Assembly: GCA_008632985.1 (NCBI GenBank) | Contig: QPGO01000125.1 | Location: 124,001-188,000 of the forward strand | Origin: Psammoneis japonica | Taxonomy: Eukaryota | Reading direction: 5' to 3' | Length of the DNA stretch: 64,000 bases | Shown: in pieces, positions 1 to 64,000 of the stretch | How the letters are laid out: each line of letters starts with the position of its first letter | Position numbering within the stretch: position 1 is the stretch's first letter | The notes under the pieces: model-generated | What the model was told of the DNA's origin: nothing | Seen by the model: the letters and a program-made list of their open reading frames with translations, nothing else | Databases searched by the model: none | Program-made: the position numbers and the translations under genes

Positions 1-44
1 GATACCTCTTTGAAACTCAACGAGGCATTCAGGAGCACCATCCA

Positions 45-1799
45 TCAATCATCGTCGCTGTCACTATCATCCCAGCGCGGTCGAGTTGGAGGTATCCATT
101 CGTGCGGCTCTGTAGCACTTTTCTCTTGGTCACCATTTTCCTTCTTCAGTCTATCGTGATGGTTCATCCCTGACATCTGAGAGGTGACAACCTTTGAATT
201 CTTCTTTTGTACCGAGATTGGGACATTGTGGGCGGCTCTGTCTTGTGGTCGGACTTTTGAGTTTTTCTCACCGCGATTTACAGTGGTTACTAATCCATGT
301 CGTGATTTCGCTTTCGCACCACGAGCGCTTTCGACGCCGTCAGAGCCGTTGCTTGAGTTTTTGCTTTCAGTAATTTTCGAGATTACAACGCCAGATCGTG
401 ATGTGGTTGCACTGCCTCTTGATTCTCTATTGGTAGCCCCAGGACGCGGTCGCCTTGTGTTCTTCTTTGACGCCGCAAACCGGCGTCCCTGATCGGACGT
501 CGTTTCCCGCGAAGATCTCCCTGTTCCGTGACTATGCGCATTCGTCCACTTCGGATGTCCATCTTCTTTTTCCGTTGTAATATCGCTCATCACCGAGCCT
601 TCATCTCTGTATCCCACGCCTTCTGTTCTTTTCCCACGACTATGCCCTCGACCTCGTCCCCCAACGAGTTTCGGAATTCCTTTAGCTGTGCTGGCCACCC
701 GACTTGCTGACGCCACGAAGTCGCATCGCCTTGTTAATGAGCCTTGATGAGAAGGCAGTGACCGATTCGCATCTACTTCATGTACCTTCTTTCGATTCTT
801 TCTCTCCACGACCTTGTTCCTTTTATCTTGTGATGGCTTCGTAGTAGTCTGCTTGGGATTCTTCGAAAGCATCCCATCCTTAGCTTTGCACTCGGCAGCT
901 GCTCTGGCCAGGGACGATTTCGCATGAGGCACGATCGTCTTGTTTCCTAATTCACCTTGATTTAGATTGTTCTGCTTATGCTTGGTGTAGTAGGAAGCAT
1001 CGTGATCAGTCTCAGGTGATTTAACGGAGTCTGGGGCGTTGTTCGAAGATACGCCAATGCTTGGGAGGGAACTGCCTCCATCAGCACTCGAACGAGTCAC
1101 TGAAGTACGTGCCATTCGAGGAGTCGTCGTGAGTTGTGGCCCAACAATACACTCAGGGTTCTGATTGGGCCGAGAAGACATATTTATTCTGCCCTCATTG
1201 CTGGATTTCTTCTGCTGCCGCTCTTTCTCCGTGAGAACCGCCGCAGCCAGAGATGATAACGGTTGCTTTTTCTGCAAATCAAAACCACCAATCACGCCTT
1301 TTTCTGGAACACCATAGTACCATCCTGTGTCTCCGTGTATCCACCGCTTCTTTGGTAGCAACTCGGTAGTATTCGAAACAGGAGAAGGGACCGAGTCCTC
1401 GGCAGCTTCTTTGTCGCGATGTTTGTAGGACTTTGAGGCATCATCGGTCTGTGGTATTTCTAGCTTTGTGGGCGTTTCGTGTCGAAACGGACAAGCATCA
1501 CCTTTCCGACAATAGCCTTTCGCAAAGAACGAACAATTCACCTTTCCGCTATCTCGTTTTGAGCGGCTCTTTCTTGACGGTGGATTCCGATCACTCCCGG
1601 TGTGCGAGGAAGAAGTATCAAGCTCGTGCCGAAATCGACATGAGGACCCTCGCCGACAGTCTCCTCTTGCATAAAACGAGCACACGGGTACTTCTGACGA
1701 GGATTCAGTACGATAGGTCGAAGTTGGTGTACCGCGACCTGCAGCTGCTGCCGTTGCCAGTGATGATCTCACGACATGGTGATTCCGATGATCAGTCAT
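45..1799 (-). CDS. CCCH zinc-finger protein with long low-complexity, Lys/Ser/Arg-rich C-terminus
   Basis: 584-aa ORF with two C-x7-C-x5-C-x3-H motifs (CSFYARGDCRRGSSCRFRH; CSFFAKGYCRKGDACPFRH). Confidence 0.75.
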   Translation of the reverse strand: MTDHRNHHVVRSSLATAAAAGRGTPTSTYRTESSSEVPVCSFYARGDCRRGSSCRFRHELDTSSSHTGSDRNPPSRKSRSKRDSGKVNCSFFAKGYCRKGDACPFRHETPTKLEIPQTDDASKSYKHRDKEAAEDSVPSPVSNTTELLPKKRWIHGDTGWYYGVPEKGVIGGFDLQKKQPLSSLAAAVLTEKERQQKKSSNEGRINMSSRPNQNPECIVGPQLTTTPRMARTSVTRSSADGGSSLPSIGVSSNNAPDSVKSPETDHDASYYTKHKQNNLNQGELGNKTIVPHAKSSLARAAAECKAKDGMLSKNPKQTTTKPSQDKRNKVVERKNRKKVHEVDANRSLPSHQGSLTRRCDFVASASRVASTAKGIPKLVGGRGRGHSRGKRTEGVGYRDEGSVMSDITTEKEDGHPKWTNAHSHGTGRSSRETTSDQGRRFAASKKNTRRPRPGATNRESRGSATTSRSGVVISKITESKNSSNGSDGVESARGAKAKSRHGLVTTVNRGEKNSKVRPQDRAAHNVPISVQKKNSKVVTSQMSGMNHHDRLKKENGDQEKSATEPHEWIPPTRPRWDDSDSDDD

Positions 1800-2539
1800 G
1801 TCTCTGCGGTCTGCGGTAATCTACAATCTTTGCTTCCATAAAGTGAAACAGTGACATACCACAGTAAGTAGCAAGGACGACATCTAACTAATAGGCAGAA
1901 AAGATGATGACAGCAGTGTGTTCTTGATGCATAACGGACTTTCTGCTACACAGAGCACAGGGCAGTCGAAAGTCGAAGCTGGGTGTTGGGTGTCAACATT
2001 TTTTTCGATTTTTCATTCTTCATATTCGTCAATGAATAATCTTCTTCTTTGCCGTTTCCTCCTGTCCGGCAAATGCAACCCTGCGTTATCGTGCTTCCCT
2101 GGGTCAAGCAGAAGATGCGGCCATTGAATTTAGATTATTCTCCCTACTCTCTAGAGCTCGGTGGAGAGAGACTCTACTCTCTAGAGTAGCCGCGGTAGCC
2201 CTAGAGTAGTACCGTAGAGCAAGGGTGACTCACCGATGTACAGGAGGCTTCGAGGTTAATGTTGCCTACAGTACATACCTGCACGGCGGAACGATTATTA
2301 TAGCTAACGGCCCCGACTTGAGAACGATAAAACGAATGATCCTTTCAGAAATATGTCAAGTCTGATAGATAGCTCTAAAGTAACACTACTGTCATTCAGG
2401 ATTCAGAGAGGCGATCTCCTCATTCACACCATACCAGGTACTACAAGACTACTCTAGTTCGACTATCCCTCCCAACTACACCCTACCGTAGATCAACTCA
2501 CACAACCCACAACTACCCAAACACTTGCCTGACCAATCA

Positions 2540-4211
<1,672 letters not shown>

Positions 4212-4825
4212 GATTGGAGCGAATGGAATCTTCACGTTGACTGATAGTAAGGAGAGAAGGAAGTGCTTCCTGCTGCGTGTTTAATGCTTTGGTAAAGAGA
4301 CACAGGCGAGTAGAACAACAGGTGCGTCGTGCCGCAGAAAAAACACAACAGCGTCAGCTCTGAAAACTGAAAATGCGCTGATAAAAAAAATGCGATGTGT
4401 CGGTGCATCGCGCCAAAAAATCCGCGGTGAGCCAATGCGAGCTCGGTTTTTGAAAGCTCGATCTTATGGACGTACCATACGTACGTACGAACACAGACAG
4501 AGACTTACTGGGAAGGCATAATTAAAATTGAATGACCCTCTACCGTCAGTATAGTCCCTATCTATCTCGTGATATTTCTGCCCAAGAGACATTATGACTA
4601 TGTCTCTTCGTTTCTTCCAATGACTTCCGATCCACGTAGGGTACAGTATTATATTTCCGTACATACGACTATCTTTACGACCACAAGACATAATCATTAC
4701 ATAAGCCCTCGTGTTGTAAGTCGCTTCCCATCACACTTTTTTTGTGTTGACTCTCCTTTTTTAACTTGCACACACGTAACCCTCACACAAACTCTCTTTG
4801 GGGTTTGCAAAAGGATATCCAAAAG

Positions 4826-5935
4826 ATGAGATTTCGACGCTTCGGCTGGGCCTTTATGGCTAGTGCAATCGTTCAGTCGGCCTACGCCTACACAAAAACC
4901 GCGTTGTTGAGTAGAGAGGAAGTGGACCAATGCGACCGTTCTGACTACTTTGAGACTAAGGTAGTCATCGATCATGACCTTTTAAACAAGAAGTGGACGA
5001 CCACGGAAGAGTTGTCTCAGCTGGCAGAACTCTTTCGTGATACCTACAACACCATGAATGCTGCTCACCCAGATTCTGAGGTCTGTGACCGCGTCTACAA
5101 TCGTGCAGCTTATAAAGTCGCCGTCAAGCCTCTGCAAATGGTGTACAACCAATACGAAGGTCAGACAGGATATGTTCGTCAATTTCTCTATTATGTAGGG
5201 GGGACCTGTACTGGCTGCGCCTCGAACAGCAGCTTATTTGACGAAGGAACAGGGCGTACCTCTTCAGAACTGAACAAGCTTGAAGTCTCACCGACCTCTT
5301 GTGATTGTCCAGAATCAAAAGACCCAAGTACATCTCGAGGACCTACAGAGGCAGAGTTCAAGAAATCTTTCAAGTCCATCGTCAAAAAAGCCGGCGGAGA
5401 TGGAACTACGCAACTCCAGAATACGGCATCCCTGGAAAGGGTTGTAGAAGTCGAAGGGGACACGTGCAACGACGTCGTCGATCAGTTTTCTACGGTCGTA
5501 TCCTACGAACTGTCCACTACTCCATCCGAAAAAGATCTTGAAGCTGTCCAGGTTGCGTTTGTAAATGGCTTCAACTTCTTGTTGCCAGTTTACTGCGATC
5601 CTATGGTGCACATTGTGGAAAGCGCAACGGCGGTCAGCACCGTGAAACGTTCCTTGAGGAGGAAGCTTGGTGATAGATTGTTCGATAACACGGTTCGTGG
5701 ACGCTGCAGGGGATGTGGATCAGATTCTGGACTCTTCGACGATGGTAGGAGGCTGCAAGAGGACGACAATAAGCGTCGCACTGCCGCAACAAAATGTTTG
5801 TGTTCTCGAAATGCGTATGCGTACACCCCTCCAACAATCCAGGAGTTCGCAGAGAGCTTCAATAGAACACTTATGGCCGCGCGTAAAGATGGATACCTTT
5901 CGGAAGATATTTACTGCATGAGTGTCAACGACTAA
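4826..5935 (+). CDS. Secreted Cys-rich protein of unknown function with an internally duplicated domain
   Basis: Signal-peptide-like start (MRFRRFGWAFMASAIVQSAYA). Two copies of the pattern (Y/F)N...CD...G-x-C-x-GC...LFD...CxC...PT..EF. Paralog at 10828-12665. Confidence 0.8.
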   Translation: MRFRRFGWAFMASAIVQSAYAYTKTALLSREEVDQCDRSDYFETKVVIDHDLLNKKWTTTEELSQLAELFRDTYNTMNAAHPDSEVCDRVYNRAAYKVAVKPLQMVYNQYEGQTGYVRQFLYYVGGTCTGCASNSSLFDEGTGRTSSELNKLEVSPTSCDCPESKDPSTSRGPTEAEFKKSFKSIVKKAGGDGTTQLQNTASLERVVEVEGDTCNDVVDQFSTVVSYELSTTPSEKDLEAVQVAFVNGFNFLLPVYCDPMVHIVESATAVSTVKRSLRRKLGDRLFDNTVRGRCRGCGSDSGLFDDGRRLQEDDNKRRTAATKCLCSRNAYAYTPPTIQEFAESFNRTLMAARKDGYLSEDIYCMSVND

Positions 5936-6375
5936 CAACGAACAGGCTAATGTTTTGAGGTCGAATATCAGGTGAAAAGGAAATTAGAGAACGATTCTAG
6001 TGTAAGGAATGCTGCCAAGCATGTGGCTGATAGGCATACTTTGATACGGAAATCATTTTTATTTTACCGTAAAGTAGACATGCTAAACGCCGAGGTGTTT
6101 GCTCTGGGTTGCCGAGACCGATCGAAGCACTGGATAGAGTTTGCTCCGGTCTTGCATTTCAAAGGTGTGCCCTTATTGTAGTCTCTTGGTCACTCAGAAC
6201 GTCATGTTCGTTAGAGTTACCGGTAGTCAGTATCACTCTTGACTGTAGCTAGAGTCAAGAGAGAGGGCATCCAGTAGCTAGCTCTTACATTAACTCTATA
6301 CCGGTACTTAGATAGTAGTCTCTACTCTAGAGCTAGAGGCTCTCGCTCTAGTGGTAGAAGTAGTAGCTACAGTAG

Positions 6376-7820
6376 TTTTTTAAAATAGAATATTAAGAGA
6401 GCCTATGTAGAGCGGAAGGGAACAGCAGAGGGAGGCACGGAGGTAGCTGTAGTGACGGTAGAGTAGAAGGGCCGAAGGACACAGGAGGAAGGGCGTTGAG
6501 AGGAAGGTATAGGTGAGGAGGGAGAAGGGAGGGAGGATGTGAATCGGAGGATATGCGTAGAAAGGTGAAGAACAACGTTGTAGCCAAGAGTTTGAGTGGC
6601 CCACTGGGACGGGGAGGCTGTACGGTACTGTAGGTGCTCCCAAAGCGATCGGCGGACAGGCGACACCATGCGAAGTCAGCGGACGGAAGGATTGCAGACG
6701 GAGACGACAAAGCATAGAGGAAGGCGGAGCAGGAGGCAGCAGAGTGACGGAAGTCAGAGGAAGAGGACCAGGGAGGCTTGGGTTGAGAGCAGATGGAAGA
6801 AGACGTAGGACCAAAGAGCAAGTGGTGGGCAAAGCAGCGGAGACTGCCAAGGTGATTGACAGTGAAGGGGAGCAGGAAGATGCCATCGTTGTCAAGCAAA
6901 GAGAAACAACAAGGGAGCCATCAGCAGAGGAAGCCGAGGAACTTCAATCTCGCGCTCGAGTGGTGTGCCTCAGTTAAAATGGGAGAAGAGGGAGCAGGCA
7001 GACCTGGAGGAGGGCGAGAAGAAGCTTGAGGGACGGCAACGTCCACTGCAATGCAATGATGACAGGAAGGAGCGGAAAGGGAGGTGGGAGGGGGAATTGA
7101 AGTGCCGACATCGGCGGGACGGAGGAGTGGGCGGGCGGGGAGCAGGTTGGCAGGCTCGAGATGAACGTCATCAGGGGAGCGACAGAGCTCTGCAAGAGGC
7201 CCCAGGGTTTGGGCCAGGATGAAAACAGCATCTCGGAGGCCATTGGAAAGTTTGGACTTGTGAGCATGGCAACAAGAAAAGGCATGGTCGCCGCAAGCAT
7301 CAAGGATTGCATGGCCACAGGGACAGGGAGTGTTGACAAGGGACGGAGGGAGGACGGGGAGGCAAAGCTTGCAAAGAGCGGCAATGGCGTAGGCATCCGA
7401 AGAGAGACGGGAGCTTGGGAAGCAACGGGAGAAGGAATGAAGAGGAAGGCTTGTGAGCGGAGATGGCAATGAAGGCAGCGAAGATTGCACATCGCAGGAG
7501 GAGTCAGCAAGGATGGAAGCAACTGCTTGCTGTTGACATTCATGGTAGGTGCGGCGAGCCAGGCCAGGAAGAGTGGCCGATTTAACCAGGGCAGCCAAGG
7601 AAGAAGAGGAAAGGGCAGAGGCAGAGGCAAGAGCGGGGGCACAACGACGGAAAAGCACACAGAGACGCAGAGAAGAGCGAGGGTTGGACCAGGGAGATAG
7701 GGAGAGCCGAAAGCAGCGCGGAAGGGAAACAGAAGCACCGGAGGGCAGGCTGACACCGTGCGCAGCAAAGCGGAATGAGCGAAGGAGCGACACCAAAAAG
7801 GAAGGAATGGCGGCATCAGC
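6376..7820 (-). mobile_element. 5'-truncated non-LTR retrotransposon fragment, CRE-like (CCHC knuckle + restriction-like endonuclease), degenerate
   Basis: CPCGHAILDACGDHAFSC zinc knuckle followed by RPADV...IAVDV...LLPFTVNHLG, the PD-(D/E)xK RLE layout of CRE/R2-type elements. Frameshift near 6900-6925. Short A6 tail (T-run 6376-6381). No RT core and no TSD found. Confidence 0.7.
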
Positions 7821-8004
7821 TGTTTCGTCTCGCTCGTTGTTAGGTTGCATGCACAGAGCACCCGGATGCGTCCGTTGAGCGCACACGCCATGGGATGACC
7901 GCGCAGAGTGCCGAGTGCAAGTAAGCGCATTTGCGTCCAAGCACTCGATCGCTCCACGTTGCCATCGAAAAGCCAGTTCGGAGTCGTTGTTATTATCCCG
8001 ATAC

Positions 8005-8025
8005 CCTCTCTCTCTCTCTCTCTCT
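8005..8025. repeat. (CT)n microsatellite, ~10 units, just upstream of the DIX/J-domain gene
   Basis: ctctctctctctctctctctc seen directly. Confidence 0.85.
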
Positions 8026-8064
8026 CGCTTCTTCGTTTCCCATACAAAGTCTCGGTAGTACACT

Positions 8065-9576
8065 ATGGCTGGAGCTTCCAACGGTTTCGCAAATGAGGCT
8101 TCTTCTGTTATAGTTTTATACAAGGTTGTGAATTCCAAGTCGGATGCGGAGGGATTGTTCAATGCCTTTTACATGCCTCGCGGCGATGCTGTAACACTAA
8201 AGAAGGTCAAGCAGAATTGTGCAGCACTTCATTCTTTGAACCCCGCCGGACCAGAGGGATTTCACTGGCGTGTATGTATTGAAGACAACCGTGGAGGAAA
8301 CAGCAGCAGCAGCAAAGCTGTACCGTTTTCGTGGTGGGACATTCAGGACGAGAACGCACGTCTCCCAGTCAAGGAAGCAACGCCCTCTGAGTTGGAGTAT
8401 ATGTTCTTTCCCAAGAGTCAATCTGCTTCCACCAGTAGCACGGAGCACGCCACCAAGGCTGCTAAGGGCGGTTTGAAAATGCTGGGTAAGGCTGTAAATG
8501 CCGTGGTGGATGCGGGGACTGGTGGTGGTGTGGATAGCAGCAGTCCTCGTGTCGGTGTTATTGCCTTTAAGCTGCTTGACATGATCAAGATGCATGATGA
8601 ATTCGATCATAAGCACGGTGGAGCTCATCATGTGCCACGTGCCAAAACTCCCCGTGCTCCAAAGGCTCGGACTGCCCCGCAACGACCAGCTCCCACTCCC
8701 GCTCGTCCCGCCTCACATACCCCAGCAGCTCGTCGTACAACTGCGCCTCCGGCAACTGGACCTCGGCCTTCAGCTCCCCGTCCAGCAGGAAGAACTCCTG
8801 CCGCTTCTCAGCCTCCTCGTAGGGCTACAGCACCAAAACCTGCAGCGGAAGCATCTCTCATGAACTTTGATTCTCCTACCCCTGCCGACCGCAAGGCCAC
8901 TTACAACAAATCCTCGTCCTTACCGTCCAACTTCTCTGACAACGAGACTCGTGCCCAGCGTCTTAAGCGAGAATATGCCCAGAACCAGCAAAAGCAGAAC
9001 CGAGTTTGGGATGATGTGGATCAACGATGGGTTGACGCTAGTGCTCACGGATCGAATCAAGGCAAGAGCGTACCCGCCGCTTCTAGCGCGTCTGGCTCCG
9101 ACAAAAAGGTCAAGGGCATCAAGTTGGATGCGTCCAATGCCGTGGGCAAGTCGGCCTCTGTCCAAGCGGCTGTCAACAAGCGTGTCAATGAAATGAAGGA
9201 GTCTCAGGCAAAGGCGCTTGCCGAAGTGCGGGATCGTGAGAACCAAAAGAAAAAGGAAGAAGCCGAGGAGGATTTGGTGCGGAAGCGTTTGGAACCCAAG
9301 ATCAAGGCTTGGAGTGAGGAGCATGGCAAGAAGAAACAACTTCGTGCGCTCTTGGCTAGCCTCCACACCATTCTGTGGCCTGAGGCCAATTGGAAGCAAG
9401 TTAGTTTGGGTGACATTTTGGACGAATCCAAGTGCAAGCGTTGCTTTCACAAGGCCTCGAGGGTGGTTCACCCCGACAAGACGCATCATTTGGACGCGGA
9501 GAAACGTTTCTTGGCCAAGCGCATTTTTGATGCTCTTAGTCAAGCCAAGACCGAGTTTGATGAAGGTGCCAAGTAG
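8065..9576 (+). CDS. Auxilin-like J-domain protein with N-terminal DIX-like domain
   Basis: C-terminal LRALLASLHTILW...KASRVVHPDK...AKRIFDALSQA is an auxilin-type J domain with HPD. N-terminal NAFYMPRGDAVTLKKVK...GFHWRV...WWDIQDENARLPV resembles the DIX fold. Pro-rich linker between them. Confidence 0.85.
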   Translation: MAGASNGFANEASSVIVLYKVVNSKSDAEGLFNAFYMPRGDAVTLKKVKQNCAALHSLNPAGPEGFHWRVCIEDNRGGNSSSSKAVPFSWWDIQDENARLPVKEATPSELEYMFFPKSQSASTSSTEHATKAAKGGLKMLGKAVNAVVDAGTGGGVDSSSPRVGVIAFKLLDMIKMHDEFDHKHGGAHHVPRAKTPRAPKARTAPQRPAPTPARPASHTPAARRTTAPPATGPRPSAPRPAGRTPAASQPPRRATAPKPAAEASLMNFDSPTPADRKATYNKSSSLPSNFSDNETRAQRLKREYAQNQQKQNRVWDDVDQRWVDASAHGSNQGKSVPAASSASGSDKKVKGIKLDASNAVGKSASVQAAVNKRVNEMKESQAKALAEVRDRENQKKKEEAEEDLVRKRLEPKIKAWSEEHGKKKQLRALLASLHTILWPEANWKQVSLGDILDESKCKRCFHKASRVVHPDKTHHLDAEKRFLAKRIFDALSQAKTEFDEGAK

Positions 9577-10042
9577 AGTGTCTCTCGTTCGTTTGATTTG
9601 AGTAACCTCTAGAGAGGTAACGGAGTAGGATAGGACGTTGTTTGTCATCGAGCATTATAAGTACACATCTTAGTTGAGTACTACAACTACTAGAAAAGCA
9701 ATAATCATTCAATTCGTTGCTCACGACCGCATGACGATGATCCACGTCTCCAGACAACTTTTGCACGCCATTAACATCGCACTTTCAGTGCATGATTTCT
9801 GAGTGCTCCTAGGTGTACACCTGCTCATTGGAGGCACTGATGCCTATCTCTAACAAGGGCTAGCTCTTCCTGCAGTGCAACTACTAGAGAGTACGGTACA
9901 CTAGATAGTGAGGAGGAGGAGGAGTCATTGAAAATACTGTAGTCTTTCCAGTTTTTCCCTGCGTCCGTCAGTCCCCCCCACCTTGCACCCAACCAGCCAC
10001 ATGCGTGCACGACGCACGACCCTCCCATTCAATCCTATCACC

Positions 10043-10714
10043 ATGACGGAAGAAGCCGTTTCTCGTGCACAACCTGGCACCGTTGTGCTAGACTCTCTTC
10101 CTTATATCGACCCTGTAAACGAAGAATACGAGAGGTATGCATTGTCTTTGATTGAAGAGGAAATGAAGGCCATAAAGCCTCCCAAGCAAAGTCGATTACC
10201 TGCTCTACCGCCTCAGCAAAATCACTCGGCCCTATTGCAGCAAGAAATGAAGTTACTCAAAGAGAATGATAACAAATCTTTGGATACTGACTTTGTTAGC
10301 AAAACTAGAGCACAAGCTCCGGATTCTCAAGATGTTGAATCCTGGAAAAGTGCGGTAGACAAGGCCCGGGTCGAGTATCAATCTGAGTTGATCAGGTCGC
10401 AGATGCTCGAAGCTCATAATACCAACAATGCTGCCGCTACTCAATGGCAGTTACATAATTCAGCTTTGGAGGCAATGGTACAGGATATGACAGATCAACT
10501 AGAGCATCAAAGATCTATGGTGGACGGTACAAATAATCAACGTCAATCTTCGCAGCAGAACCAAGTCGGGAAGGAACTCGAGGTGTTAAACACGAAGTAT
10601 CTCCAGCTCTTGCACACCAAACATCAGCTCTCCTTGGCAACCAGAAAACTAGAATCTGAAGTGGATAAGATGAAAAGCACAAGTCGAGACCAGAGTGACA
10701 CTGCCGGGGGCTGA
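10043..10714 (+). CDS. SPF27: Pre-mRNA splicing factor SPF27/BCAS2 homolog
   Basis: LDSLPYID...ALSLIEEEMK N-terminal motif, WxxAV, W-x-x-HN and coiled-coil N-x-x-RQ-x-x-Q pattern. Confidence 0.85.
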   Translation: MTEEAVSRAQPGTVVLDSLPYIDPVNEEYERYALSLIEEEMKAIKPPKQSRLPALPPQQNHSALLQQEMKLLKENDNKSLDTDFVSKTRAQAPDSQDVESWKSAVDKARVEYQSELIRSQMLEAHNTNNAAATQWQLHNSALEAMVQDMTDQLEHQRSMVDGTNNQRQSSQQNQVGKELEVLNTKYLQLLHTKHQLSLATRKLESEVDKMKSTSRDQSDTAGG

Positions 10715-10827
10715 CATTCCGTATCTGACTATGAGTTCCGTTGAGTATAGTCACATTTAGTTCTTTGTTTCTTTGTTCAAGCTATGTTCTTCCCCTCCAA
10801 CATCCTTTTCTTTACTCCCTGCCCAGC

Positions 10828-12665
10828 TCACCAATCTACCTCATCTTCACTTACTTCGGAAACACTTAGCAGTTCCAGATCCTTTTGCGCCAAAGCCTCG
10901 CTATGGTTAAACCATCCCTCGAACTCATGCTCGTACGGAGCTCGTTCAAAACGCGGCTCGAGTGCACAGAAGCACTTTTCTTCTTCTTCCTCCTTTTCCC
11001 TACGCAGCATATGCGGGCTTGTTGACGAAAGTCCTCGAGTGACGGCGTCAGCTGCATCATTGAAGACTCGAGTTCTTTGATTGCAGTCCGTGTTCCGCTT
11101 GGAGCATTTCCCTCTCACCCTGAATTTCAGCCTTGTTTTCTTCTTTCTCTTCACAACTGTTCCTTCCAATCCGCGGTGCTCATCGTATACTTCATCTACT
11201 TTCACCTGCACGTCTTTGACTGTTCGACGGACGGGATCACAAAGTAAGTTGGCCAACCCGTTGTAAGAAAGCCCAAACGCCCTGCCTACCAGTTTTAAGC
11301 TATCCTTGTCCACGTTTTCCATGTTTTCATACTCCACAAAGGCGTACGTTGTGAAGTCCAAGCTTTGGACATTTCTAGGGCAGTCCACTTCCTGAATCTC
11401 AACAACAGCGGTTGCATCATGACCCTCAACCATTTCCTCCGAATCTACCTTGGCCGCTTTTACGGAAGCCTTTTCATCGACCAGCCCTCCACCAGCTTTT
11501 GCTTCTTCTCGCATATCTTCTCCTGTATTCTCCTTGAGCTTCATTCGAGTCTCAGCAGTTTTTATGGCAGCTTTTCTTGCCTCGTCTTCTGCTTCTTTTC
11601 GTTCCTTCTCGGCTTTACTCACGATCTTGTCAGATCGTTTCTGCTGATCCTTCAGTTTCTCTCTCGCCTTTAGGACTTCTTTCTGTGCCTTCTCCAGTTC
11701 ACTCGCCCTTTTTTTACGAATCTCTTTGCTTTCTTTCTCAGCCTTTTCTAACAACTTTGCAAGATCCTTCTTCTGCTTTGCCGAGTCCGCTTCTTCAAGC
11801 GCTTTCTTCGCGTCCGCTTCCTTTTCTTCGGCTTCTCTCACTGCTTTAGATGTTCGACTTTCGACTTCTTCAAGTTTTTTGCTTGCATTCTCTACACCTC
11901 TTTCTACCTCTCTCCACTTTTTCTGAGCTGCCTCTATCTCTTTTTGTGCCTCTGCATCAACCTCCTTTGCTTTTTGGGCCTCTTCTTCGTATTCTTCCGC
12001 CATCTTCATGCTGTCCTTCGCCTCGTCGAGGGAGACACTTTTAATTTCTTTGCGGAAAAATGACAAGAACTCCTTCTCGGTTGGAGCACGATCATTTGAC
12101 TCCTTTGGACAGTCGCAAATGCGATCGGCATCGCCGTCGGTGACTGGCAATTTGTACGTAACCGGCTCGACGAGTAGCCGCGAATTCTGAGGCATGTCCT
12201 TTTTCCAGTGATGGAATGCTAGAGTATCAGCATTACACCTACCGCTGCATTGACCATGAAGTTGATAAAGAATTATTCTTCGAAAGTCAACCTCTCCATC
12301 TACAACCCTCTCGAAGCTTCCCATTGCACGAGCTCGGACGGAATGGACCTTGCGGTAGAGTTTGTCGCAGGGACGTCCCTCCACGGCCTTCTCGGGATCG
12401 TTGAGGCTGATATGTTTCTAATACATGTCGTGCTAGTGCATAGAGCTCAACTTCATCTGGATCCTTCTCCATGTCCTTGCCGTCGTGTTCGATCAGAATC
12501 GACGAGTCAGAACGTTTTGTCCCTCTTGCACACGCGCGCTTCTTTCTCACGTCGTAGGTCACGTGCCTGGCCATTACGCCTTCCAAGCCGTGAATCATGT
12601 CCTTGAACGGTCAATGCGACACCTAAAAGAGATGTCGCGAGCGCTAGGTATAACAAGTATCTCAT
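10828..12665 (-). CDS. Secreted Cys-rich duplicated-domain protein with central K/E/A coiled coil (two apparent frameshifts at ~12510 and ~12410)
   Basis: Signal peptide MRYLLYLALATSLLGVALTVQG. Homology to 4826-5935 continues across frames (VCKRDKTF/DSSILIEHD...ETY/SLNDPEKAVEGRPCDK). Motifs CDCPKESNDRAPTEKEF and CFCA...RAPYEHEF. Confidence 0.7.
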
Positions 12666-12798
12666 GTCAAGACTCGATTTCATTGACGGCAAAGTGTGAA
12701 GTTCTGGAGAGACAATCACTGCTCGCTCTCACACAAAAAGGACGAGGACATGGTGGGGCTTATGAGTACATGGCATCTTGCAGTCATTATGTCCTAAT

Positions 12799-12973
12799 TG
12801 CAAGATCTAGCTTGAGATGACTTGATAAAAGTTGTGGGAGAACCGAGGAGAGACCCCATCATCGCTGATGCAGCCCAAACCTAACGGTTTCCCGTACATC
12901 TAATACGTTAGTTAACACACATATGTCAGAGAGGGCACACTCGGTCATAGAGTACATGTGCCTATCTCATTCA
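12799..12973 (-). repeat. 3' LTR (175 bp)
   Basis: Aligns without gaps to 18221-18395 with 13 mismatches; TG/CA termini. Confidence 0.96.
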
Positions 12974-12985
12974 CTCTTCCCCTCC
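12974..12985 (-). other. Polypurine tract (GGAGGGGAAGAG) of the LTR element
   Basis: ctcttcccctcc on + strand, directly abutting the 3' LTR. Confidence 0.85.
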
Positions 12986-12999
12986 ATGGTGCAAGGAAC

Positions 13000-15900
13000 A
13001 CGCGCACCATTGGAACCACTCGACTAAAATTCAAAACCCACTGCACACGGAGAAGGGAACCCAGACGTTGGGAAGAAACCCTCAACTCCGACACGGCACC
13101 ACACGGCGAATGTTGATTCGCTCGACAACGTGCGGTGCTCGCAGCACCGAAACAGTCCCGTTGGCATGGACTTGCACAATTCGAAACGGACCACAAGCTC
13201 GTTCTTCCAACTTCGAAGGATCCACCGACTTGATTGATGCATCTTGACCAACTAGACAATCGCAGGAATGTCACTTCGCATTCTGTCATCACAGGTTCTC
13301 GTCAATCAACACTTGTCGGTTGGCTTGTGTCGTTGCGAGATCGGAGACAACAGGCAGGTCCAAAATCACATCACGTTGAAACACCAGAGCTCCACTTGAA
13401 ACACCCGCAGACCTTGAGTGGGAGCATCGCAAAGCATGAGAGGCTGCAGCAAGGGCATCGTCCACAATCTGCTCGGCCTGTTGAACATTTAAAGGTGGGT
13501 TGGCAACAACCACAGCACGCAAGACATCAGCTGCCGTCTGGTGCATTCGTTCACAAATGGAGTTGGCTGCAGGATTTCGAGACGTCGTCGGAGCATCAGC
13601 AATGCCCGCTTGATTCAGTGACATTTGGAATTCCCAACCAATGAATTCTCCACCATTGTCATGGATGCATCAATTCGGTCTGGGACAACGAGCCAACCAA
13701 AGGTTGCGAAACTTGTTGGTCACATGCTGAGAAGTTTTGTTGTCAATGCGCACGAGTTCAGTCAATCCAGTGACAGCATCAATGCAAGTGAGAGCGCTGA
13801 ATTCAATCTCTTGATCTTGAATCGGGATCTTCCACGGTCCAATGAGATCAGCTGCCACTTCCATCCACGGAGCTAAAGGCACTTGACGTTGAGGCAACTC
13901 TCCACATCCAGGGCCTGGTTGTTTAAATCGTTGACACGCATCGCAGACAAATTCATTGCAACGTCGCCGCAATGCAGGATGACACATGTGAGTCCGAATG
14001 CTTTCATGCAATTGCACGACTCCACAATGGCCCAATGCACGATGACACCATGCAATGACATCCGGCAACAACGCAGTGGGGGTGCAAATCTTCCAGGCTC
14101 CAGGCGGATCATTCAACTGCAAACGATGACAAATCAGGGGACGATGGTTCACAATCTTGACCACAAACTGCTGCGGATTTTGTTGTCTTTGCTGGTTCAG
14201 TTGGAGGTCTTCGAACTGGAGCTGTTGGATCCTCAATGTCTCAGTGGGATTCGGCATCTCGTCCAGTGTCGGATGATTCAAAAAGCATTCAAACAATTCA
14301 GGCTCGTCGAGCAGAGAGGAAAAGACGGCGTGAGACTCATCAGAAGGAGCAACAGGAGCACGGCAACACTTGAACCTGCAAGCGCCTAACTCCAAATCTT
14401 CCTCGGCCTTGGCCTTGGAATCCAACTTTTCAAAATGAACAATTTTTCCTTTGCGTTTGCTGCTTGGCCCAAGGCTCCTCCCCTCCGAAGGCGGATCCAT
14501 GCGTGGCAGATGAGAAAAACAATCGGCGAGCACGTCATCCTTGCCTTCGACATGCTTAAACGCAGGCACAAAATCTTTGAGGAACAGGCACCAATGAAGG
14601 ACGCGCTGTGCATTCAAAGTGCGAAAGGTGAGATTTTTGTGATCAGTGTGAACAGTGATGTCAGCACCGAGCAGCATCAAGCGAAATTCTCTGAAGCACA
14701 TGACGACGGCCAGTGGTTCCTTTTCCATTGTCGAACAGTTTCGTTGAGCCGTCAAAAGCTTTTTAGACCAACGCGCCACCGGTTTGCCATCTTGAATGAC
14801 AGCGGCGCCCATCTGGCAGTCTGATGCATCGGTGCAAACATGGAATGGCAGGTTGTGGTCAGGGCAGGCCATCAATGCTTCCACCGTGATTGCTGCTTTC
14901 ATTTCATCGAACACTTTCTGACATGATTCCGTCCATTGGAACTGACTTTTGCCTGTCAATTCAGTCAGAGGTGCAAGCAGGTGAGAACGGCGAGGCCACA
15001 TGTTGCGACAACAAGTTGCTGCACCGAGAAACGATCTGAGTTGAGCAGTGTTCTGTGGAGGTTGCATTCGTGGAATCACTTCGACCTTTTTCTTCCACGG
15101 TTTAACACCAGTCGGAGCAAGCCAATGCCCCAAGAAATCGGTTTCTTGAACACACCACTCGCATTTCAATGGATTGGCTTTCAAACCATTCTCTTCGAGA
15201 CGATGTGGCACCTTGTCAAGACGAGAGAGATGGCAATCAAAGTCAGCATCAAACGCTCCAATGTCATCAACATAAGTTTCGACATCCAAACCATGAAGAA
15301 TCTTTTCAACAATGGACTGAGCAACATCTGGAGCTGGCTTCAATCCCACAGCCATGCGACAGCACTGAAACTTTCCGCAGGGAGTTGCAATCGTGGCGAG
15401 CTCTTTGCTTTCATCGTCCAATTCCAAATTGCAGTAGAACACAGTGAGATCCAATTTCGTGAAGAATTTGTAGCCCGCTCTTCGTTGCAGCACATCTTGA
15501 ATGACCGGCAGAGGACAACCCATCGCACTCGACCGTCCTTCTTCGGAGTGACAAAAGTGCCAGCTGCCCATTCCGCAGGTCCACATGGTCGCAGCACGCC
15601 GAGATTCACCAAGTGCTTCAATTCCTTTTTGAATGCTTCTTCATTAACTCGAGCAACAGGAAACGGTTTTGAGTGACAAGGAACAGCGTTTTCATCCACT
15701 TCAAGGTGCACCTTTTCATGAGGACAGTGGCCCAACGTTCCGTCAAACAAGGTCGAATGCTTTTCCAACACCGCTGGCAGTTTCTTCTTTTGTTCTTCCG
15801 TGAGATGGTCCAGATTCCGAACTGCCTCCGCCGGATCCATTGCTTCATGCTTGGCATCGAGCACACAGGTGTCGCATCCGTCGTCGCATCCGTGGTCTGA

Positions 15901-16605
15901 CTCGTCTTCATGATCTTCATCAAATTCATCCATTCGGTCTAAAGCAACACACCAATTGCAGGACTTGGACCAATGACGAGGCTCCTTCATTGGAATTACA
16001 CGGTCTAACCAACGCAGTGTTCTTGTGTCACAGTTCAAATTGAGGCCAATCTTGTCCAAGAAATCTCGACCCAAAATGACATCATGCGCACACGGAGCAT
16101 CGAACACGTGAGCCACACAGCCGTCAATCCTCTTGGTCTTGTCGAATTCCGGCAACGCAATGTCGCTCAGGGCCACCCAACGACCCGACTGGAAAGGACC
16201 TGCAATGGTTTGAAAAGCTTGGACTCCATGTTCGTCAATGGATGGCACGGCTCCTCGAGGTAAAACTTGAGACGAGATCACAGTGTGAGAACCACCTGAG
16301 TCAAACAAGACACGCATCACACGATTCGACTCATGCCGTTGGATCAATTTTGTAACAAGCAGTGCAGATGGGACCAACGCAGCATGCGAGACTTGCGATT
16401 TCATTTTGGGGAGAGGAATGTGACACTCAAACGCATCTTGATCGAACACGTCCCCCTCTTCATTCATGTAATTTTCTGCAGTGTTTTCAAATTCAACAGG
16501 TGACAATTCGTCAGGATTTTCAAAACAGTCAAAAACAAAACATTCATCATTTCTTTCAGGTAAAACACAATCATTTTCATCAACAAATGCTTCTCTCACA
16601 GGCAA
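13000..16605 (-). pseudogene. pol: Gypsy pol (protease, RT, RNase H, integrase), disrupted
   Basis: VLFDSGGSHT protease. PKKDGRVRWV, FTKLDL and YVDD for RT, with a short deletion after RVRWV. TDASD and TDHKNL for RNase H. HHCC zinc finger, DLIGPW, DNGGEF and NSICERMHQ for integrase. Many Tyr->Cys/His changes and several frame breaks. Confidence 0.93.
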
Positions 16606-16710
16606 TTGGGAGCATTCAGCTCCGGAGCATTCAGCTCCTTCTTCTCAGAACTGCCGAGGAAACTGCCGATCTGGCTGAAACCTCGCCACACCTCCACAAC
16701 GTGGAGGGCC

Positions 16711-17900
16711 TCATCCGATCATGTCGAAATGGTGCACGTCACCACGAGGAGCTTCTCGAGCCTGGTTGTCATTGTTCACATTGTCTGCTTGAGCAGCATG
16801 TCCGTCAGCCTGACCTTGGCCTCCACGGTTGTTGTTTTCATTGCAATGATGCTGACCACCACCTTGGTTGCCATTGTTGTTTTGGTGTCCATTGTTGTCA
16901 TTGTTGTCATGACAGGTGCCACGACCTCCTTGGTTCTGGTCACCACGACCACCAAAGCGTCCACCACCTCCACGGCCTTGTCCACGGCCTCCTTGGAAAT
17001 GACCTCCGCCTCGACCTCCACCGCCACGGCCTCCACCTCGACCGCCACGGTTTTGAGGCCCACGACAGTTGGGATTGTTTGGATTGTCATGACACTGGCC
17101 CCACGCATGCCTTCCATGGTGCCACGGGACCGGACACGGGTCATTCGCCTTTGGTTGGCCCTTGCCATCCTTCTTGTCTCGGTCGCCCTTTTTGTCACTG
17201 GAGTTCCCTCCATTGCCATTGTTGGACTTGCGTTTCTTGTTGTCCTGACCATCGGCGAATGCCTTCTCATTGCTCATGCAGGCTTGGATGTCCACCATCG
17301 AGTTCGTAACAAGGTTCTTGCCCGCACGAATGCAAGACTGCTGCCAGGTCAAAGGGAAGGTGCAGAAGATGACACTTTTCTGCTCCTGCTCTGTAAGTTC
17401 AGGAACGGTTCCAGGCAAACGGTTGGTGTGACGAAACAACGTTTCCGTGTGATCAATGTGTGTTTCCGATTCCGCTGAACAAGGCTTTTTGCAAGTGGGC
17501 AAATGCATCTTCATTGTGTCGCGAGCTGTTGGTTTCACGCAGCGCAAATGATGAGCTGAGATGGCCTGATTAAATCGAGCCACCATCCATTGATTCTGTT
17601 GGACACCCGTGGTGACATTTTGCCATTTCGCCTCTGCAGCACCTTGAAGGCGATCCTTGAAAGCATCAAATAATTCTGGTCCGGTGTCACAGTCGAGCTG
17701 TCTTGCCACCTTCCGGAGCCTGTCCTCCACGTGCAACAATGACTCAATTCCATGCTCTCCTGTAAAAATGGGACACATTTTCGAAAGTTTAGCACCATCA
17801 TCAAAGGTTTGAGCGAGCTTCACTTCCTGCAATTCTGAATCCATGAATTTGGTCTTATGCTCAATGAACGCTTTCTCCAAGGTTTCTTGACACATGGCGA
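16711..17900 (-). pseudogene. gag: Gypsy gag-like ORF
   Basis: Upstream of pol in the same orientation. CPVPWHHGRHAWGQC knuckle-like motif followed by RGG-rich and Asn/Gly-rich tail. Start uncertain. Confidence 0.75.
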
Positions 17901-18220
17901 TGAACAATTTCAGCGACCAAACAATCAACAATCCACAAGATGAACGAAACAAAGTGCTCCCAATTGATCCACACAACGAGAACAATCAACAACCAAACAA
18001 GAACAAATTCAATGGCAGCAACACGAGCTTCGAGTTCAAACAAGCGCTGCTCTGAATCGCCAATTTCACGAGCACAACTGCGCGGCGATTCTGATCGACT
18101 TCAAATGAAATTTTCTGCACGCGCTCGCAAATGGATTTTCTCTCTTCTCGATGACACTCTTCGCGTTGTCATGAAACTGACAATGCAATGAACAAGCCAC
18201 AACAACGACTGCAATTACAG

Positions 18221-18395
18221 TGCAAGATCCAGCTTGAGATGACTTGACAAAAGTTGTGGGAGAACCGAGGAGAGACCCCATCATCGCTGATGCAGCCCAA
18301 ACCCAACGGTTTCCCGCATGTCCAATGCGTTAGTTAACATGCATGTGTCAGAGAGGGCACACTCGGTCATAGAGCACATGTGCCCATCTCATTCA
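18221..18395 (-). repeat. 5' LTR (175 bp)
   Basis: Second copy of the LTR, followed on + strand by TSD CTAAT. Confidence 0.96.
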
Positions 18396-19552
18396 CTAAT
18401 TCCTTGAGACATTGTCATTTCATGATGTGGTGTGACATTCATGATTTTACTTGAGGGGGGTCATCCCCGCGTTTATCCTAAAATTACCGTTGCATTTGAA
18501 CAAGGTTTTTCACAGTGTTTATTTTTGAACACAAGAATTGTTCATAGTCACACCCGATCGCGCACGAAAACGAGAACCATCAGCACCGCGACCGAAGCAC
18601 GACGATGATGACAATCATCGACATTTCTCAAAAACGTAGTTTGCCGTCTACCAACTTTTCATGTGCACACAATCTTTGTTACATGACAAACACAAAATAA
18701 ATAAGAGTTGGTAGACGGACCACCTCCGTCACAGACTTATGGCTTGTTGTTTTCACCACGGTGAAGCACGGTGAAATTCAGGAAAAATCATGCAAAACAC
18801 GAGCTATTCGGCCGAATTCGAGCTAAAAAAAGTAGCAACCGACCACCCTTAAAATTTATAATATGAAACCCATAGTCTACTCGTGAATACCGGTATAAAT
18901 GCAGTACCGGTACATACAATGCGACGTGCGTATGTACTTACTTGTACTGAATGTACAGTACAGTAGCTCTGTGACATTCCGATTAAACTATTTTTAAGCC
19001 CTCAATACAGACATTCTCCACCCAATCACATCAGCCTCGCGTCGGAACTCGAAAGGGGAAAGCTCCCTCTAAATCTAGGTAACTCTACTATCTAGTCGTC
19101 GCTATCTCTAGCTAGAAAGTAAGAGCGGACTAGGTGCCGTAGACTACAAGTTGCCCGAGGCCACAATCTGCTACTGTACAGAGACAATCCTTGGGTTCCT
19201 TTCTACTGTACCGTAAAATATTTACTCGTTGGATAGAGGTTGGTCGACAATACGAGAGGGCATCCAACCCGGCCTGGTCCTATGACTAGATCGGGAGGCC
19301 GTATCCTCTCTAGGCCCTCAAAAGCCTAGCTACTCTAGTGTGGGTGGGGACTTTAAGCGGCCAGAAAAACACTCCACGAAAAGGATTAAGTGTCACTCTC
19401 TAGGAAACAAGCCGTTGAACTTTCATTAGATCTCTCCGGCGGTTACTCAAGCAGAAGGAAAGCGACGCAAACGACTCTTTGCTCCTTTCCTCAAAATGGT
19501 GGTTAAACTAGTTACTGCCCCTCCTCCTCTAGATTTCAGCATCAGTGTGCTT

Positions 19553-21229
19553 CTATTTTTGAGAAATAACAGCCGCTACAGGAAAAGGTTCCCGTTTGCT
19601 CAACACCAACACCCGCTTGGAATGCGAAATGTATCCCCGCACGTAGCCCCTAAATATCAAATTGGCTAGGATGCACTCGACCTCGTCCAAATCAATCGGC
19701 ATTCCAAGCCACTTGAACGACGTGGCAACCTGTCCGAGAGGAATCTGATGAGCCCCTGTAATTAGATGCACACGTTTGAATAGATTGCGATAACAAACTG
19801 TTTTGCATTTTTCCAGCAGAAGGTAGGTTCCTTGCCTATAGAGTTGAAACAAATTGTCGGATCACAACGAAAAGACTGAGTACAGGCGAAGCAGGGAAAT
19901 AATCAGTGAAACAGCATACATTCGAAGCACACTTACCGGATGAACAGATCTTGATACTTGACGAGCCCATCGTTGAAGGTTCGTAGATCTCCTTTTCGGA
20001 TCCCTTCTACAAGAGGGACGAATTCATTCAATTCGTACTTTTCCAGCACTGTGCGGGGTAAAGAGAGAATTGGATAAGTCAGCGAAGCTTCTCGAAATCA
20101 CAAAGAAATCACAAACGCTCCGTTAACATACATTTCTGTGTCGGTAATCGGCCTCGTAAGAGCTTGACGGGGACCAAGTACTTCAGGATGCAACGCTTGT
20201 TGTGAGTGGCCTTGGCATGACAATGTTGCAAAGCGTAGCTCAAGTTGGATTCGGCTTCCTTATATTGGTCTTCAAACATGTTGAGACGACCTGCATAATA
20301 CCGAAACGTTACCATTTCACCCATGGAACCAACTTTGTGCAGATTGCGAGATTCAACAGGTCTATAAGGAAGGAGAAATTGATTGGGTTAGATGACGTAC
20401 GCTACTCTTGGAGAGCAATCATTTGGAATGTTGTGTTCTTAGCTTGCCTCAAGAGATTCTTGCAGAGACGTAGCGTGTTTAACCGAAAGTAAGCCGAAAA
20501 GAGTTGGTTGACAATAAACAACACTCCCGCCTTTTTAGAGCCTTCTTCATCCAGCGGAGCATCTGGCTGTAAGTGTGTCAAATGAGCGACAAATACGCGA
20601 GGTCGGCTTTCGTCAAACCACGCAAAGGGTGAGGCGAGAGTTCTACGTTTTGCTCACCTGATATTCTGTACGATCGTTGAGAGTTTTACTGAAGCTTTCT
20701 TGCAACACCGTGACAGCACTCTGAAGCTTGGCTTGGTCGTTGTGACGGCTTTCCTTTGCTTGTTGAGCATCGGCGAGAATGGCAATTTTGTGAGAATTGC
20801 GACACACAACCTCGAGTGCTGGCACCATCCAGTTTCCCGAGCTCGATCCAAACAGGCTGTTGAACGAGGAATGCAAAGTCGACTGGGCTTCGTAGCATTT
20901 GATTGCATCACCCTGCATATTCATGAATCAAGCAATTTAAAGAGGAGTGGGATAAGAGAATTGCGCAACAGCAACACGCACCAGGTTGTAGGTGTCACTC
21001 CAGAGCACACACTTACGGCTGAGGCTGCGAGGTTTGCTTCCAACCACGCCGACAAAACACTGCCCCATTCACCCCCTTCGATTTGAAGAGACTCTTGAAA
21101 CTTGCGAACCTTGTTAGAGGATGAGTGAGAAGACAGTACAGGCGGCAGTTCCAAGGCAGTCGCAAGCTGGTAAGGGTTGTGTGAGCTGAGCGCTGCCTGA
21201 AGCTCTTTCCGTTTCGTTCGCGTATCCAT
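19553..21229 (-). CDS. PCID2: PCI-domain-containing protein 2 (PCID2/Thp1/CSN12-like), multi-exon
   Basis: VTFRYYAGRLNMFED, ILKYLVPVKLLRG, GTYLLLEKCK, DEVECILANLIFRGYVRGYISHSKRVLVLSK, spread over ~6 exons with GT-AG boundaries. Confidence 0.9.
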
Positions 21230-22081
21230 GAGTTTGTCTTTTTTACTTATGAGGCAGAGAATGATGCACTTGAGAAAAACTCTCGACTGTCTTTATTATT
21301 TGTGTTAGCAACACGAACGACAGATTGATGACATGTACATCCATCGACGACGGCAACAGCAACAATGGGCTTTGAAGTCAAAGGCGCGATCTTTTACGAT
21401 CAATCTAAATGTACAAATCTGAATACTAACATACTGTAGCTTGTACGCGACACGTGTGGGATCTTTTCATTTAGAGTTAGGGATACATGTTTTGTTACGG
21501 TACAGAATTGCCGCTGTTGCCAGCATTCTCTCTCCACTCTACTCTAGAGTCGGAAAAGGCAACCTCTTAGTTCCGTTATTATATGTTTTCACCTTCTACC
21601 TAGCGTCTCCTTCTTCCAGGTTGTCAATGAAATCATAGTTCATTATCGAGAATGCGAAAGGGCGACTCATTGGGATTTGACTATCGGACCAGTTCATACT
21701 GTCCAGTCTTCCTGGCGCACGCTCAACTACTCCAGCGATTCGTCACTCCTCCGTGTGAGGAAATGTATGGCATTCGTTGACGCGTTTCATGCTTCTGATG
21801 GGATCATCAGTCTGTGTAATAGAGTATTGCCAAGCAAAACATGAGGACCAACCGGTGGTTGAAGAGTTCGCAGTCAAACACTGGGTTCCAACATTGCATT
21901 CAAGCACGAATCGGAGGCTATGAGTGTAGTCTATCTTGATTTATAACATACCGAGGGTGGTGAAAAGCTTTTGCCAACACGCAGAAGATGCTCTGCAGAG
22001 TGAGCAGAAAAGGTAAGTCGCTCGCACCGTACAATTGGTGCACGCAGCGGAGTGAGTTCATAGCACGCTCAACATATGATG

Positions 22082-24679
22082 TCACAGTTTTGACCATTCA
22101 AACCCAAGTGCATTGAGCAGCTGTTGTCGCTCAGGAGCAAGCTTTCCCCTCCTATACTTGACGCGTTGCTGGTCGACCCATCGACCTAGCTTGGGATCGT
22201 CCTCAAACCTACGAGGCACGGAGCAGCTACCATGAGTTTCTCTATATCGAACCTTTGGAGAAAGCCAAAAGCACCGCTATGTGAGGACATAATATACTCG
22301 AGCAAGGGATGAGCTACGCAAAGAGCACCATCAAACCGTGTCTTACCAATCTATCATACATATCCTTCCACATTTGTTCCTGGGGGAACCACGCGAATTC
22401 AATAGCATCAAGAAGCCTGCGTCGTTCATTGTAAAGAGCGTTGTTTGGGCTCCTGGCGATTTGATCTCGTCTTTGGCTTTGAACCCATTCACCTACGAGA
22501 AATTTGATATTCAAAAAAGGAAGGTATAGATCAAAGTTGTCAGAATTGAGGTCAATAGGTACACTGTTCACAGTTTCGCTTCTACCGACTGACTTCGTCG
22601 CGTCGCTTCTTCCAACGACAAGTACACTCACCAAGGCGTGGGTCCTTCTTGTATTTTTGCGGGACGAGGCAGTTACCATGCTTTGCTTTATATTGGCAGA
22701 GGCGTTCGTACATGGAATCCCATGGTTCTTGATGTTTCACCCTCCAAACAAAACCAACGCTGTCAAGCTTCGCTTTTCGTTCGTCGGAAATAGGGTCTCG
22801 TCGATGACGCTGATTTGTTACCCAACGTCCCAACTGGGGATCATCTGTAGATTTACATGAAATGCAGAGAAGGCAAAGAAACAAAAACATATAAGACTGC
22901 GATGGAAGAGAGATCGAGACGCAACTTAAGTGCATGTGACGTGAACAACAACACGAGAAAGCCGCCAAACCGGTTTTGCATGAGCAGAGAAGCGGCATTC
23001 TACGACTCTTGTGGTTGCGCCAGGATGAGTCAGACACGGAAAGCGCGTCTACTATCATTACCTTTGTAGTGCGTTGGCACCAGGCAATTTCCATGCTTTC
23101 TCTTGAATATGAGCAATCGCTCAAACATCTCATCCCATGTGCTCTGACTTCTAGGTTCACCAGGTATGTACCGCGTGTACCGTCGCAGAGGAGTTTTTGT
23201 CGTTACGGGTGAGTTGTGTCGTCCCAGTGACAACGAATGCGCTGGTAGCTCATCCTCTGCATCATCAAATATCGAGGAATCACCGTCATAGTTGTATTGA
23301 GATTCCCAGCCGGACGGATGATGGACGCCGTCGTCCTGATCATGGCTTCTAGTGTTAGCAGCACGAGCCATGATGGTGCCACTGCTCTGCTGACCCAGAT
23401 ACTGATAGCCGTGACGCTGCTGGGTGCCTGGCAGCAGCTGCAGCTCTTCAGATCGTGCTGCGGTTGCCACTGCTAGATCGGGCGTCCATTGACTTGAGGG
23501 TGGTGGTGCTTGTACAGCGCCTCCCGAAGATATCATAGCGATATCACTTGTGTAATATTCGTTTGGATGAAGTGGGCTCCTCATTGCCCTCGTCCTGCTA
23601 CTTATTGGTTTTGTACGTTTTCTGTCCCCGCGCGACGTATCATCTTCCTGAGGATCTCGTATTGATGGCTGTCCTCGCGCCACCCGAGCCGATAAATGAT
23701 TACCACCAGTGGCGTCCAGCATTGTACCAGATGACAAGAGCCACTGAGCATGAGGAGTCAATGCCGGCTTTTTTGTTGCTATTTGTTGTGTTCGTGGCAA
23801 CGCTGCTACTCCTTGAGCTGGTTGTTCTTGTTGGCTTTCTATGCCTTTGGTGCCTGCATCTGCTCGTGTAATACTACTAGATTGTGGCGTTTTCTTCATG
23901 CTGCCGCTTTCTCCGACAGTAGTGCCAACACTACCGCTAGTTGCTGCAACTGTACTGGTAGAGTTGTTAGGAACGGCAGCAGGAGGAAGAATCATCCTGG
24001 TGCTGTTGTTGTGCTGCTGGCGTCCTTGTTGGCGATTCATGTTTTCCATAGCAGCGGCCCAGAAGAGGGCAGAAGGAGATAGAATAGCAGTGGCAGGCGT
24101 CACAGTAGGCTGTACTGTTGGTAGACGCCGTGCAGCTGCGGGGCGGGAAGCAATAGCAGGAGGAATAAGAGGAGGCGGGGCCGTCATTATCGGGCGTGAA
24201 AAGGATTGAGGAGGAGGAGCAGGCAGGAGGCGGGCTGATGAAGGAGGAGGGATTAGATGATCTAGAAGACCACCACTTTGACTGTTTCTGGTATTGGTAC
24301 TCGAGACATTCGTCCATCCAAGGTTCCCTTGAGGCTGAGTTAAGCGGGATGCTGCCGAGGAGGCTGAGGAGGAAGAAGGAGGAAGATTCAACACAATCGG
24401 AGGACCGATGATGCATCCCGGCGGTGGGACGAAACCACCGCATCTTGCTTGAAGAAGTTGCCTTTGATTGATATCAGGAGCTGCTGAAGTCGGTATGACA
24501 GAACCAGGTCGCCGTTGCTGCGAATAAATAGCTCCGCTAGCCACATTGAATATAGCTGGTGGAGGCGACAGATTACTAGCAGCATCATTGCGGTTGCAGT
24601 CATCATTGTCGTGAGCAGCAGCACCATAAAGTCGAGCTCTTGTTGTAGAGGGGAGCTTATTCCTTCCTTCTTGCTTCAT
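22082..24679 (-). CDS. Helicase-associated (HA) repeat protein with long Pro/Gln/Ser-rich N-terminus, multi-exon
   Basis: Repeated W..M(F/Y)ERL..(F/Y)K..HGNCLVP...DP.LG.WV..QR......R...L..(L/V)GF.W motifs. Last exon VRYRETHGSCSVPRRFEDDPKLGRWVDQQR...GFEWSKL stops at 22082. Confidence 0.85.
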
Positions 24680-25036
24680 AGTTGCTATGACATGAGACAA
24701 AGAGGCAGGACGCCTTATATGGTTTCGTTGATGAAACAAATAGGCGGATAAGGTATTTTAGAGTAGAAGATAACAACGCGTCGCGAATAAATGCAAGACA
24801 GCAAAATGAGAAGGGCGTCGGAGAAACAGCATTTATTGAAGTATATACAAACGAATAGTAATTAACCTTGCCGTTGATATTAAGATTAGAACGACCATAA
24901 GTAACACATGGAAGGCCTTGATGTTTTTGTCGAAATAGCCTTTTGCCGGCACGCACGACGGTACTGTGAAAATTTTAGTTGTAGTCAGACTACGCTATAT
25001 ACTGTAGGGCTAGGGATGACAAAAACGAAAAGCAAG

Positions 25037-25417
25037 GAAAACAGGCATCAAAAGAAGGAGGAAGGAGGAGGTCAATTAATCACAACAGAGTGATTTATGG
25101 TAGCTCCATTTTTTGAAAAGTGGTAATTCCAGCAATAGAGAGTCACAAGCAAAGTTTCCTTTGTAACATTTATTGTTTCTACGTCGCTTCTTCAAGAGCA
25201 AAAAGGTGATCGATCATCATCGAACAGGAGAATGACAGAAACGAACGAAAACAGGCATCAGAAAGAAGGGGAGGAGGTCTAATCCCAGAGTGATTTACGG
25301 TAGCTCCATTTCTTGAAAAGTTGTAATTCTAGTAATAGAGAGTCACAAGTAAAGTTTCCTATGTATCGTTTCATCTTTCTACGTCGCTTCTTCAAGAGCA
25401 AAAAGGTGATCGATCAT
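25037..25417. repeat. Imperfect tandem duplication (~175-bp units at 25037-25217 and 25247-25417)
   Basis: Both copies run gaaaacaggcatca...cagagtgattta...tttctacgtcgcttcttcaagagcaaaaaggtgatcgatcat. Confidence 0.9.
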
Positions 25418-25611
25418 GGAACAAGAAGTCGCCAACGCAAGTACTATATAGTCATCATGCATATCTATCAATCCGTCCACCACCCAGCTTCACAAACGTA
25501 AGATACACAGACTCGCAGCCTGAACCGCCAACTCATGAACGATGACAAGAGGCGGAAAGGCAACAAGGAGAATGCCGAGAAGATCAGAAAAGATGGAAAA
25601 CTCCCTCTCAT

Positions 25612-27742
25612 CTATCGCATTCTCCAAACGAACCCGATTTCTTCGAGCTTGGCCTTTCGTTCGGGAGGCAAGTTGCCCTTTTTGTTCTTGACGCGCTGTT
25701 GATCGACCCACCTATAAAATACAGTATGACATAGAAGAAGAGAACCAATCAGAATGCTATGCGGTTTAACAAAAAGAACGGCGCGGGCCGGATGCATGCG
25801 TCGATGCTAACACGACTACACAGGGACTTCAACTCACCTCCCCAACTTGGCATCCTCTTCCCAATGCCTTTAAATTTGTGAATAACAAAAACGCTCGTTA
25901 GCATTGATGAAAAAACTAGTACTGCTTGCGAACATGAACGTCCCATCAACGGCACTGGGCCGTCGAATTGTTGAGCCCCCAACCGGATCACCTACAAGTA
26001 TGCGTCGCATATTGATATTAGGACGAAGAGTATCGGCAAACAAATATATGACGTACCGAGGCACCAAGCAGTTTCCATATATCTGCTTGAACTTGACAAG
26101 GCGTTTGAACATGGCGTCCCAAATGTACTTGTGAGGACACCACTCGAAACCAAGCGAATCTAGTTTCGCCTCGCGTTCGGGCGATAGATTCTTCCTACGT
26201 TTCTTATCGCGTCTTTGAGTCTGGACCCATTCTCCCAAGCGAGAATCTTCAGCGTGCTTCTGCGGCACGAGGCAATGTCCGTGCTGTTCTTTGAACTTAG
26301 TCTGTGTGTCGCGGTATAACAATGAGAGGAGATGACGATGTTGTTAGTACATGATGAGCGCGAGCTTCAATCACAGCCGGTATCGTAACCAATGCACGAG
26401 AATATACCACAAATAAAAGCCAACTATTCACATAAGAACTCGCCGAGAATAGAGGCACGGACGAATGACTTACCAATCGCTCAAACATGGCTTCCCAGGA
26501 CTCTTGCTGCTTGATGCACCACGTGAACCCCAACGCGTTCAGCCTCTCCGTACGCTCAACGGAAAGCTGCCACTTTTTATGCCGCTGGTTCATCACCCAG
26601 CGTCCAAGCTTTGGATTTTCTGCTCTCGTGTGAAAGAAACAACGAAGCGGAACCAAGCCATCAGCGACAGACGGCGAGCATAACAAAGCAAAGATGATGG
26701 TGAGTGTACGGTACGAAGAATAAAGTACGAAGAAGCATAAGGTTCAAGAGAGCAGCAACAATATACGCTGGACGAAAGCGACGACACGCGAGAAACAACA
26801 CAATCACAGCTCAATAATGACGCCAGAGCATCAAATAGGCGACTTACTACTGTAATATGTCGGCACCAAGCAATCGCCGTGCTCGAGCTTGTAGCGAACA
26901 AGCTGGTCAAACATAGAGTCCCAGACTTCTCCATACTTGTTTGCAGCCGCCGCTTTGATTTGGTCACTCTTCTTCGAGTACTCGGTATCGTCTGGAAACG
27001 GTGGCTCTTCCTGTTCTTGTTCTGTCGTCAGTTCTTCACCCGGGTCATAGAGAGAAGAAGAAGGCGGCATGAATTGAGATGCAATCACTCCGGCAGACGA
27101 GAGAGGTGCACCAGCAGGTCGCCTTCGACGAGGCACCTGAGTGGACTGAGAAGTCCTTTGCGTACCTGGAGGGGGAGCAAAGCCGAAGTGCTGCAGCAAG
27201 AACTGCTCTTCAGGGTCATCTCGGGGAGCGGGAGGTGCGCTTCTGTTTCGCTGCTGACGTGACATTGCAACATCAGGAACAGCAGCTGCTCGTCCCATGC
27301 CCGGTGGTAAGGAGAATGCCGGTTGTCCAAAGGGAGTGATTCCACCTAACGACGGAGCACTCGCCTGGTTCGGTAAAAGAGGCCACGAGGATTGCTGCTG
27401 ATTCCCCGACGGAAAAGCAGACACGACTCCTCCAGGACGAGCTCCTGCGCTCTTACCCAAGTTCACAGCATCTTGAAGAGCGGCGCTGTGAGCCGGTTGC
27501 CATTGCTGCATTGGCACTGGTACTGGACACATAATGGGGATGATAACACTCTGCTGCTGTTGCTGCGGCAGAGCGAAAGCGAGGCTTGAAGTAGCGCCTC
27601 CTCCTCCTCCTCCTCCCATAGCGGAGGCTGGGATGTTGTAGCGATGCGAGAGAAGCGGACTGTTGATCGTTCCGCTCGGTTTACGATTACGAAGTAACGC
27701 CATATTGGGGTGACGAGTGGTCCTTGGTCGTTGAGGGGGCAT
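25612..27742 (-). CDS. Second HA-repeat protein, tandem paralog of 22082-24679, multi-exon
   Basis: WDSMFDQLVRYKLEHGDCLVP, KFKEQHGHCLVPQKHAEDSRLGEWVQTQR, RWVDQQRVKNKKGNLPPERKAKLEEIGFVW. Confidence 0.85.
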
Positions 27743-28468
27743 TGTGGCTTGATGGTATTTCTGTAGGCCGGCAAGAACGTTGCTGTTGTTTTGCTTCGAG
27801 AAGCGAATTCTGACCTTCACCGAAGTCACGCTTGTGATTACCCCGCAAAATGCTGCTTGTCGTCACTGGCCCGCCAGCCTGAAGGTCGTGAATCAAACGC
27901 ACGTTCCCTGATTTTCCGATACTGCAAAAAAAGGAGTACTTGTGGCTCGCTAGATAATTATGTTGTATATGCCTATGAAGATACCATTCTGACGTGGCTC
28001 CATTAAGTAGCAGATCAACGAATTTTCTGCATTTCGCTTTGATTGCATCCGTTCTCAATTTTGATTGGCTGATGCATGTAGCCCAATTCGGTACTGAAAT
28101 TTTTTGTAGTCGATTCAACGGATTTAACCGTTATTTCAATTATTTGTTTCTGTAGTTTCTTTATCATGAAACAATATTTCTTGTAGTGCAAAAGTGTATT
28201 ATTTTTTATGCAGATGGGACCTTTCCAACTGGCATAGGGCAATATAATTAAATATTGGATTTATGGAAAGTCGCCTGTCCGCTCCGCTATGACTGTTGTT
28301 AGCGTTCGTCATCGCTTCAAGCCAAGCCATCCGTCCTGCCCATCCATCCGCCGCGCGCAGCGCGAGAGGGCCGGCAGAAGTCATTCAGTCCACGTCATCG
28401 CGCATCGATCGCACGGCGGACTGTGCGCTTTATTTTAGCGCAAACTACACACAAGCAAGCAACCAACC

Positions 28469-28933
28469 ATGACGACGTTGCGCGGCCTTTTTAGAGGGGT
28501 GTGCATTGTGCTGTTGTCCACAAAAGCACTTGCATGGGTATTACCAACAGTCAGTCGAAATCCGACTAGTCTATGGAGTGGTGGTGGAGGTGTCGAGACG
28601 GTTTCATTAGATTCCTTGGGTTCTAATCATCAAGACGAAGGAACACGCATGGCTGCTTCCATTGTCGCTTGGTTGGATGCGGAATGGATGCCACAGGAAG
28701 TTCATGTAAAAATGGCAGAATCTGCGAAACAGACCTACATTGCTTGTCGAGAAAAAGGAGACGCAGACGTCATGAGCATCATGATGCAAATTGGCAACGA
28801 CCTTGAGTCCAACTGGGCTGACTACGACGCGGATGCTTTTGTGAACGCGTGGGATGTGTCAAATTATGTATCCGATTATCTAACAAAGAGATCAGGAAGC
28901 GAGGGCTGTGAGTGTTCTTCGAAAATTTATTGA
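28469..28933 (+). CDS. Small protein of unknown function, probably plastid-targeted
   Basis: 154-aa ORF. Signal peptide ending KALA-W (ASAFAP-like cleavage) followed by a Ser/Thr-rich transit region. Globular-looking WLDAEWMPQEVH...AFVNAWDVSNYVSDYL. Confidence 0.75.
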   Translation: MTTLRGLFRGVCIVLLSTKALAWVLPTVSRNPTSLWSGGGGVETVSLDSLGSNHQDEGTRMAASIVAWLDAEWMPQEVHVKMAESAKQTYIACREKGDADVMSIMMQIGNDLESNWADYDADAFVNAWDVSNYVSDYLTKRSGSEGCECSSKIY

Positions 28934-28982
28934 AGTAGATGCTTTTGAAAACTAGACGATGCTATTAAATTCTATTCCCGGT

Positions 28983-31872
28983 TCATTTCTTTCGGGGGAA
29001 TATCATTCGTCTCAGACTTTTCTTTTCATTCTTGGCCTTTTCCATCATCGTTGCTGGTGTGATCAAACGTTGTTCAGGATTGCCAGATGCACCGCGCTGT
29101 CTGGACTTTGACGCAAGTGGCGGTAGCTCGGATCTTTGATCTGGTTCTTCCTCCCGCTTCTTGTACACGGGATGTCCTCTGGATGCTTCCAACCAGGTCT
29201 TTTCTTCACCGCTCAAAGAGTCTTTTAGTCTAATAAGGTCCTTGTATATTTCTTCAAAGGGTAGGCGGTCGTCTGGGCGTTCGCTCCAGCAAATTTCGAT
29301 TAGTGCGGCGACATCTCTTGGGGTGCCTTCCGGGAATGGTGGTCTCGCGTATTCAAGAGCCACCTTCCCGGCAGCTTCGATTTGAGTACAACCCGCAAAA
29401 GGACTTTCCCGTGTCAGCAGCTGCCAGAGCTAAAGAACAAGAATACAACATGAGGGGTTTTGTCAGCACACTCCTTATCAGCCACAATTGTAGAGACAGC
29501 CAAAGAACAACTTACCAGCAGAGCAAAAGAGTAGACATCGGCCATGTTGGAATACGATTCATGTCGAATCACTTCTGGACTCATCCAACGGTAGGTTCCT
29601 GTTTCGGCCGTGCGCTCCATCGTGTTGCTGGCGGAATTGTCTTCCAGCGTCGTGGCCACACCAAAGTCGGTCACTTTGACAATAAAGTTACCATTTCCAA
29701 CGTCTCCGTGTAGCAGGACGTTGCCTGGTTTGATATCTCTGTGAATCACTCCTCGCGAATGCAAGTATGCCATACCATTGGCAATACTTGATGCGACATG
29801 AAAGAAAAAGTTCGGTGTCGTTGGTCGACGCAAGGCTGACTCCAAATCTCCAGAGTCGCAATATTCTAATACCAAACAATAAGTCAACGGGGAACGATTG
29901 TAGACGGAACCAAGCAGGCGGATAATGTTTGGATGGTGCAATCGTTGAAGAGACTGAACTTCGGATTTCCATCCTTGCAGTCCCATTTCGGTGATGGATG
30001 CCACCTTGACTGCAACCTCTTGACCCGACCATTTCGCCAGGTAGGTTGTCCCAGCTCCACCACGTCCAACTCGCTTCAAAAACTGCAACTCGTAGAGATT
30101 GATTTCCCATTCCTTGTTGGACGCTTCCCCGATATCAAACTCTTCCGACACTTCTGCCATGGAAATGCCCTCGCCGACAAGTGCTCCGTCTTCCTCTTCC
30201 TCCTGGTAAAGCGGAGACCTATTGGTTGCTCGCATGTCATCTGGCTTTGGTAGTACTACGGTCGACCCATTCTGCTGCTGCGTTAGTATCGAAAGCAGTT
30301 TCTCTTTCACCTCTTCTGGGGGCATTTTCTGAATCACGTCGTAAGCTCTCTCTGGAGGAGTACTGCTGGAATCGACCAACATTCGCGCCAGTGACTCTGC
30401 CGTCGGTTGCTTGCCATTTTCTGTTTTGGTTAAGAGTTAAGCGGTAAACCCCGTCAGAATCAAGTTAAAGATAAATATCAAACTTTACAGAGCCATGACC
30501 TTTCGTCGTGTTTACACTTACCACCACCTGTCGCCTCGTTTTCACCGAGTCCATTGACTACCGGAGCAGATTCTTGCTCCAACAAGCATTCAATCTCTTC
30601 CATAATGAGCAACTCCAAGCAATGCAAACGATCAATGTACACCGTGATGAGCTCCCAGAATTCCTCGGTTCGCATATCCTGTTGAAAATCCACCAAATCA
30701 AAGTCGGACAAAATCTTTTGCTGTAGCGCTGCCATTTGTGGTCCATACTCGACACTTGGCTGGACCAAGGCCATGATATTCAAAAAAGAAGGATGAAACA
30801 CCATGGATCCCAATTCCTCGACAAGACCTCGTTGATTTTCCACTTCAAGCACTAAATCATTCAGCATTCGTTGTTTGAGTACTTGTAATTCATTTCCCGG
30901 CTGGCCATGACGTCCCATGGCGAGAAACGAAGAAAGAGTGGCACGTTCCACACCCGTCGATTCCTTGAGACGAACAAAACAACCCAAAAGTTGCAAAAGA
31001 GATTCCATACGAGTGTGTGGACACGACGTTGCTGCAGGCGCGACGCCAGGCTCAAATGACACGACACGAGGAGACCCCGGTGGTACTACTCCAGGCGGAG
31101 AGGGAGGGGTTGAACCGAGTTTATGGGAAAAGAGAGGAGGAGAAAACTGCCGAAAACACGGAGACGAATCAACCCGTCTCATGCTAGAGTCCCCCTCCGA
31201 TGATTCGAAAGCTTGTTGTGGTGGGTGATTGGCTGTATCCGGCACTGATGATCCAAGAAATGCGAGAGGGGACACAAAGAAAGGTTCTGACGTTTGAGTA
31301 CGTCGGTGCCGATTTCTTCCTGGAACGTTTGATGATGGTGCACCACCACTGTTTGTAGATGGAGATCTACGGTGCTTTGCTGACGACGCCGAAGAGGGTT
31401 TGTTGACATGCGGAACAACAACGTCATGAACAAAGCCCGATAATAGCGAGTTGAACATGTGAAGAATCCTGTGAAAACCAGTCCCAGTCATTCCTCTGCC
31501 TTTATGATGTGTGCTGTTGTCAATCAAGTTTCGAATTTTCTGAAGCGATTTCAGGGTTGGAACGCCCTGTTTCGAAGAGCACTGCTCGAAGAGACGCATA
31601 GCGACATCCGTATCATTTCGTGCTGCTGTAACCTGTACTGAGAATGGTTCGTCCGCATGGATTCCTTCGTTGGCAACGGAAGAGCAATAAGCACAGCTCG
31701 CACCACGTTCCTTCTGCATACAGTGAATCAACCTCAACGCTCGCCGTAACGTGGAGGCATCGACCGACATTTTCGCCTTTGAAGCAACACCACCACCAGC
31801 TAAGGATCTTCCGATACCAGATGATGTGCTCTGCTCTCCCCGTTTTCCGTGATCATGAGGAGCAGGTGTCAT
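28983..31872 (-). CDS. NIT (nitrate/nitrite-sensing) domain + tyrosine-kinase-like protein kinase, 3 exons (introns ~30421-30521, ~29430-29515)
   Basis: NIT signatures LIHCMQKERGAS and LKESTGVERATL. Kinase motifs GRGGAG, VAVK, HRDIKPGN, DFG, GTYRWMSPE, DVYSF, CW...P.DRLPF. The true start may lie further upstream. Confidence 0.88.
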
Positions 31873-32385
31873 TGTTGCGCCGATGGTCTATGTCGTTGCC
31901 TCTGAACTTCTGCCCGTCGCTTTTTGTTGGTTTTCGACCTGCCCTCTTTTTTGTGGCGAGCGGAGGCGGAGAGAACAACGCGACACCACTTCTCCTAAGT
32001 CTTGATGACGTATTTGTTTTAGTGATCTTTCTCGAGACTTCAAGAAGACATCGTACATTTCTACGTGGAGCGCTTCGTGGAAATGTCTGCCCCATGTCAG
32101 GATCCAAAATGATTGGTTGAAAGACAACACGTACGAAAAGAAATAATAAACCTACAATGATAAATAATATATTCTTTTAGCTGTCGACGTACGAACTTCC
32201 CGTGTTTTTGCTCTTGTCATTCTCCCGCCGACGCCGACCGCCGATGATGGTCAACAAACAAAAGGTGACGAAGCGACGGTGTCAAACGCCAAACAAAACA
32301 GCGAACGACAATTCCTTTTACGTATGAATTCTATAATTCAAAGACAGAGTGAAGCGTAGCTGAGATTAAGAGAGTTTACCGAACG

Positions 32386-35300
32386 ATGAGCACCAAGAAC
32401 AACTTGCATCCGATTTATGTGGCTCTGGATCAGCATCAGTATTCTCGAGCCATCAAGTTAGCCTTGGGTCTGCCATCCGACAATATGTTGGGACAAGCCT
32501 TACTAGCCGTCGCATACCAAAAGCGGGGCAAAAAGAAAAGTCCTTGTTTGTTATCGCAGATTTGCTCATCAACGAACTCACACGGAGGAGTTTTGGTTTG
32601 AATTAAAGGCGAGGCTTGCACGAACATCTCCTCCTCCTCTTCAAGCGACAACGCCACAACCCACTCCGGTTAAATCAAAGGGTAAAAAGAATAAAAGGAA
32701 AGCATCAACCGCTAGCAGTACAAAGCCGGTGAAGGAGCTACCGCCATCACAGCAACAACGACAACCTGTCGATTTGATTCAAGAGTTGGACGGTAAAGCT
32801 TCGTTTCCAGAAACATGGGACAAGATGGATGTCAGTAGCAAGGCTCCCATAATCGATGAGGTATGACTGGAATCAATTGCGTTACTTCTTTGCTGGAAGT
32901 CTTTAGGGAATCAATTGACATTATTTTCTCTCTTTCTTTACAGACGATTCTGGCCACCTTGTCAATACCCATGCAAGCCATGAACCTCATCCCGACTGTC
33001 TATCAAATGTATCTAGGAGCATGCCAATATGTTGCGGCACACGATAAGAAAAACACAGAATTAATAAATGCTCTATTGTCACGGTCTTTTGAAATGGGAT
33101 TGCGTTGGTTGCCACATTCCAAACCATCAAGTGTTCAGCTACAAATCCTGCCAATCTCCAAATGTCGGCATTGCAATTGGCAAGGCTCTCGGCGGCGCAA
33201 GATGTAAAGAAATACACGGCGTGGGCGGCAAGAGTAATTCTATGGCAACATGAAGAACTATCTAAATTGTCGAACGAATCAAGTAGTGACGACGAGAAGG
33301 CTGCGATTCAGTCAAAGATGCAAATGACCTTGAGGCTGGCAGAATCACTCGCGCAAAAGTCAATGTCGTCGCCGCCCACGGCACAAGATTGCTGGTTGTA
33401 CATTGACGCCCTTACCCGTCAGAAAAAGTATCAGGAGATTTTGGATTGGTTGGTGCAAGTAGAGGATACGCAGCAACAAGGTGCAGAATTCACTGCTGTT
33501 CACATGGACAAGCAGCAAATACAGCAACAAAAGGCAGAAATGTATGTGGCCATGCATGCCTATCAAGAGGGCGCACAACTGTACGAAGAATTAATTCGTC
33601 AGCATATCGATGATTGGTCGTATTGGATGGGATACGTATCTTGTTGTTTTCATCACGGTGGTTTGGAAGAAACCTTGACGAAAGGACAGTCCCTTGTGGA
33701 TTCTATTCTTAACGGGGCGCAACCGCCATTGCCAAGAGGGCCATTTCTGGCAAGAGTAGAATTGGCTGCCACGAAAGTTCGGGGCGGGATAAGATCAGAT
33801 GCCCAAGACGACAGTAGAGAGATTTCGTCATCTGCTGACGATCTCGGTCATTTGCAGGAGAAGATTGTCGAATATGCGAGCCACTGGTCGCTTCGTGCAT
33901 CTTGTGCCTTTTCGGACCTTGAACCCTACATCAGACTCCTTGTCCATAAGAACAAGCGTGTGAGTGGTCAGGACAATGCTGCTGCTACAAAGCTGCTGAC
34001 TTGGGCTAAGGAATGGCAATCGGAAAACTGCCAATACGGAAACGCGAACACAGACGCAAAGCAAGAGAGGTACAAACTACGAGCGTTCATCTTTGCAGCG
34101 AAGCTCTCGTACCTGTTGGTGGGATTACTTGACCTTCCAGAGGACGATACATGGCTGGGGAGCACTACAGGACTGCTCAAGGAATGGAAATGGGCTCTTG
34201 CAATCTCCAGTAGTGATCAACAGAACGGTAAGGATGACGAGGTTGCTCAGAAAGAGAACCAGCCAGGCGACGAGCTGATATTGATAGCTGTGAAAAGACT
34301 TCTTCAGATCAGTTCTTCCGATAAGGACAATAACTTGTACCTCGCAGCGAGCTTGTTGGAGCTTGGAATGAGGAGTTCTCCTCACAATGCATATCTTGCC
34401 ATATCCGCGATGGATGTATATGCAAAGTTAAATGCAAGCTGGCGGGCATGGGAATTATACAAAAAGACGTTATCTCTCAAGCACATACAACTTGACTCGT
34501 GCTCATACCTAATGCTCGACAAGCTGGTTGCAGGTGGTTTGTACAATGAACTTGTCGAAGAGTCGGGGAATATTCTCAAGTTTCACGCGTCCACATTAAA
34601 GGATACGGGAGATTTTCTGGCTCGAGCAATGCAACACGGATCGCTGAACAAGGCTAATGAATTTTTGGTGTTTCAGCAGCTACGAATGAACCATAGTGTC
34701 GCTCAATTGGACGCCAAGCACTATATTATGGACGGTGCTGCCCTTATTCGTGCTGTCGACGTGCCGTCATCGTCGAAAAAGAATAAACATGACTCACAGC
34801 CATTCGGAGAGCAACATGGAATCATTGGAGGTCCCAAAGATGTGGAACGTGCAGTCAACATGGCATGCGAAGCAAAGAATCCTCTGGAGCCCCAGCATTG
34901 TTTCCGTCGATGCTATGAATGAAAATGTCTGCAGTGACAATCGGGACGTATCCCTCCTCGCCGACCAAATGATGCAGCCTATTGCACCAGTGACAAGAGA
35001 GCAAGTAACAAGTCGCTCACTTCGATGCGGCATACACACGCTCTACTAATTCGTGCGGCTTTGTGCGTTGACGCTTGCAAAGGACCAAAAAAGGGCAAGG
35101 TGCAGAAGCCGACGGAAGAACTCGTTCGGAGTGTAATAGCCTGCTTGAGGCGGTGCAGTCTGCTTCTGACTTTTGTCAAAATGGTTCAAAGAATTTCCCG
35201 TTGGCGTATCTGGAGCTGTTACGAGCTCTTTTCATTCAATGTCACGTTCTTGTTGTAGTTACATCGGGTTTGAAGTGTTCACCGGATGATGCATCTCCGG

Positions 35301-35934
35301 AGAGTGATAGTTTGGTTGGCCGTGAAGGGCGGATTTCCGAAATGCTACCAAGTGCTACTACTCACCTTGAAGCAGCGCAGAAGAAACTCGATCTTACTTC
35401 AAAGGAGCCGTCTGAATCAGTCTCGATCGTCTGCAGATTACTCCCTGATTGCCTTGTTGCTGTGTATGCTCTGTTGCAGATACACGGAAACATGTTTGCG
35501 ACGTTTGGGTGGGGGAAGCGAAAAAGAAAGACGAAAGCTGCGGCGGGAGCCTTGGCAGAGTTTGCCATTGCTTTGCGGCAGATAGTTTCAGATATGGCAC
35601 AGGTTTTATCCAGGTAAGTTGGAGTTTTCGAAACCGCCCGGGATTTTTAAGTTTGTCGCCACGCTCCAGCAGCTCTCAAATGTTTGGCTTCGGCACTCGA
35701 CTCACTTCTTCGTGCAGATTGCCGACCGAGGATGCTAAAGTGAGTCCGGAATCTTTGGAGATTGAGAATGACATCATACTGCGCTTACAAGAAGCAGCAA
35801 TTGATCCGGCCGTGGTAAAAGAAACGATGCAGCACGTCATGCATTCACAACTTGTGACTCGAAACCGGGTCGTCCCGTTGCTGGATCATGTTAGGAGCGA
35901 GCTCGACAATTTTGACGTGGCTGAAGAACCATAG
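32386..35934 (+). CDS. NAA25: NatB N-terminal acetyltransferase auxiliary subunit (NAA25/Mdm20), with introns and several apparent frameshifts
   Basis: PIYVALDQHQYSRAIKL start, DDWSYW, PRGPFLARVEL, SCAFSDLEPY, ENQPGDEL, SPHNAYL, LSLKHIQLDSCSYL. Confidence 0.85.
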
Positions 35935-36093
35935 CAAACAAAGACTCCGCGCATTTCATACTGAATAAGAAGATACGATGGCAAATAGAAAGGGAGAGAA
36001 CGAAATCAACACAGCACATGAATGCAAAGAGTATTATTTAGTTTTTTAAGTCCCAAAGGTCAGAGAAAGATCACGCCTCATCTGCACATCCCA

Positions 36094-39000
36094 CTACACT
36101 AGCTCGATTTCGGTATTCTGTGGAGTGCTCTGAGGACCCTTGTATGAGCCCTTCGCCTCTTCTTCGTCTTTAGCCCTTTCTTTCTCTTCGAGGACAATAA
36201 GACGTAGCCTTTGGCTTCTGTGCTCACGATAGTACCATAAGATTCCTGCAAGCATAATGATGACAATGCTAGACCAAGCAATCAAATTCATGACAAGCGG
36301 ATTATATGGTTTGCCGTCACCTGCGATGCCGTTATTCTCATCCAAGTATTCATCCCAAGACGACTCAATGTAGACGTTTATCGTGAGAAGTACCGCGTCG
36401 AATGTGCCGTGCAAAATTACAGCAGGAAGGATGACTCGTCCCACCCCAATGTTATGGTTGTTGTCCTCCGTGCATTCTACAAACTTTCGAATCATGTTGA
36501 TACTCTGCATCGCCGCAGCCAGTGCATGGACAGGAAAGATAGAACGGAAGAACAAAACAAGCCATTCTTCCAAAACACCACCATCACTGCCGTTGTCAAT
36601 ATCATCGCGGTTCGAGCTCGTGCCACCGAGAAGAAACACATAGAGGAAATTCTCGGCGCACGCCAAACCAACCGCCACACTAATCATGGCCGTGGTGACG
36701 GCTGCTGCCTTTTGACGATGCGTACGAACATCATTGTCATCCTCATGAAACTCTTCTTGGGTGTTTGTACGTTCAATCATGCGTTCGGACGGCAACATTT
36801 CATCCGGATGTTTGCCGCTTCTGCTACTTCGGCCACTACGACTGGAATACTCGGATAAAGAAGCAAAGGAGCTTGCGCGTTGGTTGAAATCGCTCACTTG
36901 GTGACCAGCAAAAGAGTAACTAGCCACGCCGCCTTCGTCAACGGTCTTTTCGTGGCTTCTACGATCGAGGCCGGTCAGAAAGATTAAATCTGGATGCTCC
37001 ACGGTGCGAAAGGTATAGTACTTGCAGAGCTCTTCGGTGACGGCGGCAACCAAATAGGCATTGACGAGTTCCCCCAATATCCATAAGAACTTGTAGTTGT
37101 CAACAAACCAGTTGACAAAGGCCTCACCTCGAATCATCTCAATGATCGCGTATAAGGTGTAAACAATCATGAGAAGGGCGTTGACGAGGATACCCTCAAA
37201 CACCAAAGCCGATGGTGTCGCAATGACAAAACCTGCGGCGAAGAACTTTGGATTGTTGAAACACACATGGCGGTCCATGTTAGTGCGAGAGAACCAAGAG
37301 AAGAAAGCAATCACTGATCTTTACGCAACACACTCACCTTGATAACCCCATCCAGGGACAAGTCACTCTTGTGAAAGACCCAATGAATAATGTAAAGGAC
37401 TAAAAAGCTCTGGAAGAAGGTCGCAAGCAAGACCACTCCATCATTCCACGAAAAGGATGCTCGCGGATTAAAAATCAATGTGAGCAGCAGCGCCACTGTA
37501 ACAGAAACAAAGACTGCCACAATGTATCGACTGAGTGTGCTGAGAGCATAAATGTGCGGCATGAAACCGGTTTTAGGGCGTCTCTTTCCCAACCATCCTC
37601 GGCGTAGATCATTCACGTCTTTTTGGTACTCATGAAACGGCTGATGGGTAAGAAAGTCAATCCGCTGGAGTCTCGGTGGGATCAAGAGACGGACCTCTCG
37701 TGCTTCTTGAGCCAAAGCACACACTGACAAGCACTGACACCAGCATTTGCACAGCGCCCCGCAACACATGGACATGAGGCATTGGAAGCCCCGTGCCACG
37801 CAATCCATGTACTTGCGCTTCTTCTTGTCAGGCACTCCAACACTGCTTGCATCGTCGTCGTCATAATCATATTCAATTTGAGGAGGGTCCACGGGATAAC
37901 ATCCACAGAGAGTGTGGCTGCAAGCCCCTTCGTAACGATCCTCACGAGCGTTCTCGAGCGACGTGCGTTTTCCATCGGCACTCTTGGAGGCATACATGAG
38001 GTGGTCTTCTTGAGCACGGGCCCGTACCAAGGCATACCGCGTCCTCATGCGCCTTCGGCGCCCCACGATACCCAGCAAGATCAAGAATGCCACGCACAAG
38101 AGAAGCGAACTGTCGCGCCCACGTCTCGGGTTTCGTCAGCCGTAGTGTTGCTGTTGTAAGAGCCTTGGTTCTTGTTGTTGTAACCACCATAGCCACCGTC
38201 ATCGTTGTAATCGTTGTTGTTGTAACCATCTTCCAGGATACGTTCTTGATTTTCTTCGGTGGTTTCATCGTCCCGGTACCACTCGTTCTGGATAATGTCA
38301 TACATTGGTTGCCAAAAGGCTTCCTGGTAATCGCGAATCTTGAATACACCACGAACCGGATGTTCCGTGTAGGATAGGAAAGAAGCTCCTGTACTTTCCA
38401 AAAGACGGTTGTTGTTGCCGTCATCATTGTAGTTATCGTCACCGTAGGCATCATCCCCGTTGTTGTTGTTGTAGCCATCATCGTTGTACTGGTTATTATT
38501 ATTGTTGTTGTAGCCATCATCTCCATTGTTGTAGCCATCATCATTGTACTGATTGGCAGCCGCGGCATCATCGCCATCAAAATCATAATCCACCACACCA
38601 TCATATGCGGTACCTCCCTGCCCAAATCCCCACACCACAAAGGTGACTCCAATCAAAAAGAGCGTCAACAGCAGTCCATATGCTACAATACGAGACGGTG
38701 CCCTCGACGCTTTCTTTTTGCTGGAACGCTTCGTCACACCCCTACGTTCGTTTCTAAGATTCAACAAAAATTCCGTTCGTTGACTCAGAATCAATCCAAA
38801 GCATCCAATCGAAGCACATACAAGTGATTCATCCAGAAAGAGGTGTTTGAGAGACGTACTGAATCCACGATAACGATAGATACGTCGAATCTCAAGCCAC
38901 TCATCGTCTTCGTCTTGAGGAAGAGATCGTTCACTGCGTGCTTGAGAGACACGTGATTCATAGGAATCTACCGAATCGTCATCGTCCAGCTGCGAACTGT

Positions 39001-39352
39001 AAAACAAGCGAGAACTTGTCTTCGGGGGCAGTGGCTGCTGCTGAGCTGCTGCTGCACTACGTCCCGGTGACTTGGCTTTGCGATCTGGTGAAGTACGTCG
39101 TGGTGATGTCGTTGGTTCAGGCGGTGCTGCTGTAGTCTGTTGTCGCTTTCCGCGTGATTTTTGCCGAAACAGCATGTTGATTCCTGATGTGATCTTCTTC
39201 TGCTTGACGGGTGGAGGTGCAGTCACAAAGTCAGACGGAGGACCTCGAGTGGAAGAAGAGTACTCTGACGAATCAGCAGGAGGTGGACCATATCGATCGT
39301 TGCGGTTACGGGAGAGCCGAGAACGACGCTTGTCGCGTGCCAGAGACGCCAT
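36094..39352 (-). CDS. Multi-pass membrane protein with PrsW-type intramembrane protease domain, preceded by a Cys-rich PLAC8-like segment and a D/N/G/Y-rich repeat region
   Basis: PrsW motifs AAVTEELCKY, GLACAEN, PVHAL, AVILHGTFD. CWCQCLSVCALAQEAREV is PLAC8-like. One apparent frameshift (~38090) and one intron (~37250-37337). Confidence 0.8.
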
Positions 39353-39960
39353 GGTGGATCGATCCGGAATGCATGTGACAAACGTGTGCTGCTCTGAATA
39401 ATCGACGCAAAAAATACCAACGAAAAGGGATCTAACGTATATTCATACTCGTATACTTAAATTTCATATTGTATCGATAAAAGAGAGGTATTTTTTGTAA
39501 GCCAGTGCAATGGTATGTATAACGATAAAGAAGTTAATATCGTCATTTGAAAACGGTATGTTTCCGTTGAATTTTTATGTACTATATATTTGATAAGAGC
39601 CCTTCGCAAGCAACGAACCCACATGCGTTGGGTGACACGCGTAAGAACTCGCATGCGCGCGCCATGGCCGTAGTGTCTCTCCAGCGATTACCAGCTGAAT
39701 ATTGTCTTCATTTTTGTATGTATTTGTGAAACAACGCTAAGAATTTGAGAAGGCCTCCTACTACAAAAAGCACGCGTTCTCGTGTCACCTTTGAATTTAC
39801 GTGCAGTTTGTACGGCGTTTCACCGGCGTTTTGTTGAGGCCTCTCCCGCTGTTGCCGGTATGTTGGCTGAGTAACGCTCCGAGCTCAGCAGCAACAACAT
39901 AACAACAGATAAAAGAAAGAGTTACACTGCCGTAACCACACAACACTTGCTTTTCCTATA

Positions 39961-42900
39961 ATACCACGTTTAACCATTCCGCCTCGACGTCCCAGTAAGG
40001 CCCCCAAGGCCAAGGCGGCAGAAACCGCCACGACCGCTGCTCGCATTGCAGCCGCTATTTCCAAGGATGACAGCGTCGTTGCCGAATTCACAGTTACCGG
40101 AACGACTCTTACCAAGGGAAACTCAACCTCCAAATGTCTTCACTGTAATTCGTCCGATGGATCGATTCAAGTCTCATGCGATGAGTGTCATGGGTATATC
40201 TGCAACAAGTGCCACTGGTGTCACGAGTTTCAGGCCAATCACGAGATTCGAGTGTGTGATCGGTGCGACGCGTTTTACTGCAGAAACTGTGATGAAATGG
40301 ACCAGTGCGATGATTGTTCGGAAGTTGTCTGTGCCTCGTGCTCGACCCTACTGAGTTGCAAGTTTTGTGGAGGGGGGCTCTGCGAAGACTGTGCGACGGC
40401 GTGTGGGAGGTATGTTTGTATGCTATGATATATAGCAGTCCTGTGTGCTCTTGTTATGGCTGCATATACTATGTTTAGGTTGATAACTCACCTTATATTA
40501 CACTTACCTATCCTTTGATTGCCACATGAACAGATGCGGAATTGTGCTGTGCTCTCGGGACGCCAAGTTTGCCGTGGAATGCGATACCTGCAAATTATCT
40601 TATTGTCTCGTTTGTTTGGCCTCGGGAACCAAGGACCCGTGCGTACGATGCGGTCACCGCCCCTCCAAACGGGTCGAGCAATTGGTACACTTGCGCCTAA
40701 AGAGTATTTACAAGGCATTCAAGCAGAGTGGAGCTCAGGCGCGGCACGATCGAGACAAGCGGGACGAGGATTCCAGTGAAAATGTGGGCGCCGTGTTGCA
40801 AGCTGCCGCCGCAGCCGCAGCGACACATCGGGGGAGTTCGTCCAGTACCAAGAGCAAGAAACCAACGCCCACTCCAATGGAAAAGTTCAAAGTCAAGCAG
40901 GCGGAAGCGGACGCTGCCGCGGCGGAGTTATTGGCAGAGCTTGAACAAGAAGAAGAGATTGCCGCTGCGAGCAAGTCCAAGAAGAGTAAAAAGAAGAAAA
41001 AGAAGGAACGGCAGCAAGCGAAAAAGGAAGAGGAAAAGAAAAAGGCCGAAAATGTGACTTTTGAAAAGAAGGAAGAAACCGAAACCGAGTCTGAAGACCA
41101 AAAGGAGGACGAAGACCAAAAGGAGGAGGAGGAAGAAGAAATCCTTTTGCCCGAGACTTCCAAGACTACTACGACTAGCGATCCAGAAGTGGATTTGGTG
41201 GAGAAGCAGTTAGTTGAACTGGTTGAAAATCAAGACGAGGAGGGGATGAAGCGTTACTGGCAACGCTCAAGGGTGTTCCGGGTCGGGCTCAACTACGAAA
41301 GAACGCCAAGAAAGCGCTCAAGCGTTTGCGCGAGGCGAACGCCGCTGCTGAAGAACCTCCTGTACCAGACAAGCCAGTTCCAGAAACAGATCTTGATGAC
41401 GAGATTATGGTCCCTGCAGATCCTTCCGTCAGTCAAGGTAGTGATGCCGGTGCTCCCGGATACAAGCCGCCCGAGCCTTTGCTTAAACTTGTTTCTCACA
41501 CACACCGTGCCGTGGGGAATACTCCTGCCGGGCCCAGCAGTAGGCTTATACGATCCAACTCCACTCAGTCGGCTAGTAATCAGGCAAAAGCCGAATGTGT
41601 AATGCATATGAATCCATCCGTCGTTGGATGGGTCATTGGTAAGGGTGGACAGCGAATTCGAGATTTGATGGAAGAGAGCGGCGCCAAGGTTTGGATTGAC
41701 CAGGATTCCATGACGTCGCAGGATCCAAGGGTTGTGTATGTCAGCGGAAGTCGCAAGTCTGTCGATGCCGCTGTACGAATGATTAAAGATTTGGTTGCAA
41801 AAGCTCCCGTGGGGGGTGCGGCTGGAACACCCGTGTCAACGTCGGTGCCTCCGGCGGCGACTGCTGGCGTGGGCCGGCCTCCACTGATTCCTGCCGACGC
41901 GGAGTTGACCAATCCAGAGATCTCGGCAGTACCACCCGCTCTTCCCAAGCCTACACCACGAGTCGCCAGGAGTGCTTCTGCTTCTGACGAACCTCGTAGC
42001 GCCGTACCACTTCGTCGCGCAGAGTCAGAGGGAGGGGGAGTTCATCATCACCATCACCACCATCATGAACGGCGGGGTCCGGATTGGGCGACTGAAGAAC
42101 TCACATGCGAGGCTCGATTCGTTCCTCTATTAATTGGACGCCGAGGATGGACAATCAAGCATATTCAGGATTCGAGTGGTGCGCGTGTAGATATTGATCA
42201 GACGGTATCACCGCGCAAAGTCAAGATTTCGGGCAAGGCGAGTTGTGTCCGTACCGCAAAACGAATGGTCAGCGATGTCTTGAGCTACCCCCACGCGCAG
42301 TTACATTATCATGGTGCGGGTAATGCGACTGACGCGGTGCCACCAACACCTACTGAAGAAGCGCCGCCGGACGATGTGGCACCTCCCTTGCCTGCTGCGA
42401 TTCCAGATGTTGGGGAGCCTCCGAGAGGTCAGCCGACAATGGATGGCGAAGGTATACTCAAAGCTGCGCTCAAAGCGACGGCAATGGGAAACAAGGAGGA
42501 TTCGTCTCCGCCGGTATCTCTCAACATCAGGAGCACTATTTCAGCTTCGTCGTCGTTGTCTTCGACTCCAGAGCCATCCATGGCGTCCACGAGCCAACAG
42601 CAGTTGAGCGGGGTCCCGGTTGGTCCCCTCCTTACGCCTGATGTTTTTGTTGCTCCTGGAGCTTTGCCGCAGGGGTATCAGCAACAGCTAAATACCACTG
42701 GGAATTTGCCAAGTAGTGCTCCAGTCAATGACACGCCGCTATTTAGTGGAGCAGTTTCAGCCCTGAGCAATAAGCCCGCCCAACATGTCATCCCTCCTAC
42801 ACAACAGATGCCTTCCGTTGTGCCACCAGCACCCGGGTTCTCGAACGGCCAGCAGCAAATGCTTTCTGGCCAGCCAATGATGCAAGATTCAATGACGTCT

Positions 42901-43740
42901 AATCGTGCAATGGCTAGTGGGAACGTTCATGCTCCGCCGGCTTCGGCTGCTCCTCACTTGCGTGGCATTGGTATAGCGGATCAATTCGGGGCACCCGACC
43001 AACAGAATAAACAGCTTCCTCCTCTTCAGCAGGCTAATCAGACGTACCAGCCCTCGCACTTTATGCACCGCAGTTCTTCCGCACCAGAAACTGGGTATCG
43101 TTCCGAGATGGATCTTCCCAGAGGTGGCGGTGGAGGGATTTTTGGGAATGGTGCAAATCCAGACGCTCTTGCCGGTTCCTTGTGGGGAAACGAGTCCGGG
43201 CGAGGTGCTGCAGGCCTCGATATAGCTGGGCAGCGGCACCAGAAACCCATGGAGGGATACCAGTCATCATCTGCATTCTCTTCTACAAGACCCATTGCCG
43301 GTGGCCGCATGGAGCCCGGCCCTCTTGGGTATGGTTCTCAAGAACGACACAGTGTTCACCAAGAGGGTGCTGTGAATCAGATGTTTCCGCCTGGACTATC
43401 GAATCGGAATGCTGACTTTCTGGAGAATACCACTTCTTCTGGCGGTCTGTTTGATCAGAACCACAACGAATCCAACCTCGTGGACAACCTGTTTGGGCCG
43501 TCCTCCTCGGGAGCCGGTGCTGAGCAGACTCTTCTCGGTAGATTTCAAAGTTTGGACATCAATTCGGGTGCCATGGAAAACTGGAACTCTTCGTCGCTTC
43601 CAGGCTGGAGAGCTGAAGGCCAAGGCGGCGACGGAACGAGAGCCACGGGCGCCGGAGCTACAGGCTTCCATCAAAGTTCCGTTCCTACGGACCGTCCCTT
43701 GCACGGTCAGCAGCCTTCGCAATCTCGCCTTAATTGGTGA
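39961..43740 (+). CDS. Protein with N-terminal multi-CxxC region, charged coiled coil and two KH domains (start uncertain; intron ~40410-40533; apparent frameshift ~41250)
   Basis: KH motifs VGWVIGKGGQRIRDLMEESGAKVWI and VPLLIGRRGWTIKHIQDSSGARVDI. More than 10 CxxC pairs between 40135 and 40655. No in-frame ATG seen after the stop at 39910. Confidence 0.8.
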
Positions 43741-44681
43741 GAAGCGATAGTACATTATGGTGTGGTTGAAGTTCTAATGACAGTGGAGTGGGGTTTATTA
43801 TAATGTTTTCTGCTCGTGTCGAATGCTTACTGCCTTGGCATTCATTCACGAGCTGGTAAAGGAAAGGGAGGAAGACCAAAAGACAGATAGGCTTGACTCA
43901 TCGACAGGTGTGGTTGAAGTTGAACTGTCAAACACGTTTTGGTTTTGTTCCGGAAAGCGTATTTCGCTTGCTAACGTGATTTACTGTGACGATCACAAGC
44001 AAGTTGATACTGGGCGCCGATGGACGATTCCTTGATTTTACCAGGAACACTTTTAAGAAACTTTGGGTAATTTATCATTTGTTTTGTACATTGGCTACCA
44101 ATTATTGTATCTTATGGCACAACCAGCGACTTTGCTATCGCTCCTCGCTGACAGTTGAACACAACTATGCAAGAGTTCGCGTCGCGATCTGGTCGTTCTC
44201 ACAAGGATAACAGTGGCCTTGTCCACATGAAATTCCAAACTCCGTAAACATTTGCAGCCATTGTTTTTACTGTACACCATTCAAAGATTGTCTGTAAAAC
44301 CGCTTTGAGAGCATCCTTGTGGCATCACTGCACCCCTCCTCCCTTTTTTGGTGTTTGCTCGCTGCCGAATAATCGTGGGCGCGCGTGCTCTTTACGCCGG
44401 ATTTTTATCTTTTTGCGCTCTTTCTGTCTGTCATTTTTCGCGTTTTCGATCATCATCAATCATCACCATGCCGTCCGGGGGTAGACGACTTGCACACCAG
44501 TGGCATGAATCCCACCACGGTCTTTCTTGATGTATATGCTATTGGGTAGGGCCCTAAGGTTACTGCGTTCTGAGACTCCGCGCCCTCTGGTCGTTCTTGT
44601 TTCTGGTGCAACTCGAGATGCGTGTCTCACTTGCTCACACGATTCACGGTGCACGTCTGATCGTATTTTATTTGTGGAGAA

Positions 44682-45524
44682 ATGAGACCCGTCATAACTC
44701 TCGAACAGTTCATGATGGAGCCTCATCAGCAGCGTTTTCGAGTTGGGACATTCAATGTTCATGGATTTACCAATGGCAATTCCGAAGACACCTTTGAAGA
44801 AATTTGTGATCTCCTGAGCCAGTCCAATCTGGATATTATCGGCCTTCAAGAGGCCCCTGGAGCTCGTTTGTCTGAGTTAATGGAGAAAATCGGCAAAGAC
44901 AAGTACCAACTTGCTGCCAAGTATGGAGGAACAGCGATTGTGACCCGACTGCCCATCATCAAAGGAAGTGGAAACAAACCTGGCAAGGGAAGGTTTTGTT
45001 GTTGCGAAGTGGTTCTACCGACCAATGGCGACAGTATTCGAACGTGCAGCATCATTGTTCTCCATCTCGATCATCGTAAAGAAATTCGGCGACTAAACGA
45101 GATGAAGACGGTGATAAAGGCCTTTGAGAAATGCGGTTCACGCCTTCCTGACATTTGGGTAGGAGACTTCAACGCGCTCACAAGATCAGACTACTCGAGA
45201 AAGGAATGGAACCAAATCGCACAGATTCGACAGCAGAGCCACTGGGAACCCCCTATATCTGATCTAACGTCGGATATAAAGGCAACTATGAAGAAAAAGA
45301 CCCCGCTGTGGAAGGGCATGGGTTTGAACGATGCCTTTGAATCGGCACCGGCTACGCGCAGGCGTGGTCCTTTGGGGACGTCCCGCTTTGATACAAGGAT
45401 TGACTACGTTTACTTTAATGAGCAGCGACTAAGGGATGCAGGGTGGACCATCAGTACATGTGAACATGTAGACTCGAAGAAGTTTTCGGATCACAACCTT
45501 GTCGTCGCTACTTTTCAGGAGTGA
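44682..45524 (+). CDS. Endonuclease/exonuclease/phosphatase (EEP) family protein
   Basis: GTFNV, IIGLQE, HLDH, VGDFN, RIDYVY, SDHNLVVATF. Confidence 0.9.
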   Translation: MRPVITLEQFMMEPHQQRFRVGTFNVHGFTNGNSEDTFEEICDLLSQSNLDIIGLQEAPGARLSELMEKIGKDKYQLAAKYGGTAIVTRLPIIKGSGNKPGKGRFCCCEVVLPTNGDSIRTCSIIVLHLDHRKEIRRLNEMKTVIKAFEKCGSRLPDIWVGDFNALTRSDYSRKEWNQIAQIRQQSHWEPPISDLTSDIKATMKKKTPLWKGMGLNDAFESAPATRRRGPLGTSRFDTRIDYVYFNEQRLRDAGWTISTCEHVDSKKFSDHNLVVATFQE

Positions 45525-46024
45525 CGGGAAGCGTGACGCGGTTGGCATTGGACCGAATACGTTTCCCTGCTTGTTCTGGCACTGCAGCTTGGACACTGTC
45601 CTTACTTCATTCAATTCTTGAGCTGCTTTACTGACATCATGCTTCAACTGAATTTCGTGCGGTACCTGTATGGATGTGTGGAGTATGGGAGTCTGAACCC
45701 TGCCTCGGCATTCGTTCACGAGCTGGTAGCGGATCTGAAGAAAGACCAAAAGATAGATAGGACGAAGTTGTCAAAGCAGCGCTGGATTTGATCCGGAAGG
45801 GCGCATATCTCTTGCGATCTTCATGTGAGGGATGATCTGTAAATAATAATGTACCTGGTAACGAACTCTGTTTTTCGCTTCTTTCTATATCTCTATAATT
45901 TATAATTCATAATCTATTTGTCTCTATGTCTATCAACCTGCATGGGAAACCATCACAATCTAGCTCGCCCTCGTTTCCCAAGTTCTAAAAAGCGGTAAAC
46001 ATACCGCATCAAACTCTTGACCTT

Positions 46025-46301
46025 CTACTCTTCGACAATCTTCAGCGAAGAAACACTTGCCCCAGCAAGCGAGGAGTCATCGTCTGAATCAAAATATGAT
46101 TGGTCTTCATCGGTGTCATATTGCCATCTCGTGTAGAAGAAATAGCCTTTTCTTGTTCAGCTCGATATGGCGAAGGAGCAGTCTTCGTTTGATTCGGTGA
46201 AGCCGTCTTGAAACTTCACGTAGTTCTTGCTGATCAACTTGGTGTAACTCATCCGAGCGAGAAACAGCCACTTCGGAAAGATTGTAATTGAAATTGTTCA
46301 T
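46025..46301 (-). CDS. Small protein (~90 aa) with basic amphipathic helix and acidic tail; apparent frameshift near 46130
   Basis: QELREVSRRLHRIKRRLLLRHIE matches the ORF at 47079-47327. An acidic Ser-rich tail ending SSLKIVEE lies in another frame. Confidence 0.5.
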
Positions 46302-47078
46302 ATCTTTGTCTCGTGTACAGTCAGGAGGTGTGTTCGATTTGCAAAGAAGAGAAATTGTGGTCCTGCTCTCACTCACATCAATCAATGCGAAGTCAAATAC
46401 ACACGTTCCAACGGCTTCGGGACGACACCTCTTCCCACGAGCTGACTCGCGAACCCTACATCATTGAAAGTAAAGAAACAAAATTTCTTCCGACTCCGAC
46501 GAACAGCCATTCACTGGCTCAGACAGGAGGTGCGTGCTACTACTAGCTAGCTAGCGTGGTCGATGACACTGGCAGTCGGCACGACAGAAATTGCACAGAC
46601 ATTACTGTACGATACGATGATGACCCACTCTCTCTCTCTAGGGCCCTAGTCTAGCTAGAGCTATGCTCGCTACTAGCTAGAGGTCTAGCAATACTACAGT
46701 AGGGCCCTAGACTAGCTCTCGCTAGTAGAGAGTGGGTCCTACAGTGCTCTAGGGCCCTAGAGCTACTGCAGGCAACCTATCTCAAGTGCATCTGTAGGTC
46801 GCAGAGCTTACAAAGTAGGAAGAGATCACTACTAGGATTTAAAAAAGGGAAATAGCAATAATGACCCTGCTCATTCATAATATAAACGTCAAATGTGTAG
46901 GGGAAAATGTAGGAGCGAGTCGTTGGCACTCTTGAGTGTAACGAATGGTTGCAGATATTCGTGTTGAAGGTCTGCCAGCTTTCCAAAACGTGACCATCCA
47001 ACAAAGACTCGCCGATGGCTTGAAAAGCGTCGGTTATCACTCAGTAGACTAAGCGTTTACAGCTCTTCTGAAATAGCA

Positions 47079-47327
47079 TTACTCTTCCAACGATGTTAGC
47101 GAAGAATAAGAAGACTCCAAAGATGATTCGTCTAGTAAGCCCTTCCTTTCCGGACGCATTCTAACGAAGGATGCTTGAGCGCGGAGCCGTTCTTGTTCAA
47201 TGTGGCGTAGCAACAACTTGCGCTTGATCCGACGAAGGCGATTTGACAGCTCTCTAATATCTTGGCTAGTTGCTTCTTCTACCATGGTAGGCACTTGACT
47301 GGCTTCGGCGTAATTCATACTCGTCAT
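47079..47327 (-). CDS. Small 82-aa protein, paralog of 46025-46301
   Basis: QDIRELSNRLRRIKRKLLLRHIEQ and tail SSLTSLEE. Confidence 0.55.
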   Translation of the reverse strand: MTSMNYAEASQVPTMVEEATSQDIRELSNRLRRIKRKLLLRHIEQERLRAQASFVRMRPERKGLLDESSLESSYSSLTSLEE

Positions 47328-47921
47328 GATGGATGATGGATTGGAAGTGAACAGCGATGCGATGCACCTTTTCTTTTCTCTTTTTGTGAGCGGCTCTGTG
47401 GCGTTGGGAAAAGAGGAGGCGAACTGTTATCCTATTCTACGTAGGAACCAGTACATATCTGAGTATGTAGCTGCCTGTAACCTCTCATAATCGGGTAATA
47501 ACTTATGTCTATCATTGAATAAGATATTTGATGTTCTAGTGACGTTCTTGTTGAAGTTGAGTTTATTCAATATATATGTCTGAAGCAATTAATTCAAAAT
47601 TTGGAACTCGTTTAACGGCAAAACATTCTGAATAACGGTAAATAACTGTAGATATCGATAGTCGATCGACGGAATCACTTTCAACGCGTAGGCAGCATAT
47701 GTGATTTCGTATGTAGTCTCATACCAGGAATGCAGTAGCCAACTGATGTTCTTCTGATGTTCTTGTTGAATTTGAGTTTATGCAATGCTCAGATATGAAG
47801 CAAATGAATAAAAATTTGGGCGGCAAAAAAGTTATTCGCGCAAACGTCAAAATAACCGCATGTTTGAGTTTTATTCCATTGGCAGAGCTCCAGACGACAT
47901 CAATGACCACGAACTAGCTAG

Positions 47922-50900
47922 ACTCTGAACATCGAACCGACAGCCAACAATCAAGTTTCGTTTTGTCGGTGCTTCCAGCGCCAGGAGCACTGTTTGTTGC
48001 TGGCACTCAGCCATGTGTCACACCGTGCAAGTGTGGCACATTGCAAAACTGTCAGGAGGGAGATGAGCCAAGCATTTGAAAGACGTGTGTTCGTCAGAAA
48101 AACGCGAATGCTGAGATTGAAGGACATGCTGCATTTGTCCTTTTTCCACCACTGTGCACTTTCTTGCGCAAGAAAATCTGGCTGATTTTCTCCCATCAAT
48201 TTTTTGTTGCTTCATTTTTCAGATCTGGTTGATGCTTTGAAGTGTCAGCCAGCGCCGCTGTTCTTCTTGATTGCTTGGAGCATCTGTGCAAAAAAAAAAA
48301 AGGTTTTGGTCGGAAGAAGCTGATCATGGCTGCTTTTGCTGCACTTTTGAACTTCTTTTTTTTGTTTCTCTTCCATCAAGCCTGGTTGTTTTTGACAACA
48401 ACGGAAGTCGTTCAAAAATGTTGCAAAAGCCGCCACAATTGACACTTTGTGTTGTGTGAGGGAAAAAAGACAAAATCATGTGGAAATGCACAAAAAAGCC
48501 ATGTGAGAGGGTGGTTGGAGCTGCCAACTTTTTGGGAACTCAACTGAAATTTCATCTGATCAAAGGTGCTTTGACTTGCATGGTGAAGAGCGACACCTTT
48601 GACCAGACAACATCTCAGTTGATTTCCAAGAAATTGACATTCCAGCAGGGATGGGCAGAGAGACTGGCAGCAGTTGTTTCTGGCGGGCACTCTTTCACAC
48701 AATTTCTGCACAATGACTCTGAGAGCCACAATGACTCCCGTCATTCCCACCTTTTTCACAGCAGAAAGAGCTCATGCCGGAAAAGAGCAGCACTCTCTAA
48801 CTCCATTTTTCACAACAAAAATTGCAAAAACTGAGACTTCACACAACAAGTGCACTTGATGTGTGGCTGCAGTTGCTTCAAAAAGATGCAGCTGATTTGT
48901 GGTGTGTCAGTTTTGCATTGGGGCTGAAACAGCAGTGCCAAAGTTTGATGAGTGCAGAGCAACTGAGCTGTTTGAAATGCAGAAGCAGGGGCAACAACAG
49001 GGTGTTGGCAATGTGTGAGAAGAGAAAAAAAAGGTGTGTCAAAAACACAGTGAGTTGAAAAGCTGGTCAGTCAGGAGCCCCCCTCAAGAAGCATCAAAAA
49101 CACCATTGCACCAGTCAAAAAAGCCCACTTGCTTGCTGCTGCATTGCGGCCTTCACAGCTCTGACAGCCTGCCCCTTGTTTTTCAGGCCACAGCTCCTGT
49201 GGCATGGGGCCATTTTTGAGGTGTGCGCAATTTGTGATGTGAGAGACATGAAAAAAATCTTCTTTGATTTGGAGCTCAACTGCCCCATGTGGAGGGCTGA
49301 CTCAGCACCAAACGCAATGATGCACAGAAAATTTTGCAATTTGTCCAATGTTTTGCACAGCATGAGAACACACCTTGAGCCAAATTTTGCTTTGCTCAAA
49401 CTGGAGGGGACCCCTTTCTCTTTCTGAAGATGACAATGCATGCACTGTGCTCTCATGCACCAGCACTCTTGTGACTCTCTTCTTGATCATCCCAAGATCA
49501 AATTGCTGGGCCCTGTGCACATGCACTCACACACTGCATCACTTGTCCTTGTTCCTGGCAAATCACAAAAGGCCCAGGCATTCTGCACAAAACTGTGTCA
49601 AGAGCTGGCACTCTCCTGCATCACCCCAGCTGCAGCGAGCTCTGCCTCTTGCACCAAGCTCAGTGCCAAATGTGCACAAAAAGGCAGGTGGTTGCAAAGC
49701 TTGTTGTTGACTGTGGCTGTGGGACAATTTTTGAGTTGTCACACCATTTTTCTCTGTGCAACATTCAGTTGGCTGCATTGTGCACTGCTCACTTGATGCT
49801 CAAAAAGTGCGAGCTGGTCTGTCCACAACAAAAGGGCTGTCACTCCAAGCTCATTTGAGGGGTCTTTGTGAAACCACATGATGACACATGGCTTGGTGCA
49901 CAACAAAGTTTTTGCACACTTGGCACAACTTTGGGTGGCAACCAAATGTTTGACCCTGCTTGTGATGTGGGTTCTTCATTCACAGCTGGAAGCTGCACAA
50001 TGACCACACCAGCACATCTGCTCATCAGAGAAGAAGCGCAAGTGTGTGGACATGCACAAAATGGCTGTGCTCATTTCTGCCCCATGCTTTGCACAGCTGT
50101 TGCATGGAAAGCTTGCATTGCAACATGTTTGCTGGTGTTTTCCAGCTGTTGGCATGGCCCATGTTGCATGCTCTCCCACAACATGGGCTGCAGAGCTCCT
50201 GACAGGTGCAATCTGCCACAGATTTGTGTTTCATTGCACCATCTTGTGGGTGCAGTGTGCCTCTGTTGTTTTCATGGACAACTCTTGTGGGGCACGGACA
50301 ACAGTCAGCTCCACATTCAGCAACTCTTTGTTCTTGTTTGACAAGTGCCAAATGCTCTGCAATGCACCATTCTGCTTGCGTTTTTTCAAAATGGCCCAGC
50401 TGGGGGTGACACCAGCCAGCTGTCTGCTTCTGCAGCAATGTTGTGCTGAGAGAGACTGTTTCATCTTGGTTGCAACCAGCTGTTTGGCTGACATTTCTGG
50501 CCCTGCAGAAAAAAAGCTTCTGCAGAGGTCAAGGCAGCTTCTGGCATTTCCTCAACTTTTGGGCCACACTTGGTTTCCATGGGGTGGTTGAGAGGGCCAA
50601 GACAACTCAGCATGCGCCCACCACAACCAAGCTGTGTGATGATGTCCCCCCCAGCATGCCACAACTTGTTGGACCCCTGTTCCTTGCATGCTGTTGTTGT
50701 GTGTGCAAACACATCATGGTGTGCTTGGTGCGGAAGACTTCACATGCAAGGTCATCAGTGCACACCAGCACACACCAGCCAAGGATGATGGACCTGAATC
50801 ATTTGGACAGCCCAGCTGAGCACAAAACCAAGCTTTCTCCAACAAAAAGCTTCTGGCCAACTGTCTTGCAACAAAGCTTCTCCAAGTTGACGCGTGAGCC

Positions 50901-53640
50901 ACACCTTGGCACATGCCCTTCAAATGGCTGTCAAGATCCAGGTGCACAAGCAAAACTTTCACAGTGTTTTTGATGCAGCATCTTTGTTGCACACCTGCCC
51001 CCCTGCCCAGAAGCCTCACCTGAAATGTCCAAATGGCACAACCAAACATCTCACATGAAGAATCAACCATTCCCACAAATGTGAGTGAACAGCTTTTTTC
51101 CCCTTTTGTTTGTTGATGATCTGCTCTGCTGCTTTTTGACCTTTTCAGATGACAGCCAAATGCCTTGTTTTGTGTCCCAACAACCAAGGTGCTTTGGCCA
51201 AGTTTGGCAAGCACCAGCTTGACAGTTTCTTGCAGTGTGTTGGTGCCAGCCACAACATCATGTTGTTTCTCAAGATGACTTTCAAAGGACCCCTTTGTTG
51301 CCCTCAGCGAGTCATCCAGACCACCAGATGCAATGTTTCTCTTGAAATGTGGCTGGCATGTTGCGCTGGCCAGCTTTGGCAAACATTGCAACTCATGCTT
51401 TTCCTCAGAAGAAAAATCAAGGAGTCCAAAGTTTCCAGTGGCGCGCCATGCCAAACCAAACAAGTTGAGGAAAGCTGCCCACCAGATGTTCCTGAGCTTC
51501 AGCGGCAGATCAAACCCCAGCCCTTTTTCAGACAGTGACAAATGCCAGTGCTGCCCACTCCAATCTGGCATTTGCTGCTGCAGCCACTTGCAATCAAAAG
51601 CTCCTTGAGCTTGTTCAGCTCCTCTGATGTTTTGCTTTTCTCTCTTGGTGGCTTCCATGTCTTGAGCACATGTTCTTGACCACTGCTTTGACAACGACAG
51701 TGCTCAAATCTTGGTGGTCATTCTTTTCTTTTCATCTGCAATTGACAATGTGTTGCTCTTGTTTTTTTTGCCATTTGCTTCAAATTGTTGTGCTCTTTGG
51801 TCAAGTGCCTGCAACTGGCACAGTGCAAAACATGCCAGATCTGAGTTTTTCTCTCTTCTCATGAGTGATCTCAGACACTCCTGTCTGTTTTTTCCATCTC
51901 TGCACATGTGCAGAATCTTCTTTTCTTTGGTGCATTTTTGAGGTCCAGCTCTTTGTTGGTGGCTTTGAAATGAGCCCTCAAATTCCTTGTGAGCACCGCA
52001 CAGTGCCCCACCAAGCATTTGGCACTCTGCTCTCAAGCAAATCTGCTGACACATTGTCCAGCCCCTCCTTCAGCTCCTGGAGGAAAATCCCCTGGGCAGC
52101 TGCTCAACTCAGCAGCCCTTGTGATGCAGAGTCTCAGGCTCTCACACAATTGTCTCTGCGTCTTTTCATGGAGTGCCCCAAGTGTCACTTTTGCAGCACA
52201 GCACTGTGCTCCTTGGGAAAACTCTTTTCATCACCACATCTGCACTCTCTCCGTGCATCCAATGTTGGTCTTTGCAGCAAGCTCTGTCACTTTGTTGTTG
52301 AGTGTTGTCAGAGCATTCCTGCTCTCTGACATCCTCCAGATGAATGCAGGTGCTTTTCCAGCCCAGCAATGATGTTTTGTTCTTGTGGATGACATGCTCC
52401 TTTAAGCTGTGCAGTGGGAAGAGCAGCTGCTCTTTGTGCTCTGCACTCCAGCACACTGGGGCACAGCATGGTTCAGCTTGCCCACTGGGCTGTCTCTGTG
52501 CACTTGCAAGTTGCTCATCTTGTGCATCTGATGCTTGCCCTTTGCTTGCAGCTCCTGCATTTCAACAAGCATTGCTGAACAGCATTGTTGGCTTCAGCAG
52601 GTTTCTCTGCACACACTTGCACCAGGTGCAGTGCCGCTGTTCCCTGCATGCCAAATTTGGCAACAAACAACCATTGACAAAAATTGCAAGACCATTTTCT
52701 GAGTGCAAAACATTTGGTCACATGAGTTGCACAATCTGCTTGCACATGAGCGTGGGCTTCTCTCATCCACCTGTGAACAGCGGCAAAAGGGTTCTTCGCT
52801 TCAGGCTTGTTGCAAGACTTGGTGAGTGCAGCGTGGCACGCAGCTTGGGTGCAAAGTCTTTTTCCTGCATTTGAGGGACCTTGGGGAGCAGTTGAGTGTG
52901 CAGCCCTTGTGATGTGGGTTTGCTCATGGCTGGGCACAATGGCACAAATGTGCATTTGCTCAGTTGAGTGAGTGTGGGTCGTGTGCACATGGCACATGCT
53001 GCTCATGCTGCACACACACTTTCCACTGCAAAAAGCACTTGTGTCAACACAAAATGCTTGTTGCTGTTGTGAGGAGGACAGGAGTGCATGCTGCTGATCA
53101 TTGAACTCTTTGCCACCACAGACAATGGCTGCAGGATTGTTTTGCAGCTGGCTTGCCAACGTGCTCCTGGTCTGTCTGCAAGCTGTCCCAAAGATCGCCA
53201 TGTGTCGAAAGATGATTTTGTTGCTGTGGTGGCTGCACTCAACTGGGTTTGATCTTGCTCAATCAAAAATGATTTGAGCTGCACCAAGAAAACTCATGAT
53301 GCGTGTGATGGTCATGGAGTCTGCCCAGGCTTTGTCCAAACCATCAACCAGGTTCATGTGGTGCTGGGCGGAACATCCCATTGTCTGAATGTTCTTTGCT
53401 CTTGCCCGCTGTTGACAACCAACATGTCTCAAGCACAGGTGTCAGTGGTTCATTTGTTGAGGTTCTTGCACCTGTCAGAAGCTGAGCATTCTTTTGCTGG
53501 CAAACTTTGACTGGACAATGGCTGGCTCATGGTCACAAAAGGAGCACAAAAAAGTTTCACCTGCAGTGTGGAGAATTGGTGGTGGCAACAAGGATCTGAT
53601 TCATTCAAGACTCACAAAATTGTGAGGCTGCAGGGCTGAT
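47922..53640. mobile_element. Degenerate repeat/transposon-derived block, almost free of TpA and poor in CpG; family not identifiable
   Basis: Only two TpA found by eye in ~5.7 kb (~48798, ~52403). TG/CA-rich, no recognisable protein motifs, no clear termini. TE origin is inferred from its compositional similarity to the mutated LTR element. Confidence 0.55.
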
Positions 53641-54087
53641 TTACCCTCTGGGTTGCTGTTTTAGTGGGCATGAGCAGTGGTTGTGACAAGTTTCATCTGC
53701 AAAACATGATGGTTTGAATGTTTTTGAGCTTTTAAAGGACAACCGTCTCGGAAATGCATGGATTTGAAATGGGCAGCTGCATTTCGGTTGGAGGGGAGGA
53801 GCCCCCCTCTGCTCGATTTGCCTGGTTGTTTCACTTTCGGTCAAAAGAGATGCTATTTTTTGCTTTTTGAATTTCACCACATAGTCGATGATATGGAACA
53901 GTCGTCCTCTGAGCGAGAAAACAATTAGCACCAATCAGATCCGTGTTGTAACATCTCTCATCATGATGTACCGTAGTTCATGGATGTAATGCAAGTCAAG
54001 CGGGACTTGTGAGTCACTTGCTGATTGCTGCAATCGGTGGTCTGCTCTGTCTTGTTTGTTTACAGTTATTCAATTTCTAACGCTAAC

Positions 54088-55113
54088 TCACACAGTCCCC
54101 GAGTCGTCATCTAGATTCCTGAGTTTACCGTCAAAAAAGTCCCAGATTATATGTCGAGCAGTCCAAAATATAAGCGAGTGCTCGGTGGTGCCCGCCCAGA
54201 TTGTTCGGATGCCCCCGAAGCGACGTGTCCACCAAATATCAGTTTCCGCCTCTTGACCCAATTTTCTATTCCTGTGATCTTGAAACGTGTCACATGGACG
54301 AGTTGACGTGTTTCGAACGTACAAGCACCTGGGCGACTGCAAAAGATCACGAAGTGGCGGGTCATTCCGTACCCACTGAATGTTGTGTGTTGAATCCGTA
54401 AAGGCGATACTAATGTCCTGACGAAGCGCAACTCCGTGTGACTTGCTTCCCAAGTGAAGATAGCGTACAAAGAAACCACCTGCAGCTGAATGAGCTAGTA
54501 CATACAACGGGGAGCCCTTCCAACCCACGAAAAGCGTGTTGAGAGATTTTTCAATAGTATCCATGCTATTTTGAATCCCCCGAGCGTTCGGATCAAGCAG
54601 AACAACTGCCAACCCTAGCTTCTTCGCTTCGAAAATGTGGAACATTGCAGAGCCGACTTCCATTCCAGAGGTAACAAGTTGCTTGAATGAAAGTACACCT
54701 AATCGCGACTTTCCCTTTCCAGTGATTATGAGAAGAGTCGGCTGTTGCGTTGTGTAGGCTTCGTCAACCCAGGCCTTTACCGGCTCGCCTCGTGATGGGT
54801 CGTCACAGATAGTTACTTCTTTCAATGGGAATGTCCTCAGAATCCGTTCTTGCGCAATCTCTTGACAAACACCCACGACCTCATCAAACATGGCGCCATC
54901 AAGAATATACTGCTTCCGATTGTCGGCAGTAATAAGACTTCCCGAAGCTATGTGAAACAGACGTGTAACGCAATCAAAGCATGGAGGCGTTTCTTCGCTG
55001 CTGCGACCGTCAGTGGCATGCGTCTTGCAGGGAATGAGACGGTACTCAAATCCCATGTCACATAATCCACCTGCTCGTCTTACAGTATACGGCACTTGCT
55101 TTTCAGGATCCAT
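54088..55113 (-). CDS. Arb2/FAM172-like alpha/beta-hydrolase-fold protein
   Basis: LLIITGKGKSRLG, G-x-EVGS, AVVLLDPN, YVLAHSAAG, IAFTDSTH, WAGTTEHS. Confidence 0.75.
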   Translation of the reverse strand: MDPEKQVPYTVRRAGGLCDMGFEYRLIPCKTHATDGRSSEETPPCFDCVTRLFHIASGSLITADNRKQYILDGAMFDEVVGVCQEIAQERILRTFPLKEVTICDDPSRGEPVKAWVDEAYTTQQPTLLIITGKGKSRLGVLSFKQLVTSGMEVGSAMFHIFEAKKLGLAVVLLDPNARGIQNSMDTIEKSLNTLFVGWKGSPLYVLAHSAAGGFFVRYLHLGSKSHGVALRQDISIAFTDSTHNIQWVRNDPPLRDLLQSPRCLYVRNTSTRPCDTFQDHRNRKLGQEAETDIWWTRRFGGIRTIWAGTTEHSLIFWTARHIIWDFFDGKLRNLDDDSGTV

Positions 55114-55726
55114 GCCTATCGAAACAGCGCTTCACATGGCGTCAACATACAAAACACACACCACACGGATGGTATGCAGTAGGGCCCTACCTATGACCTA
55201 TGAAGTACGGTATGAAGTATGAGCCGCTTGTCAGCCAGTCTGTCTGGGTTTCGATCACGGTGCTCTAGCTATTACAAGCTGGGGGGCTTACCTCAAGCTC
55301 TACTCTTTCCAATCATCTCTCAACTTGGATTTCCTACTATAATCTCTTGCTCACATCCCTGAGAGTAGTAGAGAGATTCCCCGAAATTTTTGCCAGATGA
55401 TCCTGCGGACGATCTAGACTCTAGAGCCTCTAGATTCATTTCCTAAATATGTACTGTTGCGTAGAACTAAGCACTTCAATGTATGACAAAGTAGTCGTCA
55501 GGATCAATCATATTGGGAGCAAAAGTGCTACATCACAGTCCCTGGCGTCAAGCGCCAAGCGAAGCGAAGCGGAGAACCGGCAGCCATGGACTTCGCAATG
55601 CCATAGGCAATGCTTTGCAACCGAAAAGGAATAGACAAACACCAATACACCACCAGGTGTGAAACTATTACATTCATTATGTCACAGACATGACGAAGCC
55701 TACTGAATCACGAAGCCTTAAAACAT

Positions 55727-57034
55727 TTACGGATCAGCTTCCACCGCCTCTTCTCCCCCCGCTTCATTGCTTTCGATCGCATCAAATGTCAGAAAGGTTG
55801 CTCTACAGCATGGGCAGTCATCATGACGCTGCAACCATTCCGTGATGCAATCCTTGTGAAAGGAGTGCCTACATTTGGAGACTTGTGACCACGAGCGTTC
55901 GTCGCCTGTTCGAAACGGTTCGAGGCAAATTTGACACAACTCACGGTCGTCGTCATCGTCAATGTTACTATACACGTCAGTGGCAGTCTCGTCTTCCGTG
56001 TCAGTTTCTTCTTGTCCCGTGGTTGACGTGTTGAGTGCAACGGGCTCCTTGGATGATGGGGCGGTGGATGAAGAGTTCAACTTACTGGACTGCTCAGACT
56101 CAGATGCTATTGACAATGAGTCACCTGATGCAACCTTTTCATTATCCGTGTTTGACTCTGATGCTTCTGACGTTTCGGTTAGTGTACTTTGCGTATCGAT
56201 GATGGCTTTAGGTGGGGCCTGCTCCACCGCATCCTGATTTGTTTCCCCGAGGTCTTCTTCGTCCACTTTCTGTTGACAAATAGTGAATGCAGAAAACAAG
56301 ATGAATCTAAACTTCTTACTCATGCAATTCGATAAGGTAAAATGAGCAAAGGCAAAGCTATTGTGTCTTACCTTGGTCTTTAGGCAAGCCTCGATCGCCG
56401 CACTTCTGTCTTCCTCTGTCCGAGCAAAAGGCGACCCAAGACGAGAAGTTGCTCCGCCGCCCTCGCCTACAGAGTAAGAGCGACTCCGAGGCAGGAACTT
56501 TGCGCACAACAGAGCCGTGATGCATGGCAGACAACACATGGTGGCAAATACCGCAATCGCAGCCGCCGATTCCTTACTCATCTTGACACTCGCATCGCTG
56601 GTGTGATACGGACCTGCCGTGGTACCGCTTCCCCACTTTAGACAAACGCCATTGCAATTGACTGCTGCACAACGGCGATTGGTAATGACATTGGCGCAGT
56701 CCACAACAAAGACTTGTGTGTCTCTACAGTACGAGCAAGACGTGCACTCGTTGCCGCGATAGCTAACAGAGCAGGTACAATCCGCTAACCACGCAGAGTC
56801 AAGAGGACAATAGGTTGTCATATCCAACCGATTCGAGTCCAGAGAAGCTCCTATACGGCATACCCGCTCGTTGTTTTCTACCGAACACCGAAAATTGTTG
56901 TGATGGCGAAGCATGGAATTGGGAGATCCATGATTGACCATTTCTACTTCATAATTAGGATCTTCCAGAACCCGACTGGCGTTGACAGGAGGTGCGAAGA
57001 GGCATAAGATTGAAAGAAGTGTTCTGATCGACAT
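55727..57034 (-). CDS. Single-pass membrane RING-H2 E3 ligase with Cys-rich extracellular domain (in-frame intron ~56270-56371 likely)
   Basis: Signal peptide MSIRTLLSILCLFAPPVNA, 10-Cys ectodomain, TM helix AIAVFATMCCLPCITALLC, C-terminal CQICLEPF...CRHSFHKDCITEWL...CPCCR. Confidence 0.85.
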   Translation of the reverse strand: MSIRTLLSILCLFAPPVNASRVLEDPNYEVEMVNHGSPNSMLRHHNNFRCSVENNERVCRIGASLDSNRLDMTTYCPLDSAWLADCTCSVSYRGNECTSCSYCRDTQVFVVDCANVITNRRCAAVNCNGVCLKWGSGTTAGPYHTSDASVKMSKESAAAIAVFATMCCLPCITALLCAKFLPRSRSYSVGEGGGATSRLGSPFARTEEDRSAAIEACLKTKVRHNSFAFAHFTLSNCMSKKFRFILFSAFTICQQKVDEEDLGETNQDAVEQAPPKAIIDTQSTLTETSEASESNTDNEKVASGDSLSIASESEQSSKLNSSSTAPSSKEPVALNTSTTGQEETDTEDETATDVYSNIDDDDDRELCQICLEPFRTGDERSWSQVSKCRHSFHKDCITEWLQRHDDCPCCRATFLTFDAIESNEAGGEEAVEADP

Positions 57035-57297
57035 AGTGCCAGTACCTATCAACAAACTGCAAATAGCCTGTTCTCCTGCATATATTCCACTCTGTAACGT
57101 CGTTGAACAAGCACAGCGAGGAAGAGAACACAAACGCAGTCGTGTGATGTGGTTGGACGGAAGTGCTGAGTGCTCGAGCAGAGTGAACTTCCAAAGCAAA
57201 TTTGTCAATTTGTCGGATTCCGGTAAAGATTTCATGCTCGTGGCTGGTTAACGACAAGCCCATAGCCCAATCTCTTTGTCTGACTTCGAGCCAAAGT

Positions 57298-57415
57298 AAG
57301 CTAAATGGTTAGTGTAAATCGTTAAGTGTCATTTCCACTTCGACACAAAGAAAGCTAAATGGTTAGTGTAAATCGTTAAGTGTCATTTCCACTTCCATAC
57401 AAAGACAGCTAAATG
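57298..57415. repeat. Tandem repeat, 54-bp period, ~2.2 copies
   Basis: aagctaaatggttagtgtaaatcgttaagtgtcatttccacttc at 57298 and 57352; partial third copy at ~57407. Confidence 0.92.
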
Positions 57416-57839
57416 CTTAACGGTAGTGGTCAGATTTCAAAATCTGAGCAATACAGAAATGTCAATGATGAATAAGGATTTTAGATTGCTTCTGCCGTAA
57501 ATATCATTACGCCAATGCCACTAATGAATTCACAAATGAATTTGTATTCCATCCTTTTCCTGAACTTTGATCTATCGGCATTTTCGATACGAGTGCTCGA
57601 CGCGATGACAATGAGGCATGCTTGTATGTGTCATGGCCATAAGCTGTGAGGCGTACCGTCACATTTGGATTGAACTCGGGGATCTTGATGTCGAAAGTAG
57701 CCATTTGTTTGACATTCGTGATTTTTCATCGCCCACAAACTGGGATTTCAACTGAGTCGAGTTGATGTTGGACGTGTTTCAAAGCACTGCGTTTGATGAA
57801 ACAATTGAGGGCTCTGGAATTATGGCATTTTATGCCATG

Positions 57840-59850
57840 GAGACTTAAAACAGCAAATGGGTTGACAATCAAGCAGTGATCGGGTTTGCCAACATTTCCA
57901 AAAATGTGACAACAAAAGTTGCATCACTCAACAACCAACAACATCTCAAGAGATGGAAACAAGAAAAGTGACTCCTCTTTGCACTTGAATTAAAAGAGAC
58001 AACAATGCACAACAAACATTTGAGAAGGACAAGAAGCTCTTGAATGCATGGAACCAGAAGAGAGTCAATGAATCGCTCTTGTTTTGAACCTCTTGACCTG
58101 TTCTGTCCATGATGGTGGTTGGCTGAAAGGTTGGTGGTGGTTTTTTTGTGTGACTTGCAGCTTGAGGCATGTTGATGCATGAACACATGGCCCATGTGTG
58201 GTGTCACCTTTGGAAAGTGCCACTTGTGGAGCTTGAGTGGACAACTCTCTGTGCTCAAGCTTTGTCCGCCAAATGCTCCATCAAAGTCCAGATGATGCTG
58301 CCACATCCCACCCGACCATTGACACAAAACAGTTCTTGCAAAATGTTGTTGCCCATTTCCCTCTTCCTCTGCAGAGCAGCCCTCTTGGTGACAGTGCTGC
58401 CCACATGCCAGAATGTGCTCAAGAATGCTTTCCATTTTGCCAGCAAAGATGCCCAACGCGGGGCTGTGTGGGCTCGAATCTCTCTCAAGACAAGCTGACA
58501 TTTGTGCCTGGCACTGGCGGCAATGCTCAGCCCTCCTTCCTGTTTGACTTCCCAGGAGTGTGCCCAGATCTCCTGCGTGCTGAGTGGCTCAACCACAAGA
58601 GTCACTGTCTTTGTCAGTTTTGTCAGCAGGATGTGCCAAGGCTGCTCTGGCCATGTGTGCGCAAGGACAGCTGCGACAGTGCTTTCTGCTGTCAGCAAAG
58701 AGTGTGAGCTGGCTGGACTGCCCAACCCCACACTTCACAGCTCCTTGGCAGTCACTCCAAATCAAGTGCCAACTTGGGGTCAACCGCACCTGGCTGGTTG
58801 CAATGCAAAGACAGCTGTGGCAGCACTTTGTGACAACAAAGAGAGTGCGAGCTGGCTGGGCTCCCAACCCCACACTTCACAGCCCCTCAGCACTGGATCC
58901 CAATCAAATGCCAACTTGGGGCCAATGGCTGTGAAGCCATCATTGCAAATCCCTGTGCCTGCCCCCTCACACAGCTTTGCACAGGGTCAACATTTGTGGC
59001 CTTTGCAAGATGGGCCCTGGCTGGCTGCTGGCTCTTCAGCCACACGGCTTGCACAACAAGCCACCACAACACAGAGCACTGTGGGGTGAGTGCAGCACAG
59101 CCCAAACAAGCACACCATGCTGAGATCACCCAGAGTTGGCTGCTGTCCTGGGGCTCCATTCAAAGCTGGGCTGGGCTGCTTGGCTCCTTGGTGTGCAGCA
59201 CATGCTTGGCATCACATTCTTGTTGCCAAGCAGCCACATGGCATGTGCCCACCATTTGTGCCTGCAACAGTGACCCCAGCCACAAAGAAGCCAACAAAAA
59301 GTTGAACCTGGTTTTGTGGTTGAAGAGTGAAGAAACTGTGAGTGAAGTTTGGTTCAAGATTTGTTGGCAATGCCAAGTGGGCAACCAAAGAGAGGCGCCA
59401 AAAATGGCCATTCTCGCTCATTTCTCAAGAGGAGCTTGCGCTCATGATGCAGGGTCTGAAGCAAGCACCAGCCAAGACAACAGTTTTTTCTCTCTGCCCC
59501 ACTTAAAACACAGCCTTTGAGTCAATGTGGTGCTCCTTCAACAACTCACGCACACTGGGAAGAGCAGCTGGAGCCAGGGCAGCTGGCCTGGCAGGGCTTG
59601 GCTGACACCCAAGCTGGGCTGCTCAGCCTGGTGGCACACACTCAGTGCCACATTGTCACCCTCCTGCAACTGCAATGTGCCCCACTCTTTGCACCTGCAG
59701 CAACCACCCTGGATCAAAAGAAGCCAGTGCAACTCTGGCCATGGTTGCATGGTCAATTGTGTGTGTGTGTTCAACGGTTGATTCCCCTCTTTTTTTCTCT
59801 TTTCCTTTAACCGGCCACGAACATGAAAAAATTGCCGAAACTTCCCTTGA
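57840..59850. mobile_element. Second degenerate TpA-depleted, CpG-poor repeat-like block with an internal ~85-bp duplication
   Basis: The only TpAs seen are four TTAA sites (~57846, 57991, 59504, 59807). Internal repeat 58699-58783 vs 58842-58925. Confidence 0.5.
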
Positions 59851-60261
59851 TAGCTTACGTAAGTAGAATTCTAAATAGGAAATGTATTGATACCGGTTTT
59901 GTCGGTGGTCACCCTCTTTTTGATGAGTTGCCTTCGCGCGATCTTGCAATCTGATGAGTTGCATTCCGGAGTGTTCTTCTACTACTACTAGCTAGTAGTA
60001 GTAGCTAGTAGATCATCTATTCTTCCTACTAACAGAAGTCTCGCTCTCTACTAGTAGTAGTCAAGCTATTGCGCTTCTCTAGAGAGCTAGATCTCTCTAG
60101 ATGGGCATGGAAAAGTCCTAATTGTAGCTAATAACATACTTTTTCTTCTTTACATACTATTTTTTGTCGGTCGCTGTCTCTCGAAAGGGAGAGACTGGGT
60201 AGTATGTCTGTACGGTAAGAACTAGTGTTCTATGAAAATGCCTACTACTCTCTCTATAGAC

Positions 60262-62280
60262 TTATTTCATCTTGCGTTCTCCCATGAGACTCCATGTTCG
60301 AGCCTCGGTAATGTACACGTCCACGAGCCTCCCCTCGAGTTCATCCAAATCACCGTCAAAGAAAACCTGTCGCCCTTGTCTAGTCCGCCCCATCACTTGA
60401 CTGGGATTCCTTGGGTTTCCATCCTCGACCAATACTTTGACTGTTCGGCCGACATAGCGTTGACTTCGCTCTAATCCATGCTCGGCAGCAAGTTCTTGGA
60501 CTCGCTGCAAGCGCTCTGCCTTGACTTGTTCTGGAACTTGATTGTTCCACAATGCTGCCTCAGTGTTTGGTCGAGGTGAATAACTAAAGGTATTGAGATT
60601 GTCAAACTTAACCAGCCTCATCAAGTCTAGAGTCCGCTCAAAGGCCTCGTCGGTTTCCCCAGGGAACCCAATAATGACATCACCGCAAATGGAAGCATCA
60701 GGAGCTCGTGCTCGTATCTTCTCGATAATCTTCATGTAGCTCTCAAACGTATATCCCCGTCTCATGTTTTTCAATACCTCATTGTCACCCGCTTGAAAAG
60801 GCATGTGAAAGCATTCGCACACACGATCCAAGTTTGCGACAGCATCAATGACACGATGAGAAAAGTAGCGGGGGTGTGATGTCACGTATCGTATTCTCAT
60901 GTCTTGAGGCACGTTGCCATTTAGGTAATGCAACAAGTCAGCAAAGGTTCGTTTGGGAGTCATGTCGCGCCCATAAGCATCAATGTTTTGTCCCAACAGC
61001 GTTACCTCCTTGTATCCGGATTGCGCCAATTCAAGACATTCTTGCAAAATGCTCTCCATGGGACGACTCGATTCCATTCCCCGAACCGAAGGAACAACGC
61101 AATAGGTACAATGCTCGTTGCAACCATAAATGACGTTGACCCAGGCCTTGACCTTGTGTCCTCGAATGGGTTTGCTAAAGTCTTCTTGATGTAGCATGGG
61201 TGCAGTCGCCACAACCTGATGACCCCATTCAACCGATTCCAAAACATTTTTGAGATGCGGAACGTACTGCGGGCCGAGCACGACATCGATTTCTGGAACA
61301 CGCGAGAGCAACGCTTCACCCTCTTGTTGAGCCACACACCCAGTCACAATGAGTGCCAAGTCTTTACCGTTTCGTTTTAGTGCGGCATACGGACCGAGGG
61401 CGTCATAGACCTTTTGTTGAGCGTGGTCGCGGATTGAACACGTATTCAGAATAACAACATTGGCTTGTTTTGGATTTTCAGACGGCGTCATTTTCAATTC
61501 TTGTTCCAAGACACCCGCGAGGCGTTCCGTGTCGGCCATGTTCATTTGACAACCGGCAGTAATAATCGTATAGGAGCGAGAGTCGTCCTTTTGATCAATG
61601 TTGCTATCAGCTCCTTTTTGCAGAAAACCCGGCAAGCTGGGAGAAACACCCTGTCCCTTGAGTTTGGACCGTGGAATCAGGGCGTTCTGACCTCCATGGG
61701 AACCAACTCGTCTCGTTCCTTCTTGCATCGGTGTTTGTCGATACAAGACGCTAACTTGTTCAACTCTCAAAACGTGATGCTGCTGCGTTTCCTCAGAGAA
61801 AAGAATAAAAACGTCACCCGTTTTGGGACGTTGCTGCCATAGGCCTTTAATCACATCGTTTGGTAATATCGGGTGATTCTGTTCATCATGTTCAATCCAC
61901 CCTATTCGCCCTCCTTCGGATCGAGAATGAGTACAGACACTTAACGTTTCTGCTACATGGCCAAAGGGATCTTGTTCCTGGCTTGCTACATATGTCTGCA
62001 TAGCAACCTTGGCCATTTCTTCTGTTTCAACAACAACATGGCGAACATATGCACCCGTCACAACTTGTGAGTAATCGACAGCATCTTGAATTCGTGTTGG
62101 AAACCAGACTGATTCCTCTCGAGTCGTCGCGTCAACTGATGCGGTGTCGGCAAATAATGAGGAGCTTGATGAATGAGTCACTGATCTTTTTGGGTTGAAC
62201 TGAGTCAATGGCATTGGTCCCCACGCCAAACAACCACAAGTTAAAACAATCACCAACAATAATGTGCCCGTTGATAACAT
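60262..62280 (-). CDS. miaB: tRNA-2-methylthio-N6-dimethylallyladenosine synthase MiaB, probably plastid-targeted, with N-terminal parvulin-like segment
   Basis: GCQMNMADTE, NTCSIRD, GCVAQ, radical-SAM CNEHCTYC, TLLGQN, IIGFPGET, YSPRPNT, C-terminal TRAM domain. Leader MLSTGTLLLVIVLTCGCLA-W. Confidence 0.95.
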   Translation of the reverse strand: MLSTGTLLLVIVLTCGCLAWGPMPLTQFNPKRSVTHSSSSSLFADTASVDATTREESVWFPTRIQDAVDYSQVVTGAYVRHVVVETEEMAKVAMQTYVASQEQDPFGHVAETLSVCTHSRSEGGRIGWIEHDEQNHPILPNDVIKGLWQQRPKTGDVFILFSEETQQHHVLRVEQVSVLYRQTPMQEGTRRVGSHGGQNALIPRSKLKGQGVSPSLPGFLQKGADSNIDQKDDSRSYTIITAGCQMNMADTERLAGVLEQELKMTPSENPKQANVVILNTCSIRDHAQQKVYDALGPYAALKRNGKDLALIVTGCVAQQEGEALLSRVPEIDVVLGPQYVPHLKNVLESVEWGHQVVATAPMLHQEDFSKPIRGHKVKAWVNVIYGCNEHCTYCVVPSVRGMESSRPMESILQECLELAQSGYKEVTLLGQNIDAYGRDMTPKRTFADLLHYLNGNVPQDMRIRYVTSHPRYFSHRVIDAVANLDRVCECFHMPFQAGDNEVLKNMRRGYTFESYMKIIEKIRARAPDASICGDVIIGFPGETDEAFERTLDLMRLVKFDNLNTFSYSPRPNTEAALWNNQVPEQVKAERLQRVQELAAEHGLERSQRYVGRTVKVLVEDGNPRNPSQVMGRTRQGRQVFFDGDLDELEGRLVDVYITEARTWSLMGERKMK

Positions 62281-63100
62281 GTCATGGATCCTGTGGATTC
62301 CCTGCCATCGCCTCGGCTGTCCGATCTTCGATGACATGGCAGAGTGACGCTTCTGCATCATGAATGCTTCGATACGTGTACTGTAAGAGCTGTAGCAGAA
62401 ACAAAGGCGCCGATTGATGGCGGCCGTTGATGTTGATTGATGGGCCATTTTCGCTCGTTTCTGGGAACGAGTACGGGTCTGTAGGGCGTAGGGCAGGGAA
62501 TACTGTCTGATGTCTAATTTTAAATAAATAATAATATTCAATCACGAATATAGTAATGCGGAATCCGTTTTGGATTGGAGGGAGAAGAAGCAATTGTACA
62601 TGTTCTACGTACTTCTACGCAATTTTGAAAATTTGGTTTAGATGGATACACTGATCACTTTAGAGTACCGTAGAAACCCGCACAGGGATAGCATTGCTTT
62701 TGTGGACATTTTCCATCATTGCGGCTGGAGAAGGCTTGGCGTGTTATTTATGGCGATGTCCGGAGACTGCCGGATGCATGCCAGTCGCTGATGCGTTGTT
62801 GAGGTTCAAAAAATCGAAAAGATATCGTTGATGTCGTAGCCCTACATTTCTACGTAACACACAAGTAGGAACAAAACGAATCGAATTACGCCACGTCATG
62901 CCTTTGAAGGGAAGAATTTCGACAAACCAGGCGCGCAAGCTATGGAAGCGCCGTTTTTGTCGCTCTCACAACATGTTGGATGTCACACACACACAATCCT
63001 ATAGCATCGCTAGTCTATGTACCTTTCCCGCCTTAATCTTTTAGACTATCAACACTCTACTAGTAGAGGTACTGACACTCCAAGGCGCTCGACTTTTGGT

Positions 63101-64000
63101 ATGTTGTCTTCAACGGTACAATCTCTGGACCCGTCGCGAAAGGAAGCAGGGACAGAAGTCAAGAATGCGTCTCAGGATGGATTCTCAAGGGGCAAAGTTT
63201 TTCGCGCAAAGGAGATCACGAGTGACAATGAGGTTCATTCCCCTGGAACATGCATTGGATGTGGTGTCCGCACCCACAAGATTAAAAGGTTCAGCGCAAA
63301 CAAGCCAATCACCGGTGCCAATGTGTACAAAGGAATTTGCATCGCATGCAACCCGGAACTTGCCCCTCAGAAAGCTCTCGAAAGGGATGAATCTGTGGAT
63401 GAAACACCGGTCAGTGTCATAACGATTACTAATTCCTCTACTGACTCGCAAGCTTCCTTTGAAGACTCGGTCGCTACCTACGACGATGATGCTGGTCCTG
63501 TTGACGAGCCTACGAAGGGCCCGGGTCGTTCGACCTCCGAACGCATTGTCCAATACGTCTCCTCGGATATCGTTGAGGAAAAAGTCGCGTTCAACGACAT
63601 CTCCGCGCTCAACGCCGCCAGCCAAGCGATGACTGAAGCGCTGTCGACTATGGATGCCCTCTCGATCCATGATGCAGTCGGGTTGCTTACAAAAACAGCA
63701 GAGACTGCGACGTTTGTAAAGAAGTTTTTTCCTGGGGCCATTGGAAGTTCTCAAGTCCTGAAACAAGTTGCACCGGTTATCGAACGCAAGGGGTTTACAC
63801 CAGAAAACACGCTTTTCGCTCAAAGCATCTGCCCCGACGAGATCAATCACGAGCCCGAGGACTTGCCGAATCTATTTGCCGAATATCTCGGTGAGGTGTT
63901 TCATTTGGGTGGGTTGGCTGGAGTCCCCTTTACTGGAAAGACGGGTTTCGGTGCCTTCAGTCATCACGTTCCAGAGTCGGGGCATTTGTTTATTCTCATG
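63101..64000 (+). CDS. LCIB: LCIB/theta-type carbonic anhydrase family protein (runs off window)
   Basis: Open frame from ATG 63101: FFPGA...GFTPENTLFAQSICPDEINH...VFHLGGLAGVPFTGKTGFGAFSHHVP. Confidence 0.9.
   Translation, partial: MLSSTVQSLDPSRKEAGTEVKNASQDGFSRGKVFRAKEITSDNEVHSPGTCIGCGVRTHKIKRFSANKPITGANVYKGICIACNPELAPQKALERDESVDETPVSVITITNSSTDSQASFEDSVATYDDDAGPVDEPTKGPGRSTSERIVQYVSSDIVEEKVAFNDISALNAASQAMTEALSTMDALSIHDAVGLLTKTAETATFVKKFFPGAIGSSQVLKQVAPVIERKGFTPENTLFAQSICPDEINHEPEDLPNLFAEYLGEVFHLGGLAGVPFTGKTGFGAFSHHVPESGHLFILM

Follow-up and report, generated by a model that had tools for sequence, protein, structure and literature searches.

The window, i.e., the whole 64,000-nt stretch of DNA analyzed here, contains three tracts that have lost nearly all of their TpA dinucleotides (Table 1), and the remainder carries ordinary host genes, which indicate that the host is most likely a diatom. 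Tract 1 (12799–18395, minus strand) is a Ty3/Gypsy LTR retrotransposon insertion with an intact 5-bp target duplication. Its LTRs end in TG..CA, and Pfam matches on the minus strand follow the order protease, reverse transcriptase (RT), RNase H, and integrase. Its pol proteins share up to 65% identity with other pol proteins, among them named ones from Nitzschia and Mayamaea. The reading frame is interrupted between 13669 and 13670 and again around 15340–15640. The gag-like frame has no Pfam match, and the further open frame has no match to an integrase family. A host ORF on the minus strand (10831–12417) has its start end ~380 nt from the 3′ LTR, which lies upstream of it. Tract 1 is a genuine Ty3/Gypsy insertion and the only one of the three tracts for which a mobile or foreign nature is demonstrated.

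Table 1. Features of the TpA-depleted tracts and their surroundings (positions within the window)
Feature	Position	Strand	Basis
Target-site duplication CTAAT, left copy	12794..12798		Same letters as 18396–18400
3′ LTR, 175 nt, mostly escaped hypermutation	12799..12973	−	LTR comparison
Ty3/Gypsy interior, TpA nearly gone	12974..18220	−	Pfam matches, TpA count
Further open frame, Gypsy interior	13289–13669	−	Label from position alone
RT/RNase H/integrase zinc finger, Gypsy interior	13670–15640	−	Pfam RVT_1, RT_RNaseH, Integrase_H2C2
Protease, Gypsy interior	15340–16644	−	Pfam Asp_protease_2
Gag-like ORF, Gypsy interior	16711–17985	−	Label from position alone
5′ LTR, 175 nt, strongly hypermutated	18221..18395	−	LTR comparison
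Target-site duplication CTAAT, right copy	18396..18400		Matches left copy
High-depth neighbour stretch, contrast	18507..18988		Summed contig depth ~10,000 vs ~61 in unique flank
Tract 2, 5.7 kb, TpA (2 left) and CpG (O/E 0.17) erased	47920..53641		Dinucleotide counts
Tract 3, 2 kb, TpA (3 left) and CpG (O/E 0.17) erased	57847..59850		Dinucleotide counts

An exact count found 28 TpA in the 5,247-nt Gypsy interior, where base composition predicts 331.7 (observed/expected ratio [O/E] 0.084), the same figure that a first-pass annotation of this DNA had put at ~28; the whole element holds 43 versus 355 expected. The same annotation had claimed that the erasure recurs at 47922–53640 and 57840–59850, and tracts 2 and 3 indeed retain 2 and 3 TpA against expectations of 382.5 and 117.8, respectively. 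Overall, TpA O/E ranged from 0.005 to 0.09 across the three tracts (0.005 to 0.025 in tracts 2 and 3) and from 0.42 to 0.88 (median 0.60) in 85 overlapping 2-kb windows outside them, in agreement with its description of flanking TpA as ordinary. The Poisson p-value was <1e-21 for every tract, even when tested against half the compositional expectation, and the edges of all three were sharp, within ~100–200 nt. Within the tracts, CA and TG were 1.4- to 2.0-fold up, and neither ApA (O/E 1.14–1.37), TpT (1.22–1.31), nor TpC (TC O/E 0.82–1.23) was depleted; AT was likewise not depleted in tract 1.

A TpA deficit could reflect native composition or selection, with TpA avoided as in many RNAs and viruses, or selected against by a TA-specific nuclease or TA-targeting transposons. 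The window as a whole is mildly TpA-poor (O/E 0.51), and related elements average 0.70, both of which lean in this direction. However, none of 79 related loci proved to be a TpA-poor copy (O/E 0.45–1.0), and the lowest of their 1,245 1-kb windows reached only 0.31. Comparison of proteins over 385 columns conserved in 27 relatives revealed that the Gypsy copy keeps Tyr at 3 of 19 conserved columns and carries Cys at 12, His at 2, and Phe and Arg at 1 each, whereas its non-Tyr residues are kept at 56–100%. Comparable Tyr loss was found in none of 120 relatives. The change of conserved Tyr residues into Cys or His, in an element whose relatives show normal TpA, marks the loss as mutational rather than as native composition and upholds what the first-pass annotation had argued. 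Native composition or selection is contradicted by the Tyr loss, by the broken reading frames, and by LTR differences confined to TpA (see below), leaving it with next to no credibility. Measured against the composition of its relatives, the sense strand of the Gypsy element has a mass balance of TA −208, CA +86, and TG +142, i.e., the TA loss is matched by the gain in CA + TG, and 63 single-step differences from the relatives comprise 26 TpA changes, 10 CpG changes, and 27 others.

The two LTRs of the element were then compared with each other, with 14 ancestral TpA sites (16% of the LTR) being inferred. In purine/pyrimidine space, both LTRs are the same over 177 nt, a match that takes in the LTR and 2 nt of target duplication, with no transversions. 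All 13 differences between them lie inside the inferred ancestral TpA sites (binomial p = 4.5e-11), with none elsewhere, and all are transitions. Specifically, nine are TA→CA and four are TA→TG, consistent with the earlier claim that both changes occur on one strand, and at one to two ancestral sites one LTR reads CA and the other TG. The right (5′) LTR has changed at 11 of the 14 sites (7 CA and 4 TG on the + strand) and keeps three TpA, in TTAG, TTAA, and ATAG, while the left (3′) LTR has changed at 2 of 14 and keeps 12 TpA. Since the LTRs differ solely at TpA sites, the process acted on DNA after integration. These differences (13 of 13) therefore show that the Gypsy element lost its TpA as integrated DNA, as had been proposed. 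With 13 TpA changes and no others, the LTR pair also points to a process whose estimated rate is at least two orders of magnitude above that of background substitution.

This pattern bears directly on ADAR- or ADAT-like A-to-I editing of the element RNA, with U favoured before A and the edits fixed by reverse transcription and re-insertion. Editing of this kind would explain the sense-strand A→G excess, in which 12 Tyr codons became Cys and two became His (p = 0.013) and the TG gain was 1.65-fold the CA gain. ADAR is also known for a 5′-U preference, as cited in a preprint on hypermutation in the alga Bigelowiella natans (Mettrop et al., bioRxiv 2026, 10.64898/2026.01.13.699255). However, RNA editing predicts sense-strand A→G only, whereas 86 of ~228 sense-strand gains are CA; it predicts identical LTRs, whereas 13 TpA positions separate these two, with changes in both directions. 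Moreover, neither strand is favoured in tracts 2 and 3 (CA 641 vs TG 690 and CA 228 vs TG 229, respectively), and the B. natans changes are reported to occur during mitotic growth, in DNA that is integrated (10.64898/2026.01.13.699255). RNA editing of the element alone is thus ruled out by the pattern and, as a whole, is very unlikely; at most, it could make an additional contribution. The Tyr→Cys bias and the TG excess leave room for such a strand-biased or RNA-level contribution, and the classes of surviving TpA in the Gypsy element lean opposite to the sense-strand TG excess, although not significantly. Polymerase eta prefers A→G at TA and AA and is coding-strand biased, and the mild sense-strand bias of the Gypsy element would also suit error-prone repair in which lesions in methylated DNA bring in a polymerase-eta-like enzyme to fill patches at WA motifs, much as antibody hypermutation proceeds in its second phase. 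The undepleted ApA and TpT, the near-absolute TpA specificity with complete conversion, and an LTR pair free of transversions make this explanation less credible than RNA editing.

The TpA dinucleotides that survive are not a random sample. In tract 1, 28 of 32 surviving TpA lie in TAA/TTA, versus a baseline of 44% (p = 7e-7), and estimated survival is 3% for VTAB compared with 15–46% for the TAA/TTA classes. The changed A stood before another A in none of the 13 LTR events. Of 12 TpA within or close to tracts 2 and 3, 11 are in TAA/TTA; all three left in tract 3 are in TTAA context, and to the right of tract 2, up to ~53850, TpA occurs in TTA context only. These data show that the process favours TpA without an A after it, with TAA/TTA contexts surviving 5 to 15 times better. 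The resistance of TAA/TTA is a detail new relative to the first-pass annotation.

Tracts 2 and 3 were searched for signs of their origin. No Pfam family rose above noise in the 43 ORFs of ≥70 aa in tract 2, which has no LTR or inverted terminal repeat (purine/pyrimidine space included) and no similarity to Gypsy pol; its 329-aa ORF found one weak repetitive match only among 1.84 billion proteins. Likewise, no Pfam family rose above noise in the 21 ORFs of tract 3, which shows no similarity to tract 1 or tract 2. Both tracts, in which TpA is fully erased, have also lost CpG, an observation absent from the earlier annotation: CpG O/E is 0.17, versus 0.82 in the Gypsy element, alongside CA/TG at 1.7–2.0. 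This resembles the decay of 5-methylcytosine at CpG to TpG/CpA, and diatom transposons are reported to carry DNA methylation together with H3K9/K27 methylation (PMC4504042). Such decay accounts for the CpG half only and is unable to remove TpA. It is also far slower here, with the Gypsy element missing ~90% of its TpA while its CpG still stands at 0.82. The CpG loss may be ordinary 5-methylcytosine decay of methylated transposons.

TA and CG could both carry symmetric modifications, and CA/TG stands in place of both in tracts 2 and 3, as would be expected of a sequencing or assembly artefact in which modified bases (e.g., methylated A or C) in silenced DNA are miscalled. To the contrary, contigs from raw reads (run X1) contain 0.67 of 850 sampled 31-mers of 11500–19500, a region that is 70% element, and 595 contig pieces are ≥99% alike to it. 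Contigs from the flank extend into the left LTR and show 0 differences there. The k-mer depth of ~61 and the longest contig of 315 kb indicate accurate reads, with the proviso that the runs come from one sample and study, possibly the assembly's own source, and are not independent proof of base calls. Furthermore, the left LTR, of the same sequence as the right, retains TpA; CpG is intact in tract 1; and the same spectrum was obtained with Illumina data in another species, B. natans (10.64898/2026.01.13.699255). We therefore consider an artefact highly improbable. Among the 40 of 1,172 variant places that were listed, mostly from one low-complexity gag stretch, ~12 were TpA-type, 9 were CpG-type, 11 were other transitions, and 8 were transversions, a mixture that speaks against the TpA process.

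The Gypsy family appears to be multi-copy, with a summed contig depth 30–80 times that of the flank (not a copy number). The adjacent high-depth stretch (Table 1) reaches ~170 times, yet 18501–19000 is not TpA-depleted (TpA O/E 0.80, CpG 1.39), and the main B. natans target is single-copy (10.64898/2026.01.13.699255). The description of the process as repeat-targeted is consequently not supported as written.

The first-pass annotation knew of no described pathway of this kind. The B. natans preprint is a precedent, reporting that viral DNA integrated in that alga undergoes TpA→TpG/CpA hypermutation de novo (10.64898/2026.01.13.699255); the signature found here matches it, and the kind is therefore no longer undescribed. 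According to that preprint, 230 of 231 changes in mutation-accumulation lines were of the A→G or T→C type and all fell at TpA, and cultured lines acquired such changes de novo at ~1000-fold the background rate. The genome-wide footprint there takes the form of clusters poor in TpA and rich in CpA+TpG, in which reverse-transcriptase and DDE domains and unannotated ORFs are over-represented, and the preprint proposes an ADAT2-like deaminase as a candidate enzyme. As in B. natans, the changes in our window are nearly all A:T→G:C transitions (13/13 LTR differences and the TA, CA, and TG balance above), are limited to TpA with both TpG and CpA as products, and hit non-host tracts with ordinary neighbours, the foreign or mobile nature being demonstrated here for tract 1 only. 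In contrast, B. natans is a rhizarian, and the host here appears to be a diatom (stramenopile). Hypermutation is proven there for a giant-virus insert of 186 kb, present as a single copy, and for a virophage, with depletion still only partial (rho 0.45), whereas the targets here are a dated LTR retrotransposon (O/E 0.08) and two tracts at 0.005–0.025. De novo occurrence is demonstrated in B. natans and deduced here from the sequence. Trinucleotide context, CpG, diatoms, and retrotransposons did not turn up in the main text of the preprint, and a literature search returned no report of TpA hypermutation in diatoms or in an LTR element.

Other hypermutation systems share parts of this pattern. 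Fungal RIP (RID, DIM-2) similarly causes DNA-level, dinucleotide-specific transitions on both strands that ruin elements in place with sharp borders. It runs in the opposite direction, C:G→T:A mainly at CpA, creating TpA, and it requires duplicated DNA and a premeiotic stage, whereas here the very-high-depth neighbour escapes. RIP was rejected as the source since its direction is reversed, with TpA down and CpA/TpG up. APOBEC3, itself deaminase-based, likewise inactivates retroelements by hypermutation with dinucleotide-specific footprints. It converts C→U on minus-strand cDNA before integration, leaving strand-specific G→A changes and identical LTRs, neither of which is seen here.

We estimate a probability of roughly 0.8 that a DNA-level TpA process is at work in this window. 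Such a process would convert A:T to G:C in DNA, limited to certain tracts and specific to the palindromic TpA step, such that striking the A of either strand turns TA into TG or CA. Its target would be inserted mobile or foreign DNA, with surrounding genes spared, and its guide may be silent chromatin rather than repetition as such. Given time, erasure would become complete, as tracts 2 and 3 suggest with 0–3 TpA left and CpG decayed to TpG/CpA. As for the chemistry, adenine might be converted in DNA to hypoxanthine, read as G at replication, by a TadA/ADAT2-type deaminase. Enzymes of this type have a natural tRNA target, A34, that as far as is known always follows U33. ADAR hyper-editing, fungal and animal ADAT-type A-to-I editing, and engineered TadA base editors share the reading of A as G with a favoured 5′ U/T; the natural ADAR/ADAT enzymes act on RNA, whereas here both strands of integrated DNA serve as substrate. 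Natural ADAT2 DNA editing has been reported for amphioxus and trypanosomes, as cited in the B. natans preprint (10.64898/2026.01.13.699255). Given a real DNA-level TpA process, an adenine deaminase is a tentative guess, to which we would give somewhat less than even odds.

At a palindromic step, A→G and T→C are indistinguishable from sequence alone, and T might instead be the mutated base. A TET/JBP-type dioxygenase acting on the TpA steps of silenced transposons would then oxidise their thymine to 5-hydroxymethyluracil (5hmU) and further to 5-formyluracil, which mispairs with G and gives A:T→G:C changes, seen as T→C on either strand. A TET/JBP enzyme produces 5hmU in dinoflagellates, where this base marks transposons and silences them, and T was preferentially replaced in TA and TC according to older work (PMC11572971). 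However, a base-resolution map in Breviolum minutum reported no sequence motif for 5hmU (PMC11071213), TpC is undepleted in our tracts, and we are aware of no evidence of 5hmU in diatoms. Moreover, A remains the normal partner of 5hmU derived from T, so that the route requires an extra oxidation step. Thymine oxidation is on these grounds unlikely, though not far-fetched. Whichever base is struck by the DNA-level process, the matching pattern in a probable diatom and an unrelated alga suggests a wider genome defence, still without an enzyme.

Finally, the left LTR is not TpA-depleted, which the first-pass annotation does not mention. Hypermutation could have bypassed this LTR, which adjoins the start of the host gene; gene conversion or recombination are alternatives.

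A 500-nt profile of the window showed three blocks of TpA depletion with abrupt edges and a 1.4- to 2.1-fold rise in CA+TG. Dinucleotide counts gave 43 TpA versus 355 predicted by composition in 12799–18395 (observed/expected [O/E] 0.12), 2 versus 382 in 47922–53640, and 4 versus 118 in 57840–59850. In comparison, O/E was 0.51 for the window as a whole and 0.42 to 0.88 outside the tracts (85 overlapping 2-kb windows). A list of every TpA placed the limits of tracts 1, 2, and 3 at 12974–18395, 47920–53641, and 57847–59850, respectively. The counts in the first-pass annotation matched ours almost to the base, with exactly 28 TpA (331.7 expected) in the 5,247-nt interior of the element in tract 1 (12974–18220). 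Since the Poisson p value was below 1e-21 for each tract, even with the expectation halved, chance is excluded as a source of the depletion. Two further features, absent from the first-pass annotation, were a CpG O/E of 0.17 in tracts 2 and 3 versus 0.82 in the Gypsy element and a left long terminal repeat (LTR) without TpA depletion. GpC was up and ApT down in the tracts, which would be the arithmetic outcome of GTA→GCA, TAC→TGC, ATA→ACA, and TAT→TGT changes. Two other low-TpA bins, 7001–7500 (1 TpA, O/E 0.06) and 9001–9500 (5 TpA, O/E 0.19), were not counted as tracts; they are GC-rich, have intact CpG, and lie under long low-complexity host ORFs (7001–7500 is also purine-rich), and their low TpA is probably compositional and different from the tract process. 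One ORF over these bins is Pro/Ala-rich with a weak DnaJ-like end.

Coordinates and strands of annotated features in the window
Feature	Position	Strand	Details
Complete Ty3/Gypsy insertion	12799–18395	−	LTRs, target duplication, and Pfam
LTRs	12799–12973 (left, 3′) and 18221–18395 (right, 5′)	−	175 nt; start TG, end CA
Target duplication	both flanks of the Gypsy element		CTAAT, perfect 5 bp
Adjacent DHFR and thymidylate synthase ORFs	2865–4280	−	
Four ORFs with HA (helicase-associated) domain	22585–23202, 23033–24757, 25873–26343, 26834–27862		PF03457 at C-terminal ends
LCIB-type beta-carbonic anhydrase domain	63014–64000	+	PF18599; ORF runs past window end
Further host ORFs			BCAS2, NatB subunit, KH protein, RING protein, MiaB-like radical-SAM enzyme

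The base calls were compared with read data from three runs of one sample in one study, which are perhaps the assembly's own source and hence not independent of it. Contigs of the raw-read run X1 contained 0.67 of 850 31-mers sampled from 11500–19500 (70% element), 595 aligned contig pieces were at least 99% alike to the window sequence, and flank contigs ran into the left LTR with 0 differences. Given a k-mer depth of ~61 and a 315-kb contig, we infer that the reads are accurate. Between the Gypsy element and other copies in the X1 contigs, we counted 1,001 transition and 157 transversion places; sequence context was seen for 40 of 1,172 variant places, mostly in a low-complexity gag stretch, which is too few and too local for a substitution spectrum.

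The Pfam order in the Gypsy element is aspartic protease, RVT_1, RT-RNase H, and integrase zinc finger, and database comparison of its pol gave 535 proteins at up to 65% identity, those with a named source belonging to two diatoms, Nitzschia inconspicua and Mayamaea pseudoterrestris. The reading frames are broken, and long open stretches nonetheless occur in all six frames; because TAA and TAG are impossible without TpA, these stretches are no evidence of integrity. Judged from comparison with related sequences, the TpA loss in this element is mutational. We aligned its 656-aa RT-RH-IN frame with 27 relatives and found that only 3 of 19 conserved Tyr columns (at least 70% Tyr in the relatives) were kept, the rest being Cys (n = 12), His (n = 2), Phe (n = 1), and Arg (n = 1), while retention of other conserved residues ranged from 56 to 100%. 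Tyr made up 0.5% of the frame versus 3.5% in the relatives, and no comparable Tyr loss occurred among 120 listed relatives. At the codon level, 385 conserved columns held 89 differences, 63 of them single-step (26 TpA-type, 10 CpG-type, and 27 other), with the TpA-type changes including TAY→TGY or CAY, GTA→GCA, CTA→CCA, and T·AAY→T·GAY. Relative to the mean composition of the relatives, the sense strand of tract 1 had ~208 fewer TA, 86 more CA, and 142 more TG, so that the totals balance. The relatives themselves had a TpA O/E of 0.45 to 1.0 in 79 metagenome loci, with 0.31 in the lowest of 1,245 1-kb windows; none of these loci or windows was TpA-erased, although the scan is no measure of how common erased copies are, since its seed patterns hold Tyr and favour intact copies. 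As a separate observation, P0092 (a 608-aa Gypsy pol relative from a public assembly) has 1.5% Tyr with raised Cys and His, carries Cys or His at 3 of 10 covered conserved Tyr columns, and may be a partly hypermutated copy from another data set.

Both LTRs of one element are identical at insertion. When reduced to purines and pyrimidines, those of the Gypsy element matched without a difference over 177 nt (the LTR and 2 nt of target duplication), and all 13 nucleotide differences between them fell within 14 inferred ancestral TpA sites, or 16% of LTR positions (binomial p = 4.5e-11). On the (+) strand, the 13 events comprised nine TA→CA and four TA→TG changes, and at two sites CA in one LTR faced TG in the other, meaning that opposite strands of one TpA had been hit in separate events. 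Editing of Gypsy RNA (ADAR/ADAT type) predicts changes on the sense strand alone and identical LTRs, unlike what we found, and therefore cannot be the main cause; APOBEC-type cDNA editing was rejected because it also fails the strand and LTR tests. No non-TpA substitution separated the LTRs in 175 nt, against ~80–90% TpA loss, so we estimate that the TpA process runs at least two orders of magnitude above the background rate. The LTR pair and the lost conserved Tyr together support the core proposal of the first-pass annotation, namely, a post-integration, DNA-level A:T→G:C change at TpA in inserted DNA.

The two LTRs were unequally affected, with 11 of 14 sites changed in the 5′ LTR versus 2 of 14 in the 3′ LTR (Fisher p = 0.0018). 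The interior is depleted of TpA right up to its junction with the spared 3′ LTR, which lies upstream of host ORF 10831–12417, ~380 nt from its start end. We infer that erasure tracks silent chromatin and that promoter-side DNA escapes; alternatively, an unmutated LTR could have restored the spared 3′ LTR through gene conversion or recombination. Single contigs were also seen to run from one LTR's end into the other's start (18383→12971 and 18395→12796, with 13 other letters between) and from 12829 to 18202; such joins may reflect further copies of the Gypsy family, solo LTRs, or tandem arrangements.

Surviving sites point to a context rule. In tract 1, 28 of 32 remaining TpA lay in TAA/TTA, compared with a baseline of 44% in the relatives (p = 7e-7 for this comparison) and 38% elsewhere in the window. 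Scaled to the relatives' context frequencies, TpA survival rose from ~3% in VTAB through 15% and 28% in the two one-sided classes to 46% in TTAA. The changed A stood before A in none of the 13 LTR events, and TAA/TTA also accounted for 11 of the 12 TpA within or close to tracts 2 and 3. The target is thus TpA, with a preference against a following A or, put another way, for a T with no T before it; as tracts 2 and 3 are almost clean, the rule describes a difference in rate rather than immunity. Since ~90% of TpA is gone from the Gypsy element with CpG nearly intact, while the clean tracts are short of both, TpA erasure comes first and CpG decay later, the latter presumably due to cytosine methylation. 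Phaeodactylum transposons are reported to carry DNA methylation, H3K9me2/3, and H3K27me3 (PMC4504042). A firm strand bias was not adopted: Tyr→Cys outnumbered Tyr→His (12 versus 2; p = 0.013) and TG/CA gains stood at 1.65:1, both favouring the sense-strand A, but the surviving-site classes lean the opposite way and tracts 2 and 3 are symmetric, so that any bias in tract 1 is weak and inconsistent.

Tracts 2 and 3 yielded no Pfam family above noise in 64 ORFs. Self-BLAST and matching in purine/pyrimidine space, where transitions are ignored, revealed no LTRs, terminal repeats, or similarity of these tracts to each other or to tract 1, and tblastn with 120 Gypsy pol proteins matched tract 1 alone, apart from three stray hits in host regions, with no similarity in tracts 2 and 3. 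The 329-aa ORF of tract 2 had one weak, repetitive match among 1.84 billion proteins (HMMER), and no Rfam match was found within the window. The first-pass annotation had held that the erasure is targeted to repeats, and our data do not support a trigger by repeats. Specifically, 18507–18988, beside the Gypsy element, has a summed contig depth of ~10,000 versus ~61 in unique flank and is probably a very abundant short repeat, yet it is normal in TpA (O/E 0.80) and CpG (O/E 1.39); high copy number alone therefore does not set off erasure. The summed depth of the Gypsy element is 30–80 times that of the flank, which is not equal to a copy number and suggests a multi-copy family. The sole tandem repeat found in the window (57283–57419; 54-nt unit, 2.5 copies, 91% matches), ~430 nt before tract 3, and a pair of direct repeats at 25016–25417 (roughly 200 nt each, 84% identical) are not TpA-poor.

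To our knowledge, no cellular pathway was known before 2026 to mutate A:T to G:C at one fixed dinucleotide within selected tracts of DNA. A literature search returned one description of the TpA spectrum, in B. natans, and no report from a diatom. In mutation-accumulation lines of that alga, 231 of 302 new substitutions are reported to lie in integrated giant virus and virophage DNA; 230 of these 231 are A→G or T→C, all 230 at TpA, at a rate of ~6e-7 per site per generation and in only some lines (Mettrop et al., bioRxiv 2026, 10.64898/2026.01.13.699255). The first-pass annotation regarded the process as undescribed; the signature common to B. natans and the window indicates instead that its kind is already known. 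New here compared with B. natans are a different lineage, a dated LTR target, saturation, and the rules on context, LTR sparing, and order; in the main text of Mettrop et al., we found no mention of diatoms or retrotransposons, nor of CpG or any wider sequence context. The B. natans genome is described as having 124 TpA-poor, CpA+TpG-rich clusters, 81% of whose proteins are reported as unannotated (Mettrop et al.), in line with the lack of Pfam families in tracts 2 and 3. Fungal RIP runs in the opposite direction, and its C:G→T:A changes, mainly at CpA and raising TpA, are the reverse of those in the tracts.

As for chemistry, enzymatic adenine deamination in silent chromatin would be the likeliest mechanism, and an ADAT2-like protein is proposed as the B. 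natans enzyme (Mettrop et al.). A less likely route with the same outcome by different chemistry, which sequence alone does not separate from deamination, would be oxidation of T at TpA by a TET/JBP enzyme; it is suggested by dinoflagellate transposons, which reportedly carry 5hmU, for which a TA/TC preference was described in Crypthecodinium (PMC11572971) but not confirmed in Breviolum (PMC11071213). We give a chance of about 30% to the possibility that diatoms and chlorarachniophytes share an old, dedicated defence enzyme system. This would be a natural editor of double-stranded, chromatin-packed DNA. Acting at TpA, "not before A," it would turn A into hypoxanthine (or oxidise T); directed to silenced inserts and away from active promoters, it would ruin transposons and integrated viruses much more rapidly than does the decay that follows cytosine methylation. 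If true, such a system would mirror fungal RIP across the SAR supergroup and amount to a naturally occurring equivalent of the engineered adenine base editors.

A footprint in an apparent diatom besides a rhizarian alga suggests a widespread process rather than a one-strain curiosity and ties it to an LTR retrotransposon, whose two LTRs serve as internal clock and control. It also adds testable rules (TAA/TTA resistant, promoter-side LTR spared, and TpA loss before CpG loss), and this second lineage with sharper rules should help toward the enzyme behind TpA erasure. Knock-outs of candidate deaminases or dioxygenases, feasible in those diatoms that are open to genetic manipulation, could reveal the enzyme. 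Researchers in genome defence and in genome engineering alike would be interested in a natural DNA adenine editor. In such genomes, annotation of transposons and genes must expect TpA-free, stop-poor, Tyr-free relics that give long false ORFs.

Elsewhere, the window carries ordinary genes at high density and with few introns. The adjacent DHFR and thymidylate synthase ORFs are consistent with the bifunctional DHFR-TS gene of protists, the four HA-domain ORFs are clustered and belong to a family expanded in diatoms, and the LCIB/C ORF is of a carbon-concentrating-mechanism protein type. Among named relatives of a kinase ORF, the best are from the diatoms Ditylum brightwellii (66%) and Thalassiosira oceanica (57%), followed by oomycetes (~41%), and the NatB subunit has a single named relative, in the diatom Cylindrotheca fusiformis (33%). 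The database contained no near-identical protein, so that the genome differs from the published one of B. natans, and we take the host to be a diatom or close to one. The NatB subunit and kinase genes lie 3 kb apart, and their best or near-best relatives, proteins P0134 and P0147, are each on a 70,023-nt contig from one source, a hint that a related organism has a syntenic contig.

Follow-up and report, generated by a model that had tools for sequence, protein, structure and literature searches.

The window analysed here, the whole of one 64-kb stretch of DNA, contains a Ty3/gypsy-type LTR retrotransposon on the minus strand (12799-18395), two further blocks that are almost free of TA dinucleotides, and a number of genes. 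One gene lies at 10828-12324 on the minus strand, beside the left end of the element. Another encodes a MiaB-type tRNA methylthiotransferase (60262-62541, minus strand) that is extended by about 250 aa at its N-terminus. Its protein shares 62-72% identity with named diatom proteins, and wherever the source names of the 120 listed relatives give an organism, it is a diatom; two listed relatives (P0150 and P0219) bear a rotamase domain (PF00639). A relatives search with the NatB subunit gene of the window returned no named matches. The parts of the retrotransposon and its immediate borders are as follows.

12794-12798, no strand: left copy of the target-site duplication CTAAT, identical to the 5 nt at 18396-18400
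12799-12973, minus strand: left LTR, the 3' LTR of the minus-strand element, nearly unmutated (12 TA, TpA o/e 0.94)
12974-12985, minus strand: polypurine tract GGAGGGGAAGAG (given on the element's strand), beside the 3' LTR, read from the sequence
12974-18220, minus strand: element interior, a TA-depleted domain (28 TA in 5247 nt, TpA o/e 0.08)
13292-13669, minus strand: integrase core frame, in frame with the RT frame, ending at the TGA at 13670-13672
13673-15586, minus strand: RT, RNase H and integrase zinc-finger frame (Pfam RVT_1, RT_RNaseH_2 and Integrase_H2C2)
15340-16605, minus strand: protease frame (Pfam Asp_protease_2)
16711-17985, minus strand: gag-like frame ending in TGA, with no Pfam match
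18221-18395, minus strand: right LTR, the element's 5' LTR, hypermutated (3 TA, TpA o/e 0.29)
18396-18400, no strand: right copy of the target-site duplication CTAAT, the same 5 nt as on the left, with normal TA density further out

The element has LTRs that start with TG and end with CA, a short target duplication and the domain order PR-RT-RNase H-IN, all typical of the Ty3/gypsy type. Its relatives bear rve, RVT_1, RT_RNaseH and Integrase_H2C2 domains, and the named ones come from diatoms. Coding capacity is broken at four places. The protease and RT frames share 246 nt but are read in different frames, so at least one frameshift must be present in the element. Two stops separate the gag-like frame from the protease frame, namely the TGA that ends the former and a second in-frame stop between the two. 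The fourth break is the TGA at 13670-13672, where the alignment consensus of the relatives has Arg.

A repeat comparison placed the direct repeat at 12799-12975 and 18221-18397 (175-177 nt), and both LTR copies begin with TG and end with CA, at 12973 and 18395. When 12799-12973 was aligned without gaps to 18221-18395, 13 of 175 positions differed (7.4%). The first-pass annotation had described these differences as transitions that all fit a change of TA to CA or TG, without indels or transversions, and its list of LTR positions was reproduced exactly (10, 28, 84, 97, 99, 100, 103, 107, 120, 121, 125, 155 and 165). At nine sites the left LTR has TA and the right LTR has CA (seven sites) or TG (two sites). 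The other four positions form two adjacent pairs (99-100 and 120-121) with CA on the left and TG on the right. Each LTR contains six CpGs, all in common, and the two LTRs become 100% identical when written in purine/pyrimidine coding. All 13 differences are thus transitions between A:T and G:C that fall at TpA steps, and 0 of 147 LTR positions outside the 14 inferred ancestral TA steps differ.

This spectrum is not expected by chance. When 13 random transitions were placed on either LTR, with each LTR used as the base, none of 200,000 trials gave 12 or more sites fitting the TA/CA/TG scheme, and the maximum was 11. The TA state is on the left copy at all nine single sites (two-sided binomial p = 0.004). 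As an approximate control, since metagenome contigs may hold assembly artefacts, we compared terminal-repeat pairs of related elements on such contigs. There were 26 pairs, of which 12 were identical and were left out together with that of contig L048 (a 4.5-kb repeat); the remaining 13 contained 154 substitutions, including 23 of the TA/CA/TG type and 58 transversions. Three of the metagenome contigs (L003, L008 and L048) carry 2.9-4.5 kb of the element head to tail, at 100%, 100% and 97.5% identity. Tandem elements, circular forms and assembly artefacts are all possible sources of these repeats.

The two LTRs of a retrotransposon come from a single template and carry the same sequence when the element integrates. 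Both LTRs here belong to one insertion, since they are flanked by the identical, intact 5-nt CTAAT, and the fact that they differ at 13 sites, all within the TA scheme, bears out the earlier proposal that the mutations arose after insertion. In the right LTR, 11 of 14 inferred ancestral TA steps have been lost, and on the plus strand the changes are seven T to C and four A to G. Both strands were therefore hit, as is also evident from the occurrence of both Tyr to Cys and Tyr to His replacements in the interior. The earlier proposal also held that the rate was far above background, and this agrees with TA steps that are nearly saturated beside zero ordinary substitutions between the LTRs. The TA process was close to saturation before ordinary substitutions appeared, as indicated by the 147 unchanged non-TA positions and by a CpG o/e of 0.83 in the interior. 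It follows that an LTR divergence of 7.4% grossly overstates the age of the insertion, as had been suspected, because the LTRs have no difference outside TA steps. Dating by LTR divergence is invalid in genomes where such a process operates.

The left LTR sequence is supported up to position 12930 by a contig from run X2 that is anchored in the unique left flank and covers 12300-12930 with zero differences, although this run may be the assembly's own data. The doublet sites (12897-12898 and 12918-12919) are the only places in the left LTR that look mutated. The first-pass annotation had explained them as ancestral TAs hit once in each copy, on opposite strands, and this is to be expected where 11 of 14 TAs were lost in one LTR. 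If the doublets were ancestral CpGs, the same two of eight CpGs would have to be hit in both LTRs (1 in 28) with the other six intact. If the doublet at 99-100 was once TA, the ancestral LTR had a TATA-like run at positions 97-100 (12897-12898 and 18317-18320), which is now changed in both LTRs. It is a speculative thought that this run may have been a promoter element.

In order to assign a direction to the changes, we compared the TA content of the element with that of the window and of related elements. TpA o/e is 0.62 in the background of the window (50.9 kb), 0.08 in the interior of the element, 0.29 in the right LTR and 0.94 in the left LTR. In the interior, CpA (1.55) and TpG (1.39) are enriched. 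All 77 related elements from metagenomes have a whole-locus TpA o/e between 0.39 and 1.08, so the depletion does not characterise the family, and none of them has a TA-free run longer than 486 nt, compared with 3605 nt in this window.

The protein alignments point the same way. At 25 columns where Tyr is conserved among 38 long relatives, the window retains Tyr at 3 and has Cys at 13, His at 6 and another residue at 3. We read the replacements as TAY to TGY (Cys) and TAY to CAY (His), which makes 19 of the 25 columns A:T to G:C transitions like those in the LTRs. In a second alignment, Cys occurred at conserved Tyr columns in none of 40 relatives, and most of the conserved tyrosines are still present in each of these (between 11 of 14 and 25 of 25 covered columns). 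The replacements that follow in frequency in the window are I to V (8), D to E (6), V to A (5) and L to P (4), and three of these (I to V, V to A and L to P) are the codon changes expected from TA to TG or TA to CA. The composition of the RT frame is shifted accordingly, with Tyr at 0.5% compared to 3.4% in relatives and Cys at 5.5% compared to 1.9%. An interior poor in TA, relatives with normal TA content and Tyr codons turned into Cys or His codons indicate that TA was lost in the lineage of this copy, the direction that the first-pass annotation had favoured over a RIP-like gain. The TA state of the right LTR matches that of the interior, and the left LTR looks unmutated. The polarity of the 13 LTR sites themselves is deduced from the interior, from parsimony and from the doublet argument.

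Within the window, neither BLAST nor a k-mer search in purine/pyrimidine coding turned up other copies of the LTR or the element, and an exact 22-nt word from the LTR had no match in the metagenome contigs. Elsewhere the family appears to be numerous. Depth was 2000-5000 over the element and about 61 over unique flank, which corresponds to roughly 45 diverged copies; these values come from contigs of a public run matching the window, possibly the one from which the assembly was made. The other family copies differ from the window by transitions at 1328 places and by transversions at 269. Among the 40 listed of the 1607 differing places, all of them outside the LTRs, the window has CA or TG where other copies have TA at nine, CpG where others have TpG or CpA at eight, and TpG where others have CpG at four; at none does the window have the TA. 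The TA-bearing copies are a minority at eight of the nine. This fits a family in which most copies are saturated, but it fits a TA-poor founder as well, and it is not in itself proof of polarity.

The TAs that survive follow a context rule. In the element, 27 of 31 lie in TAA/TTA, as do 3 of 3 in the other two blocks (30 of 34 in total), compared to an expected share of 38% from the window background or 43% from the relatives (p about 1e-7 to 1e-9). In an additive, per-strand rate model, which fits all ten tetranucleotide classes, relative hit rates by the base 3' of the adenine were 2.5 for T, 1.5 for C, 1.0 for G and 0.3 for A (likelihood ratio p = 3e-7). Retention counts alone do not separate this 3' effect from its mirror image on the 5' side. 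The reading by the 3' neighbour is favoured because each of the three plus-strand TAA sites lost from the LTR (positions 28, 84 and 103) was hit on the other strand. We also considered a sense-strand bias, as Tyr to Cys outnumbers Tyr to His (13 versus 6) and the LTR sites divide 9 versus 4, and set it aside as confounded with the 3' preference. Tyr codons are TAT and TAC, so the preference would produce an excess of Tyr to Cys by itself.

Two more blocks in the window show the same depletion.

47920-53641, no strand: second hypermutated block (2 TA in 5722 nt; TpA o/e 0.01, CpG 0.17, CpA 1.90, TpG 1.84)
57992-59807, no strand: third hypermutated block (1 TA in 1816 nt; TpA o/e 0.01, CpG o/e 0.14)

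CpA and TpG o/e range from 1.76 to 1.97 across both blocks. The left edge of the second block is sharp (47919/47920), the last TAs before it being at 47915 and 47919 and the next one at 48798, and its right edge lies between 53642 and about 53744. The third may start near 57835, as the TAs at 57846 and 57991 are in TTAA. It contains internal repeats (58659-58784 versus 58803-58926, 93%; 59195-59323 versus 59631-59756, 86%) that are alike to this degree only in purine/pyrimidine coding; the copies of the first pair differ by 21 transitions and 15 transversions and those of the second by 33 and 25, with many CA/TG doublets. None of the 64 open frames of the two blocks (43 in the second block) matched Pfam at E <= 0.01, and below this cut-off there were five rows at chance level (E 0.012-0.032) over the same 64 frames. 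The longest frame of the second block had a single match in protein searches, a bacterial DUF11 repeat protein, which was judged spurious. Both blocks look to us like older targets where CpG decay is complete as well, and the second probably represents the burnt-out remains of an old insert of mobile or foreign DNA. A poly-A run lies in the second block near 48290-48300, and a simple repeat rich in TAG/TAC (59970-60065) lies past the right edge of the third.

Depletion is confined to these three domains, with TpA o/e of 0.01-0.08 compared to 0.62 in the background and with edges that are sharp to tens of bases or better. By TA density the host DNA is spared, and the second and third blocks have no recognised domains. 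TA-free stretches at 6976-7389, 9085-9356 and 20688-20892 were considered and dismissed as ordinary sequence, as only about eight TAs would be expected. Tandem arrays occur in sequence of normal TA content at 25086-25417 (132-nt copies at 200-nt spacing, 91%) and 57283-57419 (a 54-nt unit repeated 2.5 times, 91%). Hypermutated elements drop out of homology-based annotation, as the second and third blocks show, and purine/pyrimidine-coded comparison recovers such copies. Domains of this kind can be located with an index of TpA/ApT below 0.1 together with (CpA+TpG)/(ApC+GpT) above 1.5.

Milder cases may exist elsewhere. A 608-aa relative from an independent assembly source (P0071) has 1.5% Tyr, 3.6% Cys and 4.1% His, and at 11 conserved Tyr columns it has Tyr at seven, Cys at three and His at one; this protein may come from a copy hypermutated in part. 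In one related metagenome locus (L010), the terminal repeats (1-247 versus 5298-5544) differ by 12 substitutions, all transitions, of which four are TA-type, one is CpG-type and seven are of other kinds, and in another (L053) five of eight substitutions between the terminal repeats are TA-type. Both loci are possible milder examples.

The borders of the TA-poor domain within the element are asymmetric. On the right, the boundary falls where the 5' LTR meets the CTAAT duplication, whose own TA survives. On the left, it coincides with the inner edge of the 3' LTR, beside the polypurine tract and without a gradient; the domain begins at the tract itself (12974-12985), and the next TAs are at 13025 and 13253. 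Near its inner edge the left LTR keeps TA steps in highly mutable contexts, which counts against our preferred explanation. Transcript-guided models were rejected because hits in the 5' LTR begin at its 11th base, yet U3 and R of the 3' LTR were spared. One idea is that the promoter region of the minus-strand gene at 10828-12324, about 470 nt away, shields the left LTR. This is simpler than the alternative, which concerns the asymmetry only and supposes that hypermutation struck both LTRs before gene conversion, with the LTR of an unmutated copy as donor, replaced the left one. The many family copies could act as donors and the boundary is abrupt, but conversion needs a TA-rich donor that is identical at all 147 non-TA positions, and the two CA doublet sites look like the left LTR's own hits. 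We consider it unlikely.

Three explanations would replace mutation after insertion toward TA loss altogether. In the classical direction of RIP, the element would have inserted in a TA-poor state and the left LTR would have gained nine TAs by C to T changes at CpA/TpG. This needs the same number of events (13), is compatible with the minority of TA-bearing copies at eight of the nine such places listed, and could draw on the DNMT4 proteins of some diatoms, which group with fungal RID according to the available part of PMC9998398. It would however require a second, opposite process limited to 175 nt, in a genome where the CpA/TpG-rich interior next to it stays at a TpA o/e of 0.08. Conserved Tyr codons show loss of TA in this lineage, the six LTR CpGs are untouched, and a TpA o/e of 0.94 in the left LTR lies within the range of the relatives. 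We therefore give this direction hardly any probability. Editing before integration, either ADAR-like A-to-I conversion in RNA of the element or deamination in the course of reverse transcription, with the changes fixed on insertion, could have passed on part of a family-wide loss of TA, and ADARs typically prefer a 5' U/T (bioRxiv 10.64898/2026.01.13.699255, available part). Nevertheless, LTRs that share one template should match at integration, and here they differ at 13 sites with both strands changed within one LTR (seven T to C and four A to G on the plus strand of the right copy). ADARs prefer a 3' G, which is unlike the order T > C > G >> A found at the 3' side here, and they are known only from animals. 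Such editing is very improbable as the source of the pattern.

The third explanation is an artefact, in the form of a chimeric assembly of a family of about 45 copies or of modified bases at TpA that were systematically miscalled. The family is indeed highly repeated, the runs have no record of their sequencing platform, and none of the contigs listed spans the whole element. A chimera is nonetheless made unlikely by the matching 5-nt duplication and 175-nt LTRs that abut unique flanks, and the flank-anchored contig agrees with the left LTR up to 12930. That 57% of sampled 31-mers are present in run X1 contigs, the longest of which is 315 kb, points to accurate reads. The other two blocks, moreover, show real CpG decay and diverged internal repeats, and P0071, a relative that may be partly hypermutated, comes from an independent data source. 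An artefact thus appears highly improbable, and we return to loss of TA in the inserted element.

Taken as described, a local and very fast process that converts TA to CA or TG after insertion has very probably acted on this retrotransposon. It would act on chromosomal DNA and on both strands, over the 5' LTR and the whole interior, and the same process together with slower CpG decay would have erased TA from the other two blocks of the window. We know of no well-established enzymatic route to A:T to G:C transitions other than adenine deamination. The most likely mechanism is an enzyme that acts in a marked, silenced domain and deaminates the adenine of 5'-TA-3' steps to inosine; for this mechanism, which is deduced from the pattern of changes, we hold the chances for and against to be about balanced. 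Inosine would be copied as G, giving TA to TG on the strand that was hit and TA to CA as seen from the other strand. The nucleotide that follows the adenine would set the rate (T > C > G >> A), and TAA/TTA steps would survive for that reason. Such changes would create no new TAA or TAG stops and would remove Tyr codons (Tyr to Cys or His) and TA-containing signals, so that the element could be crippled through the loss of these codons and signals even though long open frames remain. Any candidate enzyme must reproduce this fingerprint, in which only TA steps are hit, on both strands, and TAA is refractory. A natural DNA adenine deaminase would be of interest for base-editing work.

Several known systems resemble this pattern in part. 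Repeat-induced point mutation in fungi likewise disables repeated mobile DNA through transitions in a local dinucleotide context, with inflated LTR divergence and distorted dinucleotide indices. RIP acts on duplicated sequence, and the family of the present element has roughly 45 copies, a figure that applies to the first of the three domains. RIP changes CpA to TpA, which adds TA steps, makes the sequence richer in AT and introduces stop codons. The pattern here is the reverse, with an 8- to 60-fold depletion of TpA, enriched CpA/TpG, a slightly higher GC content, Tyr codons lost and neither TAA nor TAG stops generated. Fossil ADAR or APOBEC editing in animals also leaves clusters of deaminase-type transitions in retroelements, and ADARs favour a 5' U. 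These enzymes act on RNA or single-stranded cDNA, before integration and on one strand, which predicts identical LTRs, whereas here T to C and A to G changes are found on one strand, both strands were hit, and the LTRs differ at 13 sites.

Decay of CpG in methylated transposons accounts for the CpG o/e of 0.14-0.17 in the older blocks and also yields CpA and TpG, but it cannot remove TA. The two processes are separate, or proceed at very different speeds, because in the young element CpG stands at 0.83 and TA is gone. Diatom transposable elements are CpG-methylated, and DNMT4 proteins related to RID are present in some diatoms; the available part of the source for both (PMC9998398) describes no mutation pattern with loss of TA.

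The closest parallel is the chlorarachniophyte Bigelowiella natans. In mutation-accumulation lines of this alga, an integrated giant virus and virophage underwent about 1000-fold TpA to CpA/TpG hypermutation, coding sequences depleted in TpA were enriched in reverse transcriptase and DDE domains, and the authors propose an ADAT2-like adenine deaminase (Mettrop et al. 2026, bioRxiv 10.64898/2026.01.13.699255, available part). In the literature searched, this chemistry is described only for B. natans in that 2026 preprint, with nothing for diatoms or retrotransposons, and the available part of its main text mentions neither diatoms, LTRs nor retrotransposons. As far as that part goes, the two cases share changes that are almost only A:T to G:C and all at TpA, a restriction to foreign DNA and a rate far above background, and clusters poor in TpA and rich in CpA/TpG occur elsewhere in the B. 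natans genome. They differ in the host, which is a rhizarian there and most likely a diatom here. According to the same part of the preprint, the viral targets in B. natans keep many TAs (Rho 0.45, with virophage TpA above the genome average), whereas TpA o/e here falls to 0.01-0.08. The events in B. natans were seen in mutation-accumulation lines, whereas here the LTR pair of a retrotransposon proves that the changes came after insertion and serves as a built-in before/after control for hypermutation. Set against the available description of B. natans, the 3' neighbour rule and edges sharp to the base are features visible in this window.

If the retrotransposon was altered as we propose, a process described in 2026 from one rhizarian alga would extend to a second major lineage and to retrotransposons. 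Tentatively, and with somewhat less assurance than we attach to deamination in this element, we suggest that diatoms and chlorarachniophytes share a RIP-like defence, in which a natural DNA adenine deaminase acting at 5'-TA-3' with the 3' order T > C > G >> A is aimed at silenced mobile DNA and outpaces ordinary substitution. In that case a shared deaminase defence would be old within the SAR group, and many algal blocks of 'unknown' sequence that are TA-free and rich in CA/TG would be burnt-out targets of it.

What the first reader, a model, noticed from the sequence alone, without database searches (positions are those of the whole stretch)
12974..18220. Sequence-context fingerprint: surviving TpAs are almost all TAA or TTA, and only TTAA survives in one heavily hit block
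Seen (manual count): 25 of ~28 residual TpAs in the element interior are in TAA and/or TTA context. The three exceptions are CTAG (~13253) and GTAG (~15435, ~15471). Both survivors in 47922-53640 are TAA (CTAAC, TTAAG). All four in 57840-59850 are TTAA. At block edges TTA/TAA sites reappear first (53641-53735, ~57820-57846). Inference: this is enzyme-like substrate preference (VTAB sites preferred, TTAA most resistant), which argues against generic GC-biased drift or gene conversion.
Basis: seen in the sequence. Interest (0 to 1): 0.85.

Follow-up and report, generated by a model that had tools for sequence, protein, structure and literature searches.

The report
TpA-erasing hypermutation with flank fingerprint
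In a diatom-like genome, a retrotransposon and two other blocks have had nearly every TA step rewritten to CA or TG after insertion, and the few TAs left sit almost only in TTA/TAA (above all TTAA), which looks like the sequence preference of a still unidentified DNA-editing genome defence.

Summary
25 of 28 TpAs in 12976-18220 lie in TAA/TTA. The exceptions are CTAG 13253 and GTAG 15435 and 15471. Block 47922-53640 keeps CTAA and TTAA, and 57840-59850 keeps four TTAA. This is not chance. Only 37.5% of TpAs in the window's other DNA, and 43.8% in 54 related non-depleted elements, have such flanks (p=1.7e-8; p=7e-7). Over all three tracts 44 of 48 survivors do. Estimated survival is TTAA 0.31 and VTAB 0.019.

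The host is a diatom by homology. The element is a Ty3/gypsy LTR retrotransposon with a 5-bp target duplication. Its two LTRs differ only by TA versus CA/TG transitions, so the damage came after insertion, on DNA. Among conserved protein columns, A/T-to-G/C changes lie at TpA in 35 cases and elsewhere in 2. That excludes generic GC-biased drift.

The process matches the TpA hypermutation shown in 2026 in the chlorarachniophyte Bigelowiella natans. That preprint's text gives no flank rule. My searches found no diatom report.

New here are the diatom host, the NTAN rule and a sense-strand A-to-G bias. The enzyme is not identified; adenine deamination is an inference.

The parts
12794..12798 (.). 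Target-site duplication CTAAT, left copy
   Evidence: The same 5 bases stand just outside both LTRs (alignment; sequence). This shows a single insertion with cognate LTRs.
12799..12975 (-). 3' LTR (in element sense), 177 bp, TG...CA; only lightly mutated (2 of 14 inferred ancestral TpA sites changed)
   Evidence: the repeat finder D1; LTR alignment. It keeps 12 TpA. It is 100% identical to the other LTR in the purine/pyrimidine alphabet (148 of 148 30-mers).
12976..18220 (-). Internal region of a Ty3/gypsy element (gag, protease, RT, RNase H, integrase), inactivated; 28 TpA left of about 282 expected
   Evidence: Pfam hits RVT_1, RT_RNaseH, RT_RNaseH_2, Integrase_H2C2 and Asp_protease_2. tblastn of 120 homologues. 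TpA list. Baseline expectation. Tyr>Cys/His and related changes.
18221..18397 (-). 5' LTR (in element sense), heavily mutated: 11 of 14 inferred ancestral TpA sites changed; survivors TTAG, TTAA, ATAG
   Evidence: All 13 differing columns are TA versus CA/TG transitions.
18396..18400 (.). Target-site duplication CTAAT, right copy
18401..18530 (.). About 130 bp of flanking, higher-copy repeat DNA that is CA/TG-rich; its TpAs are all TTA/TAA (TTAC, TTAT, CTAA, TTAC, TTAT)
   Evidence: Contig depth is 8061 in 18503-18700, against about 3000 over the element and 61 in the left flank. The tract is therefore shifted relative to the element.
47920..53740 (.). Second tract: TpA 2 of about 363 expected, CpG 50 of about 317 expected, CA+TG about 1.86 times expectation; origin unknown
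   Evidence: None of 16 ORFs has a Pfam hit under E=0.01. The protein atlas gave nothing. No LTR or TIR appears in the RY alphabet.
57700..59850 (.). Third tract: within 58001-59500 TpA 0 of about 84 and CpG 16 of about 104 expected; only TTAA (4) plus two TTAT at the left edge survive; sharp right edge at about 59850
   Evidence: No Pfam hit in 6 ORFs.

Best explanation
These are tracts of silenced repeat or foreign DNA in a diatom nuclear genome. After integration, a region-targeted DNA-level process converted TpA to TpG or CpA, that is A:T to G:C at the A of 5'-TA-3' on either strand.

Shown here:
- The change is post-integration.
- It is made of transitions only and is confined to TpA.
- It acts by region, not strictly by element.
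- It is flank-dependent. TpAs with neither a 5' T nor a 3' A go first, RTAY fastest. TTA/TAA go slowly, and TTAA goes last.
- In the retrotransposon the sense strand is hit about 2 to 5 times more often than the antisense strand.

Inferred:
- The agent is a sequence-selective adenine deaminase (A to hypoxanthine, read as G). It would require T at -1, favour a pyrimidine at +1, and disfavour A at +1 and T at -2.
- One flanking T:A pair then shields both strands, and TTAA is the only doubly shielded word.
- It probably works on exposed single strands in heterochromatic or foreign DNA.
- Its effect is to destroy Tyr codons, TATA-like and poly(A)-like signals, and TAA/TAG stops, which kills the element.
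- The CpG loss in the two older blocks is ordinary 5mC decay of methylated repeats laid on top.

My odds are about 0.9 for the DNA-level TpA process with a real flank preference, and about 0.5 for adenine deamination as its chemistry.
For: Post-integration, on DNA:
- The LTRs share the target duplication CTAAT.
- They differ at 13 columns, all TA versus CA/TG.
- They are 100% identical in purine/pyrimidine code.
- The 5' LTR changed at 11 of 14 ancestral TpA sites and the 3' LTR at 2 of 14.
- About 130 bp of flanking DNA is affected too.

TpA-specific:
- In 448 conserved columns, 72 differ: TA>TG 23, TA>CA 12, CpG transitions 10, other A/T>G/C transitions 2, other C/G>T/A transitions 1 or 2 (one of them could equally be a transversion), transversions 13, and two or more changes 10.
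- Of 21 conserved Tyr, 12 are now Cys, 4 His, 3 Tyr, 1 Arg and 1 Phe.
- Dinucleotide budget against 54 relatives: TA -48.6 per kb, TG +48.4 per kb, CA +2.5 per kb. AA, AT and TT lie within 1.3 SD.

Flank rule:
- At codon-boundary T|A sites, TAY was mutated in 10 of 10 (17 of 17 at the looser cut) against 2 of 4 for TAA. Both survivors are TTAA.
- Tyr>His (T>C on the sense strand) occurs only where the 5' base is G, 4 of 4. Counted by hand, that is 4 of 6 against 0 of 10 (Fisher p about 0.008). It means the antisense A was followed by C.

Strand bias:
- Tyr gives 12 Cys against 4 His.
- The 5' LTR shows 7 sense A>G against 4.

Precedent:
- In Bigelowiella natans mutation-accumulation lines, 230 of 231 new mutations in two integrated viral regions were A>G or T>C, all at TpA.
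- That genome also has 124 TpA-poor, CpA+TpG-rich clusters, with reverse-transcriptase and DDE genes enriched among its TpA-depleted coding sequences (bioRxiv 10.64898/2026.01.13.699255, Results and Discussion read).
- A TadA-derived editor variant edits A within YAC (PMC13109818, passage).

Not a lone oddity: contigs of a public run hold 56% of the element's sampled 31-mers, 543 pieces are 99% or more alike, and differences among copies are mostly transitions.
Against: - No deaminase or other enzyme was found. No genome is held for this window.
- Ancestral states are inferred from distant homologues (65% identity at most) and from composition, not from a family consensus. Read laying printed 40 of 1572 difference rows, and those 40 were uninformative.
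- A strictly additive per-strand model fits poorly. TTAC on the sense strand survives in 7 of 22.5 expected, although sense TAY is otherwise the best target. An extra -2 T effect has to be assumed.
- In the 5' LTR, 3 of 3 VTAA sites were mutated, and 4 sense-strand hits had G at +1. The preferences are therefore relative, not absolute.
- The second tract kept only 1 TTAA of about 10 expected, so TTAA is slow, not immune.
- None of 79 related metagenomic elements shows the signature. The process is not general to diatom gypsy elements in that sample.
- The two LTRs are identical in sequence yet were treated differently. That is unexplained by any homology-guided targeting.
Confidence: 0.6

Rival explanations
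1. The mutator hits every TpA alike. The NTAN fingerprint is written by repair: the lesion (hypoxanthine or a mispair) is removed more efficiently when flanked by T:A pairs, so TTA/TAA sites revert and VTAB sites fix.
For: The data are survival counts. They cannot separate formation of a lesion from its repair. A symmetric effect of one flanking base pair on both strands is what a duplex-reading repair enzyme would give.
Against: The direction of change depends on the strand-specific +1 base. Tyr>His occurs only with a 5' G (4 of 4). TAY boundary sites were mutated 10 of 10 against 2 of 4 for TAA. The flank effect is asymmetric between the strands (7 to 12 fold against about 2 fold). Both points fit a strand-reading mutator more simply.
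Confidence: 0.15
2. The target is thymine, not adenine. A dioxygenase of the TET/JBP kind oxidises T at TpA (5-hydroxymethyl- or 5-formyl-uracil) in silenced DNA. The modified base mispairs with G and gives T>C, the same footprint read from the other strand.
For: TA>CA and TA>TG are mirror images, so the sequence cannot say which base was attacked. Preferential hydroxymethyluracil at TpA in dinoflagellate DNA is recalled from the literature and was not checked here.
Against: No such modification is known to me in diatoms (recall). The only experimental precedent, the B. natans preprint, proposes adenine deamination, also without proof. A 5'-T requirement with a +1 pyrimidine preference resembles the context of TadA-type enzymes.
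Confidence: 0.12
3. The element's RNA was hyper-edited (A-to-I, ADAR-like, 5' U preference) and then reverse-transcribed, so the copy was already mutated when it was inserted.
For: A>G on the sense strand predominates. The family is highly repeated.
Against: Both LTRs of a new copy are made from the same template and must be identical, yet here one is changed at 11 of 14 sites and the other at 2 of 14, within one insertion bounded by a target duplication. Flanking non-element DNA is affected. Sense-strand T>C changes exist (12 of 35). The two other tracts show no retroelement features. ADARs are metazoan and favour G at +1 (recall), whereas TAG is relatively spared here.
Confidence: 0.04
4. 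Assembly artefact: heavy base modification of repeats (at TpA and CpG) made a long-read consensus miscall A as G and C as T. The true DNA would still have TA and CG.
For: The platform of the assembly is unknown to me. Systematic consensus errors at modified motifs are known for nanopore data (recall). The two blocks lose exactly the two self-complementary pyrimidine-purine steps.
Against: A public run holds 56% of the element's sampled 31-mers, and 543 laid pieces are 99% or more alike. With a change about every 19 bases, almost no 31-mer would match if the changes were errors, unless that run is the assembly's own data. The element also carries frameshifts and CGA>TGA stops. Real TpA mutations of this kind were measured with short reads in B. 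natans.
Confidence: 0.04
5. There is no special process: generic GC-biased drift, biased gene conversion, or native TA avoidance of this element family.
For: TpA is under-represented genome-wide (rho about 0.66 in the window's background). Related elements range from 0.45 to 1.08.
Against: Rho TpA is about 0.09 in the element and about 0 in the other two blocks, beyond all 79 relatives. A/T>G/C changes lie at TpA in 35 cases and elsewhere in 2. Conserved Tyr is replaced in catalytic domains. Sister LTRs differ only at TpA. The block edges are sharp.
Confidence: 0.01

Closest known systems
TpA-targeted hypermutation of integrated NCLDV and virophage DNA in Bigelowiella natans (Mettrop et al., bioRxiv 10.64898/2026.01.13.699255; abstract, Results and Discussion read, supplements closed)
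   Same: Only TpA>TpG/CpA transitions occur. The process is regional, with normal DNA next door, and it hits foreign or mobile DNA. The long-term footprint is TpA-poor, CpA+TpG-rich clusters that include reverse-transcriptase and DDE genes. The second and third tracts here (mean CA+TG 1.86 and 1.85, lowest rho TpA 0) meet that paper's cluster thresholds (rho TpA 0.43 or less, rho CpA+TpG 1.52 or more). The retrotransposon's mean CA+TG of 1.49 is just under.
   Different: The host here is a diatom (stramenopile), not a chlorarachniophyte (rhizarian). The best-resolved target is an LTR retrotransposon of a family with many copies. The preprint's text has no occurrence of 'context', 'flank', 'trinucleotide' or 'CpG', so the NTAN rule, the sense-strand bias, the LTR asymmetry and the coupling with CpG loss are not described there. 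Its Figure 2B and supplements, which I could not see, might show flanks. Here there is no experimental rate, only the footprint.
Repeat-induced point mutation (RIP) of Neurospora and other fungi
   Same: It is a genome defence that riddles repeated DNA with transitions at one preferred dinucleotide, on both strands, and leaves neighbouring unique DNA alone.
   Different: The direction is opposite. RIP turns CpA into TpA and enriches TpA, while here TpA is erased and CpA/TpG enriched. RIP mutates C, not A/T. RIP acts on both copies of a duplication, whereas here two identical LTRs fared very differently.
TadA/ADAT2-ADAT3 tRNA adenosine deaminases and TadA-derived adenine base editors
   Same: They deaminate A to inosine, read as G. 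The natural target A34 always follows U33 (recall), which corresponds to the TA requirement. A TadA-8e A48E editor edits A within YAC (PMC13109818, passage), which resembles the T-A-pyrimidine preference inferred here. The B. natans preprint names an ADAT2 homologue as its candidate.
   Different: Natural enzymes act on tRNA. DNA activity in nature is reported only for amphioxus and trypanosome ADAT2, as cited in the preprint and not read by me. No such gene could be sought here because no genome is held.
ADAR hyper-editing of double-stranded RNA
   Same: A>G changes with a preference for U before the edited A, aimed at repeats.
   Different: It acts on RNA, is not inherited, and belongs to animals. 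It favours G after the A (recall), whereas TAG is relatively spared here. The LTR asymmetry shows a DNA-level event.
APOBEC3 hypermutation of retroelement cDNA
   Same: A deaminase with a short sequence preference inactivates retroelements by clustered transitions with a strand bias.
   Different: It deaminates cytosine (G>A on the plus strand) before integration. Here the change is A:T>G:C after integration.
5-methylcytosine decay at CpG in methylated diatom transposons (DNMT5a-dependent methylation; PMC9998398, passages read)
   Same: It explains the CpG>TpG/CpA loss in tracts two and three (CpG 50 of about 317 and 16 of about 104 expected). It also explains the 10 CpG-type replacements in the retrotransposon.
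   Different: It cannot touch TpA. The retrotransposon lost 90% of its TpA while keeping CpG at 0.82 of expectation, so the two processes are separable.

Membership tests
TpA hypermutation of integrated foreign DNA (Bigelowiella natans type) | Changes are A>G / T>C transitions that fall on TpA only | tested here: met
   All 13 differing LTR columns are TA versus CA/TG, and the LTRs are 100% identical in RY code. There are 35 TpA-type A/T>G/C replacements against 2 outside TpA in 448 conserved columns.
TpA hypermutation of integrated foreign DNA (Bigelowiella natans type) | TpA depletion coupled to CpA+TpG enrichment in clustered windows | tested here: met
   Three tracts of 2 to 6 kb have a lowest rho TpA of 0 and mean CA+TG of 1.49, 1.86 and 1.85, against a background rho TpA of 0.66 and CA+TG of 1.15. 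On the sense strand TA falls by 48.6 per kb and TG rises by 48.4 per kb.
TpA hypermutation of integrated foreign DNA (Bigelowiella natans type) | Targets are mobile or foreign DNA, not host genes | tested here: inconclusive
   Tract 1 is a Ty3/gypsy element of a high-copy family. Tracts 2 and 3 have no recognisable domain or terminal repeat, so their origin is unknown.
TpA hypermutation of integrated foreign DNA (Bigelowiella natans type) | Measured, ongoing elevated mutation rate in the tract (mutation-accumulation lines) | not testable with these tools
   Only contigs of one older sample were available. No lines or population data exist for this organism.
Fungal RIP | C>T at CpA, giving TpA excess and CpA/TpG deficit | tested here: not met
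   The opposite is seen: TpA is nearly absent and CpA/TpG roughly doubled.
Fungal RIP | Both copies of a duplicated sequence are mutated | tested here: not met
   One LTR was changed at 11 of 14 TpA sites and its identical partner at 2 of 14.
ADAR-type RNA editing fixed by retrotransposition | Changes arise before integration, so both LTRs carry the same changes | tested here: not met
   The LTRs differ at 13 columns within one insertion bounded by the duplication CTAAT. Flanking DNA is also changed.
GC-biased gene conversion / GC-biased drift | A/T>G/C changes irrespective of neighbouring base | tested here: not met
   35 changes at TpA against 2 elsewhere. AA, AT and TT lie within 1.3 SD of relatives.
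TadA/ADAT-like DNA adenine deaminase as the agent | A deaminase gene of that family that is present, nuclear and active on TA in DNA | not testable with these tools
   No genome is held for the window. Only the context resemblance is available: T at -1 and a pyrimidine favoured at +1.

The most novel reading that the evidence does not exclude
Diatoms possess the same TpA-erasing genome defence just discovered in a chlorarachniophyte. It would then be an old or repeatedly acquired system of SAR-lineage algae. It is carried out by a strand-reading DNA adenine deaminase whose four-base fingerprint can now be written down: T required at -1, pyrimidine favoured at +1, A at +1 and T at -2 disfavoured, hence RTAY first and TTAA last. 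It prefers the non-template strand of the element. The fingerprint gives a direct biochemical test for candidate enzymes, and it points to a natural sequence-selective DNA A-to-G editor.
Probability: 0.4. Interest if true: 0.85.

Novelty: new member of a known kind. Interest (0 to 1): 0.72.

Why it matters
Natural hypermutation systems known in detail deaminate cytosine (RIP, AID/APOBEC). A DNA-level A:T>G:C system aimed at TpA has been reported only in one 2026 preprint, in one alga, with no enzyme and no flank rule in its text.

Seeing the same footprint in a diatom, a different major lineage and a globally important group of algae, would show that the defence is not a curiosity of one species.

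The NTAN ranking, the strand bias and the sharp, element-shifted borders are the constraints that any candidate enzyme and targeting pathway must reproduce. They can be tested directly on oligonucleotides.

There are practical consequences:
- Such tracts mimic long open reading frames, because TAA and TAG vanish, and can mislead gene prediction.
- They blur transposon annotation.
- They bias local GC and mutation-rate estimates in algal genomes.
- A natural DNA adenine deaminase with a defined context would interest base-editing research.

Tried and rejected
- Family consensus from reads: read laying showed that the family is highly repeated, but it printed only 40 of 1572 difference rows. Those rows come from a divergent gag stretch: 8 transversions and mixed contexts. 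They say nothing about context.
- Same-family protein copies: the 'near' and 'shorter' searches found nothing above 68% identity, so no close paralogues were available for ancestral inference.
- Related elements in metagenomes: none of 79 loci is hypermutated (rho TpA 0.45 to 1.08). Rho TpA does not correlate with the TAA/TTA share (Spearman -0.15, p=0.20). They served only as a baseline.
- Identity of tracts 2 and 3: no Pfam hit under E=0.01 in 22 ORFs. tblastn with 120 gypsy proteins found nothing there. The protein atlas scored 0.75, below the level of a lead. There are no terminal repeats even in the purine/pyrimidine alphabet.
- Earlier notes of this scan: none exist for this genome or sequence. 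The word hits were unrelated phage cases.
- A purely additive per-strand model with only a +1 preference: rejected as incomplete, because sense-strand TTAC survives too well.
- Bigelowiella natans as the source of the window: rejected. All named relatives of the MiaB-like host gene and of the element are diatoms, at 54 to 65% and 43 to 45% identity.
- PMC10953296 was opened for the YAC preference. Its 'YAC' means yeast artificial chromosome.
- PMC9258296 has nothing on this subject.

Full report
THE OBSERVATION

I listed every TpA with its flanks. The interior 12976-18220 holds 28:
- TTAA 6, CTAA 5, GTAA 7, ATAA 2
- TTAG 2, TTAC 2, TTAT 1
- CTAG 1 (13253), GTAG 2 (15435, 15471)

Block 47922-53640 keeps CTAA (48798) and TTAA (52403). 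Block 57840-59850 keeps four TTAA.

At the edges only TTA words stand between the empty block and normal DNA. These are 53642 TTAC, 53662 TTAG and 53733 TTAA on one side, and 57821 TTAT, 57831 TTAT and 57846 TTAA on the other.

The depletion is extreme:
- 13001-18000: 27 TpA against about 312 expected.
- 48001-53500: 2 against about 363.
- 58001-59500: 0 against about 84.
- CpA and TpG are raised 1.5 to 1.9 fold.
- In the last two blocks CpG has also gone (50 of about 317; 16 of about 104). In the first it has not (252 of about 309).

IS IT MORE THAN CHANCE?

In 48.3 kb of the window outside the blocks, 37.5% of TpAs have a 5' T or a 3' A and 4% are TTAA. That gives p=1.7e-8 for 27 of 31 in 12976-18397.

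A fairer baseline is the element's own kind. I fetched 79 related Ty3/gypsy loci from metagenomes. None is hypermutated (rho TpA 0.45 to 1.08). The 54 with ordinary TpA and CpG (267 kb, sense strand) predict about 282 TpA in the interior, 43.8% of them in TAA/TTA. The 25 of 28 observed then gives p=7e-7.

Estimated survival by class:
- TTAA 6/19.4 = 0.31
- TTAB, sense strand, 14/54.2 = 0.26
- VTAA, sense strand, 5/49.9 = 0.10
- VTAB 3/158.6 = 0.019
- The four RTAY words: 0 survivors of about 80 expected

A Poisson model with flank terms beats uniform survival (p about 1e-6). A 5' T on the sense strand is worth 7 to 12 fold and a 3' A about 2 fold. A pyrimidine/purine coding fits nearly as well. 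Over all three tracts with their edges, 44 of 48 survivors are TAA/TTA and 13 are TTAA (p=6e-15 or 3.5e-12).

WHAT THE THING IS

The window is diatom DNA by homology:
- It has long intron-poor ORFs.
- It has an HA domain and an LCIB-type carbonic anhydrase domain.
- All named relatives of its MiaB-like gene are diatoms: Seminavis 65%, Cylindrotheca 65%, Amphora 60%.
- The named relatives of the element's polymerase are also diatoms, Nitzschia and Mayamaea.

Region 12799-18397 is a complete Ty3/gypsy LTR retrotransposon on the minus strand:
- 177-bp LTRs, TG...CA.
- A 5-bp target duplication, CTAAT.
- gag, protease, RT, RNase H and integrase.
- It is dead, with frameshifts, two CGA>TGA stops, and catalytic-domain Tyr replaced.

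The family is highly repeated. Contigs of a public run pile up to a depth of about 3000 over the element against 61 in the left flank. Differences among copies are mostly transitions: A>G 292, T>C 255, C>T 399 and G>A 354 places, against 26 to 40 for each transversion type.

The other two tracts have no recognisable domain, relative or terminal repeat. What they once were is unknown.

WHEN AND ON WHAT THE CHANGE HAPPENED

The two LTRs of one insertion are identical when it lands. Here they differ at 13 columns. Every difference is TA in one against CA or TG in the other, or CA against TG at a site that must have been TA. In purine/pyrimidine code the LTRs are 100% identical (148 of 148 30-mers).

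Of 14 inferred ancestral TpA sites, the 5' LTR (18221-18397) lost 11 and the 3' LTR (12799-12975) lost 2. About 130 bp of neighbouring repeat DNA beyond the 5' LTR is also CA/TG-rich, with only TTA/TAA left.

So the process acted on DNA after integration. It acted over a region that is shifted relative to the element, and it stops about 380 bp upstream of the neighbouring gene at 10828-12417. This rules out editing of the element's RNA before reverse transcription. It also speaks against purely homology-guided targeting, since two identical LTRs fared differently.

SPECIFICITY

I aligned 120 homologous polyproteins to the element by tblastn. 448 columns are conserved in at least 70% of them, and 72 differ in the window:
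- TA>TG: 23
- TA>CA: 12
- CpG transitions: 10
- A/T>G/C transitions outside TpA: 2
- Other C/G>T/A transitions: 1 or 2 (one of these could equally be a transversion)
- Transversions: 13
- Two or more changes needed: 10

Of 21 conserved Tyr, 12 are Cys, 4 His, 3 Tyr, 1 Arg and 1 Phe.

Against the 54 relatives the element's sense strand has lost 48.6 TA per kb and gained 48.4 TG per kb. CA is up by only 2.5 per kb. AA, AT and TT lie within 1.3 SD. This is not general GC-biased drift or gene conversion.

DIRECTION AND FLANKS

- Tyr>His (T>C on the sense strand, meaning the antisense A was hit) occurs only where the base before the codon is G, 4 of 4. Counting by hand, that is 4 of 6 His-or-Cys outcomes with a 5' G against 0 of 10 with other bases (Fisher p about 0.008). 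The antisense A was then followed by C.
- Of all 12 TA>CA events, 8 have a 5' G, 3 a 5' C, 1 a 5' T and none a 5' A.
- At codon boundaries where the T is still present, T|A followed by T or C was mutated in 10 of 10 cases (17 of 17 at a 50% cut). T|A followed by A was mutated in 2 of 4, and both survivors are TTAA.
- Sense-strand A>G outnumbers antisense: 12 to 4 at Tyr, 7 to 4 in the 5' LTR, and more by the dinucleotide budget.

These are relative preferences. In the 5' LTR all 3 VTAA sites were changed, always on the T side. The deeply mutated second tract kept 1 TTAA of about 10 expected.

MECHANISM

The simplest account is an enzyme that attacks the A of 5'-TA-3' on one strand at a time:
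- T is obligatory at -1.
- A pyrimidine is favoured at +1.
- A at +1 and T at -2 are disfavoured.

One flanking T:A pair places a bad -2 on one strand and a bad +1 on the other. A single TTA or TAA therefore shields both strands, and TTAA is doubly shielded.

Deamination of adenine to hypoxanthine, which is read as G, gives the right change. tRNA adenosine deaminases always see U before their A (recall), and a TadA-derived editor variant edits within YAC (PMC13109818, passage).

The sense-strand excess would fit exposure of the non-template strand. I could not test that. The sequence cannot distinguish an attack on A from an attack on the paired T, for example by oxidation. It also cannot distinguish a mutator's preference from context-dependent repair. 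Both are listed as rivals.

The CpG loss in the two other blocks is what methylated diatom transposons would suffer with time (PMC9998398, passages). It is separable, since the retrotransposon lost 90% of its TpA while keeping its CpG.

WHAT IS KNOWN

One preprint describes this kind of process (bioRxiv 10.64898/2026.01.13.699255; abstract, Results and Discussion read, supplements closed). Its main points are:
- In Bigelowiella natans mutation-accumulation lines, 231 of 302 nuclear point mutations fell in two integrated viral regions.
- 230 of those were A>G or T>C, all on TpA.
- The genome has 124 TpA-poor, CpA+TpG-rich clusters, and reverse-transcriptase and DDE-endonuclease domains are enriched among its TpA-depleted coding sequences.
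- An ADAT2 homologue is proposed as the agent, without proof.

Its text contains no 'context', 'flank', 'trinucleotide' or 'CpG'. A figure or table I could not see may show flanks.

Four full-text searches that combined diatoms with TpA, CpA, TpG, hypermutation, RIP or transposable elements turned up no report of such a process in diatoms. That covers the held library only.

VERDICT

The underlying process is a new member, in a diatom, of a kind known from one very recent preprint. The flank fingerprint, the strand bias and the LTR asymmetry add constraints that were not in print in the text I could read.

The main weakness is that ancestral states rest on stand-in baselines and distant homologues. 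The decisive test is an alignment of the family's many genomic copies.

Noticed in passing
window 6701-8000: A further TpA-poor stretch (lowest rho TpA 0.07, mean CA+TG 1.41, CpG 0.72). It carries a 415-aa Ser/Leu/Pro/Cys/His-rich minus-strand ORF with no Pfam hit. Its 9 TpAs are mixed (TTAA 2, TTAT 2, TTAG, GTAA, GTAG 2, ATAG). It may be an older or partly hit tract, or only skewed composition (the plus strand is purine-rich).
   Followed up: partly
window 48001-53500 and 58001-59500: The two saturated tracts have also lost CpG (50 of about 317; 16 of about 104 expected). AT is low and GC high, as by-products of ATA/TAT and GTA/TAC conversion. With TAA and TAG gone, long ORFs open in all six frames (up to 329 aa) and could be mistaken for genes.
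   Followed up: partly
window 18503-18700: The DNA to the right of the element is itself a repeat of higher copy number (contig depth 8061, against about 3000 over the element and 61 in the left flank). The retrotransposon therefore sits at the border between unique and repeated DNA. The spared LTR is the one next to the unique side.
   Followed up: no
window 12829 joined to 18202 (run X1, one contig): One contig joins the left LTR to the end of the interior, skipping 5372 bases with 4 other letters between. This may be a deleted or solo-LTR-like form of the family elsewhere in the genome.
   Followed up: no
window 59980-60130: Just right of the third tract lies a TpA-rich run of CTAC/CTAG/GTAG triplet-like repeats. 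It is a sharp contrast with the TpA-free block that ends at about 59850.
   Followed up: no
window 25086-25417; 57298-57395; 47529-47819: Short tandem or direct repeats: 200-bp period at 91% identity, 54-bp period, and 215-bp spacing at 79%. The last lies just left of the second tract.
   Followed up: no
window 14773 (codon, minus strand): One conserved Tyr is now CGT (Arg). Both bases of the TpA appear to have changed, which a strict TpA-only process cannot do in two steps. The ancestor may not have been Tyr, or there is some activity off TpA.
   Followed up: no
window 8059-9576 (+), 33093-34922 (+), 60262-62541 (-), 63014-64000 (+): Ordinary host genes with normal TpA lie around the tracts. 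They are a J-domain-like protein with a Pro/Ala-rich middle (which explains the low TpA at 8901-9600), a NatB auxiliary subunit, a MiaB/CDKAL1-like radical-SAM enzyme and an LCIB-type carbonic anhydrase.
   Followed up: partly

Follow-up and report, generated by a model that had tools for sequence, protein, structure and literature searches.

Loss of TpA dinucleotides across an integrated Ty3/Gypsy-type retrotransposon in the diatom Psammoneis japonica

We found that a Ty3/Gypsy-type LTR retrotransposon integrated in the diatom Psammoneis japonica has lost about nine tenths of the TpA dinucleotides of its interior and 5' LTR, with the host DNA only a few bases further on left intact. A host process probably rewrote TpA to TpG or CpA (A:T to G:C) across this element, at least partly in place after integration. 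The element lies in a window of 64,000 nucleotides (contig QPGO01000125.1, positions 124,001 to 188,000), which is the whole stretch of DNA analysed and to which all coordinates below refer.

The region flagged by an earlier sequence-only reading is the pol of a 5.6-kb element, which runs on the minus strand from 12799 to 18395 and has the following features:

12794..12798: target-site duplication CTAAT, low side; the same 5 bases stand at both LTR outer ends, and its own TpA is intact
12799..12973, minus strand: 3' LTR, 175 bp, TG..CA ends; 12 TpA kept, 2 of 14 inferred ancestral TpA converted
12974..12985, minus strand: polypurine tract GGAGGGGAAGAG, read from the sequence, adjoining the 3' LTR
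13085..15514, minus strand: reverse transcriptase (RT), RNase H and integrase frame with four TGA inside, including the flagged ORF 13670-15640
13271..13291, minus strand: three in-frame TGA stops (13271-73, 13286-88 and 13289-91), Arg being the commonest residue of relatives at each
13670..13672, minus strand: in-frame TGA closing the flagged ORF; Arg in 28 of 48 relatives
15515..15516, minus strand: frameshift point; about 15 residues of relatives are absent between the two pol frames
15517..16644, minus strand: aspartic protease and N-terminal RT frame (Pfam Asp_protease_2; tblastn of relatives)
16711..17985, minus strand: gag-like ORF of 424 aa with zero Tyr and without a Pfam match
18221..18395, minus strand: 5' LTR, 175 bp; of 14 TpA inferred for the ancestor, 11 are converted, the outermost lying 11 bp from the outer end
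18396..18400: target-site duplication CTAAT, high side, its own TpA intact

The direct LTRs with TG..CA ends, the short target duplication and the pol order protease, RT, RNase H, integrase (Pfam, minus strand; tblastn colinear with relatives) are those of a Ty3/Gypsy element. As the 5-bp target duplication is intact, both LTRs belong to one insertion. Pfam matches in the 13085..15514 frame were to RVT_1, RT_RNaseH_2, RT_RNaseH and Integrase_H2C2, in agreement with tblastn of relatives; the integrase core (rve) gave no Pfam match in the window's own piece, its homology being visible only via relatives. At the frameshift, tblastn left residues 323-337 of P0001 unmatched, with HSPs ending at 15517 and starting at 15514. 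No tRNA primer-binding site was recognised by eye near the LTRs.

The sequence-only reading held that conserved Tyr codons of pol now read Cys or His. All of the motifs it quoted were found in the minus-strand ORF 13670-15640, and relatives read Tyr at these places rather than sharing the Cys or His. We aligned this 656-aa ORF to 49 relatives and took as Tyr columns those in which Tyr was at least 70% conserved (n = 19); the ORF keeps Tyr in 3 of these and has 12 Cys codons (TGT/TGC), 3 His codons (CAT) and one Arg codon (CGT) at the others. Its overall composition is 0.46% Tyr and 5.34% Cys, compared with 4.09% and 2.32% in relatives. Over 490 conserved columns of the whole pol, 3 of the 23 Tyr columns still had Tyr (the others: Cys 13, His 5, Arg 1, Phe 1), whereas other residues were kept in 407 of 467 (Fisher P = 2.4e−14). 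One nucleotide step suffices for 64 of the 78 mismatched pol columns. These steps, read against an interior ancestral state inferred from relatives 43–63% identical in alignment, agree with the proposal that each change is a single TA to TG or TA to CA step: TpA was the context for every one of the 24 A>G steps and for 13 of the 14 T>C steps. As negative controls we ran eight relatives through this pipeline; they kept Tyr in 17–23 of 20–24 columns and had 0–1 A>G and 0–2 T>C steps in TpA. A variant genetic code was rejected as an explanation; adjoining host ORFs contain 1.1–3.4% Tyr and the standard code holds. Homology of the host genes assigns the window to a diatom.

The replacements seen were Tyr to Cys or His, Leu to Pro or Ser and Val to Ala, with Ile or Met to Val, Thr to Ala and Asn to Asp where T and A meet at a codon junction. 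Since TA>TG or TA>CA cannot yield TAA or TAG, TpA change is missense-only by construction, and the protein damage is a passive result of TpA loss. The sequence-only reading, which proposed that the element was disabled by missense instead of stop codons, therefore stands for the TpA changes themselves; it does not stand for the copy as a whole, as the four TGA stops and the frameshift mean that TpA loss was not the sole cause of disabling. The relatives have Arg in 42 of 43, 31 of 43 and 24 of 44 cases at the three TGA columns in 13271..13291, and these four TGA at mostly-Arg columns fit CGA>TGA, a CpG change. The CGT codon of the motif PVARWS, which the sequence-only reading saw as fitting a double hit on TAT, requires a second step that lies outside a TpA context.

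At the DNA level, the observed/expected (o/e) ratio of TpA is 0.08 in the element interior and 0.62 in the rest of the window; the interior retains 28 TpA, where host density would predict 221 and that of relatives 282. The surviving TpA are not randomly placed: 26 of 30 are in TTA/TAA contexts, compared with 44% expected (P = 1.5e−6), so that sites flanked in this way resist conversion. The sense strand was favoured roughly 2:1 (33 sense and 17 antisense events), and the coding strand of the element contains 556 TG and 406 CA. A weaker CpG>TpG component accompanies the TpA loss, with CpG o/e of 0.83 in this Gypsy copy and 0.96 in host DNA, and 9 of 11 C>T or G>A steps compatible with CpG.

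It could be argued that selection has kept the family low in TpA from the start, for instance to escape a nuclease or sensor which reads UpA/TpA, and that the Cys and His are functional variants. Suppression of UpA and CpG is known in RNA viruses and retroviruses (PMC3829696, as far as the text available to us goes), and the catalytic Tyr of YVDD is among the three Tyr still present. However, none of the 79 metagenome loci related to the element is short of TpA (o/e 0.47 to 0.94); a low TpA content is thus not native to the family, and other copies read TA at some of the converted sites. Tyr was retained (3 of 23) about as often as TpA overall (about 10%), which gives no sign of selection on the protein, the copy carries a frameshift and four stops, and the divergence of its LTRs after insertion is confined to TpA. 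We consider native avoidance hardly credible. These relatives, their Tyr residues and the LTR pair described below, in which TA stands against CA or TG, bear out the earlier proposal that TpA was lost rather than never present.

The two LTRs give the direction and the timing of the change. They differ at 13 positions making up 11 sites, every one TA versus CA or TG, so that all 13 changes are A>G or T>C at TpA, and there are 0 differences in the remaining 147 LTR bases. In purine/pyrimidine coding the pair is identical over 177 nt, and all 6 CpG are unchanged. At two sites one LTR has CA and its partner TG, a pairing that requires an ancestral TA. The two LTRs of one copy are identical at insertion, and these differences therefore postdate integration. 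The 5' LTR changed at 11 of its 14 TpA, and the remaining 147 LTR bases stayed as they were, which implies a large post-insertion rate excess. We regard the TpA specificity and the direction of change as shown.

Conversion ends sharply at the outer end of the 5' LTR: the outermost converted site is at 18385 and the TpA of the target duplication at 18397 is intact, so that only mobile DNA is affected and the adjoining host DNA has normal TpA. At the opposite end the 3' LTR is largely spared, and the border of conversion lies near 12975-13025. It should be noted that the loss of merely 2 of its 14 TpA counts against conversion in place, and part of the interior loss could have been inherited from a template which was already mutated; the roughly twofold sense bias is also compatible with a partial origin in RNA or cDNA.

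One way to obtain such a template would be A-to-I editing of the element RNA by an ADAR- or ADAT-like enzyme with U before A, followed by reverse transcription, with edits piling up over cycles so that the interior was TpA-poor before insertion. The favoured sense strand, the far deeper depletion of the interior than of the 3' LTR, and the frameshift and four stops, as in a trans-mobilised dead template, all speak for this. However, both LTRs are copied from one template and RNA editing therefore cannot make them differ, yet they do so at 11 TpA sites and nowhere else. A third of events are antisense, and a T preceded the A without exception (24/24), whereas the neighbour preference of ADAR is graded. 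In Bigelowiella natans, moreover, a preprint describes the signature as appearing de novo in integrated DNA that is single-copy and transcriptionally silent (10.64898/2026.01.13.699255). RNA editing as the whole explanation is accordingly improbable in our judgement. Two related candidates were rejected: editing of reverse-transcription intermediates, with APOBEC-like gradients, predicts that both LTRs are spared alike, as opposed to the 11/14 and 2/14 lost, and cDNA-mediated gene conversion of the interior misfits conversion which reaches to 11 bp from the LTR outer end. Rewriting at least partly in the integrated DNA remains our preferred reading.

We also considered a sequencing or assembly artefact, in which long reads miscalled a base modified at TpA within silenced repeats and the error was left uncorrected. 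Modified bases do cause systematic miscalls in some long-read data. However, contigs of DNA run X1 contain 0.65 of the sampled 31-mers of the stretch, of which the flanks make up only about one fifth, and a converted site occurs every ~20 bp, so the converted words must be in the reads. Four Tyr-free reverse-transcriptase families (P0251, P0263, P0266 and P0386) were found in a public protein library, originating from unrelated public assemblies, beside a partly depleted protein, P0092, and the B. natans signature came, according to the part of the preprint available, from Illumina data (10.64898/2026.01.13.699255). An artefact is very improbable. Runs X1–X3 come from one sample, are perhaps the assembly's own data and are not independent.

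Many sequences related to the element exist. Among 3580 related contigs compared with the Gypsy copy there were 620 transition places and 75 transversion places, and some contigs read TA where the copy has TG or CA; this was so in 13 of the 40 difference rows listed (40 of 716, a biased sample). Summed word depth was 1,900–3,700 over the element, compared with ~60 on the unique flanks in run X1; such a sum is not a copy number. Run X2 is cDNA-like, skipping pieces of 83–101 nt with CT..AC ends in a neighbouring gene, and covers the interior of the Gypsy copy solely via one diverged gag contig. No RNA dataset containing the stretch was found among the matches listed.

Two further blocks almost devoid of TpA lie in the same window:

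47920..53641: second block, 5.7 kb; 2 TpA, CpG o/e 0.17, TG and CA o/e 1.84 and 1.90
57992..59807: third block, 1.8 kb; 1 TpA, CpG o/e 0.14

All 3 TpA survivors of these blocks are also in TTA/TAA contexts, and CpG decay is nearly complete in both (CpG o/e 0.14–0.17). The second block is probably the result of the same process carried further. Neither block gave a credible Pfam match in 36 ORFs of at least 90 aa, and the sole match in 12 six-frame read-throughs (X at stops) was ComK at 20.4 bits, below the cut-off. Neither LTRs nor terminal inverted repeats came up for them in a repeat search using purine/pyrimidine coding, and tblastn of the window with five Gypsy relatives matched only the element itself, with none in these two blocks.

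What we describe belongs with the event reported for the chlorarachniophyte B. natans, where integrated viral DNA underwent TpA-only hypermutation; the two are of one kind. In that work the A>G and T>C changes that mutation-accumulation lines gained in integrated virus DNA all lay at TpA, the targets were integrated NCLDV and virophage DNA, and an ADAT2-like deaminase was proposed as the enzyme but not established (Mettrop et al., bioRxiv 10.64898/2026.01.13.699255, 2026 preprint). Common to both are A>G and T>C changes restricted to TpA, depletion of TpA alongside a gain of CpA and TpG, and the targeting of foreign or mobile integrated DNA while host DNA is spared. Low-TpA coding sequences of B. 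natans are enriched for reverse-transcriptase and DDE domains, and our target is likewise a retroelement; many affected B. natans blocks are without annotation, like the second and third blocks here. The two cases differ in host, a diatom (stramenopile) as against a rhizarian, and in target, here a multi-copy LTR retrotransposon; the words LTR, retrotransposon and diatom are absent from the preprint text. Conversion reaches ~90–100% here, compared with a 1.8-fold reduction of TpA in the B. natans NCLDV region, and mutation was measured there in real time whereas it is inferred here from sequence. The edge within 12 bp, the LTR asymmetry, the TTA/TAA resistance, the sense bias and the CpG loss were not found for B. 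natans in the preprint text at hand.

Repeat-induced point mutation (RIP) of ascomycete fungi changes C>T at CpA, so that new TpA and stop codons appear and AT content goes up. It resembles the diatom case as a dinucleotide-specific, inactivating burst of transitions within a repeated mobile element, at a pace far above background (here none of 147 non-TpA LTR bases changed). The chemistry, however, is opposite: here TpA is destroyed, its change makes no stops and GC is slightly up. In place of C>T at CpA/CpN and a TpA excess with stops, the element has four stops, each of them a TGA at an Arg column. RIP also hits repeats, in contrast to the single-copy insert hit in B. natans (10.64898/2026.01.13.699255, in the text available), and diatom DNMT4 enzymes are described as related to fungal RID in the part of PMC9998398 consulted.

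ADAR hyperediting and APOBEC3 editing in animals are similar in that host deaminases scramble retroelement sequence. They act on RNA or pre-integration cDNA and leave one-strand clusters with the LTRs alike, whereas here both strands are hit (33 and 17 events), T is strictly required and divergence of the LTRs, at 11 sites, followed insertion. According to work cited in the B. natans preprint, ADAR prefers to edit an A preceded by U (10.64898/2026.01.13.699255). Decay of CpG by 5mC deamination is represented by the second, weaker component (the four CGA>TGA-type stops and most of the C>T and G>A steps), and diatom transposons are CpG-methylated, according to the text of PMC9998398 accessible to us. 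It cannot explain the TpA loss, with CpG o/e still 0.83 in the Gypsy copy where TpA is almost gone.

In mechanistic terms, an enzyme might deaminate adenine in DNA at TpA, after which hypoxanthine would pair as G, and silent chromatin or small RNAs may guide it. The 3' LTR may have escaped as the active promoter of a neighbouring gene. We put forward more tentatively, and with rather less than even confidence, that diatoms and chlorarachniophytes share one old, dedicated defence. This would mark integrated mobile or viral DNA and deaminate adenine at double-stranded TpA, poorly at TTA/TAA, within chromatin-defined borders that spare a promoter-co-opted LTR; together with CpG decay it would drive every pyrimidine-purine step to CA or TG until the insert is unrecognisable, as in the second and third blocks.

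The 2026 B. natans preprint is the only earlier report of an A:T to G:C mutator that acts at one dinucleotide and is directed at foreign DNA. Our literature search, which included the text of that preprint, found no report of the TpA-only signature in a diatom or on an LTR retrotransposon. The diatom element places the signature in a second major lineage and a second target class, and a second lineage makes a comparative search for the enzyme possible. Post-integration timing, the edge within 12 bp, TTA/TAA resistance, sense bias and one spared LTR are constraints on any mechanism. Converted copies keep long ORFs and are likely to be annotated as genes, and fully converted blocks evade domain-based repeat annotation. 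If diatoms and chlorarachniophytes do share such a defence, the enzyme would be findable by comparing genomes with and without the signature, and unannotated blocks free of TA and CG would be a fossil record of past invasions.

The flagged pol ORF is part of a complete minus-strand LTR retrotransposon of Ty3/Gypsy type (12799-18395, hereafter the element), with the following features:

12799-12973 and 18221-18395: direct repeats (LTRs) of 175 bp with TG..CA ends
Adjoining the low-coordinate LTR: polypurine tract, this LTR being the 3' LTR in element orientation
Target-site duplication of the element: 5 bp, CTAAT
13670-15640, minus strand: flagged ORF of 656 aa, with Pfam matches to RVT_1, RT_RNaseH_2, RT_RNaseH and Integrase_H2C2

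The ORF upstream of the flagged one has an aspartic protease Pfam match, and, apart from a single frameshift at 15515-15516, the element is colinear with its relatives from protease through RT and RNase H to integrase; the domain order is that of Ty3/Gypsy. Among 538 protein relatives, the top one had 65% identity in BLASTP and the named ones were from the diatoms Nitzschia inconspicua and Mayamaea pseudoterrestris (43-45% identity). The named relatives of a conserved MiaB-type host gene at 60262-62541 were exclusively diatoms (54-65% identity), including the genera Seminavis, Cylindrotheca, Amphora, Nitzschia and Chaetoceros, which bears out the diatom host assumed in the sequence-only reading.

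We found that tyrosine has been selectively lost from pol. At the 19 columns of the flagged ORF in which Tyr is ≥ 70% conserved among 49 relatives, the element has 3 Tyr, 12 TGY Cys, 3 CAT His and 1 CGT Arg codons. Across the 490 conserved columns of the whole pol, Tyr was retained in 3/23 and other residues in 407/467 (Fisher: P = 2.4e−14). A single nucleotide step suffices for 64 of the 78 mismatched pol columns. T precedes the A in 24/24 inferred A>G steps and A follows the T in 13/14 inferred T>C steps. The replacements were Y>C (n = 13), Y>H (n = 5), V>A (n = 4), L>P (n = 3) and L>S (n = 1), with I>V (n = 3), M>V (n = 3), T>A (n = 3) and N>D (n = 2) at T|A codon junctions. Eight relatives from metagenome loci, analysed with the identical script, retained 17-23 of 20-24 Tyr, and their steps in TpA context numbered 0-1 (A>G) and 0-2 (T>C). 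The sequence-only reading had claimed that conserved Tyr codons read Cys or His through single TA to TG or CA steps, and had listed the kinds of missense change; 15 of the 19 columns are TGY or CAT, and the replacements counted are those on its list.

The element interior contains 26 TpA in 5191 bases (o/e 0.08, with TG and CA raised to 1.39 and 1.56), whereas TpA o/e is 0.62 elsewhere in the window once the odd blocks are excluded (49.9 kb). Against 221 TpA expected at host density and 282 at the density of relatives, 28 remain in the interior, a loss of approximately 87-90%. All 79 of 79 related metagenome loci had a TpA o/e of 0.47-0.94, so the family is not natively TpA-poor. Tyr survival in pol (3/23) matches TpA survival in the interior, which argues that the pol protein was not under selection during conversion.

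The strongest evidence on direction and timing is the element's own LTR pair. The LTRs of one element are copies of a single template at integration. Here they are identical over 177 nt in purine/pyrimidine coding, and the 13 positions at which they differ group into 11 sites: nine have TA in the 3' LTR and CA (7 sites) or TG (2 sites) in the 5' LTR, and two have CA in one LTR and TG in the other, so that the ancestral state there must have been TA. The remaining 147 bases have 0 differences and 6/6 CpG are unaltered. Since the pair differs only at these sites, the changes occurred after integration, were confined to TpA and greatly outpaced ordinary mutation; together with the normal TpA content of the related loci, this supports the earlier proposal that TpA was lost rather than absent from the start. 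Of the inferred ancestral TpA, 11/14 were converted in the 5' LTR vs 2/14 in the 3' LTR. Conversion extends outward as far as 18385, a site 11 bp inside the element end, and TpA at 18397 (in the target duplication) and beyond are unconverted. The conversion is thus TpA-specific, A:T to G:C, has a sharp edge at the outer end of the 5' LTR and took place, at least in part, after the element had integrated. Part of the interior TpA loss may be older than this insertion.

Conversion was also modulated by context. In the interior and 5' LTR (13026-18395), 26/30 surviving TpA have a 5' T or 3' A flank, including TTAA (n = 7), GTAA (n = 7), CTAA (n = 4) and TTAG (n = 3), vs 44% equally flanked among the sites of relatives (P = 1.5e−6). 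An A directly after the mutated A occurs in only 3/50 inferred events, a count inflated toward C/T by the Tyr codons. The conversion is biased to the sense strand: 33/50 inferred events were sense-strand A>G, and the coding strand has 556 TG vs 406 CA, with TG exceeding CA in 12/14 400-nt bins. In coding orientation, (TG−CA)/(TG+CA) was −0.065 for pooled relatives and −0.19 to +0.08 for seven host ORFs.

A second, weaker component acts on CpG. All four in-frame stops are TGA, at columns where Arg is commonest among relatives (28/48, 24/44, 31/43 and 42/43), 9/11 inferred C>T/G>A steps could have arisen at CpG, and CpG o/e is 0.83 in the element vs 0.96 in host DNA. The proposal that copies are disabled by missense instead of stops therefore holds for the TpA changes but is incomplete, as this copy was disabled by TpA missense, CpG-derived stops and one frameshift.

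The little-converted 3' LTR lies next to a minus-strand gene (10828-12417; 529 aa, coiled-coil-like). A contig from the cDNA-like run X2 (11342-12930, 0 differing letters) joins this gene to 132 bp of the 3' LTR, which may supply its promoter or 5' end. Active chromatin or selection may have protected the LTR.

Two further blocks of the window are nearly free of TpA:

47920-53641: block 2, with 2 TpA, CpG o/e 0.17 and TG/CA o/e 1.84/1.90
57992-59807: block 3, with 1 TpA and CpG o/e 0.14

TpA density changes abruptly at the edges of each block. They share TG/CA o/e of 1.8-2.0, low AT (0.66-0.71) and high GC (1.3-1.4), and their three surviving TpA are in CTAA, TTAA and TTAA. In the left 0.9 kb of block 2, CpG spacing is near background and TpA is already gone. 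We found no credible Pfam match in the ORFs of either block or in read-through with X at stops, and a repeat comparison in purine/pyrimidine coding revealed neither LTRs nor terminal repeats in them. They are probably targets that the same process, together with CpG decay, hit earlier or more heavily. At 6976-7990, long minus-strand ORFs that lack a Pfam match include a purine-rich stretch (GC 0.58, TpA o/e 0.16, CA o/e 1.49), which may be either a relic of incomplete conversion or just an effect of composition. Elsewhere, 25086-25417 contains two direct repeats, each 132 nt long, that lie 200 bp apart and are 91% alike, and two 44-nt stretches at 57298-57395, 54 nt apart and directly upstream of a RING-finger ORF (55727-57247), match in purine/pyrimidine coding.

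Contigs of the DNA run X1 (word depth ~60 on unique flanks) contained 0.65 of sampled 31-mers of 12000-19500; as the flanks are about a fifth of this stretch and a converted site occurs about every 20 bases, converted words must be present in the reads. Runs X1-X3 are one sample, maybe the assembly's own data, and so guard against assembly error rather than replicate independently. Related contigs aligned to the element (n = 3580) had 620 transition vs 75 transversion difference places. Among 40 of the 716 difference rows, a sample biased to one diverged gag contig, 13 were TA vs TG/CA, with some copies having TA where the element has TG or CA. A 1148-nt X2 contig from a diverged gag copy differs from 16922-17327 and 17775-18069 by 55 and 43 letters; several TpA lie in its loose end, which suggests transcription of a less converted relative.

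Beyond the window, we compared Tyr content in the best 150 cluster representatives from a library of 1.84 billion proteins. Four (P0251, P0263, P0266 and P0386) had 0-0.46% Tyr, the next lowest having 1.97% and the median being 3.5%. These Gypsy-type RT/RNase H families share 36-52% identity and have Cys or His at 17/19, 10/11, 8/13 and 9/13 conserved Tyr columns; in a fifth protein, P0092, the effect is partial (4/11). Three ordinary representatives retained Tyr at 16/17, 9/9 and 16/19. The Tyr-free proteins may derive from this diatom or from different hosts.

The pattern would be explained if adenine in DNA were enzymatically deaminated and afterwards read as G, with the adenine on either strand of the palindromic TpA site as a target and the non-template strand hit more often, giving the sense-strand bias. 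A thymine modification mispairing with G would leave the same sequence trace. Guidance might, as a guess, come from silent chromatin or small RNAs. Our literature search found no report of TpA hypermutation in diatoms, in LTR retrotransposons or near saturation, and yielded only one preprint on this kind of process. As described in its main text, two integrated viral regions mutate ~1000x faster than the remaining genome in mutation-accumulation lines of Bigelowiella natans; nearly all of the changes are A>G/T>C, and every one of these AT>GC changes falls on TpA (Mettrop et al., bioRxiv, 10.64898/2026.01.13.699255). That text also describes 124 TpA-poor, CA+TG-rich clusters, mostly without annotation, an enrichment of reverse-transcriptase and DDE domains in low-TpA coding sequences, and an ADAT2-like deaminase as an untested proposal; the words diatom, stramenopile, LTR and retrotransposon are absent from it (10.64898/2026.01.13.699255). 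Diatom DNMT4 enzymes are described as RID-related with unknown function, and hypermutation is not mentioned in the part of that source which treats them (PMC9998398). The host of the B. natans process is a chlorarachniophyte and its targets are integrated viral regions, whereas here the host is a diatom and an LTR retrotransposon is converted near saturation. Overall, both the original observation and its interpretation stand, and the element is a very clean case of a kind of genome defence whose first description, from 2026, concerned a different lineage.

What the first reader, a model, noticed from the sequence alone, without database searches (positions are those of the whole stretch)
47922..53640. 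5.7-kb end-state desert lacking TpA and depleted of CpG
Seen: about two TpA in 5.7 kb, few CpG and dense TG/CA (tgtgca, cacaa). The left edge is abrupt, right after CTAGCTAG (~47914-47921), and the right edge is graded. The Gypsy copy lacks TpA but keeps abundant CpG. Established: diatom TEs carry CpG methylation, and 5mC decays to TG/CA. Inference: two mutational clocks both funnel into TG/CA. TpA loss is fast and CpG decay slower, so this block is an older repeat scrambled beyond recognition.
Basis: partly seen in the sequence, partly recalled or inferred. Interest (0 to 1): 0.75.

Follow-up and report, generated by a model that had tools for sequence, protein, structure and literature searches.

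The report
TpA-erased, CpG-decayed silent DNA in diatom
A 5.7-kb stretch of diatom DNA has lost nearly every TA and most CG steps, most likely through a fast local TA-to-TG/CA hypermutation, so far reported only from an unrelated alga, plus slower decay of methylated CG.

Summary
Window 47922-53640 has 2 TpA (about 233 expected) and 55 CpG (about 325 expected). The TG+CA surplus (+510) balances the TA+CG deficit (-501).

The direction and timing of the TpA loss are shown by the Gypsy element at 12799-18395, not by the block itself. Its two 175-bp LTRs differ at 13 positions, and all 13 lie in TpA sites (TA versus CA/TG). All 6 CpG are intact. At 18 conserved Tyr columns, 12 now read Cys (TAY to TGY). 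The TpA loss therefore happened after integration, on DNA, and far faster than ordinary mutation or CpG decay.

The same TpA-only signature was reported in 2026 for integrated viral DNA in the chlorarachniophyte Bigelowiella natans. This window's genes are diatom genes, and my searches found no diatom report.

Details seen here:
- Surviving TpA are YTAR, mostly TTAA.
- Strand bias is strong in the Gypsy and absent in the block.
- In the block, 5 of 9 differences from an independent DNA run are CpG/TpG/CpA transitions.

The block is single-copy at 80% identity or more. It has no Pfam domain, no homologues and almost no coding periodicity. I rate it a new member of a known kind, interest 0.62.

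The parts
47922..53641 (.). Main TA-free, CpG-poor block (the finding). It has 2 surviving TpA, at 48798 (CTAA) and 52403 (TTAA).
   Evidence: Dinucleotide counts are. X1 depth is about 60, the same as the flanking genes. No Pfam domain and no repeat structure.
47914..47921 (.). CTAGCTAG at the abrupt left edge. It holds the last two TpA before the block.
47922..48780 (.). Left margin where TpA is already absent but CpG falls off only gradually. There are 10 CG in the first 185 bp.
   Evidence: CG and TA positions.
48525..48740 (.). Short multi-copy repeat embedded in the block, with an imperfect inverted repeat. Other copies differ from this one by an adjacent TG to CA double change at 48567-48568.
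   Evidence: depth 900-3300, 25-34 contigs, loose ends at 48690 and 48738.
52515..53258 (-). Open frame of 247 codons. It is the only part of the block with gene-like period-3 and codon-position purine pattern, so it may be a coding remnant. No relatives were found.
   Evidence: ORF; the second-longest ORF in 500 shuffles reached 247 aa in 4%; periodicity; no family, no homologue.
12799..12973 (-). 3' LTR of the Gypsy element. It is largely spared, keeping 12 TpA.
12974..18220 (-). Gypsy internal region (gag, protease, RT, RNase H, integrase zinc finger). TpA o/e is about 0.09 and CpG is kept.
   Evidence: Pfam, counts, Tyr to Cys substitutions.
18221..18395 (-). 5' LTR of the Gypsy element. 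11 of 14 ancestral TpA are converted (7 to CA, 4 to TG). All 6 CpG are kept.
18396..18400 (.). Target-site duplication CTAAT. Its twin is at 12794-12798. It still holds its TpA, so editing stops at the element's end.
   Evidence: Flank sequences printed.
57847..59807 (.). Second TA-free, CpG-poor block. Its survivors are two TTAA (57991 and 59504). It lies inside a high-copy 2613-bp unit, 57222-59834.
   Evidence: counts; summed depth about 7000 against 60, and a joint 57221 to 59835 that skips 2613 bp.

Best explanation
The block is a delimited, probably silenced piece of diatom DNA of unknown origin that two local mutational processes have driven to a compositional end state.

(1) A fast hypermutation acts on DNA in place and turns TpA into TpG or CpA, that is, A to G on one strand or the other. 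It is confined to a sharply bounded domain. It works less well when T or C stands two bases 5' of the target A, so the last survivors are TTAA or CTAA. The most likely chemistry is deamination of adenine to inosine in DNA by a polynucleotide deaminase. This step is inferred, not shown.

(2) Slower decay of methylated CpG produces TpG/CpA.

Both processes funnel the two self-complementary pyrimidine-purine steps into TG/CA. TG and CA readily mutate back to TA, so the near-total absence of TA implies one of two things: either the TpA process has kept acting on the block for as long as the CpG decay took, or the whole conversion is recent.

Shown: the direction, the TpA specificity, the post-integration timing and the relative speed, all in the neighbouring Gypsy copy; and the balanced dinucleotide budget in the block.

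Inferred: that the block underwent the same process, the enzyme, the methylation, and the silencing.
For: 1. Budget. The TA+CG deficit (501) matches the TG+CA surplus (510). Converting TA and CG to TG/CA in silico in the window's own background reproduces CA/TG o/e of 1.88-1.90 against the observed 1.90/1.84. The profile correlation is 0.95, against 0.73-0.76 unconverted.

2. Gypsy LTR pair. Two 175-bp LTRs sit between CTAAT target-site duplications. They differ at 13 positions making up 11 dinucleotide sites, all TpA-derived: 9 sites are TA versus CA/TG and 2 are CA versus TG. There is no other difference, and 6 of 6 CpG are kept. The change therefore came after integration, on DNA.

3. Tyr columns. 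Against 30 homologues (the best 30 of the 120 listed), 18 Tyr columns are conserved. In the window copy they read Cys 12, His 1, Arg 1, Phe 1 and unchanged 3. There are also Leu to Pro (CCA) three times and Val to Ala (GCA) three times.

4. Relatives. The 80 related Gypsy loci from metagenomes have TpA o/e of 0.43-1.06, against 0.09 here.

5. Context. 28 of 31 surviving TpA in the Gypsy have a purine 3' of the TpA on the + strand, against 910 of 2029 in the background (p = 3e-7). All 4 survivors in the two end-state blocks are YTAA.

6. Separability. The Gypsy has lost TpA but not CpG. The left 200 bp of the block likewise.

7. CpG decay. In the block, 5 of 9 differences between the window and X1 contigs are CG/TG/CA transitions, including one TG/CA double. 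A sixth is a transversion at a CpG. The flank has 0 of 4.

8. Precedent. TpA to TpG/CpA hypermutation of integrated, partly single-copy viral DNA was measured in mutation-accumulation lines of Bigelowiella natans (bioRxiv 10.64898/2026.01.13.699255; Results and Discussion read). [quoted passage not shown]

9. Diatom TEs are the main targets of CG methylation (PMC9998398, passages).
Against: - For the block itself no ancestral or sister copy was found. The direction of change there rests on the budget and on analogy with the Gypsy copy.
- The two-process simulation does not reproduce the block's low ApT (0.71 against 0.93) or its high GpC (1.43 against 1.09-1.13). Either the ancestor had an unusual composition or a further process acts.
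- Methylation, chromatin state and expression were not measurable.
- The CpG polymorphism count is small (9 differences). X1 may also be the sample the window was assembled from, so those differences may be alleles.
- No de novo TpA change was seen between the window and X1. That is expected, because no TpA targets are left in the block, but it means ongoing editing is not demonstrated.
- The 80 metagenome relatives are the best-scoring of 560 and so are biased towards intact copies.
- The deaminase is pure inference.
Confidence: 0.66

Rival explanations
1. One clock, not two. A single enzymatic hypermutation removes both TpA (A to G) and CpG (C to T), for example a deaminase acting on both A and C in DNA. 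The block would then be neither old nor dependent on methylation.
For: - Both losses are nearly complete and co-extensive in the core of the block and in block2.
- The B. natans preprint cites ADAT2 enzymes that deaminate both A and C in DNA.
- The absence of re-created TpA is easiest to explain if the conversion is recent.
Against: - The Gypsy copy has lost 87% of its TpA while keeping CpG at o/e 0.82, and 6 of 6 LTR CpG are kept.
- The block's left 200 bp are TA-free with normal CpG.
- CpG/TpG differences still segregate between the window and X1, as slow decay would give.
- In B. natans the hypermutation was reported on TpA only.
Confidence: 0.15
2. The composition is functional. TA and CG are kept out by selection, for example in a long non-coding RNA, a structural chromatin element, or to avoid a TA- or CG-reading nuclease or transposon target.
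For: - The block is single-copy and sits between genes.
- Two open frames are slightly longer than shuffles give (p about 0.03-0.04).
- One 0.9-kb part has a gene-like period-3 signal.
Against: - The same composition occurs in a dead Gypsy copy, where it destroys conserved Tyr residues, and in an unrelated high-copy element.
- There is no Rfam family, no Pfam domain and no homologue.
- The budget fits plain conversion of ordinary DNA.
- The differences from X1 are concentrated at CpG sites, as decay would give.
Confidence: 0.07
3. RNA-level editing. A-to-I hyperediting of transcripts, ADAR-like, is fixed in the genome by reverse transcription, so the marks predate integration.
For: - The Gypsy shows a strong bias for A to G on the sense strand: Tyr to Cys 12 against Tyr to His 1, and CA surplus 177 against TG surplus 33 on the + strand.
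- A 5' U preference is typical of ADAR. This is stated in the preprint's Discussion.
Against: - The two LTRs are made from one template at reverse transcription, yet they differ at 11 TpA sites, and at 2 of those sites both are changed in opposite senses.
- The block shows no strand bias (TG 690, CA 641) and no retroelement features.
- In B. natans the changes arise in place in integrated DNA.
Confidence: 0.04

Closest known systems
TpA-specific hypermutation of integrated viral DNA in Bigelowiella natans (Mettrop et al., bioRxiv 10.64898/2026.01.13.699255, 2026; Results and Discussion read)
   Same: - Changes are almost only A to G / T to C, and only at TpA.
- They are confined to delimited stretches of non-host DNA.
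- Single-copy targets are possible.
- The long-term footprint is low TpA with high CpA+TpG in runs of 1-kb windows.
- RT and DDE domains are enriched among TpA-poor genes.
   Different: - The host here is a diatom (Stramenopila), not a chlorarachniophyte (Rhizaria).
- The targets seen here are an LTR retrotransposon, a high-copy element and a block of unknown origin, not a giant virus or virophage.
- Depletion here is near total (o/e 0.01, against 0.45 for their NCLDV region).
- It is coupled with CpG loss, which that paper does not mention (0 occurrences of 'CpG').
- The -2 context and the variable strand bias are not in its main text.
- No live mutation rate was measured here.
Repeat-induced point mutation (RIP) of ascomycete fungi
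   Same: A DNA-level, dinucleotide-specific, transition-only process that acts after integration. It inactivates transposons within sharp borders and can be strand-biased within one element.
   Different: The direction is opposite. RIP turns CpA/TpG into TpA and makes DNA AT-rich; here TpA becomes TpG/CpA. RIP needs duplicated sequence, whereas the main block is single-copy at 80% identity or more. The properties of RIP are recalled from general knowledge and from the preprint's Discussion.
Decay of methylated CpG (5-methylcytosine deamination) in silenced transposons; CG methylation of diatom TEs maintained by DNMT5a (PMC9998398)
   Same: CpG o/e falls to 0.05-0.17 with a matching TpG/CpA gain. 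CpG/TpG differences segregate between the two sequence sources.
   Different: Methylation of this block was not measured. CpG decay alone cannot remove TpA.
ADAR hyperediting and APOBEC editing of retroelements in animals
   Same: Deaminase-type, clustered, context-dependent transitions that cripple retroelements. ADAR also prefers a 5' U.
   Different: Those act on RNA or on nascent cDNA before integration, and APOBEC gives G to A. Here the LTR pair shows change after integration, and a domain with no retroelement features is also affected.

Membership tests
TpA-targeted hypermutation of integrated DNA (B. natans type) | Substitutions are almost exclusively A to G / T to C and fall on TpA | tested here: met
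   In the Gypsy LTR pair, 13 of 13 differing positions lie in TpA-derived sites. Conserved Tyr columns read Cys in 12 of 18.
TpA-targeted hypermutation of integrated DNA (B. natans type) | Confined to a delimited domain, with flanks at normal TpA | tested here: met
   The borders are 47921/47922 and about 53642. For the Gypsy they are 12974 and 18395, with the TpA in the target-site duplication kept. For block2 they are 57847-59807.
TpA-targeted hypermutation of integrated DNA (B. natans type) | [quoted passage not shown] | tested here: met
   Six consecutive windows, 48001-53001, have TpA 0.00-0.15 and mean CA/TG o/e 1.70-2.03. The thresholds are that genome's 5% cut-offs, so the transfer to this genome is approximate.
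TpA-targeted hypermutation of integrated DNA (B. natans type) | Target is of foreign origin (virus or transposon) | tested here: inconclusive
   Met for the Gypsy copy (Pfam) and for the high-copy element. The main block has no recognisable origin.
TpA-targeted hypermutation of integrated DNA (B. natans type) | Arises de novo in culture at about 1e-7 to 1e-6 per site per generation | not testable with these tools
   This needs mutation-accumulation lines or dated strains.
Fungal RIP | C to T at CpA, giving a TpA gain and AT enrichment | tested here: not met
   TpA is lost, not gained. The block's GC is 48%, like its surroundings.
Fungal RIP | Requires duplicated sequence | tested here: not met
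   The block is at single-copy depth at 80% identity or more in run X1, apart from two short patches. More diverged copies cannot be excluded.
Methylated-CpG decay | CpG deficit balanced by TpG/CpA, with segregating CpG/TpG differences | tested here: met
   CpG o/e is 0.17. 5 of 9 window-versus-X1 differences in the block are CG/TG/CA transitions.
Methylated-CpG decay | The region carries 5-methylcytosine | not testable with these tools
   No methylome is available. The support from the literature is general to diatoms only (PMC9998398).
Pre-integration RNA/cDNA editing (ADAR/APOBEC type) | Both LTRs carry the same edits, because they are copied from one template | tested here: not met
   The LTRs differ at 11 TpA sites.

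The most novel reading that the evidence does not exclude
Diatoms run a DNA-level adenine-editing genome defence that mirrors fungal RIP. It targets silenced DNA, whether or not it is repeated, within sharp chromatin-like borders, and prefers A in RTA over YTA. It keeps acting for as long as the DNA stays marked. Together with CpG methylation it drives any targeted sequence to a TA-free, CG-free attractor.

The same TpA-only signature occurs in a rhizarian alga. The system would then be old and widespread in the SAR supergroup (stramenopiles, alveolates, rhizarians), and could date and map silenced DNA in any such genome from sequence alone.
Probability: 0.4. Interest if true: 0.85.

Novelty: new member of a known kind. 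Interest (0 to 1): 0.62.

Why it matters
TpA-only hypermutation of integrated DNA has so far been reported once, in a 2026 preprint on a chlorarachniophyte. Finding its footprint in a diatom, a different supergroup branch and an ecologically dominant one, would mean the process is not a curiosity of one alga.

The Gypsy LTR pair gives sequence-only proof that the change happens on DNA after integration. The survivor context (TTAA/CTAA) and the variable strand bias are concrete constraints on the enzyme. Together they suggest a simple genome-wide assay: score LTR-pair differences at TpA against CpG against all other sites.

There are two practical consequences:
- LTR-divergence dating in such genomes will be badly inflated unless TpA sites are masked.
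- Repeat finders and gene callers will miss or mis-call fully converted DNA. TA-free sequence has no TAA or TAG stops and throws up long false ORFs.

Tried and rejected
- Earlier notes of this scan: none for this genome or for similar sequence. A word search gave only unrelated phage and organelle cases.
- Six-frame read-through (stops as X) of the block and block2 against Pfam: nothing. The one ComK match, at 20.4 bits, is below its cut-off.
- Transition-blind (purine/pyrimidine) BLAST of the block against the whole window, both strands: no score above the reversed-sequence controls. So no LTR or TIR, and no kinship to the Gypsy or to block2.
- 329-codon ORF (50714-51703, minus strand): phmmer against 1.84 billion representatives gave one hit, a bacterial protein with 28 DUF11 repeats. 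Its score is the sum of many weak repeat matches, and the ORF itself has no DUF11 match. I rejected it as spurious. The scan of viral contigs found nothing.
- 247-codon ORF (52515-53258, minus strand): the protein-atlas best score was 0.76, a non-match. There was no homologue among 52 candidates, and only lengths of 135-431 aa were searched. The viral-contig scan gave no locus.
- Rfam at gathering thresholds on 47000-60500: 0 matches.
- Expression: no RNA holder is listed for this stretch. Run X2 has no contigs on the block although it covers the flanking genes.
- Search for hypermutated relatives: the 80 metagenome Gypsy loci show none with TpA o/e below 0.43. They are the best-scoring 80 of 560, so edited copies may have been filtered out.
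- Third mutational signature: I considered that low ApT/GAT and high GpC/AGC might mark one. The deviations from the simulation are shared by the block and block2 (r = 0.79). The simulated ancestor is mostly coding DNA, so a coding-versus-non-coding difference could explain them. Left open.
- Literature: searches found the B. natans preprint and nothing on TpA loss in diatoms. Subscription journals are not covered.
- ended with a script error after printing its main tables. The one missing row, gene 54088-55131, was covered.

Full report
**1. The observation**

Window 47922-53640 (5719 bp) holds 2 TpA (o/e 0.01), 55 CpG (o/e 0.17), 690 TpG (1.84) and 641 CpA (1.90). The TA-free runs are 879, 3605 and 1239 bp.

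The window's ordinary part, 19000-47000, has TA 1142, CG 1593, TG 2010 and CA 2010 in 28 kb. Scaled to 5719 bp this predicts about 233 TA, 325 CG and 821 TG+CA. The block therefore lacks 501 TA+CG and has 510 extra TG+CA (my arithmetic). The two losses are quantitatively accounted for by the gain.

The left edge is abrupt. The last TAs are 47915 and 47919, inside CTAGCTAG. On the right, TA returns at 53642 and CG at 53744, so that edge is only mildly graded.

What really is graded is CpG on the left. There are ten CpG in 47933-48105, where TpA is already absent, and CpG then thins over about 800 bp.

Contigs of an independent DNA run (X1) cover the block and both flanks continuously at depth 57-73. 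The sequence is therefore not an assembly artefact.

**2. Other blocks of the same kind in the window**

- 57847-59807 has two TpA left and CpG o/e about 0.15.
- The Gypsy element has 27 TpA in 13000-18000 (o/e 0.09) but 252 CpG (o/e 0.82). Pfam finds aspartyl protease, RT, RNase H and integrase zinc-finger domains on the minus strand.

**3. What the Gypsy copy proves**

Its LTRs are 12799-12973 and 18221-18395. They run TG...CA and are flanked by the 5-bp target-site duplication CTAAT.

The two LTRs were identical at integration. They now differ at 13 positions, which make up 11 dinucleotide sites:
- At nine sites the 3' LTR has TA where the 5' LTR has CA (7 sites) or TG (2 sites).
- At two sites one LTR has CA and the other TG, so both were hit, on opposite strands.

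No other position differs, and all 6 CpG are intact. Hence the change is specific to TpA, occurred on DNA after integration, and is far faster than both ordinary substitution and CpG decay.

The direction is fixed by the proteins. I aligned the pol frame with 30 homologues, the best 30 of the 120 listed. Of 18 conserved Tyr columns, the window copy reads Cys at 12 (TGY), His at 1, Arg at 1 and Phe at 1, and 3 are unchanged. There are also three Leu to Pro (CCA) and three Val to Ala (GCA) substitutions.

Eighty related Gypsy loci from metagenomes have TpA o/e of 0.43-1.06, so the family is not TA-poor by nature. These are the 80 best of 560 confirmed matches and are biased towards intact copies.

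**4. Anatomy of the process**

*(a) Strand.* In the Gypsy, A to G falls mostly on the sense strand. Tyr to Cys outnumbers Tyr to His 12 to 1. On the + strand the CA surplus is about 177 and the TG surplus about 33 (my arithmetic). In the block TG and CA are nearly equal (690 and 641). The bias is therefore local, perhaps set by transcription or replication direction, and not intrinsic to the process.

*(b) Context.* Of the 31 TpA that survive in the Gypsy, 28 have a purine 3' of the TpA on the + strand, against 910 of 2029 in the background (p = 3e-7). In other words, T or C stands two bases 5' of the adenine on the preferentially edited strand. The four survivors in the two fully converted blocks are CTAA, TTAA, TTAA and TTAA, which are resistant on both strands. 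The preference is relative, because some YTAR sites in the 5' LTR were converted.

*(c) Domain.* Editing covers the 5' LTR and the interior and stops at the element's outer end, since the TpA in the target-site duplication is kept. It largely spares the 3' LTR, where only 2 of 14 sites are changed. That LTR abuts the presumed promoter side of the neighbouring minus-strand ORF 10828-12417. This pattern does not fit simple coupling to transcription from the LTR promoter. A chromatin-type border is my inference.

**5. CpG**

In the block, the X1 contig that spans 48710-57221 differs from the window at 13 positions. Nine are in the block (8 events) and four are in the 3.6-kb flank. Of the nine:
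- 49016, 50369 and 52010 have TG/CA in the window and CG in X1.
- 53302 is the reverse.
- 53154-53155 is TG against CA.
- 49148 is a transversion at a CpG.

None of the four flank differences is a CpG transition. The numbers are small, and X1 may be the sample the window came from. Still, the pattern is what ongoing decay of methylated CpG gives. TEs are the main targets of CG methylation in diatoms (PMC9998398, passages read).

The losses are separable. The Gypsy copy, and the block's left margin, have lost TpA but not CpG.

**6. Sufficiency and a gap**

I converted TA and CG to TG/CA at random in the window's own background. This reproduces the block's CA/TG o/e (1.88-1.90 simulated, 1.90/1.84 observed) and raises the correlation of the 16-dinucleotide profile from 0.73-0.76 to 0.95.

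It does not reproduce low ApT (0.71 against 0.93), high GpC (1.43 against 1.09-1.13), or low GA/TC. The trinucleotide deviations are shared by the block and block2 (r = 0.79). They may reflect non-coding ancestry, or a further and slower process. I leave this open.

**7. What the block was**

This is unknown.
- At 80% identity or more it sits at single-copy depth, except for a roughly 200-bp repeat at 48525-48740 (25-34 contigs) and a weaker patch in 50236-50702.
- At 48567-48568, 12 contigs carry CA where the window has TG. This is the double change expected when copies resolve one ancestral TA or CG independently.
- There is no LTR, TIR or internal repeat, even in a transition-blind comparison.
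- Six-frame read-through finds no Pfam domain.
- The period-3 signal is at intergenic level: RY median 0.5, against 3.7-8.9 for four of five genes (the fifth, 33093-34922, scores 0.9) and 2.3 for the Gypsy. The exception is 52.5-53.4 kb, where a 247-codon minus-strand frame has a gene-like purine pattern.
- That frame and the 329-codon frame are only marginally longer than shuffles give (4% and 3% of 500 shuffles), and neither has a credible relative.

A Gypsy-like element that had merely been converted should still be recognisable, because the converted Gypsy copy scores 1e-22 in Pfam. The block is therefore not a recently converted autonomous element.

An old repeat whose copies have drifted below 80% identity is not excluded. 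It is also not needed, because in B. natans the main target is single-copy.

**8. Persistence (inference)**

TG and CA revert to TA by the commonest kind of substitution, and the block has 1331 such sites. If CpG decay took long enough to remove 83-95% of CpG, dozens of new TpA should have appeared. Only two TpA are present, both in the resistant context. Either the TpA process has kept acting on the block throughout, or CpG loss was also fast (the one-clock rival).

**9. Comparison with what is known**

A 2026 preprint (bioRxiv 10.64898/2026.01.13.699255; outline, Results and Discussion read) reports hypermutation in mutation-accumulation lines of Bigelowiella natans. The rate is about 6e-7 per site per generation and the changes are almost exclusively A to G / T to C on TpA. 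Two integrated viral regions are affected, one of them single-copy. The paper also reports 124 genomic clusters of TpA-poor, CpA+TpG-rich 1-kb windows, enrichment of RT and DDE domains among TpA-poor genes, and an ADAT2-like candidate deaminase. It does not mention CpG, diatoms or retrotransposons.

The window is not from that organism. The best named relatives of its MiaB-type gene are all diatoms (Seminavis and Cylindrotheca 65%; Amphora, Nitzschia and others lower).

Eight literature searches found no description of TpA loss in diatoms. Subscription journals are not covered.

Fungal RIP is the nearest classical analogue, but it runs in the opposite direction and needs duplication. ADAR- or APOBEC-type editing before integration is excluded for the Gypsy copy by the LTR asymmetry.

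**10. Verdict**

The TpA clock is a known kind of process, described once and very recently, seen here in a new lineage.

This window adds sequence-only proof that the process acts after integration, a survivor motif, a variable strand bias, and the coupling with CpG decay that produces a TA/CG-free end state.

I rate it a new member of a known kind, interest 0.62.

Noticed in passing
window 12799-12973 versus 18221-18395: Only the 5' LTR and the interior of the Gypsy copy are edited. The 3' LTR lies next to the start side of the minus-strand ORF 10828-12417 and keeps 12 of its 14 TpA. The editing domain therefore does not equal the element. It may be cut short by the neighbour's active chromatin.
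   Followed up: partly
window 57222-59834: A 2613-bp unit has a summed contig depth of about 7000, against 60 for its surroundings. One X1 contig joins 57221 to 59835 across it (an empty or alternative site, with 9 other letters between). Several contigs join its end back to its start with 1-6 letters between, which suggests head-to-tail copies or circles. Its left 0.6 kb has normal TpA and CpG, and one 211-bp piece there is identical at depth 3043. Its core is TA/CG-free and diverged among copies.
   Followed up: partly
window 56269-56372: A contig of run X2, labelled 'DNA?', skips 102 bp with ends CT..AC, which is GT..AG on the minus strand. This lies inside the RING-finger ORF 55727-57247. 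It looks like a spliced intron, so X2 may hold cDNA-like material.
   Followed up: no
window 47922-53641 and 57847-59807: Both end-state blocks share low ApT (0.71 and 0.69) and high GpC (1.43 and 1.33), with low GAT/ATC and high AGC/GCT. The TA/CG conversion model does not reproduce this, and the young Gypsy copy lacks it (ApT 0.96, GpC 1.01).
   Followed up: partly
window 6975-7990: A GC-rich (about 58%), strongly purine-skewed stretch with TpA o/e 0.19 and two overlapping minus-strand ORFs (415 and 362 codons) that have no Pfam match. It is unclear whether this is partial TpA editing or just composition.
   Followed up: no
window 54088-55131 (minus strand): The gene directly right of the block has a weak, sub-threshold Arb2-domain match (22.8 bits, cut-off 26.8). 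Arb2 proteins are linked to small-RNA silencing in fission yeast (recalled, not from any call). This is probably coincidence.
   Followed up: no
window 57283-57419 and 58661-58925: There is a 54-bp tandem repeat (2.5 copies, 91%) in the TA-normal arm of the high-copy unit. A roughly 144-bp tandem pair (79%) lies in its TA-free core, and its two copies differ several times by TG against CA.
   Followed up: partly
loci L072, L019, L001/L002 (metagenome Gypsy relatives): A few relatives have the lowest TpA (o/e 0.43-0.60) together with raised CA/TG (1.26-1.44). In L001/L002 TG is well above CA. They may be partly edited copies in other organisms.
   Followed up: no
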